DNA of 32,000 nucleotides. Origin: Roseateles amylovorans. Its GTDB lineage: Bacteria; Pseudomonadota; Gammaproteobacteria; Burkholderiales; Burkholderiaceae_C. The stretch is from contig NZ_CP104562.2 of the NCBI RefSeq assembly GCF_025398155.2, forward strand, positions 1,183,602 to 1,215,601, in the 5' to 3' direction. Positions 1 through 32,000 of this stretch are shown in pieces. The notes under the pieces are model-generated. The model was not told the DNA's origin and searched no databases. It saw only the letters and a list, made by a program, of their open reading frames with translations. The position numbers and the translations under genes are program-made. Positions within the stretch are counted from its first letter, which is position 1, and each line of letters begins with the position of its first letter.

Positions 1-41
1 CGGCTGTGGCGCACCGGCGCATCGATGGCGCGGCGAATCAT
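1..41 (-). CDS. first 13 codons of another gene of the T2SS operon (gspN- or gspD-type position); runs off the left edge
   Basis: ATG at 41..39 overlaps the gspM stop codon (ATGA) and reads MIRRAIDAPVRHS leftwards. Too short to identify. Confidence 0.25.
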   Translation of the reverse strand, partial: MIRRAIDAPVRHS

Positions 42-535
42 GCGCCGGGGGCTGCGGGCAGCAGCACGGTGAGTCGTCCGGAGTAGCCTTGGGCGCCGGT
101 CTGCAGTTCCGCCTGTTGCGGACGTGCACGGGCGGTTTGGCGGGCTTCGATCAGCCAGGAGGTCAGTGCCGCGCCGGGGACGCCGCGCAAGCGGAGTTGG
201 GCCTGCGCGCCGGTGACGGTCAGTTCCGCGGCGGGACCGAGCCGCTCGGTCGCGGTGCGCAGGGCCGCAATGGATTGGTCGGCGCTGACGGGAACGATCT
301 GCCGGTATTGCTGGGTCTGCTCGGCCAGTTGCCGCATCTGCTGCAGCTCCCGATCCAGGCGATCCATGTCGGCCGGCGCCTTCTTCAGTGTGGACAGCGC
401 CGGTGCCAGCGCGATCAACCACAGCAGCAAGGCACCGACGGCCACCACGGCCAGTCGGACCATCAGACGCTCGCGCGGTTTGGCCGCCTGCCAGCGTTCG
501 TCGAATTGGCGCCGCCAGAGAGTGAGGCTGTTCAT
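38..535 (-). CDS. gspM: type II secretion system protein M
   Basis: 165-aa ORF with a short basic N-terminus, a single TM helix (LAVVAVGALLLWLIALAPAL) and a periplasmic domain. Its start overlaps the gspL stop by 4 nt, and it sits directly after gspL. Confidence 0.85.
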   Translation of the reverse strand: MNSLTLWRRQFDERWQAAKPRERLMVRLAVVAVGALLLWLIALAPALSTLKKAPADMDRLDRELQQMRQLAEQTQQYRQIVPVSADQSIAALRTATERLGPAAELTVTGAQAQLRLRGVPGAALTSWLIEARQTARARPQQAELQTGAQGYSGRLTVLLPAAPGA

Positions 536-1830
536 CGTGTTTGGGGCCGCAGGCTGAGGTTGAGGGAGTCGCCCTCGTCGGTGACGCTCAGTCCAGGTTC
601 CTGGACAAGGCGTTCTCGCAACTGCTGACGCACCGGCGGTGGCAGCCCGGTGAGTTGCAGGCGGTTGGATTCATAGCGCAGACCGGGCAGTGGCGGCTGG
701 CCGGCGGGCCAGGCGCGCGCGACCGCGGCCAGGAGATCTTCCATGTCGCCGGGGCCGATCTGACCGGCACCACCGCGCAGGGTCTCGGTTTCCTTGACCA
801 TCTGGGCGCGTGCGTCCCGGATCGTCCGCACCTGCGGGAAGGCCTGGCGCAGCACCAGTTCCTGCTCATTGCGGCGTGCATCAACGGCGCGGCTCTGCTG
901 CCAGGCCATCAGGTTCAAGCCGACCACCTGCACCAGCAACAGACCGACCAAGCCCCAGCGCACCGGCCGCCAGGCGGGTGTCTGCAACACCTGCCAGCCG
1001 CGGTAGATGCGCTGCCAGCCGCGTTGACGCGGCGTGAACTCGAGCTGCAGGAGGTTGATCGGCGCCTGCCGCGACAGCCAGGCGCGCTCGGTGTCATTGC
1101 GGACATCGACCGGGCGGCCCAGCCATTTTTCGGCCTCGCCTGCGACGGCGGGGCTGGCGGACACCACGGCCTCGGCCAGCCAGCGCTCGCCCAGCCAGGT
1201 GCGGATGCCGCTGCTGTCCAGCGGGAATGTGGCCACGCCCAGCGAGGTCCACGCACGCAGGCGCGGCCGGCCGTCCGCCCCGGGGACCACATGGCCGCCG
1301 GCGCGCAATTGCGGCCAGGACAAGGGATAGACCGCCTCCAACGCCAGGCCGGCGGCTTCGATCGCCTCCAGGTGCAGTCGCAGCGGCTCCCGGGCGGTGA
1401 TGGCCACCCACTGGGGCGCATCGGAGCCATCCATCAGCACGGTGTCGCCGCCGCCGTTCTTGTCGGGCGGAGGCGGCAGGGGCTGAAGCGCCAGCTTGGC
1501 CTTGCGGGACGCCGGCGCGTCGTCGCTGTCCATGATGGCAAAGTGCAGCCGCTCCGGGTCGTCCAGCACCTGTTCCTCCAGCATGCCGACCAGCGCATTG
1601 CGCAGTCGTGCACCTTTGAGGCTGGGCAATCGAACCGGCAACCAACTGACCTGGTCGTCGCCGATCACCGCGATCACCTGATCGGCGCGCGGGAGCTCGG
1701 CCAGCGGCGCGCGCTCACCCTGTCCGCGTGATGCGGGGGCCTGAGCGTCGGCGCTGAACCAATATTCATAGTCTTGCGGGCCCGCCTGGGGAGGCGGGGT
1801 CGCGGGCAGCAGAATGAGCAGGGTACTCAT
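532..1830 (-). CDS. gspL: type II secretion system protein L
   Basis: The ORF runs 532..1887. I chose the start at Met20 (ATG 1830, MSTLLILLPATPP), which is the usual GspL N-terminus. There is a TM helix near WRPVRWGLVGLLLVQVVGLNLMAW. Position is between gspK and gspM. Confidence 0.85.
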   Translation of the reverse strand: MSTLLILLPATPPPQAGPQDYEYWFSADAQAPASRGQGERAPLAELPRADQVIAVIGDDQVSWLPVRLPSLKGARLRNALVGMLEEQVLDDPERLHFAIMDSDDAPASRKAKLALQPLPPPPDKNGGGDTVLMDGSDAPQWVAITAREPLRLHLEAIEAAGLALEAVYPLSWPQLRAGGHVVPGADGRPRLRAWTSLGVATFPLDSSGIRTWLGERWLAEAVVSASPAVAGEAEKWLGRPVDVRNDTERAWLSRQAPINLLQLEFTPRQRGWQRIYRGWQVLQTPAWRPVRWGLVGLLLVQVVGLNLMAWQQSRAVDARRNEQELVLRQAFPQVRTIRDARAQMVKETETLRGGAGQIGPGDMEDLLAAVARAWPAGQPPLPGLRYESNRLQLTGLPPPVRQQLRERLVQEPGLSVTDEGDSLNLSLRPQTR

Positions 1831-2043
1831 GAGAAGGCGGATTCTAGGAGGGCTTGCATGACGGATCGGTCGCCCGTCCCTCCGCACAAGCCCGTAGTTG
1901 TTAGTTTGTGTCCAAGCATTCCAAAGCGTGGCTCACGGTGTCCGTCCGTTCGTCCACGCCGGACTTCATCCACACTTCACGCCAGCTTTACCCGCCGGTG
2001 GAGGTGCTTCAAGGCCATCGCGGTGATTGCGACCGTTACCCGT

Positions 2044-2109
2044 GGCAATGAGCCTTTCAATCGCCTTGCAATCGCCTCTCCGTTGCCTTGGGGTCGCCTG
2101 GCAATGGCG
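2044..2109. repeat. degenerate 11-bp periodic array (six units) inside the gspK-gspL gap
   Basis: Plus-strand units are GGCAATGAGCC, TTTCAATCGCC, TTGCAATCGCC, TCTCCGTTGCC, TTGGGGTCGCC and TGGCAATGGCG. Units 2 and 3 differ at one base. Five of the six end in GCC. Confidence 0.6.
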
Positions 2110-2132
2110 GGTCAAGCGCATGGCGCGTGCCT

Positions 2133-3179
2133 TCAGCGGTAATTCGTGTAGTTGGCCGAGGTCTGCTGCTGGATGCGCTCGCGGTCCAGCACCTTGAGGA
2201 CCAGCGATGTCGGGCTCTCCCGATTGACCAGCGAGCGCAGCGTCAGCACTCGATCATCCATGCGAAGTCGCCCCTCAACGAAGAAGTAAGTGGTGGTAAT
2301 AGCTGTCTGTTCTGCGGATAGGACGAAGGACTGCGGAAGGTAGGCCGCCACGTCTTCCAGCTTCGAGAACGGTTTGGAATCCCGGGCGCGGATCAGCCGG
2401 TCGGCGGTCGACAAGTCGATTCGCTCATCCAGCGCGGTGATCACTTCCCGCGGCGCGGTGTTGAGATTGACCGGCGTCGCCGCGGGCAGGATGACCACCA
2501 GGGGACGCAGACGCTCGATCTGCTCGGGCGACAGACCGAGCCAACGCAGTTGATCGAGTCGCATCGGCGTCAGTGGCACGTCACCTTGGGCTCCGCTGGC
2601 GGCACCGTTGATGGCCTGTTTGAGGCTCTTCTGCAACTGCGGGGCGATTGAGGTGTTCAACCCGGCACTCTGGAACAGCCGTGCGGCGATGGCCAGTTCC
2701 TTGGCGGCTTCGGCGGGGTCAGTCTTGACCAGGTTGCGCAGGTTGTAGCGCGACTGGGCATCCTCGATGCGGCCGGAGAGGTAGGCGTCCGGGCCCGAGT
2801 CGGCTGAGTGGTTGGAGTCGGTCGACAGGAAGCTGGAGAGACGGGCTTCCGCCAGCGGCACGGCCCAGACCTCGCCGAGATGGTCGGAGGGCGTCTTGAC
2901 GTTGGCCCGGCTGTCCTCGCGCAGGATCAGTCGTGCCCAGTCCAGCGCACCCTGCAGCACCCAGTCCGACTGGGCGCGACCCCGCTCGGCGGCTTCGATC
3001 TGGATGCTGCGCGCCTGGCGCCACATCATCGCGGCCGCCAGCGTGGTGATCAGCACCACGATCAGCAGCGCGGTCAGCAAGGCCGCGCCGCGATGGGGCC
3101 GGCGCGCTGGCGTCCGATGGCGCCGCTGCTGGAGCGGGCAAGCGGCGTGGCCATCGATGATGCGTTCGGGCTGGCTCAT
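2133..3179 (-). CDS. gspK: type II secretion system minor pseudopilin K
   Basis: 348-aa ORF with an N-terminal hydrophobic pseudopilin-like segment (GAALLTALLIVVLITTLAAAMMW) lacking the F/E pattern, as GspK does. It overlaps the gspJ stop by 4 nt. Confidence 0.88.
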   Translation of the reverse strand: MSQPERIIDGHAACPLQQRRHRTPARRPHRGAALLTALLIVVLITTLAAAMMWRQARSIQIEAAERGRAQSDWVLQGALDWARLILREDSRANVKTPSDHLGEVWAVPLAEARLSSFLSTDSNHSADSGPDAYLSGRIEDAQSRYNLRNLVKTDPAEAAKELAIAARLFQSAGLNTSIAPQLQKSLKQAINGAASGAQGDVPLTPMRLDQLRWLGLSPEQIERLRPLVVILPAATPVNLNTAPREVITALDERIDLSTADRLIRARDSKPFSKLEDVAAYLPQSFVLSAEQTAITTTYFFVEGRLRMDDRVLTLRSLVNRESPTSLVLKVLDRERIQQQTSANYTNYR

Positions 3180-3814
3180 TTACCGCCTCCGGCCGGCACC
3201 AGGACCTGACGGTTCAGTTCCCCCCGATAGCCGCTGTCCGGGCCGAACTGCAGACGCATCCGCACGCCGGCGGGGGTAGCCTGGCTGGTGCTGCCGTCGG
3301 TGTTCTTGTTCTGGTCCGCCTCCGACTGCGCATTGGTCCAGGCGTTGCCGCGGAAGAAATAGATCTGCCAGCCGATGACACCGGCGACGCCGGGCAGGCC
3401 GCGCAGTTCTTCCGCGCTGAGTTGCTGGCTGCGGAACCAGGCATCTTGCAGGGCATCGCGCTCGGTGGTGGGCGTCGACTCCCAGCGGGTGAGGCGGTTG
3501 TCCTTGATCTGCCAGCTCACCAGTTGCAGGCCGGTCTCGCGGCGGCGGGTCAGGCGCAGGGTGGCGCCGTCAAACGACACCGCGGTGATGACCTTGCTGT
3601 CCTGCACTTCACGCAGGTCCAGCTCCCACTGGCGCATCAAGGTCTGCAGGGTCTCGGCCCGATCCATGTGGGCTTCGTTGTGGTCGCGGGTGTTGGTCAG
3701 GGCCGACACGGCACGCCAGGCCATCACCGTCATCATCGCCATGATGACAAGGGCGACCAGCACCTCGATCAGCGTGAAGCCGCGACTGCGTCGCCGGGAG
3801 CGGAGCGCAGGCAT
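3176..3814 (-). CDS. gspJ: type II secretion system minor pseudopilin J
   Basis: 212 aa with a prepilin motif (RG-FTLIEVLVAL). Gene order is I-J-K. Confidence 0.88.
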   Translation of the reverse strand: MPALRSRRRSRGFTLIEVLVALVIMAMMTVMAWRAVSALTNTRDHNEAHMDRAETLQTLMRQWELDLREVQDSKVITAVSFDGATLRLTRRRETGLQLVSWQIKDNRLTRWESTPTTERDALQDAWFRSQQLSAEELRGLPGVAGVIGWQIYFFRGNAWTNAQSEADQNKNTDGSTSQATPAGVRMRLQFGPDSGYRGELNRQVLVPAGGGK

Positions 3815-3815
3815 C

Positions 3816-4205
3816 TCAGTAGCGACCCACGATGGTGGTGATGCTCAGCAGCGGCCGGTTGTCGCCATCGAACACCTGGGCCTCCACCCGACGGAAGTTC
3901 GGATTGGGTGTGGCGGCCACCGTCATGCGGCCGATGAAATCCCGGCCCATCTGGCTGCAACTGAAGTCGGTCTGCCCGACATTGGGAAAGTTCTGGGTCA
4001 GCCGCATCTCGGTCAATTCGTTCTCGGCACACCATTGCGCCAGACCGTTCATCTCGAGCCGGTCGGCGTTGCTGGTCATCGCTCCGCCGGCACGCATGCC
4101 GGCGGCCAGGCACAGGCCGACGATGGTCAACGCGACCAGCACTTCGATGAGTGTGAATCCGGCGGTCAAACGTTGGGCGGCCGGTGGGGTGCGGCGTGAA
4201 CTCAT
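3816..4205 (-). CDS. gspI: type II secretion system minor pseudopilin I
   Basis: 129 aa with a prepilin motif (AG-FTLIEVLVAL). Small size is typical of GspI. Confidence 0.88.
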   Translation of the reverse strand: MSSRRTPPAAQRLTAGFTLIEVLVALTIVGLCLAAGMRAGGAMTSNADRLEMNGLAQWCAENELTEMRLTQNFPNVGQTDFSCSQMGRDFIGRMTVAATPNPNFRRVEAQVFDGDNRPLLSITTIVGRY

Positions 4206-4696
4206 GGGGTGGCGCTCCCGCGCTGGACGCGGAACGGGCCCAGGCCGTCGGTGGAGACCGTCATGCGGTGGTCGCCACGGGTCAGCAGGATGCGTTGCGC
4301 GCCGATCAAGGGTTCAGGTCCGAGGCGAACCGATCGGCCATTGGCCGTCGCGCCCTGGATGTCCACCACCGGTGGCTCGCCGAGCCAGGACCGATTGAGC
4401 TGCAGACGGTCGATGAGATCCGGCGGCAGTCCGGTGAAGCGATAGCTGCCGCCGTCCTTGCCGTCCGGCATCCACCGCACATCCAATGACGCGGCCCGCG
4501 CTTCGGCGCGGGCGGTTTCAAGCACGCTGGCGAGATGGAGCGCCTCGCGCTCCAGGTCGGAATCGCCGCTGCGCCCCATCGAGATCGCCACCGCCGCACT
4601 GGCGATGGCGATGATGGTGATCGCGACGATCAGCTCGATCAGCGTGAAGCCGCGCGCCGCCCCTCGAGAGAGGCGGAGGCGGCGGGCACCGGTCAT
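4202..4696 (-). CDS. gspH: type II secretion system minor pseudopilin H
   Basis: 164 aa with a prepilin motif (RG-FTLIELIVAI). It overlaps gspG and gspI by 4 nt each. Confidence 0.88.
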   Translation of the reverse strand: MTGARRLRLSRGAARGFTLIELIVAITIIAIASAAVAISMGRSGDSDLEREALHLASVLETARAEARAASLDVRWMPDGKDGGSYRFTGLPPDLIDRLQLNRSWLGEPPVVDIQGATANGRSVRLGPEPLIGAQRILLTRGDHRMTVSTDGLGPFRVQRGSATP

Positions 4697-5124
4697 TCCC
4701 AGGAACCGATGTCGGCGTCGTTGCCTTCGCCGCCTGGCTTGCCGTCGGCGCCGAAGCTGTAGACGTCGATCTCGCCCTTCAGGCCGGGGCTGTCATATTG
4801 ATAGGCATTGCCCCAGGGATCCTTGGGCAGCTTCTCGATGTAGACCTTCCAGTTGTTCGGCACGTTGCCGTTGGTCGGTTTGGAGACCAAGGCCGTCAGA
4901 CCCTGGTCGCCGGACGGGTAACGTCCGTTGTCCATCTTGTAAAGCTTGAGGGCCTGGACCAGCGTGTTGACGTCGGTCTTGGCGGCGGTGCGCCGCGCGT
5001 CGGCCACATGGTTCATCACCGCCGGCACCACGACGGCGCCCATGACGGCAACGATGGTGATGGCCACGATCAGTTCGATCAGGGTGAAGCCGCGAGAGCG
5101 GCGAAGGGAAGAAGTCCGTTGCAT
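4693..5124 (-). CDS. gspG: type II secretion system major pseudopilin G
   Basis: 143 aa with RG-FTLIELIVAITIV and a conserved GspG core (LKLYKMDNGRYPS, DPWGNAYQY, GADGKPGGEGNDADIGSW). AAGGA lies upstream of the ATG. Confidence 0.95.
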   Translation of the reverse strand: MQRTSSLRRSRGFTLIELIVAITIVAVMGAVVVPAVMNHVADARRTAAKTDVNTLVQALKLYKMDNGRYPSGDQGLTALVSKPTNGNVPNNWKVYIEKLPKDPWGNAYQYDSPGLKGEIDVYSFGADGKPGGEGNDADIGSWE

Positions 5125-5185
5125 GGCTTTGCAATCCTTGCGGCGCCGCCCGCTGCGGCCCGTCGCGGTGAATCATAATCGGCGC

Positions 5186-5800
5186 ATGCATGCACGATGG
5201 TTAAGCTTCGTCACCTGGGCGCTGCTGGCGGCCAGCCTCGCGTATTGGTCGCTGGTGCTGATGTCCAGAGGCCCGCAGGGTCCCGCAATGACGCATTCGG
5301 CGGTGTCCGGCGGCGCGACTGCGGACTGGACACGCCTGTTTGCGTCCCTGGAACCGGTCGCCGGACCGGTCGAATCCGCGTCATCTCGTTACCAATTGTT
5401 GGGCGTGGTGGCCCCGTCGACCGCGGGTCATCCGGGCGAAGGCGTGGCGTTGATTGCGGTCAGCGGGGGGCCTCCGAAGACGGCGCGCGTGGGTCAGATC
5501 GTCGACGGCGACTTGTTGTTGATGGAAGTCACCCGACGTGAAATCGGCCTGGGCCGCGACGGCGTGGTGTCGATCCGGGTGAGCATGGCGCCCGGTGCAG
5601 CCGATCTGATGGCGCCCCCGGGCGGCGCGCCGATGTCGGGTGCACCGCAGCAACTGCCCATCGGTGGCGGCATGCCGCCGATGAACATGTCGGCAGGTCC
5701 GGGCGGGCCGGGCGGCGTGGTGTCGCCGTTGGCTGTCGGGGGGGCCTTGCCGGGCATGCCTCCGCCGCAAGCTCAGCAGCAGGACGGCGAGATCCGCTGA
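5186..5800 (+). CDS. gspC: type II secretion system protein C, short PDZ-less form with Pro/Gly/Met-rich tail
   Basis: Internal ATG (Met81) of ORF 4946..5800. The upstream part of that ORF is antisense to gspG. The product has a TM helix (WLSFVTWALLAASLAYWSLVLM) and an HR-like segment (YQLLGVVAPS...ALIAVSGGPPKTARVGQIVDGDLLLMEVTRREIGL). It is divergent from gspG. Confidence 0.7.
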   Translation: MHARWLSFVTWALLAASLAYWSLVLMSRGPQGPAMTHSAVSGGATADWTRLFASLEPVAGPVESASSRYQLLGVVAPSTAGHPGEGVALIAVSGGPPKTARVGQIVDGDLLLMEVTRREIGLGRDGVVSIRVSMAPGAADLMAPPGGAPMSGAPQQLPIGGGMPPMNMSAGPGGPGGVVSPLAVGGALPGMPPPQAQQQDGEIR

Positions 5801-5832
5801 CGGCGCTGCTGCGCCGAGGGCGCCAAGGACGC

Positions 5833-5870
5833 CAAGGGCACCGACAGCGGCGAGCGCCGCCGGTGCCTTG
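5833..5870. terminator. GC-rich compound stem-loop between convergent gspC and cobT-like genes (no U-tract)
   Basis: CAAG(G)GGCACCG ... CGGTGCCTTG outer arms with one bulge, enclosing an inner GCGGCG-ag-CGCCGC hairpin. No flanking T-run on either strand. Confidence 0.3.
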
Positions 5871-5872
5871 AT

Positions 5873-7000
5873 TCAGTGCTTTGAATTCAACGGCGGACGG
5901 ACGCTGCCCGGATTCGCCAGACCGCTGGGCGCGCTCGCGGCGCCGGACCCCGTGTGAAGTTCCGTGGGGCGGCTGTGGATCGGCCCCTCGGGCAAATCCT
6001 GCACATCGGTCAACAAGGCGGCGGCGCAACGCACCAGCGGCCAGGCGAGCGATGCGCCGGTGCCGTCGCCACAATCCATGCCCAACTCCAGCAGCGCTGC
6101 CGCGTGGAACAGGGCCAAGGCCTCGTCCAGGCCTTGGTGCGTGGTGCTGCGGCAGAACACGGCGTAGTCCGTGACCGGCGGCGCAATCATCGAGGCCACC
6201 TTCAGGGCGGCGCAGGCGGGCATGCCGTCGATCAGGATCAGTTGCCGCTTGCTGGCGGCGACCAGCATTGCCCCCGTCATCACCGCGAGCTCGAAACCGC
6301 CGAAGGCGGCGAGCACCGCCATCGGCTCCACGATGTCTCGATGGCGGGCCTGCGCGCTTTGCAGGACGATCAGCAGATGGGCCAGGTCCTCGTGCGGCAT
6401 GTCCGGGCCTGAGACCAGAAAGTCCCGCACCGGCATGTCCATCAAGCGCGAGAGCACCAGCGCGGCGGCTTCCATCGAGCCCTGTCCCAGGCCCGCGCAC
6501 GCAATCACGTTGCCGGCGAGGTTGTCGGAAATCTCCATGCCGACCCGCACACCCGCATGGGCCTGTTCGACCGTCATGGCCGGACCGACCCGGGCGTTGC
6601 GCGTGCCGTGTGCAATCTTGCGGGCCAGCAACCGAGGCTGAGGATTCAGCGGCTCGGCCACGCCGCAGTCCACGACGGTGACATGCATGCCCTGGTTGCG
6701 GGCGAACACGGTCGCCGGCAGCCGGTTCTGCAGGGCGAGCAGGGCTTGCTCCCGCGTCGTGCGGCCATTGGGCAAGGCCACGCCGTCCACGGCAAGTCCG
6801 TGATCACCGGCAAACAGGACCAGCGTCGGATCGTGCAGCTTGGGTGTCAGGGTGTTCTGAATCAGGCCCAGGCGGACCGCGAGCGGTTCGAGTTCTCCCA
6901 GTCGGCCGGCGATGGCACAACGGCGATCCAGGCGCGCGCGCAGGGCGCGTTCAAGTTCCGGATTGACGGTCGGCGAGATCAGGGACTGATGGATGGACAT
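5873..7000 (-). CDS. cobT: CobT-family protein (nicotinate-nucleotide--dimethylbenzimidazole phosphoribosyltransferase-like), divergent
   Basis: The ORF runs 5873..7234. I chose the start at Met79 (ATG 7000, MSIHQSL). Family-like blocks are LVLFAGDHGL, FGGFELAVMTGAMLVAA, LILIDGMPACAAL and GMDCGDGTGASLAWPLV. Several hallmark positions differ (see findings). Confidence 0.7.
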   Translation of the reverse strand: MSIHQSLISPTVNPELERALRARLDRRCAIAGRLGELEPLAVRLGLIQNTLTPKLHDPTLVLFAGDHGLAVDGVALPNGRTTREQALLALQNRLPATVFARNQGMHVTVVDCGVAEPLNPQPRLLARKIAHGTRNARVGPAMTVEQAHAGVRVGMEISDNLAGNVIACAGLGQGSMEAAALVLSRLMDMPVRDFLVSGPDMPHEDLAHLLIVLQSAQARHRDIVEPMAVLAAFGGFELAVMTGAMLVAASKRQLILIDGMPACAALKVASMIAPPVTDYAVFCRSTTHQGLDEALALFHAAALLELGMDCGDGTGASLAWPLVRCAAALLTDVQDLPEGPIHSRPTELHTGSGAASAPSGLANPGSVRPPLNSKH

Positions 7001-7352
7001 GAGGGGACGGCAATCGCAACCGCGGCGCTCAGGCGGAGGAACCAGCGCGCACGGGGTCGCTATTGTCGTCCCGCGGTCCGTTGAGGGCATCGGCAAATCC
7101 CCACCCGGCGCCCCTTGTCCTGGGGGCAGGCCGTGCGCTGGGCGATCCGGCGCCCCGGCTTGCTTCACCGCGGAAGCGGTTGAGTGGCGCCGCTGCCCTT
7201 GTGACACGAGGGGTACCGCTGACCGCATCCGCATGGCCCGCTGAGTCGTTCGTCAGGCGGCGGGAGGGGGCGTGACGTCGGCCCGCTGATCAAGTCTGAA
7301 TTCAGACCGGAGCGCGGGCGCGAGAACACTCGCTCGGCGATGGGCCGGCGGC

Positions 7353-8927
7353 TCAGCGCAGGAACAGCCGATAGACGGGGTTCTGCGTTTCCTCGGTGAA
7401 CGGATAGTTCAGTTGATCGAGGAACTGCTTGAAGACCTTGGCGTCTCCCTTGGGTACTTGGATGCCCACGAGGATGCGGCCATAGTCCGCGCCCTGGTTG
7501 CGGTAGTGGAACAGGCTGATGTTCCAGTCCGGATGCATGCTGGACAGAAAGCGCATCAGCGCCCCCGGTCGCTCGGGGAAGACAAAGCGGAACAGGCGCT
7601 CATGCTCCGCCAACTCGGTCCGTCCGCCCACCATGTGGCGGACGTGGGCCTTGGCCAGTTCGTCGTCGGTCAGGTTGACGGTGGGGAAGCGGTGTTTATC
7701 GAACTGGCGGGCCAGCTTGTCGGCTTCCTCGCGTTTGCTGGTCGCCACGCCGACGAAGACATGGGCTTCCTTGCGGTCGGAGATCCGGTAGTTGAATTCG
7801 GTGACGCTGCGAGGCCCGATGAGCTCGCAAAACCGCTTGAAGCTGCCCCGCTCTTCCGGGATGGTGACGGCGAACAGGGCCTCGCGCGCTTCACCGACCT
7901 CGGCGCGTTCGGCCACGAATCGCAGCCGGTCGAAGTTCATGTTGGCGCCGCAGGTGATGGCCACATAGGTCTGGCCCTTGGTGCCATGCTGCGCCGCATA
8001 TTGCTTGATGGCGGCTACGCCCAGTCCGCCAGCCGGCTCGAGAATGCTGCGGGTATCCACAAACACATCCTTGATCGCTGCGCAGACGGCGTCGGTGTCG
8101 ACCAGCACATAGTCGTCCACCAACTCGCGGCAAACGCGGAAGGTCTCTTCGCCCACCAGCTTGACGGCGGTGCCGTCGGAGAACAGCCCGACGTCCGTTA
8201 ATGCGATGCGCTTGCCGGCGCGGACCGATCGGACCATGGCATCGGAATCGCGGGTCTGCACGCCGATGATCTTGATCTCGGGGCGCACTGCTTTGATGTA
8301 GGCCGCCACGCCGGAAATCAGCCCACCGCCGCCGATGGCGACAAAGATGGCGTCGATCGGTCCGGGATGCTGGCGCAGCACTTCCATCGCGATCGTTCCC
8401 TGTCCGGCGATCACATCGGGGTCGTCGAACGGGTGGACAAAGCTGAGTTGTTGCGCTCGTTCGAGCTCAAGGGCGTGCTCATAAGCATCGCTGAAGGACT
8501 CGCCCGCCAGCACCACTTCCCCGCCCAGGGCCTGGACCGCATCGACCTTCAGCTTGGGCGTGGTCACCGGCATGACGATGACGGCCCGACACCCCAGTTT
8601 GCGGGCCGACAAGGCCACGCCTTGCGCATGATTGCCCGCTGACGCGCAAATCACCCCGCGCGCGAGTTGTTCCGCACTGAGATGAGCCATTTTGTTATAG
8701 GCCCCACGCAACTTGAAGCTGAATACCGGCTGTTGGTCCTCGCGTTTGAGCCAGACTTTGTTGCCGATGCGCTTGGAAAGATTGCGGGCCAGGTCGAGCG
8801 AGGTTTCCTGGGCGACCTCATAGACCTTGGCATTCAGAATTCGCTGGAGGTAACTCTGGTCGGCGGGCAAAAGCGCAGGATGGCGCTGCGAAGTTGACGT
8901 GCGCGATGCGCGGCGGGTGCCGGCCAT
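7353..8927 (-). CDS. ilvA: biosynthetic threonine ammonia-lyase (threonine dehydratase), long form with C-terminal regulatory domains
   Basis: The ORF runs 7353..9011. I chose the start at Met29 (ATG 8927), preceded by GAAGGGG. It has a PLP-lysine block (PVFSFKLRGAYN) and a GGGGL loop. The roughly 520-aa length fits the two regulatory repeats. Confidence 0.93.
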   Translation of the reverse strand: MAGTRRASRTSTSQRHPALLPADQSYLQRILNAKVYEVAQETSLDLARNLSKRIGNKVWLKREDQQPVFSFKLRGAYNKMAHLSAEQLARGVICASAGNHAQGVALSARKLGCRAVIVMPVTTPKLKVDAVQALGGEVVLAGESFSDAYEHALELERAQQLSFVHPFDDPDVIAGQGTIAMEVLRQHPGPIDAIFVAIGGGGLISGVAAYIKAVRPEIKIIGVQTRDSDAMVRSVRAGKRIALTDVGLFSDGTAVKLVGEETFRVCRELVDDYVLVDTDAVCAAIKDVFVDTRSILEPAGGLGVAAIKQYAAQHGTKGQTYVAITCGANMNFDRLRFVAERAEVGEAREALFAVTIPEERGSFKRFCELIGPRSVTEFNYRISDRKEAHVFVGVATSKREEADKLARQFDKHRFPTVNLTDDELAKAHVRHMVGGRTELAEHERLFRFVFPERPGALMRFLSSMHPDWNISLFHYRNQGADYGRILVGIQVPKGDAKVFKQFLDQLNYPFTEETQNPVYRLFLR

Positions 8928-9219
8928 GGAATACCCCTTCTGGTCGCAAAGTGCCGCAATGGTGCGGCAAATGATGATAGCCAGGGTTTCTCCGCACTCA
9001 TCTGCGTCCAACCCGAGGCCGGACAGATTGGTTTCGCGGTTCGAAGAGGGTCGCTTCTTGAGCGCGCGTCAAGTGAGTTTCAACGGCGCGTTTTTCCCAC
9101 CCGCAATAGCGGTGGAAGTTGGGCTTGTGGGCCGCGTCGGACGGCTGCATCGCCGCTGCACGGCCGTGGCCATGCGGACGTTGCTCGACAAGACGGAGCT
9201 GCCGAGCTCGCTACGGACG

Positions 9220-9250
9220 AAAAAAAGCCCGAGGCTTGTGGCCTCGGGCT
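9220..9250 (-). terminator. intrinsic terminator oriented for the minus strand
   Basis: Minus strand reads AGCCCGAGGC-CACAA-GCCTCGGGC followed by TTTTTTT: a 9-bp GC stem, 5-nt loop and 7 U. The plus strand has no T-run after the hairpin. Confidence 0.8.
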
Positions 9251-9319
9251 GAATCCACCATGGAGGCGGTGGAGGAGACAATCGGTGCGGGGCTACCGCG
9301 TTGGTAGCGCTATCGCATG
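9220..9319 (-). ncRNA. candidate small RNA (about 100 nt), or a terminated leader upstream of ilvA
   Basis: It is bounded by a near-consensus promoter (see next feature) and the terminator above. It contains two further hairpins: GCTACC-aacgc-GGTAGC and UCCACC-GCCUCCAU-GGUGGA. CU-rich CUCCUCC and CCUCC motifs are present. There is no convincing ORF. Confidence 0.4.
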
Positions 9320-9325
9320 CCTAGA

Positions 9326-9366
9326 ATTCTAGGGCGGAGCATGCTGCGCTGCAATATTTTTTCCGC
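9326..9366 (-). promoter_or_regulatory. sigma70-type promoter for the candidate sRNA
   Basis: Minus strand has an A-rich tract (GGAAAAAATA), then TTGCAG (9354..9349), a 17-nt spacer, and TAGAAT (9331..9326). The predicted start is near 9319. Confidence 0.5.
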
Positions 9367-9447
9367 CTTTTGTCTCTGGGGACAGGCCTCTAATCGAGCA
9401 ATATCACCGGATGGCCGCTGGCGCGGTCCGTTTTGAGGAACACACGC

Positions 9448-9870
9448 ATGGAATGCACGATCGACTGGATGGGCCAGGACGGCATGAGCTTCGTTGCCGA
9501 GACCGGCAGCGGCCACCTGGTCAACATGGACGGCGCACCGGATGGCGGCGGGCGCAACCTGGCGCCAAGGCCGATGGAGATGGTGTTGCTGGGTACGGGC
9601 GGCTGTACCGCCTACGACGTGGTGCTGATCCTGAAGCGGGGGCGCCACGATGTTCGCGGCTGCAAGGTCCGGCTCCAGGCCGATCGGGCCGAGGTCGAGC
9701 CCAAGGTGTTTACCAAGATCCACATGCACTTCGTGGTCGAAGGCAAGGACCTGCCGCTTCAAGCGGTGGAGCGTGCGGTCGCCCTGTCGCATGAGAAGTA
9801 CTGCTCGGCCAGCATCATGTTGGCCAAGACCGCAGTGATCACCACATCGGTGGAGGTGATCGAGGCCTGA
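9448..9870 (+). CDS. OsmC/Ohr-family peroxiredoxin-like protein
   Basis: The ORF begins at TTG 9433. I prefer ATG 9448, which is preceded by GAGGAA. It has the two conserved Cys contexts (LGTGGCTAYD and EKYCSAS) and is about 140 aa. Confidence 0.88.
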   Translation: MECTIDWMGQDGMSFVAETGSGHLVNMDGAPDGGGRNLAPRPMEMVLLGTGGCTAYDVVLILKRGRHDVRGCKVRLQADRAEVEPKVFTKIHMHFVVEGKDLPLQAVERAVALSHEKYCSASIMLAKTAVITTSVEVIEA

Positions 9871-10010
9871 GTCAGGTGCACCGGGTGCATCGAGGGCATC
9901 GGCTGCTCGGTCCAGGCCCCGGGTGCTTCAGCGCAATCGGCGTCAGTGCGCATTGGCGGTGAGCTGCCGTTCAGGACAATTTCCCGGCTTGGTGGCGGGT
10001 GGGCGTGGCG

Positions 10011-10062
10011 CTCTGCTTGATGCCTCTGCTTGATGCCTCTGTTTGATGCGTTTTCTTGACGC
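10011..10062. repeat. 13-bp tandem repeat, 4 units
   Basis: CTCTGCTTGATGC, CTCTGCTTGATGC, CTCTGTTTGATGC and GTTTTCTTGACGC, between the convergent osmC-family and coq7 stops. Confidence 0.85.
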
Positions 10063-10115
10063 TTGTGCCGCCCCAAGCGCCGGTGGCCGCGGAGACCGTC
10101 CGGCCCCCACCCTAT

Positions 10116-10763
10116 TTATAGATAGTGCGCCGTTCGCGTCATGACCCGTGCGGCGACACGCATCAGCCGCTTGACCGGCGCCGGCAGCGCCACGGCGCCG
10201 CGGGCGATGGCCTCTTCCGCGTGACGGGCTTCCTCGTCCTTCATCTGGGTGACGATGGCGCGGGAGGTTTCATCTCCCTGGGGCAGTCGCTCGAGGTGGC
10301 TGTCCAGATGGGCCTCCACCTGACGCTCGGTCTCCACCACAAAGCCCAGGCTGACCTTGTCGCTCACCAGGCCGGCGGCCGTGCCGATGGCGAAAGCACC
10401 TGCATACCATAGGGGATTGAGCAGGCTGGGACGGTCGTTGAGGTCGCGCAGCCGCTCGGCCGTCCAGGCCAAGTGGTCGAGTTCTTCCTGTGCGGCGTGT
10501 TCGAGGTGGGTGCGCAATTCTTCATTGCGGGTGCTCAGTGCCTGTGCCCGGTAGAGCGCCTGCGCACAGATCTCGCCGACATGATTGACCCGCATCAGCG
10601 CGGCGGATTCGCGTCGCTGGGTCTCGTCCAAGGGCGAATCGGGACGGGTTGCGACCGGGGTTGGACGGGACATCGGGGCCACACCGGCCAGGGTTTTCAA
10701 CCCATGGTCCAGGGTGGAAATCCACGCGTCCGTTCGGGTAAGGCGCCGGGACTTTGCTTGCAT
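10116..10763 (-). CDS. coq7: 2-polyprenyl-3-methyl-6-methoxy-1,4-benzoquinone (demethoxyubiquinone) hydroxylase, Coq7 type
   Basis: The ORF runs 10116..10880. I chose the start at Met40 (ATG 10763). It has di-iron carboxylate motifs (RVNHVGEICAQ, QEELDHLAW, VETERQVEAH, DEEARHAEEA) and is about 215 aa. Confidence 0.9.
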   Translation of the reverse strand: MQAKSRRLTRTDAWISTLDHGLKTLAGVAPMSRPTPVATRPDSPLDETQRRESAALMRVNHVGEICAQALYRAQALSTRNEELRTHLEHAAQEELDHLAWTAERLRDLNDRPSLLNPLWYAGAFAIGTAAGLVSDKVSLGFVVETERQVEAHLDSHLERLPQGDETSRAIVTQMKDEEARHAEEAIARGAVALPAPVKRLMRVAARVMTRTAHYL

Positions 10764-11039
10764 CGTGTGCGCTGGGCATGCCAATTGATTCCGCAGTTTA
10801 GGGCGGTGGGGATATCCATGGCGGCAGCTCCGGTCGTCGTTATTGTGCGAATGCCTGATGACACATTTCTTTCTCTGCATACGCGTTGCACGGAGCCAAC
10901 GAAATCAGGACTTTTCCGGGGTCGCCGCTGGTCAGGGCCGATCGGAACTGTTGCAATACGGCACAGCTTCATTGCAGGAGCTTGGTTTGCGAACACCCAG
11001 TGGGGGCCGCAGGCCTCATTGAAGATCTAGGAGTCTCTA

Positions 11040-12083
11040 ATGAAGAAATCACTCGTCGCGCTGGCTGTGCTGGCAGGTTTCGCCGGTGCCGCCGCCGCTC
11101 AATCGTCCGTGACCCTGTTCGGTGTCATCGACGTCGCTGCTCGCTACACCAAGGCCAATGGCCAGAACACGTCCCAGCTGTCGAATGACGGCAGCAGCTC
11201 CAGCCGCTTCGGCGTGCGTGGTGTTGAGGACCTGGGTGGCGGTCTGAAGGCCGGTTTCTGGCTGGAAGGCGCTTTCTCCGCTGACGCGGGTACTGCCGAT
11301 TCCTCCAAGTTCTGGGGCCGTCGCGCTTCCGTGAGCCTGATGGGCGAATTCGGTGAAGTCCGTCTGGGCCGTGGCAAGACCTCGACCCGTCTGGTCGTCG
11401 ATGACTTCGACGTCTACAGCACCACCGGTCTGGGCGATGTGACCCGCGTGTACAGCCTGCTGGGCAGCGGCACGCAGACCATCAACCGCGCTGACAACCT
11501 GGTGCAGTACTTCCTGCCGGGTAACCTGGGTGGCGCTTACGGCTCGTTCGACGTGGCCGCAGGCGAAGGCGCTGTCGGCGCCAAGTCCTACGGTGGCCGT
11601 CTGGGTTGGAAGGATGGCGCGATCAACGTCGCTGCTGGCTACCAAACCACGGAAGCCGCTGGCACCGCCAAGTTCAAGCAAGCCTCCCTGGGTGGCAGCT
11701 ATGACTTCGGCATGGTCAAGGTCAGCGGCCTGCTGTCGCAGCTGAAGTTCAACAATCTCAAGCAAAACATCTACACCATTGGCGCCACCGTTCCGGTGAC
11801 GACGTCTGGTACGGTGCTGGCTCAGTTCTCCAAGTCGAGCACCAACGGTGCTGCGGACCGCATCAGCGCGCCAAACCTGGCCACTATCGGTGTTGCTGGC
11901 GACGCGAAGATGTTCACGGTGGGCTACCTTCACAGCCTGTCTAAGCGTACGGCGCTGTACGCCACTGGCTCGATCATCGACAACGACCGCGGTGCCAACT
12001 TCCGTGTTGCCACCAACGCAGTGTCCGCCGCTCCTGGCGGCAAGTCCGGCGGTGTGGACGTGGGCGTGAAGCACAGCTTCTAA
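11040..12083 (+). CDS. general outer-membrane porin (Gram-negative trimeric porin family)
   Basis: Signal peptide MKKSLVALAVLAGFAGAAAA-QSSVTLFG, alternating beta-strand pattern and a C-terminal VGVKHSF. AGGAG lies before the ATG. Frequent GGT/CGT/GCT codons suggest high expression. Confidence 0.93.
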   Translation: MKKSLVALAVLAGFAGAAAAQSSVTLFGVIDVAARYTKANGQNTSQLSNDGSSSSRFGVRGVEDLGGGLKAGFWLEGAFSADAGTADSSKFWGRRASVSLMGEFGEVRLGRGKTSTRLVVDDFDVYSTTGLGDVTRVYSLLGSGTQTINRADNLVQYFLPGNLGGAYGSFDVAAGEGAVGAKSYGGRLGWKDGAINVAAGYQTTEAAGTAKFKQASLGGSYDFGMVKVSGLLSQLKFNNLKQNIYTIGATVPVTTSGTVLAQFSKSSTNGAADRISAPNLATIGVAGDAKMFTVGYLHSLSKRTALYATGSIIDNDRGANFRVATNAVSAAPGGKSGGVDVGVKHSF

Positions 12084-12117
12084 TCCCGTCGTCGGATCTA
12101 CGGATCCTTCGGACACC

Positions 12118-12145
12118 AAAAGCCGCCCCTCGGGGCGGCTTTTTT
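12118..12145 (+). terminator. intrinsic terminator after porin 1
   Basis: AAAA-GCCGCCCC-tc-GGGGCGGC-TTTTTT. The flanking A-run and T-run make it potentially bidirectional. Confidence 0.85.
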
Positions 12146-12436
12146 CATGGCCGCTCGGATGGCGGCTCGTGCCTCCGTGCCCGGACTGTGAGGTGCCCAC
12201 TTTGGCTGTGCTCAAGGGGGCGAGTCAGGCCTTGCTTTTCGCGCGGCGATCAACGCCATGACCCTCGCCGGGCGGCAGTCGCCCAATTCCGCATCTTGAG
12301 GCTCCCTGCGAAGTAGTCACCAACTTGACAGGGTTTGCTCGTGTGGGCGATCAGCAACATGCTCGATCTTCAGTGCGAACGTTCGCTGAGAATCAATCTC
12401 GGCGAATAGACCACACCTACAAATGGAGACAGACCT

Positions 12437-13492
12437 ATGAAGAATGCTGCCATGGCGCTCGGCCTTGTTGCTGCCGGCGTCAGCTCCGCCTGGGCACAGT
12501 CCAGTGTCCAGCTCTACGGGATCCTGGATGCCGGCGTTCGCTGGACCAGCAACGCCAACGCGGGCTCGTCCAAGAACCAGCTCATTCCTGGCGGGATGTC
12601 GCAAAGCCGACTCGGCATCAATGTGACCGAGGATCTGGGCGGCGGGCTCAAGGCCATTGCCAACCTGGAGCACCGGCTGAACTCCGACAACGGCACACAG
12701 GCAGCGACGGACTTCTGGCGTCAGTCGTGGGTGGGTCTTCAATCCAGCGAATTCGGCCGCATCACGCTCGGCCGCCAATACAACATCCTGTTCGACATCT
12801 ACACGTCGACCTACGCCTCCTTCAAGTATTCGCCCTACATCGAGGCCTACAAGCCGGAGATCGGCCTATCCATGGGCGCGCGGCAGGACAACATGGTGAA
12901 GTACCTGGCCGAGTTCGGCCCGGTGCGTGGCGAAATCCAGGTGTCGGCGGGTGAGGGCAACACCCAGAACAAGTCGTTCGGTGGATTGCTGCGTTATGCG
13001 GAAGGTGCGTTCTCTGCGGGGGGCGCGTATTTGCAGGTGGAAGACACCTTGGGCAAGAAGGTCAAGGGCTACACCGCCGGTGCCGGCTACAACGACGGGC
13101 CGTGGTATCTGAACGTGTCATGGGCGACCAACAAGTTCGATCGTGGCGGCCTGCTGGGGGCGGCCTACACGTCCGGTCTGTTGGGTCCCGTGCTCAATGC
13201 CGCAGCCAATGATGTAAAGAAGCGCGACATGGTGTCCGCCGGGTTCACCTATCAGGCCACCCCGCAGCTCAACCTCGGCGCCCACTATTGGTATGCCACG
13301 CAGACCCACTATGTGGTGTCGACCAGCAAGAGCAAGGGGCATTACCTCGCGTTCGTGGCGGATTACGCCTTCTCCAAGCGCACCGATGCGTATGTCGAGC
13401 TGGACTACACCAAGCACGACGGCGCGGTCCGCTTCCAGAATGGTGCAGAGAAACGCGGTGGGGCGATCGTCGGTATGCGTCACCGTTTCTGA
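12437..13492 (+). CDS. general outer-membrane porin, second paralogue
   Basis: Signal peptide MKNAAMALGLVAAGVSSAWA-QSSVQLYG and a C-terminal VGMRHRF. GGAGA lies before the ATG. Confidence 0.92.
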   Translation: MKNAAMALGLVAAGVSSAWAQSSVQLYGILDAGVRWTSNANAGSSKNQLIPGGMSQSRLGINVTEDLGGGLKAIANLEHRLNSDNGTQAATDFWRQSWVGLQSSEFGRITLGRQYNILFDIYTSTYASFKYSPYIEAYKPEIGLSMGARQDNMVKYLAEFGPVRGEIQVSAGEGNTQNKSFGGLLRYAEGAFSAGGAYLQVEDTLGKKVKGYTAGAGYNDGPWYLNVSWATNKFDRGGLLGAAYTSGLLGPVLNAAANDVKKRDMVSAGFTYQATPQLNLGAHYWYATQTHYVVSTSKSKGHYLAFVADYAFSKRTDAYVELDYTKHDGAVRFQNGAEKRGGAIVGMRHRF

Positions 13493-13578
13493 ACGGATCG
13501 ATGCCTAAGGACACCTCATTGGTGTCTATCGACCGCCTGACGCATCGCGGCGACCCGCGACAGCGGGCGACCTGACGC

Positions 13579-13610
13579 AGGAACCGCCTTCGGGCGGTTC
13601 CTCGTTTCTG
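13579..13610 (+). terminator. probable intrinsic terminator after porin 2
   Basis: AGGAACCGCC-ttcg-GGCGGTTCCT followed by CGTTTCTG, a weak U-tract. Confidence 0.6.
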
Positions 13611-13860
13611 CCTTCGCGAGGCCAAGCCATGCACTGAGTGCGGTCACCTCGCACCGTGACGGAGCTAACACCAACTTCTGCGAAACCGCAGGTCGTTGCA
13701 GCTTTCGCGGATGTCGCGCCATGCGCACGTTTAGGGCTTTCCCAGTTGCCCTTGGCGTGCTGCGTCCCGGATGATGGGACGCTTCAAGAAGCGCGCGCCT
13801 TCGGGGGTCAGGTCATGCCAGGGTCAAACGACCAGGTGGGATCGCCGGGGCCGATCCCAC

Positions 13861-14838
13861 ATGCTGGTTTTCATTCTCCGCCGTCTGGCGCAAGCCCTGG
13901 TCGTCATGCTGACGGTGGCTTTCATCGCCTTCATGCTGTTCCAGTATGTGGGCGATCCCGTCCACAACCTGCTGGGCCAGGACGCCACCCCTGAGCAGCG
14001 CGAGCAACTGCGCCGCGATCTGGGCCTGGATCAGTCCTTCGCGGTGCAGTTCGGCCATTTCGTGGTCAATGCAGCGCAGGGCGAGTTCGGCATCAGCCTG
14101 CAGCAGGGCCGCAAGGTGTCGACCCTGATCATGGAGCGCTTTCCCGCCACGCTGGAACTCTCCGCCGTGGCCGCATTGATCGCGGTGGGTCTGGGCATTC
14201 CGCTGGGGGTCTATGCGGCCTTGCGACGCGGCAGTTTCGGCACCCAACTGGCCATGGCCTTGTCGCTGGTGGGGGTCTCGCTTCCCACGTTCCTGATTGG
14301 CATCTTGCTGATCCTCACCTTCGCTGTGCAACTGCAGTGGTTACCCAGCAATGGCCGCGGTGACGTGGTGATGCTGGGCAAGTGGAGCACCGGGCTGCTG
14401 ACGGTGGATGGATTGCGGCATGTGCTGCTGCCGGCCATCACCTTGTCGGTGTTCCAACTGACCTTGATCCTGCGCATCGTGCGGGCCGAGATGCTGGAAG
14501 TGCTGCGCACGGACTACATCAAGTTCGCCCGCGCCCGAGGCTTGAGCAACCGGGTGATCTACTTCGGCCATGCGCTCAAGAACACCCTGGTGCCGGTGAT
14601 GACGATCACCGGTCTTCAGTTGGGCTCGTTGATTGCCTTCTCCATCATCACCGAGACCGTGTTTCAATGGCCCGGCATGGGGTTGCTGTTCATTCAGGCG
14701 GTCCAGTTTCCGGACATTCCGGTGATGGCCGCCTACCTTTGCCTGATCTCGTTGATCTTCGTCGTCATCAACCTGGTGGTGGATTTGCTGTACTTTGTCG
14801 TCGACCCCCGGCTGCGGCTGAGCGGCGGCGCCCACTGA
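13861..14838 (+). CDS. ABC transporter permease, peptide/nickel (DppB/OppB) family
   Basis: The ORF runs 13771..14838. I chose the start at Met31 (ATG 13861, MLVFILRRLAQALVVML), the usual family N-terminus. It is multi-TM and has the EAA-like loop (YIKFARARGLS). Confidence 0.9.
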   Translation: MLVFILRRLAQALVVMLTVAFIAFMLFQYVGDPVHNLLGQDATPEQREQLRRDLGLDQSFAVQFGHFVVNAAQGEFGISLQQGRKVSTLIMERFPATLELSAVAALIAVGLGIPLGVYAALRRGSFGTQLAMALSLVGVSLPTFLIGILLILTFAVQLQWLPSNGRGDVVMLGKWSTGLLTVDGLRHVLLPAITLSVFQLTLILRIVRAEMLEVLRTDYIKFARARGLSNRVIYFGHALKNTLVPVMTITGLQLGSLIAFSIITETVFQWPGMGLLFIQAVQFPDIPVMAAYLCLISLIFVVINLVVDLLYFVVDPRLRLSGGAH

Positions 14839-14839
14839 C

Positions 14840-16045
14840 ATGAATGCGTTGAGCACTGCGGCCGCCGGCACCTACCAGCGCCTGCTGGAGGCCCGCGGCG
14901 AACTGGTGGCCTTGCGCCGCGAGCTGCATGCGATGCCGGAGCTGGGCTTCGAAGAGCGCCGCACCGGCGCGCGTATCGTGCAGGCCTTGCGGGCCTGCGG
15001 CGTCGATGAAATCCATGAAGGCATCGGTCGCACCGGCCTGGTGGCGGTGATTCACGGCCAGCCGTCGGACCGCCCGCGTCTGATCGGGCTGCGCGCGGAC
15101 ATGGACGCCTTGCCGCTCAAGGAGCAGAACGATTTCGCCTGGCGTTCCGCGTCACCGGGACTGATGCATGCCTGCGGACATGACGGACATTGCGCCATGC
15201 TGGTCGGCGCGGCCCGCTACCTGGCCCAGACGCGGCAGTTCGCCGGCACGGCCGTGCTGGTGTTTCAGCCGGGCGAGGAGGGCTATGGCGGCGCACGGGA
15301 AATGATCGCCGATGGCCTGTTCGATCGATTCCCGGTCGAGGCCACTTATGCGATGCACAACTGGCCGCATCTGCCGCCGGGCAAGATCGGACTCAATCGG
15401 GGCGCGATGATGGCCGCGGCCGACCGCGTGCAGATCAGCATCCAGGGCCGCGGCGGTCACGGCGCTCATCCGCATCTCAGTGTGGATCCCGTGTTGATCG
15501 CCGGGCACATCATCACCGCGGTGCAGAGCCTGGTGTCGCGCAACATTGCGCCGATCGAGCAGGCGGTCGTGAGTCTGTGCGCGATGCAGGCCGGCGAGCC
15601 GAGTGCCTTCAGCGTGATTCCCGAACTGGCCCAGCTCACCGGCACGGTGCGCAGCTTCAAGCCGGAAGTTCAACAGTTGCTGGAAGAGCGCATGACGCGC
15701 CTGGTGGAATCGGTCGCACTGGGCTTTGGTGCGAGCGCCAAGGTCGACTATCAACGGCTTTATCCCGCCACGATCAACAGCGCCCCCGAGGCTGATTTCG
15801 CGATCCAGGTGTCGCAGTGGCTGGTGGGCGCCGAGAACGTGGACGACAAACTGCCGCCCAGCATGGGCAGCGAGGACTTCGCCTTCATGCTGCAGGCCCG
15901 GCCCGGCGCTTATCTGAGACTGGGGCAGGGCGGACCTTGCGGCCTGCACCAGCCCCGCTACGACTTCAACGACGAGGTGCTGCCGCTGGGCTCTGCCCTG
16001 TTTGCCGCGCTGGTCGAACAGGGCCTGCCGGTGACGCCGGCGTGA
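14840..16045 (+). CDS. M20-family amidohydrolase (aminoacylase/hippurate hydrolase-like)
   Basis: 401 aa with LRRELHAMPELGFEE and MHACGHDGH metal-binding blocks. The start lies 1 nt after the permease stop. Confidence 0.9.
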   Translation: MNALSTAAAGTYQRLLEARGELVALRRELHAMPELGFEERRTGARIVQALRACGVDEIHEGIGRTGLVAVIHGQPSDRPRLIGLRADMDALPLKEQNDFAWRSASPGLMHACGHDGHCAMLVGAARYLAQTRQFAGTAVLVFQPGEEGYGGAREMIADGLFDRFPVEATYAMHNWPHLPPGKIGLNRGAMMAAADRVQISIQGRGGHGAHPHLSVDPVLIAGHIITAVQSLVSRNIAPIEQAVVSLCAMQAGEPSAFSVIPELAQLTGTVRSFKPEVQQLLEERMTRLVESVALGFGASAKVDYQRLYPATINSAPEADFAIQVSQWLVGAENVDDKLPPSMGSEDFAFMLQARPGAYLRLGQGGPCGLHQPRYDFNDEVLPLGSALFAALVEQGLPVTPA

Positions 16046-16154
16046 GGCCCGCCACCCGGGCGATCGCCGATCGCCGCCTCGGCCCGCTGATGGTTCTACC
16101 CCCTTCACCATGTCTCCCGGCAGCACGCATGATTTCGCACGGAGTGTCCAAGCT

Positions 16155-17126
16155 ATGAGTTCCACTGCGCCGCCCTCGGTGCCGCCCTCACCGAACCCCG
16201 GCCCCCCCACGCGGGCGCCGAACGCGCTGCAGCGCTTTTTCGATGGCGACGTCTGGCATTCCTTCACCCGCTCGCCGGTGACGATGGCGGCGGCCGTCGT
16301 GGCCCTGTTCTGCCTGGTGTGTGCCGTCTTCGCGCCGTGGATCGCGCCGCATGATCCCTTCGATCTGTCGACCGTCGACCTGATGGACTCCCGCCTCCCG
16401 CCCGCATGGAGCGAGGGCGGATCCACCAAGTTCCTGCTGGGGACCGATGACCAGGGCCGCGACCTGCTGAGCGCCATCATGTATGGGGCGCGGATTTCGA
16501 TGCTGGTGGGTTTCGCCTCGGTGCTGGTGTCGATGGTGATCGGCATTGCGCTGGGCCTGCTGGCGGGGTTCGTCGGCGGCAAGACCGATGCCTTCATCAT
16601 GCGGGTCTGCGATGTGATGCTGTCCTTCCCCTCCATCCTGGTGGCGCTGCTGGTGGACGGCATCGGCCGTGTGCTGCTGCCCGATGCGCATGGCACGCTG
16701 GCCTTCGCGGTGCTGATCCTGGCGATCTCGCTGACCGGCTGGGTCCAGTACGCCCGCACCGTGCGTGGCTCCACGCTGGTCGAGCGCAACAAGGAATATG
16801 TGCAGGCCGCGCGTGTCATCGGCGTCAAGACGCCGGCCATCATGTGGCGCCATGTGCTGCCGAATGTCACCGGGCCGGTGCTGGTGCTGGGCACCTTGCA
16901 GGTGGCCTCCGCCATCCTGACCGAGGCGACGCTGTCCTTCCTTGGCGTGGGCGTGCCGCCGACCAGTCCGTCGTTGGGGACGCTGATCCGCATCGGCAAC
17001 GACTTCCTGTTCTCCGGGGAATGGTGGATCACGATCTGGCCCAGTGTGATGCTGGTGATGATTGCGCTGTCGGTGAATCTGCTGGGTGATTGGCTGCGTG
17101 ACGCGCTCAATCCCCGTCTGCGTTGA
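16155..17126 (+). CDS. ABC transporter permease, peptide/nickel (DppC/OppC) family
   Basis: The ORF runs 16110..17126. I prefer ATG 16155 (GGAG upstream), but ATG 16110 is possible. It has the APWIAPHDP N-terminal motif and is multi-TM. Confidence 0.88.
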   Translation: MSSTAPPSVPPSPNPGPPTRAPNALQRFFDGDVWHSFTRSPVTMAAAVVALFCLVCAVFAPWIAPHDPFDLSTVDLMDSRLPPAWSEGGSTKFLLGTDDQGRDLLSAIMYGARISMLVGFASVLVSMVIGIALGLLAGFVGGKTDAFIMRVCDVMLSFPSILVALLVDGIGRVLLPDAHGTLAFAVLILAISLTGWVQYARTVRGSTLVERNKEYVQAARVIGVKTPAIMWRHVLPNVTGPVLVLGTLQVASAILTEATLSFLGVGVPPTSPSLGTLIRIGNDFLFSGEWWITIWPSVMLVMIALSVNLLGDWLRDALNPRLR

Positions 17127-17138
17127 ACGGGTCGCGAG

Positions 17139-18107
17139 ATGACTGCCTTGCTTGAAGTTCGCCACCTGCGGGTGGAATTCCCGACACGTCGCGGCACGCT
17201 GGTCGCGCTGGACGACATTTCCTTCGACATCGCGCCCGGGGAGGTGTTGGGCGTGGTGGGCGAGTCCGGTGCCGGCAAGTCGTTGACCGGGGCGGCCATC
17301 ATCGGCTTGCTGGAGCCGCCGGGCCGCATCGCCGGCGGCGAAATCCGGCTCGAGGGACGCCGCATCGATCAGCTCTCGCCCGATGAGATGCGCCGTGTGC
17401 GCGGACGGCAGATCGGCGCCATCTTCCAGGATCCGCTGACCTCGCTCAACCCGCTCTACAGCGTGGGGCGTCAGTTGATCGAGACCATCACCGCGCACCT
17501 GCCATTGACCGCTCGGCAGGCGCGTGCACGCGCCATCGAGCTGCTGGCCGCAACCGGCATCCCCGCACCCGAAGCGCGGGTGGACCAGTATCCGCATCAG
17601 TTTTCCGGCGGCATGCGCCAGCGGGTGGTGATCGCGCTGGCCCTGGCCGCCAATCCCAAGCTGATCGTGGCCGATGAGCCCACCACCGCGCTGGATGTGT
17701 CGATCCAGGCGCAGATCATTGCCTTGCTGAAGCGCGTCTGCAAAGAGCAGGGCGCGGCCGTGATGCTGGTGACGCATGACATGGGGGTCATCGCCGAGAC
17801 CTGCGACCGGGTCGCGGTGATGTATGCCGGACGCGTTGCCGAGATCGGACCGGTGCAGGAGGTGATTCATCGCCCCGGACATCCCTACACCGCGGGACTG
17901 ATGGGCTCGATTCCGGCGATGGATGAAGACCGCGAGCGTCTGGTGCAGATCGATGGTGCGATGCCCCGACTCAATGCGATCCCATCAGGTTGCGCCTTCC
18001 ATCCGCGTTGCCCGAAGGCCTTCGACCGTTGCGAGCAGCAGCGTCCTGAATTGATGGCGGCTCCCGCCACTGCGGCAGCCTGCTGGCTGCATGGAGGTGC
18101 CGCATGA
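17139..18107 (+). CDS. ABC transporter ATP-binding protein (DppD/OppD-like)
   Basis: Walker A GESGAGKS, signature FSGGMRQR, Walker [13 protein letters not shown], and a C-terminal oligopeptide-type Cys motif (CAFHPRCP). Confidence 0.93.
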
Positions 18108-19150
18108 GTGCCGTGATGACGACAGACGGTGAACAGGCCGCTTCCGACGGCCGCCAGGGAGCGGTGCTGGTCGAGGTGCGCGAGCTATCCAAGAGCTTCG
18201 ACGTGTCCGCGCCCTGGCTCAATCGCGTGATCGAGCGCAAGCCGCGCCAGTTCGTGCATGCGGTCGACGGGGTGAGTTTCCAGATCGAGCGCGGGACGAC
18301 CCTGGCGCTGGTCGGCGAATCCGGTTGCGGCAAAAGCACCGTCGCCCGTTTGCTGGTCGGGCTGTACCGGCCCAGCGGCGGTGAGGTGAGGTTTGACGAT
18401 GTGGACATCGCCACGACACTGGCCGGTCCGGGGGCGCTGCCATTGCGTCGACGGATGCAGATGATCTTTCAGGATCCGTATGCGAGCCTGAATCCGCGCT
18501 GGAAGGTGCAGGACATCGTCGGCGAACCGCTGCGCGAGCATGGCCTGGTGCGCGATGGGGCGGCATTGAAGCAGCGGGTGGGCGAGCTGCTGGTCTCGGT
18601 GGGGCTGTCGCCGGCGGATGTGGAGAAGTTTCCGCATCAGTTTTCCGGTGGCCAGCGCCAACGTATCTCCATCGCCCGTGCCCTGGCGACCGAGCCGGAG
18701 TTCCTGGTCTGCGACGAACCGACGTCAGCGCTTGACGTGTCGGTGCAGGCCCAGGTGCTCAACATCATGAAAGACCTGCAACGGCGGCAGGGCCTGACCT
18801 ATCTGTTCATTTCGCACAACCTGGCGGTGGTGCGGCATGTCGCCGACCAGGTCGGTGTGATGTACCTGGGGCGGCTGGTCGAGCAGGCGGACAAGCGGCG
18901 TCTGTTCGCCGCGCCTCGTCATCCCTACACCCGGATGCTGCTGGATGCGATTCCCGACATCCACATGACGGGTCGTTCCCGCACGCCGGTTCAGGGCGAG
19001 GTGCCGAATCCGCTCAATCCACCCACCGGCTGCAGTTTCCATCCGCGCTGTCCGCATGCGAATGCGCGCTGCAGCCAGGAGCGACCGGCGCTGCTGACGG
19101 TGGAGGGCACACGCGTTGCGTGTCACGCGGTCGAGGAAGGGCGGATCTGA
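18104..19150 (+). CDS. ABC transporter ATP-binding protein (DppF/OppF-like)
   Basis: Walker A GESGCGKS, signature FSGGQRQR, Walker [12 protein letters not shown] and CSFHPRCP. There is a 4-nt overlap with the preceding gene. Confidence 0.93.
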
Positions 19151-19339
19151 CACAGATCGGCATCGGTCATGGCGGCCGATGTAATCCTGCGCTGGCCAGT
19201 CCCATGCGTTGCTGATCGTCGCGGCGGTGCGATGACTGCAGTCTGAGCCTGCGGGCCCATCCTCGACTCCGCGGACGTCTCCGTTCGTAGCCGAGGTGCT
19301 GGGCGCTTCCCAGGCCCGGCTGACGCTGCGGCCCCGTCG

Positions 19340-19612
19340 TCAGCGCTGGGGCATGATGGCCGCGCTGGCCGGTGCCGAGGCCGGATCGGCACTGTGGCGC
19401 AGGATGTCGGGTTCGGTGGGCGGGTTGGTGTTGGCCGGCTTGGCGTGGCCGGGCTTGGCCGGCAGCTGCAGCGGCCGTTTCTGGCCGCAGCCGACAACGC
19501 CCGCGGCGATCGCCAAGGTGGCACACAACATCAGGCACGACAGGGCCTTGCCGGTGGCGGCATCGGGGGTCCGGGGCGCTGCGCCTACACTTCGCTTCTT
19601 CGTTTTCATCAT
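19340..19612 (-). CDS. lptM: small lipoprotein, LptM/YifL-like
   Basis: C-terminal 90 aa of ORF 19340..19960, starting at the ATGATG at 19612/19609 after GGAG. It has a signal peptide with a lipobox (AAGVVG-C) followed by CGQKRPLQLP, resembling the YifL GCGxKGPLxxP motif. It is divergent from cyaY, as in E. coli. Confidence 0.6.
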   Translation of the reverse strand: MMKTKKRSVGAAPRTPDAATGKALSCLMLCATLAIAAGVVGCGQKRPLQLPAKPGHAKPANTNPPTEPDILRHSADPASAPASAAIMPQR

Positions 19613-19639
19613 GGACTCCAGTCTAGCGAGTCCCGACCC

Positions 19640-19993
19640 ATGACCGCCACCGCCACACCACTGACCGATGCCGAATACGACGCCAGGACCGCCGCCGTGC
19701 TGTCCCGCATCGAAACCGTGGTGGATGCCTGGCTGGACGACGATGTGATGGATGTGGACCAGCATCGCACCGGCGGTCTGCTGGAGCTGGAGTTTCCCGA
19801 TCGCAGCAAGATCGTGGTGAACACGCAGCCGCCGCTGCATGAGTTGTGGTTGGCGTCGCGGCGCGGCGGCTTTCATTTCAAGTTCGTCAACGGCCAGTGG
19901 TTGGACACCAAGGACGGTGTGGAGTTCTTCATCCGCTTGTCGGAGGAGGCGAGCTTCCACGCCGGCAAGTCGCTGAAGGTCGAGGCCTCCTGA
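19640..19993 (+). CDS. cyaY: iron-sulfur cluster assembly protein CyaY (frataxin homologue)
   Basis: Met83 of ORF 19394..19993, giving 117 aa. Frataxin-like blocks are DVDQHRTGGLLELEFPDRSKIVVNTQPPLHELWLAS and GFHF. Confidence 0.9.
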   Translation: MTATATPLTDAEYDARTAAVLSRIETVVDAWLDDDVMDVDQHRTGGLLELEFPDRSKIVVNTQPPLHELWLASRRGGFHFKFVNGQWLDTKDGVEFFIRLSEEASFHAGKSLKVEAS

Positions 19994-20071
19994 GCGCGGC
20001 GATCACGCCCCGCGCGACGACGTCCCACCCGAGCCCTCGTCCCGGCACGCAGCCACCCGCCATGGCCAACG

Positions 20072-20100
20072 AAAACGCCAGCCTTGAGGGCTGGCGTTTT
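20072..20100. terminator. bidirectional intrinsic terminator between cyaY and mrcA
   Basis: AAAACGCCAGCC-ttgag-GGCTGGCGTTTT. It is a perfect stem flanked by an A-run and a T-run. Confidence 0.85.
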
Positions 20101-20119
20101 GCTGTCCACGTTCCGCTTT

Positions 20120-20150
20120 CGGACCTGAGGCCGACCTGAGGCCGACCTGG
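20120..20150. repeat. 11-bp tandem repeat, about 2.8 units
   Basis: CGGACCTGAGG, CCGACCTGAGG and CCGACCTGG, ending 8 nt from the mrcA stop codon. Confidence 0.8.
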
Positions 20151-20157
20151 CGGTCGA

Positions 20158-22596
20158 TCAGCGTTTGAAGAGGTCGAGGATGCTCTTCTTCTCTTCCTCG
20201 GATCCCGTGGTCGGCACGTTTTCGTCGTTCGTCAGGGCGCGCACGCCCTCGTTGCCGCTGAATTCGTCGTAGAACCACTCGCCGTTGAGATTGACCAGGC
20301 CTTCGGTCGGCGGGATCTCGGCCACCGGCGTGTTGCGCAGGGCGTACTGCATGAACTCGATCCACACCGGCAGGGCCAGTCCGCCGCCGGTTTCCCGGTC
20401 GCCCAGCTTGCGGGGTTGGTCATAGCCGATCCACACCACGGCCGCCAGCGTCGGCTGATAGCCGGCGAACCAGGCGTCCATGGAATCGTTGGTGGTGCCG
20501 GTCTTGCCGTAGAGGTCCGGTCGCTTCAGGGTGGATTGCGCGCGCGCGGCGGTGCCGCTGCGCGCCACTTCCTGCAGCAGTCGGCTCATCATGAAGGCAT
20601 TGCGCGGTTCGACGGCGCGCATGTCGTCGGCGAGCGGCTTGGGTGTCGCCTGGTACAGCTGCCGTCCCTGGTGATCAGTGATGCGCTGCACCAGTGAGGG
20701 CGTGATCCGGTAGCCGCCATTGGCGAACACCGAATAGGCCTGCGCCATCTGCATCGGGGTCACCGCGCCAGCGCCCAGGGCCATGGTCAGATAGGCGGGG
20801 TGCTTGTCGGCTTCGAAGCCGAAGTGGGTGATCCAGTCCTGGGCGTACCGAACCCCGATCGCCTGCAGGATCCGGATGGACACCATGTTCTTGGACTTGG
20901 CCAGTGCCGTGTGCAGCGGCATCGCACCTTCGAACTTGCCGTCATAGTTCTTGGGCTCCCAGGGCTGGCTGCCGGTGGTGGAGGCATCAAAGAACAGCGG
21001 GCTGTCGTTGACCACGGTCGCCGGACCGAAGCCCTTTTCCAGCGCTGCCGAATAGATGAAGGGCTTGAAACTCGAGCCCGGTTGGCGCCAGGCCTGGGTG
21101 ACGTGGTTGAACTTGTTCTTGTTGTAATCGAAGCCGCCGACCAGGGCCCGCACGCTGCCGTCCCTCGGATTCAGGGCGACCATCGCCCCTTCCACTTCCG
21201 GCAACTGGGTGATGGTCCATTCGTCCTTGTTGTTGCGGACCAGCTTCACCACCCGGATCACCGCACCGCGTCGGATGCGGGTTTTGGGGTTGCCCTTGTC
21301 GGACAGCCCGGAGGTGGCCGGTTTCAGGCCTTCGCCCACGATGGTGACCGTCTCGCCACTCTGCAGCGCAGCCAGCACCCGCTTCGGATCGGCCTCCAGC
21401 ACGACGGCGGCCAGCAGTTCGTCGTTGGCCGGGTGGTCAGACAGGGCTTCGGCGACCCGGGTGTCCAGCTCTTTCGGGTCGGCCGGGAGGTCCACATAGG
21501 CTTCCGGACCGCGGTACACCTGCCGGCGCTCGTAATCCATGATGCCGCGACGCAGGGCGCGGTAGGCCCGTTCCTGCTCGTCGGCATTCAGCGTGAGGTA
21601 GACATTCAACCCGCGGGTATAGGCCTCTTCCCCGTACTGGCTGAAGATCAGTTGCCGCGCCAGCTCGGCGACGTACTCGGCATGGTTGGCCGCTTCCTGC
21701 GGCGGTCGGATGCGCAGCTTCTCCGCCTTGGCCTCGGCATGCTGCTCGGGGCTGATGAAGCCCATTTCCAGCATCCGGTCGATGATGTATTGCTGGCGCA
21801 ACATCGCGCGGCGCGGATTGTTGATCGGGTTGTAAGCAGATGGTGCTTTTGGCAACCCGGCGAGCATCGCCGCCTCGGCCACCGACAGGTCTTTCATCGG
21901 CTTTCCGAAGTAGACCTCGCTGGCTGCCGCGAAGCCGTAGGCGCGGTGACCCAGGAAGATCTGGTTCATGTAGATCTCGAGGATCTTCTCCTTGGGCAGC
22001 GCGCTCTCGATCTTCAGCGCCAGCAAGATCTCGTAGATCTTGCGGGTGAAGGTCTTCTCGGTGGAGAGATAGAAGTTGCGGGCCACCTGCATCGTGATGG
22101 TGGAGGCGCCCTGGCTCTTGGACTCCCCCACATTGGCCAGGCCGGCGCGAATCACACCCAGGTAGTCGACCCCTCCGTGCTGATAGAAGCGGGCGTCCTC
22201 GATGGCCAGCACCGCGTCCTGCATCACCTTGGGTATGGCGCGGATGCTGGAGTAGCTGCGCCGCTCCTCGCCGTACTCGCCCAACAGCTGCCCTTCACTC
22301 GAGAGCACGCGCAGGGGCAGCTTGGGCCGGTAGTCGGTGAGGCCGCTGATGTCGGGCAACTGCGGATAGGCCATCGCCAGTGCCATGCCGGCCAGCATCG
22401 CGACCGCGCCGACGCCGGCCAGGATCAGGCCCAGCAGCCAGCCCAGCGCTCGCAGCAGCCAATGCTTCTTCGGCTTCTGCTTCCGGGGCGCCTTCTTGGC
22501 GCCCGCCCTCTTTGGAGGGGTGTCGGGGGAGGAGGAAGAGGGGGTGTCGTCGTGGGAGGCTGGGGGGGTCTTCGCGGGCATGAGCAAAGTGTGCAT
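20158..22596 (-). CDS. mrcA: penicillin-binding protein 1A (bifunctional transglycosylase/transpeptidase)
   Basis: 812 aa. It has a glycosyltransferase block (EDARFYQHGGVD) and transpeptidase motifs (SSFKP, SKN, KTGTT). The N-terminal cytoplasmic extension is Lys/Pro-rich. An alternative start is Met6 (22581). Confidence 0.95.
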   Translation of the reverse strand: MHTLLMPAKTPPASHDDTPSSSSPDTPPKRAGAKKAPRKQKPKKHWLLRALGWLLGLILAGVGAVAMLAGMALAMAYPQLPDISGLTDYRPKLPLRVLSSEGQLLGEYGEERRSYSSIRAIPKVMQDAVLAIEDARFYQHGGVDYLGVIRAGLANVGESKSQGASTITMQVARNFYLSTEKTFTRKIYEILLALKIESALPKEKILEIYMNQIFLGHRAYGFAAASEVYFGKPMKDLSVAEAAMLAGLPKAPSAYNPINNPRRAMLRQQYIIDRMLEMGFISPEQHAEAKAEKLRIRPPQEAANHAEYVAELARQLIFSQYGEEAYTRGLNVYLTLNADEQERAYRALRRGIMDYERRQVYRGPEAYVDLPADPKELDTRVAEALSDHPANDELLAAVVLEADPKRVLAALQSGETVTIVGEGLKPATSGLSDKGNPKTRIRRGAVIRVVKLVRNNKDEWTITQLPEVEGAMVALNPRDGSVRALVGGFDYNKNKFNHVTQAWRQPGSSFKPFIYSAALEKGFGPATVVNDSPLFFDASTTGSQPWEPKNYDGKFEGAMPLHTALAKSKNMVSIRILQAIGVRYAQDWITHFGFEADKHPAYLTMALGAGAVTPMQMAQAYSVFANGGYRITPSLVQRITDHQGRQLYQATPKPLADDMRAVEPRNAFMMSRLLQEVARSGTAARAQSTLKRPDLYGKTGTTNDSMDAWFAGYQPTLAAVVWIGYDQPRKLGDRETGGGLALPVWIEFMQYALRNTPVAEIPPTEGLVNLNGEWFYDEFSGNEGVRALTNDENVPTTGSEEEKKSILDLFKR

Positions 22597-22822
22597 TTAT
22601 GCGTGCCCGCCCGCCGCCTGTCAGGGCCTGTACGGGTGCGAATCGGGCCGCGAGCAGCGATTATAGGAACCCTCTTCCGGGCATCGACGCATCGCCCGAC
22701 CCGGCGGTGGCACAACGGCTTTCATGCCCGCTTTTCAAGCTTTTGACGGGCTTCTGCGGCGTGTATGTTACGCAACGCGGTGTTACGTGCTGTGACCGCT
22801 TTGCCTTGGGGCATCAAAGGCA

Positions 22823-22851
22823 TTGCTGCTAGCATTCAAGTAACTTATTAA
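22823..22851 (+). promoter_or_regulatory. possible sigma70 promoter for pilM
   Basis: TTGCTG, 17-nt spacer, TATTAA, in the only AT-rich patch of the mrcA-pilM spacer. It lies about 38 nt before the pilM ATG. Confidence 0.3.
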
Positions 22852-22888
22852 CAAACCGGCGCAAAGCGGCGCGTTGGGGGAACGCTTC

Positions 22889-23968
22889 ATGGGATTTTGG
22901 GACGTACTGCTTGGGCGCGCGCATCCACCCATGATTGGCCTGGACATCTCGTCGTCCAGTGTCAAACTCGTGGAATTGAGCCAAAACTCCAAAGGTGAAT
23001 ACGTGCTTGAACGTTTCGCCACGGAGCCATTTGAAAAAGGTTGGATCACCGACGGCCAGATCGAGAAATTCGATGAGGTTGCGGAGGCCGTTCGTCGCGT
23101 CGTGACGCGCAGCGGCAGCAAGACACGGCATGCCTCATTGGCCATGCCGCAGTCTGCGGTGATCACCAAGAAAATCATGCTGCCGGACGGCCTGCGCGAG
23201 GAAGAACTCGAGTTGCAGGTGGAAGCCGAGGCGAATCAATACATTCCGTTCTCGCTGGACGAGGTGTCGCTGGACTTCTGCGTCATCGGTCCGAGCCCGA
23301 CCTCGGTCGGTGATGTGGAAGTGCTGATCGCTGCGTCCCGCAAGGACCGCGTGCAGGACCGTCAGGCCCTGGCGGAGGCGGCGGGTCTGCGTCCGATGGT
23401 GCTGGACATCGAGTCGCATGCCTCGCGCATGGCGATGGGTCGTCTGGTGCAGAGCCTGCCCAACGAGGGCAAGGATGCGTTGGTCGCGCTGTTTGAAATC
23501 GGCGCCGACACCACCAGCCTGAAGGTGCTTCGCGACGACGAAATGCTGTATGACCGGGACCAGGCATTTGGCGGCTCGCAGCTGACCCTGCTGATTTCGC
23601 GCCAATACGGTTTCTCGTTCGAAGAAGCCGAGCAGAAGAAACTCAACGGCGAACTTCCCGAGGACTATGACACGCAAGTGCTCAATCCTTTTGTGGACAG
23701 TTTGTCCCAGGAAATTGGTCGCGCCTTGCAGTATTTCTTCACCAGCACGCCGCATCACAAGGTTCACTATGTGATGTTGGCCGGCGGCACTGCGACGCTG
23801 CCCGGGCTCAAGGAGCGTGTGACCGAATTGACGGGATTTGCCTGCATGGTCGTGAATCCGTTCGAAAACATGGAACTGGGTTCCGCCGTGCGTGAATCCA
23901 AACTGCGGCGCGAAGCGCCGGCCTACCTGACCGCCTGCGGGCTGGCGATGCGGAGGTTCTTTCAGTGA
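22889..23968 (+). CDS. pilM: type IV pilus assembly protein PilM
   Basis: The ORF begins at TTG 22874. I prefer ATG 22889, after GGGGGA. It has the IGLDISSSSVKLVELS N-terminal actin-like fold block and sits first in the pilMNOPQ order. Confidence 0.93.
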   Translation: MGFWDVLLGRAHPPMIGLDISSSSVKLVELSQNSKGEYVLERFATEPFEKGWITDGQIEKFDEVAEAVRRVVTRSGSKTRHASLAMPQSAVITKKIMLPDGLREEELELQVEAEANQYIPFSLDEVSLDFCVIGPSPTSVGDVEVLIAASRKDRVQDRQALAEAAGLRPMVLDIESHASRMAMGRLVQSLPNEGKDALVALFEIGADTTSLKVLRDDEMLYDRDQAFGGSQLTLLISRQYGFSFEEAEQKKLNGELPEDYDTQVLNPFVDSLSQEIGRALQYFFTSTPHHKVHYVMLAGGTATLPGLKERVTELTGFACMVVNPFENMELGSAVRESKLRREAPAYLTACGLAMRRFFQ

Positions 23969-24573
23969 TTCTGATCAACCTGCTCCCGCACCGCGAGGAG
24001 AAACGCAAGCGTCGTGAGACCGCGTTCTACGTCGGTCTGGGCATGTCCTTCATCGCCGGCCTGCTGGTCGTCGGCGTCATCTATGTGATGCTGGAACAGA
24101 TGACCGCCGCGCAAGTCGGGCGCAACAATTTCCTGAAATCGGAGATTGCCAAGCTCGACGAGCAGATCAAGGACATCGCCACCCTGCGCGACGAGATCGA
24201 GGCGCTGCGCGCCCGTCAGCGCGCGGTGGAAGACCTGCAAAGCGACCGCAACACCCCGGTGCACCTGCTCAACGAGCTGGCGAAGTACACCCCGGAGGGC
24301 ATCTACCTCCAGGGCATTCGCCAGACCGGCAAGAGCGTGGTCATCAACGGTGTGGCGGCGACCAACGAACGTGTTTCGGAATTCCTGCGCAACATCGGCC
24401 GTGCCGATTGGCTGGAAAACCCGGAACTGGTGGAAATCAAGCTGGCGCAGACGAATCAACGCGATGCGCGTCGGCTGTTCGATTTCTCGATGAAGGTGGC
24501 CATCAAGAGCCCGGCGGTGGAAGCACCTGCTGGCGCTGCGAGTGCGCCGGCCGTCAAGGCCAACAAGTCCTGA
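23965..24573 (+). CDS. pilN: type IV pilus assembly protein PilN
   Basis: A GTG start overlaps the pilM stop (GTGA). It has the MILINLLPHREEKRKRR motif, then a TM helix and a coiled coil. Confidence 0.92.
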   Translation: MILINLLPHREEKRKRRETAFYVGLGMSFIAGLLVVGVIYVMLEQMTAAQVGRNNFLKSEIAKLDEQIKDIATLRDEIEALRARQRAVEDLQSDRNTPVHLLNELAKYTPEGIYLQGIRQTGKSVVINGVAATNERVSEFLRNIGRADWLENPELVEIKLAQTNQRDARRLFDFSMKVAIKSPAVEAPAGAASAPAVKANKS

Positions 24574-24580
24574 GGATCGC

Positions 24581-25282
24581 ATGGCAGACCTCAAAAATAT
24601 GGATCTGAACGCGTGGTTCGCGGATTTCTCGAGCCAGTTCCAGAATCTCGATCCCAAGAAGCCCGGCCAGTGGCCGCCCGCCCCGAAGATCTTCGCCTAC
24701 CTGATGGTGGTGATTCTGGTGGTCGTGGCCAGCTGGTTCGCGCTGCTGTCGGACGTGAACGACCAACTCGAGGCTGAAAAGGCCCGCGAGCCGCAGCTCA
24801 AGGAAGACTACCGGGGCAAGCTGGCCCAGGCGGTCAACCTGCCGGAACTGCGCAAGCAGAAGAGCCAGGTCGAGGAATACGTGCTGCAGCTTGAGAAGCA
24901 GCTTCCCGGCAAGGCCGAGATGGATGCGCTGCTGTCCGACATCAACCAGGCGGGCCTGGGTCGTGGTCTTCAATTCGAACTGTTCCGTCCCGGTCAGATC
25001 GTGATGAAGGACTACTACGCCGAGCAGCCGATCTCGTTGAAGGTGTCGGGTCGCTATCACGACATCGGATCGTTCACGGCGGATGTCTCGAACCTCTCCC
25101 GGATCGTGACCCTGCATGACCTGAACATCCAGGCGCCGACCAACAACTCCAATGTCAAGGTGGACCCGAACGGCAACCTGACCATGGAAGCGATCGCCCG
25201 GACCTACCGTTATCTGGATCCGGCCGAGGTCGAAGAACAGAAACGGGTCGCCCGTGAAGCGGCAGCAGGGAAGAGGAAATGA
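24581..25282 (+). CDS. pilO: type IV pilus assembly protein PilO
   Basis: Met14 of ORF 24542..25282, after GAGGA. It has a TM helix (IFAYLMVVILVVVASWFALL), a coiled coil and a PilO core. Confidence 0.9.
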   Translation: MADLKNMDLNAWFADFSSQFQNLDPKKPGQWPPAPKIFAYLMVVILVVVASWFALLSDVNDQLEAEKAREPQLKEDYRGKLAQAVNLPELRKQKSQVEEYVLQLEKQLPGKAEMDALLSDINQAGLGRGLQFELFRPGQIVMKDYYAEQPISLKVSGRYHDIGSFTADVSNLSRIVTLHDLNIQAPTNNSNVKVDPNGNLTMEAIARTYRYLDPAEVEEQKRVAREAAAGKRK

Positions 25283-25836
25283 TGCGCGCCACCCTGATGA
25301 CACGCATCCTGTCTAGCCGGATGCTGGCGCTCGGACTGTGCGGCACGCTGCTGGCGGGCTGCACTTCGAGCACCGATGAACTGCAGCAATGGATGGAAGA
25401 GCAGCGCCAACAGACGCGCCCGACCGTCAAGCCGCTGCAGCCGCCCAAGAAGTTCCTGCCGGAACCCTATGCGGCAATGAATGCGGTGGAGCCCTTCAGC
25501 ACCCAGAAGCTGAGCGTGGCGCTCAAGGCCGAGGCCTCTCAGCCCAGCTCCTTGCTGGCGGCCGAGATGAAGCGTCGCCGCGAGCCGCTGGAGGCTTATC
25601 CGCTGGACAACATGTCGATGGTGGGCAGCGTGAACCGTGGCGGACGCCCGTATGCGCTGCTGCGTGTGGAAAGCCTGCTGTATTACGTCAAGGCGGGTGA
25701 CTACCTGGGCCAGAACTTTGGCCGCATCACCAAGATCAGTGAAACCGAGATCACGTTGCGAGAAGTCGTCCAGGACGCTGCGGGCGAATGGATTGAACGC
25801 ACCAGTACTCTCCAGCTACAGGAGCAGGGACGATGA
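25279..25836 (+). CDS. pilP: type IV pilus assembly lipoprotein PilP
   Basis: The ATG overlaps the pilO stop (ATGA). It has a lipobox (LLAG-C) and a C-terminal beta domain (YLGQNFGRITKISETEITLRE). Confidence 0.9.
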   Translation: MMRATLMTRILSSRMLALGLCGTLLAGCTSSTDELQQWMEEQRQQTRPTVKPLQPPKKFLPEPYAAMNAVEPFSTQKLSVALKAEASQPSSLLAAEMKRRREPLEAYPLDNMSMVGSVNRGGRPYALLRVESLLYYVKAGDYLGQNFGRITKISETEITLREVVQDAAGEWIERTSTLQLQEQGR

Positions 25837-28082
25837 AGACTTTTGTGGAGAACGCTGACATGAGCGCCCGATCGAGCGACCCCAAGAGGGAAGGGAAAAG
25901 CGTCTTGAAGAGCCGCATCGGCGCCTGGCGACTGCTGGCCTGTGCCATGGGTATGGCGGCACTGCTGCCTGTCCAGGCATTGGCGCAGAACATGATCCGC
26001 TCCATCACGTCGACCCAGCAATCGGGTGCCGACGTGGTCCGCATCGAGATGTCGCAGCCGCTGACCGAAGTGCCGCGCGGCTTCGCCGTGCAAGTGCCTC
26101 CGCGTATCGCGCTGGACATGGCCGGCGTGAGCAACGGCCTGGGCCGCAACTCGGTGGACATCAACAGCGGCAACATGCGTTCCGCGAATGTGGCCCAAGC
26201 CGGTGACCGTACCCGTGTGGTGCTGAACCTGCGTCAAGCCAGCACCTACCGCGCCCAGATTCAGGACAGCTCGCTGCTGGTCTTCCTGGATCCGGCCGGT
26301 GGCGCTGCTGCGCCTGCCGCCGCCGCCAGCACGGCGGTGACCACCGAGCCGCTGCATTTCGCCCCGAGCCAGAACGCCACGACGCAAGCGCTGCAGGACA
26401 TCGATTTCCGCCGTGGCGCGGATGGTGCCGGCCGCGTGGTCGTGAACCTGCCGAGCAGCCAGATCGGCGTCGACATCCAGCAGCAGGGCCAGACCCTGGT
26501 GGTGGAGTTCCCGCGCAGTTCGCTGCCGGAGCGCCTGCGCCGTCGCCTGGATGTGACCGATTTCGGCACGCCGGTGCAGACCGTGGTGGCCACCCAGCAA
26601 GCCGATCGGGTGCGCCTGGTCGTGACGCCCAAGGGCAACTGGGAGCACAGCGCCTATCAGAGCGACAACCAGTTCGTGCTGGAAGTGCGCCCGCAGAAGG
26701 TCGACCCTAACAAGCTGACGCAAGGTCCGGGCTATGCCGGCGACAAGCTCAGCCTGAACTTCCAGAACATTGATGTCCGCGCGCTGCTGCAGGTCATCGC
26801 CGACTTCACCAACTTCAACGTGGTGACCAGCGACACCGTGACCGGCAACGTGACCCTGCGTCTGAAGGACGTGCCTTGGGATCAGGCGCTGGACATCATC
26901 CTGCAGGCCAAGGGCCTGGGCATGCGCAAGTCCGGCAATGTGCTGTGGATTGCGCCGAAGGACGAACTGGCCAACAAGGAAAAGGCCGATCTCGAAGCCA
27001 AGCAGCAGATCACCCAGCTGGAGCCGCTGCGCACGCAGTCCTTCCAGATGAACTACACCAAGGCCGAGGAAGTGGCCAAGGGACTGACGGGTCAGAACAG
27101 TGCCGGCGGTGCTGGTGGCAGCAGCCAGGCCTCTCGCATCCTGTCGCCGCGCGGCAGCGTGATCTTCGAAACGCGCACCAACCAGCTGTTCATCACGGAC
27201 GTGCCGGCCAAGCTGGAAGAGATCCAGGCGCTGATCGCCAAGATCGACATTCCGGTTCGTCAGGTGCTGATCGAAGCCCGTATCGTCGAAGCCGACGACC
27301 GCTTCGGCCGCGCTCTGGGCGTGAAGCTCGGCGCCTCTGACCTGCGCGGTCAGCAAGGTGGCATCCCCGGCTACAACGTCGGTGGCAGCAACTACCTGAC
27401 GATTGGCGGCAACTACAACGCCGTTGGTGGACAGACCGGTCAGACGGGGACGGTCAGCTACAGCGACAGCCAATTCGTCAATCTGCCTGCCAACGTGTCG
27501 TCGGATGCCTTCGCCGGGACGTCGGCTGCGAACTTCGCGCTGTCCTTGTTCAGCGCCACCGCCAACCGGTTCCTGAATCTGGAAATCTCGGCACTGGAAG
27601 CCGATGGCCGCGGCAAGATCGTGTCCAGCCCGCGTGTCGTGACGGCAGACCAGACCAAGGCGCTGATCGAGCAGGGTGAAGAAATCCCTTACCAGCAAGC
27701 CACGTCCAGCGGCGCGACCTCCATCAGCTTCAAGAAGGCTGTGCTGAAGCTGGAAGTCACGCCGCAGATCACGCCGGAAGGCAACGTGATCCTGACGGTG
27801 GATGTCAATAAGGACAGCCGCGGTACGCTGACGCCTGGCGGCTACGCCATCAACAACAAGCATGTGCAGACGCTGGTGCTGGTCGAGAATGGCGGCACCG
27901 TGGTGATCGGCGGTATCTACACGCAGGAAGACCTGGAGAGCGAGAACAAGGTTCCGTACCTGGGTGACATTCCGCTGTTGGGCAACTTGTTCAAGAACAA
28001 GAGCCGCAGCTCGTCGAAGACCGAGTTGCTGATCTTCATCACACCGAAGGTGGTGAACGATCGGGTGTCCGCATCGCGCTGA
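25833..28082 (+). CDS. pilQ: type IV pilus secretin PilQ
   Basis: The ATG overlaps the pilP stop (ATGA). It has two AMIN-like N-terminal repeats and a secretin C-domain (VPYLGDIPLLGNLFK...TELLIFITPKVV). Confidence 0.95.
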   Translation: MKTFVENADMSARSSDPKREGKSVLKSRIGAWRLLACAMGMAALLPVQALAQNMIRSITSTQQSGADVVRIEMSQPLTEVPRGFAVQVPPRIALDMAGVSNGLGRNSVDINSGNMRSANVAQAGDRTRVVLNLRQASTYRAQIQDSSLLVFLDPAGGAAAPAAAASTAVTTEPLHFAPSQNATTQALQDIDFRRGADGAGRVVVNLPSSQIGVDIQQQGQTLVVEFPRSSLPERLRRRLDVTDFGTPVQTVVATQQADRVRLVVTPKGNWEHSAYQSDNQFVLEVRPQKVDPNKLTQGPGYAGDKLSLNFQNIDVRALLQVIADFTNFNVVTSDTVTGNVTLRLKDVPWDQALDIILQAKGLGMRKSGNVLWIAPKDELANKEKADLEAKQQITQLEPLRTQSFQMNYTKAEEVAKGLTGQNSAGGAGGSSQASRILSPRGSVIFETRTNQLFITDVPAKLEEIQALIAKIDIPVRQVLIEARIVEADDRFGRALGVKLGASDLRGQQGGIPGYNVGGSNYLTIGGNYNAVGGQTGQTGTVSYSDSQFVNLPANVSSDAFAGTSAANFALSLFSATANRFLNLEISALEADGRGKIVSSPRVVTADQTKALIEQGEEIPYQQATSSGATSISFKKAVLKLEVTPQITPEGNVILTVDVNKDSRGTLTPGGYAINNKHVQTLVLVENGGTVVIGGIYTQEDLESENKVPYLGDIPLLGNLFKNKSRSSSKTELLIFITPKVVNDRVSASR

Positions 28083-28112
28083 CCCTCGGCAGACAGTTTC
28101 AGTGAGGAAGAC

Positions 28113-28136
28113 ACGGCCCATCTGTTGATGGGCCGT
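28113..28136 (+). promoter_or_regulatory. perfect 10-bp stem-loop in the pilQ-lipoprotein spacer
   Basis: ACGGCCCATC-tgtt-GATGGGCCGT, located 31 nt after the pilQ stop and 20 nt before ATG 28157. No U-tract follows. Confidence 0.5.
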
Positions 28137-28156
28137 TGTCACAGGAGTCGAAAGCA

Positions 28157-29878
28157 ATGAAGAAAATTGATCGTCAGGCCATGTCGGGCCAATTCACCGG
28201 GCGTGTCGCACAGATCGCCTTGACTGCCACGATGGTGGCTGTGCTGACCGCTTGCGGCGGCGGCGGCGGAGACGCCGGCGACCCTGTCATTGGCGGAGGC
28301 ACAGGATCGGGCGGCGCCACGGTGACCGTGTCCGATCTGTCCATGACGCTGGACAAGACCAGCATCACGAACTCGGGCAGCGACACGGTCGTCACCACCT
28401 TGACGGCGGTTGATGCGAATCGCGCCGTGGTGGCCAATGTGCCGGTGAGTTTCTCGGTCAACAACGGTGCGACGATCACGGTCATCAACGCGACCACTGA
28501 CACGACCGGCAAGGCCGTGGCGAACGTTCAGATCGGCGCGGACAAGTCCAATCGTCTGGTCACCGTGACCGCGACCAGTGGATCGTTGACCCGTACGGCC
28601 ACCTTCCAGGTGACCGGTGCGGATCTGGATGCCTCTGCAGTTCCGACGACGCCCACGGCTGGTTCCTCTGGCAATACCGTCCAGTACCGACTGAGCGACG
28701 TCAACGACAACGCGATCGCCAATGCGCCGATCGCAGTCACCGCGCCAGGGCTGACCGCAGCCAACGGCACCACCGATGCCAACGGCGCCTTCACCTTCAC
28801 CTACACCGCACCGACCACGCCGGGTCCGATCGACATCTCCGCGACGGCTGGTGGCGTGACCAAGGTGGCCACGGTGACCGTGCCGTCGACCACGTCGACG
28901 ATTCCGGCAGTGACCACGGTGGTCGCCTCGAGCGCGGTGTCGGCGAATCCGACGGTGCTCAATGTCAACAGCACCGGCATCACCACCAATCGCGCCGAAC
29001 TGCGTGCGCTGTTCCTGGGCGCGAACAATTCGCCGATCAAGAACATTCGTGTTCGCTTCGACATGAATGGCGATGTGAACAGCATCGGTGGCACGATCAG
29101 CTCCGGCAGCGCACTGGTCTATACGGACAGTGCTGGTGCGGCAACGACCAGCTACTACCCGGCCTCGCGGCCCAGCCCGACCAATGGCGTGACGATCCGT
29201 GCGTGCTGGGACTACGCCGATTTCGCGGCGACCGCTTGCCCCAACACGCTCACCACCACCCTGACGGTGGTGTCGGATCCGTTGTCGATCAGCATTGGCA
29301 CCGACAACACCCTCGCCGAAGGCACGAGCAAGCTGACCTATGTGAAGCGGTTTGTGGTTCTTGTGGTGGACGCGGCCGGCAATCCCAAGGCCGACGTGCA
29401 GATTACGCCGTCGCTGGACCTCACGTCTTACATGAAGGGCGCTTACGCAGTCTCTGGGACATCGTGGTCGGCCTTCCACTCGCTGGATGGCGTGACGACG
29501 GGTGGTCGAAGCGAGCCCTGCCTGAACGAGGATTTGAACCGCAACGGCTCCATCGATACCGGTGATGACAAGAACCTCAACGGGCAACTGGATCCGCGCA
29601 AGTCTGACGCCTCCATCAGCTTTGAAGGTGCGACCAAGACTGACTCCAGCGGCACTGCGGTGATCAAGTTGGAGTACCCCAAGAGCGTGGCCACCTGGGT
29701 GAATTACACGGTGACCGTGTCGGCCTTTGGCGTGCTGAGCCCGCCTGCGACCTACAGCTCGACCTTGTCCGCATTGGCGACTGATTTCACCAGCGCCACG
29801 GTGTCGCCTGCCTTCCAGGTCAGCCCGTACGGAACCACTCGCCTCTCCGGTGAAAGCTACTGCTCGACCAGAGACTGA
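28157..29878 (+). CDS. uncharacterised lipoprotein with bacterial Ig-like (Big_1/invasin-type) repeats and a Cys-containing C-terminal domain
   Basis: The ORF begins at TTG 28136. I prefer ATG 28157, which has AGGAG 9 nt upstream. It has a signal peptide with a lipobox (AVLTA-C), a Gly-rich linker, and at least three roughly 90-aa T/V/A/S/N-rich repeats. No characterised homologue is recognised. Confidence 0.85.
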   Translation: MKKIDRQAMSGQFTGRVAQIALTATMVAVLTACGGGGGDAGDPVIGGGTGSGGATVTVSDLSMTLDKTSITNSGSDTVVTTLTAVDANRAVVANVPVSFSVNNGATITVINATTDTTGKAVANVQIGADKSNRLVTVTATSGSLTRTATFQVTGADLDASAVPTTPTAGSSGNTVQYRLSDVNDNAIANAPIAVTAPGLTAANGTTDANGAFTFTYTAPTTPGPIDISATAGGVTKVATVTVPSTTSTIPAVTTVVASSAVSANPTVLNVNSTGITTNRAELRALFLGANNSPIKNIRVRFDMNGDVNSIGGTISSGSALVYTDSAGAATTSYYPASRPSPTNGVTIRACWDYADFAATACPNTLTTTLTVVSDPLSISIGTDNTLAEGTSKLTYVKRFVVLVVDAAGNPKADVQITPSLDLTSYMKGAYAVSGTSWSAFHSLDGVTTGGRSEPCLNEDLNRNGSIDTGDDKNLNGQLDPRKSDASISFEGATKTDSSGTAVIKLEYPKSVATWVNYTVTVSAFGVLSPPATYSSTLSALATDFTSATVSPAFQVSPYGTTRLSGESYCSTRD

Positions 29879-30476
29879 CCTGCCTGCAGGAAGGCCCTTG
29901 ATCCTGACCCTGGTCGGCATGCCCGGCGGTGGCAAATCCACCGTCGGCCGTTTGCTGGGCAGGCAGCTGGACATCCCCTTCGTCGACTCCGACGCCGAGA
30001 TCGAAAAACATCTCGGCGGCGAGTCGATCAAGGACTACTTCGCCCGCATGGGCGAAGTTTCGTTTCGGGACGTCGAATCACAGGTCATCGCCGAGCTGTT
30101 GAAGCGTCAGGGTGAGATGGTCCTGGCGACCGGTGGTGGCGCCGTGTTGCGTGAGATCAACCGCGACCGGCTCCATCAGCTTTCGACAGTGGTGTATCTG
30201 CGCTCGTCGCCGGACGAACTCTTCCGTCGTCTTCGACACGACACCCAACGCCCGCTTCTGCAGGTGCCCAATCCCTTGGGCAAGCTGCGTGAGCTCTATG
30301 CGCAGCGGGATCCGCTCTACCGACGCTGCGCGCACTTCGTGCTGGAGACGGCTCGCCCCTCGGTGCATGGGCTCGCCAACATGATCCTGATGCAGATCGA
30401 ACTGGCCGGGCTGATCGATCCGGCCCGGGTGGCGGCGACCGTCGGCGCCACCGTCTCGCCCACCCCTTCGGGGTGA
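29850..30476 (+). CDS. aroK: shikimate kinase
   Basis: Walker [15 protein letters not shown], plus DSD and GGG blocks. The ORF opens at GTG 29850, overlapping the lipoprotein gene by 29 nt with no SD. An alternative start is TTG 29898, preceded by AGGAAGG. The stop is secure. Confidence 0.9.
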
Positions 30477-30478
30477 AC

Positions 30479-30511
30479 GACGGGGGAGCGACGGGGGAAC
30501 GACGGGGGAGC
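30479..30511. repeat. 11-bp G-rich tandem repeat, 3 units
   Basis: GACGGGGGAGC, GACGGGGGAAC and GACGGGGGAGC, starting 3 nt after the aroK stop in the aroK-aroB spacer. Confidence 0.9.
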
Positions 30512-30549
30512 GCCGGCAGAGGTCAAGGCGACGCCCGTACACTTGGTTC

Positions 30550-31686
30550 ATGAGTGTTTCGTCCCCTGAGTCTTCCGCGTGCGTGCCGATCGAACTCGGC
30601 GAGCGCAGTTATGAGATCCGCATCGGCCCCGGACTGCTGGACCTTGCCAGTACATGGCAAGGGCTGCCCCGCGCGGCCACGGCGCTGATCGTCACCAACG
30701 ATCGTGTGGGCCCGCTCTATCTCGAACGGCTTCGCACGCAGTTGCAGCCGCACTTCGGACGCATAGATGCCGTCGTGCTGCCGGACGGTGAACAGCACAA
30801 GAGCGCGTCCTCTCTCGATGCGGTGATCGACCACCTGCTCGCGTCAGCGTCTGATCGCAAGACGGTGCTGTTCGCACTGGGCGGTGGCGTGATCGGCGAT
30901 CTGGCCGGCTTCGCTGCCGCCATCTACATGCGAGGCGTGCCCTTTGTGCAGGTCCCGACGACCCTGCTCGCACAGGTCGACTCTTCGGTGGGCGGCAAGA
31001 CGGCGATCAATCACCCCCGCGGCAAGAACATGGTGGGGGCGTTCTACCAGCCCATCCGGGTGGTGGCTGACCTGGACACGCTGGACACGCTGCCCCCGCG
31101 AGAGCTTTCCGCCGGCCTGGCGGAGATCATCAAATACGGCCCCATCGCCGATGCGGCTTTCCTGGACTGGATCGAACACAACCTCGATGCCTTGCTCGAC
31201 CGCGACAAGGCGACGTTGGCCTATGCCGTCAAGCGAAGCTGCGAGATCAAGGCCTGGGTGGTCGGACAGGATGAGCGGGAGTCTGGTCTGCGCGCCATCC
31301 TCAACTTCGGCCACACCTTCGGCCACGCGATCGAGACGGGCCTGGGCTACGGCGCCTGGCTGCATGGCGAAGCCGTGGGCTGCGGCATGGTGCTTGCGTC
31401 GGAACTGTCGGCGCGGCTGGGGTTGATGCCGGCGAGTTTCGTGGACCGGATGCAGCGGCTGATCGAGCGCGCGCGTCTGCCGGTGCTCGCCCCGGCGCTG
31501 GGCCTGGACCGCTATCTCGAGCTGATGCAAGTGGACAAGAAGAATGAGGACGGCGAGATTCGTTTCGTCGTCATCGAAGGCCTGGGCAAGGCGGTCATGC
31601 GCACCGCTTCGAAGACCTTGATTGCCGAGACGCTGGCCGCGCATCTGGACCCCTCGCCCATGGCGGTCCAGCAAACCGATCACTGA
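30550..31686 (+). CDS. aroB: 3-dehydroquinate synthase
   Basis: 378 aa with [47 protein letters not shown] and HGEAVGCG blocks. It follows aroK. Confidence 0.95.
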
Positions 31687-31705
31687 GCGAGATCACTCAC
31701 CGACC

Positions 31706-32000
31706 ATGCTGCGCGCCCCTTATGCCTCTGATCCCGCGCGCAGTCGCGGTCGCCGTCACCCAGAACCGCCGGCACCCACTCGCAGCGAGTTCCAGCGCGA
31801 TCGCGACCGCATCGTCCACAGCAGCGCGTTTCGACGCCTGGTCTACAAGACGCAGGTCTTTCTCAACCATGAGGGCGACCTGTTCCGCACTCGGCTGACC
31901 CATTCGCTGGAGGTGGCCCAACTCGGGCGCTCCATCGGACGGAGCCTGGGCTTGGATGAGGATCTGATCGAGACCGTCGCCCTGGCGCATGACCTCGGCC
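31706..32000 (+). CDS. dgt: dGTPase-family HD-domain protein (deoxyguanosinetriphosphate triphosphohydrolase-like), 5' part only
   Basis: Read by hand from ATG 31706: [98 protein letters not shown]. It is open to the window edge, which is why it is absent from the ORF track. Confidence 0.8.

Follow-up and report, generated by a model that had tools for sequence, protein, structure and literature searches.

Why should a gene for an Ig-like repeat lipoprotein lie between the secretin gene of a type IV pilus operon and a gene for shikimate kinase? Pseudomonas, Neisseria and Myxococcus have been the main subjects of type IV pilus operon studies, and in these organisms pilQ is directly followed by aroK or by unrelated genes. 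We analyzed a stretch of 32,000 nucleotides of Roseateles amylovorans (called the window for simplicity) in which such a gene is found, and asked what its product is, how widely it accompanies pilQ and what it may do there.

The lipoprotein gene in the pilMNOPQ-aroK-aroB locus

An initial sequence-only reading had described the lipoprotein gene as embedded in a pilMNOPQ-aroK-aroB string, and the junction coordinates of the following features bear this out.

22889..23968, plus strand: pilM, open reading frame (ORF) of uncertain start (TTG 22874 or ATG 22889)
23965..24573, plus strand: pilN, from ORF and tblastn synteny, with a 4-nt overlap with pilM
24581..25282, plus strand: pilO, from ORF and tblastn synteny, with a 7-nt spacer to pilN (24574-24580)
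25279..25836, plus strand: pilP, from ORF and tblastn synteny, a lipoprotein (LLAG-C-TSS) gene with 4-nt overlaps at both ends
25833..28082, plus strand: pilQ secretin gene (Pfam: two AMIN domains, N0/STN, Secretin_N, Secretin)
28112..28135, plus strand: perfect 10-bp hairpin in the pilQ-lipoprotein spacer (arms 28112-28121 and 28126-28135, loop TGTT)
28143..28147, plus strand: Shine-Dalgarno sequence AGGAG, 9 nt 5' of ATG 28157
28157..29878, plus strand: lipoprotein gene of Roseateles amylovorans, from ATG 28157, 573 aa including the signal peptide
29850..30476, plus strand: aroK, shikimate kinase (Pfam SKI, E = 1.5e-45)
30550..31686, plus strand: aroB, 3-dehydroquinate synthase, from ORF and tblastn synteny

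The overlaps of pilM/pilN, pilO/pilP and pilP/pilQ are 4 nt each (at 23965, 25279 and 25833), and pilM was found by tblastn, in unchanged order, in all related loci whose contig extends that far. The stop codon of pilQ (28080-28082) is followed by a 74-nt spacer to the lipoprotein gene, the 3' end of which abuts aroK. Candidate starts of aroK are GTG 29850 (29-nt overlap) and TTG 29898 (19 nt past the stop), while ATG 29919 would be too late because the strand before the P-loop would be lost. The same window holds the T2SS genes gspG-gspM (38-5124, minus strand); no gspN was seen in the window, which stops at gspM.

The lipoprotein gene is real: its product matches an annotated Roseateles amylovorans protein with 100% identity and has 1331 homologues at E <= 1e-3. 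A mechanical ORF list starts the frame at TTG 28136 (580 aa), and the cysteines had initially been numbered 357, 368, 462 and 576 because they were counted from this codon; counted from the ATG they are C350, C361, C455 and C569. A 630-aa antisense ORF (28139-30031) was dismissed as a high-GC shadow. The GC content of the gene matches that of its neighbors, so that horizontal transfer is unsupported, and recent repeat expansion was rejected as the gene is devoid of tandem repeats at the DNA level.

The spacer hairpin (fold z = -2.85) is not a canonical terminator, since no U-run follows. Roles as a terminator or riboswitch were discarded for this reason, for want of an Rfam match and because the hairpin is kept in close relatives only; it may act in partial attenuation or in mRNA stability. 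The hairpin and the gene's own AGGAG had been noted at the outset; both are present here, but they are not kept beyond close relatives, and other lineages have spacers of 0-40 nt. Across the related genomes, the distance from pilQ to the lipoprotein gene ranges from -1 to 136 nt. No promoter-like site or canonical terminator was found between pilQ and aroK, which we counted in favor of co-expression with PilMNOPQ.

Architecture of the lipoprotein and the motif behind its lipid anchor

The product is a lipoprotein with Ig-like (Big_1) repeats, as the sequence-only reading had proposed and as Pfam, AlphaFold and the lipobox agree. Its parts are as follows.

28157..28255, plus strand: lipoprotein signal peptide, residues 1-33, from the sequence, ending in the lipobox L-T-A-C (Cys33)
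28256..28321, plus strand: C-GGG sorting motif and Gly-rich disordered linker, residues 34-55 (pLDDT < 50)
28328..28891, plus strand: two Big_1 Ig-like stalk domains, residues ~58-153 and 154-245 (Pfam, AlphaFold, alignment)
28922..29875, plus strand: conserved C-terminal module of ~320 aa with three predicted Ig-like domains (AlphaFold model of the C-terminal 324 aa, pLDDT 93.3)
29519..29614, plus strand: two tandem EF-hand-like loops, C-LNEDLNRNGSIDTGDDKNLNGQLDPRKSD, residues 455-486, putative Ca2+ sites

Pfam Big_1 (PF02369) matched four stretches of the protein (E = 5.3e-21, 75 bits against a cut-off of 34.9), with an additional weak match to Invasin_D3. The full-length AlphaFold model (pLDDT 83.6) predicts a signal helix followed by a disordered linker and six all-beta domains, each modeled as an Ig-like beta-sandwich. 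A phmmer search with the C-terminal module returned 1117 representative proteins, giving a module family of over a thousand representative sequences. On this module, Pfam gave only sub-threshold Big_1 matches and no Ca-binding family. Its four cysteines (C350, C361, C455 and C569) are invariant and are predicted to pair as C350-C361 and C455-C569. The stretch of the EF-hand-like loops is the most conserved region of the protein (mean pairwise identity 0.66) and its motif is also retained in a distant subgroup. Both loops follow the 12-residue pattern D-x-[DN]-x-[DN]-G-x-[ILV]-[DE]-x-x-[DE] (DLNRNGSIDTGD followed by DKNLNGQLDPRK; family consensus DxNRNGxIDxGE and DxNGNGxLDPRK), and from the DxNxNGxxD pattern we infer that they may bind Ca2+. 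The idea that the C-terminal module is far more conserved than the stalk was dropped (mean pairwise identity 0.50-0.57 vs 0.48-0.53).

The lipobox (...AVLTA-C in the window protein, followed by GGGGGDAGDPVIGGGTGSGG) was recognized in 78 of the 80 related loci; of the other two, one is cut by a contig end. Cys33 is nearly invariant in the family alignment. Behind this cysteine, 79 of 105 family members carry GGG at positions +2 to +4 and 97 of 105 carry GG-, the window protein itself reading C-GGGGG. Among the other predicted lipoproteins of the same loci, GG- was seen in only 20 of 199, and about 14 of these are missed family members or PilP, which in some relatives carries C-G-G-D. Such motifs, defined as Gly/Ser-rich (GGG) or ND(N/D) at +2 to +4, have been related to lipoprotein sorting (PMC12802150). 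In Acinetobacter, GGG is required for the GspD/GspN-dependent (T2SS) surface display of InvL; GGG is cited as a Lol-avoidance, i.e. inner-membrane retention, signal in Pseudomonas; and Gly/Asp motifs occur in T2SS-dependent lipoproteins of Burkholderia pseudomallei and Shewanella (PMC12802150). The initial assignment to the outer membrane on the grounds of Gly at +2 is thus doubtful, because C-G-G-G is a reported motif of Lol avoidance and T2SS display (PMC12802150).

Linkage to pilQ and evolution of the family

Relatives are encoded at 236 places that a genome scan confirmed; we followed the gene order at the best 80 of them. Wherever the contig permitted a check in these related species genomes, the extra gene was found in the pilQ-aroK slot: its immediate neighbors are pilQ on the upstream side (77 of 77 testable genomes) and aroK on the downstream side (79 of 79). 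This neighborhood check, which the sequence-only reading had proposed, covered Roseateles, Rubrivivax, Leptothrix, Sphaerotilus, Ideonella, Aquabacterium, Methylibium, Caldimonas and other genera. Calling the gene lineage-specific, as had been done, is too narrow, since relatives occur in Sphaerotilaceae-type Burkholderiales, in Comamonadaceae and in Gammaproteobacteria (Marinobacter, Beggiatoa, Steroidobacteraceae); the pilQ-adjacent family is present in hundreds of beta- and gammaproteobacterial species.

The distant homologues (PilQ ~40% identical) mostly lie directly after pilQ as well. The link is kept at 23 metagenome loci where PilQ is only 30-47% identical to that of the window, and it is also seen for giant (P0126, P0205, P0254) and shorter (P0196, P0280, P0290) homologues. 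At four loci (L099, L119, L130, L137) the gene follows pilQ with no adjacent aroK, indicating that the link is to pilQ. Some distant loci have different downstream genes, or an interposed aroB or small fn3 gene. Tandem duplications occur inside the slot, and one contig carries two tandem Big_1 genes there. At least 11 distant members do not adjoin pil genes, so that the linkage to pilQ is strong but not universal. Scattering over unrelated loci, which had been named as an outcome that would speak against a tie to the pilus, therefore applies to a minority of the distant members.

The family varies considerably in length. Orthologues span 540-812 aa across the related loci, and aligned homologues reach up to 999 aa; the number of Big_1 stalk domains differs among orthologues. 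In giant homologues of 1714-3083 aa, two or three units are fused and, according to module mapping, the C-terminal module is repeated as a whole two or three times; P0126 alone has ~30 domains. Stretched out, these giants would appear to be too long for the periplasm. The lipoprotein gene is the fastest-evolving gene of the locus (Kimura distance 0.82 vs 0.34 for PilQ and 0.51 for AroK), its product changing 2.4 times faster than PilQ. Mirror-tree partial correlations were weak: 0.20-0.27 with PilN, PilO and PilQ, compared to 0.05 with AroK and 0.50 for the known PilN-PilO pair.

Possible surface display or periplasmic role, and comparison with known systems

The explanation that we tentatively prefer, at somewhat less than an even chance, is that of an adhesin that is co-expressed with PilMNOPQ, depends on a secretin for its display and is anchored at the cell surface. 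Once Sec had exported the protein and Cys33 had been lipidated, C-G-G-G would bar entry into the Lol pathway and keep the protein in the inner membrane, on its periplasmic side, as published work on the motif suggests. A secretin-based machine would then carry the lipoprotein to the cell surface with its lipid anchor kept; by operon logic the carrier would be PilQ/T4aP, the alternative being the T2SS that Roseateles amylovorans also encodes. At the surface, a Big_1 stalk of variable length would present a conserved three-Ig head, probably disulfide-stapled and Ca2+-binding, in adhesion beside the pilus. We counted the conserved place behind pilQ, also in distant taxa, in favor of this explanation and the GGG motif and the InvL-like architecture in favor of surface display, and we regarded the variable repeats, the giants, the tandem genes in the slot, the fast evolution, the invariant cysteines and the EF-hand-like loops as adhesin-like behavior. 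C-G-G-D is also found in PilP of some relatives, at least 11 distant members lie away from pil genes and co-evolution with the Pil proteins is weak, all of which we set against the surface adhesin. We know of no T4aP system that displays a lipoprotein on the surface, which likewise counts against it. The head gives no clue to a ligand, because it has no C-type-lectin-like domain of the invasin/InvL kind and Foldseek returned only generic Ig-like matches; neither is it clearly the business end, since conservation is roughly even along the protein (0.48-0.57). The specific version in which the PilMNOPQ T4aP machine itself is the display route, i.e. a C-GGG lipoprotein held in the inner membrane, passed through PilQ and anchored at the surface by the pilus exit as a Ca2+-dependent adhesin, appears unlikely.

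The same retention motif could also serve a protein that never leaves the periplasm. An inner-membrane-anchored T4aP component, acting as strut, spacer, gate accessory or assembly factor, is the main, if somewhat unlikely, alternative: C-GGG would retain it in the inner membrane like PilP, its module would contact the periplasmic domains of PilQ or the peptidoglycan, and the ~25-aa linker with six to nine Ig-like domains (roughly 20-30 nm) would span the periplasm. The near-invariant place right after pilQ, distant taxa included, the description of GGG as a Lol-avoidance signal together with C-G-G-D in PilP of some relatives, and the residual, if weak, distance co-variation with PilN, PilO and PilQ rather than AroK are consistent with this, and the Ig-like lipoprotein belt that DR_1364 of D. 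radiodurans forms on a PilQ-type secretin is a precedent (PMC10828601). A part of fixed geometry would, however, sit poorly with lengths of 540-812, up to 999 and, with three fused units, up to 3083 aa, or with evolution 2.4 times faster than that of PilQ, and some members are unlinked to pil genes. The model T4aP systems of Pseudomonas, Neisseria and Myxococcus are not known to use an Ig-like lipoprotein of this kind. If the protein were instead exported by the T2SS (GspD, possibly with GspN) as a surface adhesin like InvL, its position behind pilQ would reflect co-regulation with no physical dependence on the pilus. The InvL-like architecture and sorting motif, gspG-gspM in the same window and the C-GG motifs retained by distant members at unrelated loci would fit this export route, but the tight and ancient adjacency is to pilQ and not to gsp genes and would be unneeded for mere co-regulation, and gspN was not seen in the window, which ends at gspM; we consider this route quite unlikely.

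Two further explanations are much less probable. Vertical inheritance alone could hold the gene order within the Sphaerotilaceae-type group, had the gene been caught between pilQ and aroK at an early time without being functionally related to the pilus; this is improbable given that the same adjacency is found where PilQ is only 30-47% identical, persists with different downstream genes or with aroB or a small fn3 gene interposed, and is accompanied by tandem duplications within the slot. [quoted passage not shown] A lipoprotein encoded beside a secretin gene suggests such a role, and so does the E. coli +2 rule, by which a lipoprotein lacking Asp at this position is expected to be sorted by Lol to the outer membrane, but the protein is all Ig-like with no TPR or PulS/AspS-like fold, GGG argues against Lol sorting in related bacteria, and the size and repeat variability are unlike those of pilotins.

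The family newly links three traits: an invasin-type stalk, a lipoprotein sorting motif lately connected with secretin-dependent surface display and a fixed place behind the pilus secretin gene. Display through PilQ would widen the known roles of T4aP machines; the protein would be the first T4aP-dependent surface lipoprotein and a widespread, unrecognized pilus-operon accessory in environmental beta- and gammaproteobacteria. A periplasmic PilQ partner would instead add a new structural component to the T4aP machine. Tractable relatives such as Rubrivivax gelatinosus are suited to telling the two apart, and the family offers a natural test of GGG as a predictor of secretin-dependent lipoproteins outside Acinetobacter.

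Sequence, structure and literature searches agree with the initial impression that the protein has no characterized homologue. No description of a pilQ-adjacent Ig-like lipoprotein was found in the literature, NCBIfam gave nothing above cut-off, and PDB searches with the full protein and with family profiles gave only insignificant or weak Big_1 matches (auracyanin linker, InvE/InvD, phage tail tube). Foldseek with the full-length and C-terminal models matched FdeC, invasin, InvD and InvE among generic Ig/MG arrays of low TM-score, which were too unspecific to assign a functional fold; the C3 and A2M matches were likewise generic MG/Ig arrays (TM ~0.2). A bacterial alpha-2-macroglobulin was rejected, as MG4 scored 19.2 bits, below its cut-off of 24.7, and no thioester-domain family was among the Pfam matches. 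For SlkA/B of P. aeruginosa, compared by description, no link to an Ig-like lipoprotein architecture was found.

The helpers of PilQ, i.e. the TPR pilotins PilF/PilW/Tgl, the LysM protein TsaP, FimV and PilP, are envelope proteins and some are lipoproteins, but none has the architecture of the window protein. The latter has no TPR match in Pfam and an all-beta AlphaFold model with no TPR or small helical pilotin fold; Pfam also found no LysM in it and no PilP domain (PF04351). The window has a separate pilP gene, assigned from ORF and tblastn synteny, and on homologue contigs of the same gene order a separate gene has a precomputed PF04351 match. TcpF and CofJ resemble the window protein in being exported products of a pilus operon. 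They differ in that both are soluble and unrelated in fold, and in that they are encoded within type IVb (T4b) operons, the pilus machine of which exports them. PulA pullulanase and the MtrC/OmcA class are T2SS-displayed lipoproteins that avoid Lol and are taken to the surface by the secretin machine. These enzyme and cytochrome examples (discussed in PMC12802150) are unrelated in sequence to the window protein and have no link to a pilus operon. DR_1364 (GspP) of Deinococcus radiodurans, seen by cryo-EM as an Ig-like (IPT/TIG) lipoprotein belt around a PilQ-type secretin (PMC10828601), shares the association of an Ig-fold lipoprotein with a secretin, but it consists of one domain of 155 aa without a Big_1 match and lies in another genomic context.

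The inverse autotransporters (type Ve secretion; invasin/intimin/FdeC/InvD/InvE; PDB 1cwv, 4e9l, 5ldy, 5n40) share Big_1 arrays with the window protein and are its best Foldseek and PDB-profile matches. The window protein, in contrast, has no N-terminal beta-barrel or LysM according to Pfam and AlphaFold, its anchor being a lipid, and no C-type-lectin head, since its C-terminal 324 aa are modeled as three beta-sandwiches with only Ig-like Foldseek matches. InvL of Acinetobacter baumannii combines a lipid anchor with invasin-like Ig domains and lacks a beta-barrel (PMC9245377). Its gene lies between lpdA and a phosphatase gene and not in a pil operon, it ends in a lectin-like domain whereas the window protein ends in the three-Ig module with EF-hand-like loops, and its export route was shown by experiment whereas that of the window protein is proposed here. 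Compared by description, the two proteins share a lipid anchor in place of a beta-barrel, GGG after the lipid cysteine and an invasin-type Ig stalk (PMC9245377, PMC12802150).

The gene between pilQ and aroK

The lipoprotein gene is a real gene exactly where the sequence-only reading had placed it. In Roseateles amylovorans an annotated "Ig-like domain-containing protein" matches its product at 100% identity, and a sequence search returned 1331 homologues at E <= 1e-3. The features of the interval are:

28112-28135 (+), perfect 10-bp hairpin in the pilQ-lipoprotein spacer, fold z = -2.85 versus shuffled sequence
28143-28147 (+), Shine-Dalgarno AGGAG ahead of ATG 28157
28157-29878 (+), lipoprotein gene, ATG 28157, TGA 29876-29878, 573 aa
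GTG 29850 (29-nt overlap with the lipoprotein gene) or TTG 29898 (+), aroK start

The junctions described earlier, i.e. 4-nt overlaps at pilM/pilN, pilO/pilP and pilP/pilQ, a 7-nt pilN-pilO spacer and a 74-nt spacer with the hairpin after pilQ, proved correct. The terminator scan made no call on the hairpin because no U-run follows it, and no promoter-like or terminator-like signals were found between pilQ and aroK when the window was scanned. Among the related loci compared, this type of hairpin together with a long spacer was restricted to close relatives. One of these two codons must be the aroK start, since the strand before the P-loop is encoded ahead of the first ATG. A 630-aa antisense ORF (28139-30031, -) spans the whole lipoprotein gene; it is interpreted here as a shadow frame due to high GC, the plus strand being taken as coding on account of Pfam matches, homologues and a confident fold.

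Elsewhere in the window, an 812-aa ORF divergent from pilM (20158-22596, -) looks by eye like a class A penicillin-binding protein (PBP1A-like), and a Transgly/Transpeptidase gene occupies the matching position on two contigs that encode homologues. An Rfam match to the Betaproteobacteria toxic small RNA (RF02278, 9219-9280, -; 62 bits, gathering score 50, E = 2.3e-10) sits between ilvA (7353-9011) and COQ7 (10116-10880). Two tandem Porin_4 genes (11040-12083 and 12437-13492, +) precede an oligopeptide-type ABC transporter (13771-19150, +) with two permease and two ATPase genes, in which an M20 peptidase gene (14840-16045) is inserted between both permease genes.

Domain architecture and lipid anchor

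The N-terminus of the lipoprotein consists of two segments:

residues 1-33, lipoprotein signal peptide ending L-T-A-C
residues 34-55, linker GGGGGDAGDPVIGGGTGSGG..., predicted disordered

AlphaFold modelled the rest as six beta-sandwich domains (pLDDT 83.6; 93.3 for the last ~320 aa modelled separately). Pfam Big_1, anticipated from the repeats, matched four times above the curated cut-off (E = 5.3e-21), with weak matches to Invasin_D3 and MG4. Foldseek against the PDB returned arrays of Ig/MG domains (complement C3, A2M-like proteins, FdeC, invasin, InvD, InvE, integrin alpha legs) and recognised no specific functional fold; TM-scores were low owing to the flexible linkage of the domains. The protein has no C-type lectin head. 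Profile searches of PDB sequences gave only weak matches, to InvE/InvD, and no entry in Pfam, NCBIfam or PDB covers the C-terminal module, the conserved ~310-320-aa part with three Ig-like domains.

In an alignment of 35 homologues the lipobox Cys was nearly invariant and the number of N-terminal Big_1 repeats varied, the window protein being among the shortest; orthologues at the 80 related loci span 540-812 aa. The four C-terminal Cys noticed earlier are present and invariant, but had been numbered from a mechanical TTG start; counted from the ATG they are C350, C361, C455 and C569, with putative disulfides C350-C361 and C455-C569. The best-conserved stretch, C-x-N-E-D-x-N-R-N-G-x-I-D-x-G-E-D-x-N-G-N-G-x-L-D-P-R-K-S-D, forms two consecutive 12-residue loops of EF-hand/dockerin pattern, which may bind Ca2+.

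Glycine at +2 had been taken as a sign of outer-membrane sorting, whereas published work suggests otherwise. GGG or ND(N/D) occupies P2'-P4' on T2SS-dependent surface lipoproteins of A. baumannii, GGG and GDD are Lol-avoidance signals in Pseudomonas, and in Burkholderia pseudomallei and Shewanella T2SS-dependent lipoproteins are distinguished by Gly/Asp motifs (PMC12802150). Among 105 non-redundant family members from the fetched loci, 79 carry GGG and 97 GG- after the lipid Cys, versus GG- in 20/199 other lipoproteins predicted at these loci; about 10 of these 20 are family members missed by the filter and four are PilP (C-G-G-D; fetched loci L012 ~5255, L067 ~5194, L077 ~5061, L130 ~4129). 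The PilP of the window reads C-T-S-S. The C-G-G-D of some PilP agrees with the idea that GG-type motifs signal Lol avoidance in this group of bacteria. The window lipoprotein may avoid Lol.

Conservation of the slot and distant relatives

When one genome for each GTDB species was scanned with the family profile, 236 relatives were confirmed, and the best 80 of the 236 loci were fetched and searched by tblastn with PilM, N, O, P, Q, AroK and AroB of the window. Every one of these 80 showed the order pilM-N-O-P-Q, lipoprotein gene, aroK, aroB on one strand, with pilQ directly upstream in all 77 loci with a long enough contig and aroK directly downstream in 79/79. The genera include Roseateles, Mitsuaria, Paucibacter, Pelomonas, Rubrivivax, Ideonella, Leptothrix, Sphaerotilus, Aquabacterium, Methylibium, Caldimonas, Piscinibacter, Aquincola and Rhizobacter. 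The spacer after pilQ ranged from -1 to 136 nt, and the lipoprotein evolves fastest at the locus (Kimura distance 0.82 versus PilQ 0.34, AroK 0.51 and PilM 0.15). Two contigs of betaproteobacterial type with pilQ-gene-aroK (L019, L074) lie in MAGs labelled Nakamurella lactea and Ilumatobacteraceae (Actinomycetota), most likely through binning contamination.

Searched with phmmer against 1.84 billion representative proteins, the C-terminal 324 aa had 1117 matches at E <= 1e-3, 154 of them at E <= 1e-30. These include giants of 1714-3083 aa, likewise lipoproteins with Gly-rich N-termini, in which the whole ~310-aa module occurs 2-3 times with Big_1 repeats ahead of each copy; giants are therefore fused copies of the basic unit.

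Settings of distant homologues (P) and giant-bearing loci (L)
P0126: pilMNOPQ-aroB-giant
P0205: pilMNOPQ-small fn3 gene-giant
P0254: pilMNOPQ-giant, giant overlaps pilQ end
P0242: directly after pilQ
P0280: directly after pilQ, order pilQ-gene-aroK
P0196: two tandem Big_1 genes (883 + 730 aa) between pilQ and aroK
P0290: pilQ-1067-aa Big_1 gene-module gene
L083/L084: giant 8001-17252, 3083 aa, 2-3 fused [Big_1]n + module units; in L083 aroB lies between pilMNOPQ and giant
L085/L086: giant 8001-14558, 2185 aa, fused likewise; in L085 a 122-aa fn3 protein lies between pilQ and giant
L087: giant 8001-15017, 2338 aa, fused likewise; downstream of pilMNOPQ, as are the other L giants

L090 also has two tandem Big_1 genes after pilQ (3768-7981; 1067 + 326 aa); such tandems, as on the P0196 contig, point either to a duplication that took place in the slot or to a gene that has been split.

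Named members picked up by a distant-module profile belong to Beggiatoa, Steroidobacteraceae, Marinobacter, Paracidovorax and Variovorax. In a metagenome scan with this profile 23 loci had pilQ directly upstream (PilQ ~34-49% identical to that of the window), nine more were cut at the 5' end with aroK after the gene, and at least 10 lacked pil genes despite at least 3 kb of upstream sequence. Scattering without pil linkage, named as a refuting observation in the sequence-only reading, applies to the last group. The unlinked loci lie among unrelated housekeeping genes (for example sohB-TPMT-symporter / arginase-topA, priA / argS-SPOR, metE / MatE). One genome copy, interrupted by N runs, lies ~6 kb from minor-pilin genes, and at L099, L119, L130 and L137 the gene comes after pilQ but is not followed by aroK. 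Given this spread of contexts, it is pilQ that the gene is associated with. The linkage, though old and dominant, is not obligatory for every superfamily member. A pil-unlinked subgroup (L117, L129, L140, L143, L147) is probably a gammaproteobacterial lineage. In L117, Pfam places a sodium:dicarboxylate symporter on one side of the gene and an arginase-family gene on the other, with sohB, a TPMT gene and topA nearby; L129, L140 and L143 have a similar ORF layout.

Possible roles and known systems

We tentatively favour, at somewhat less than even chances, an adhesin that depends on a secretin, is anchored at the cell surface and is co-produced with PilMNOPQ. Its exporter would be PilQ only with rather low probability, which if true is a novel case; T2SS could serve instead, and the gspG-gspM run of the window is relevant as this alternative:

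38-535 (-), gspM
532-1887 (-), gspL
2133-3179 (-), gspK
3176-3814 (-), gspJ
3816-4205 (-), gspI
4202-4696 (-), gspH
4693-5124 (-), gspG

The run covers 38-5124 on the minus strand; gspN, if present, would lie beyond the window start. The main competing reading, an inner-membrane-anchored periplasmic partner of PilQ like PilP or the DR_1364 belt, appears somewhat unlikely: strict adjacency to pilQ and weak residual co-variation with PilN, PilO and PilQ would suit such a partner, but the wide differences in length and the existence of fused giants would not. A pilotin-like assembly factor is unlikely, and so is a hitchhiker gene with no tie to pili.

Literature searches turned up no description of a pilQ-adjacent Ig-like lipoprotein. 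Lacking barrel and lectin head, the protein is not an inverse autotransporter, and it fails the defining tests of pilotins, TsaP, PilP and alpha-2-macroglobulins. DR_1364 is an Ig-like lipoprotein belt on the Deinococcus secretin (PMC10828601). InvL, the T2SS-dependent adhesin of A. baumannii, is a lipoprotein that has invasin-like Ig domains but lacks a beta-barrel (PMC9245377); the window lipoprotein shares its design and sorting motif and matches InvL-type lipoproteins in structural features and motif, but differs from them in head and genomic setting.
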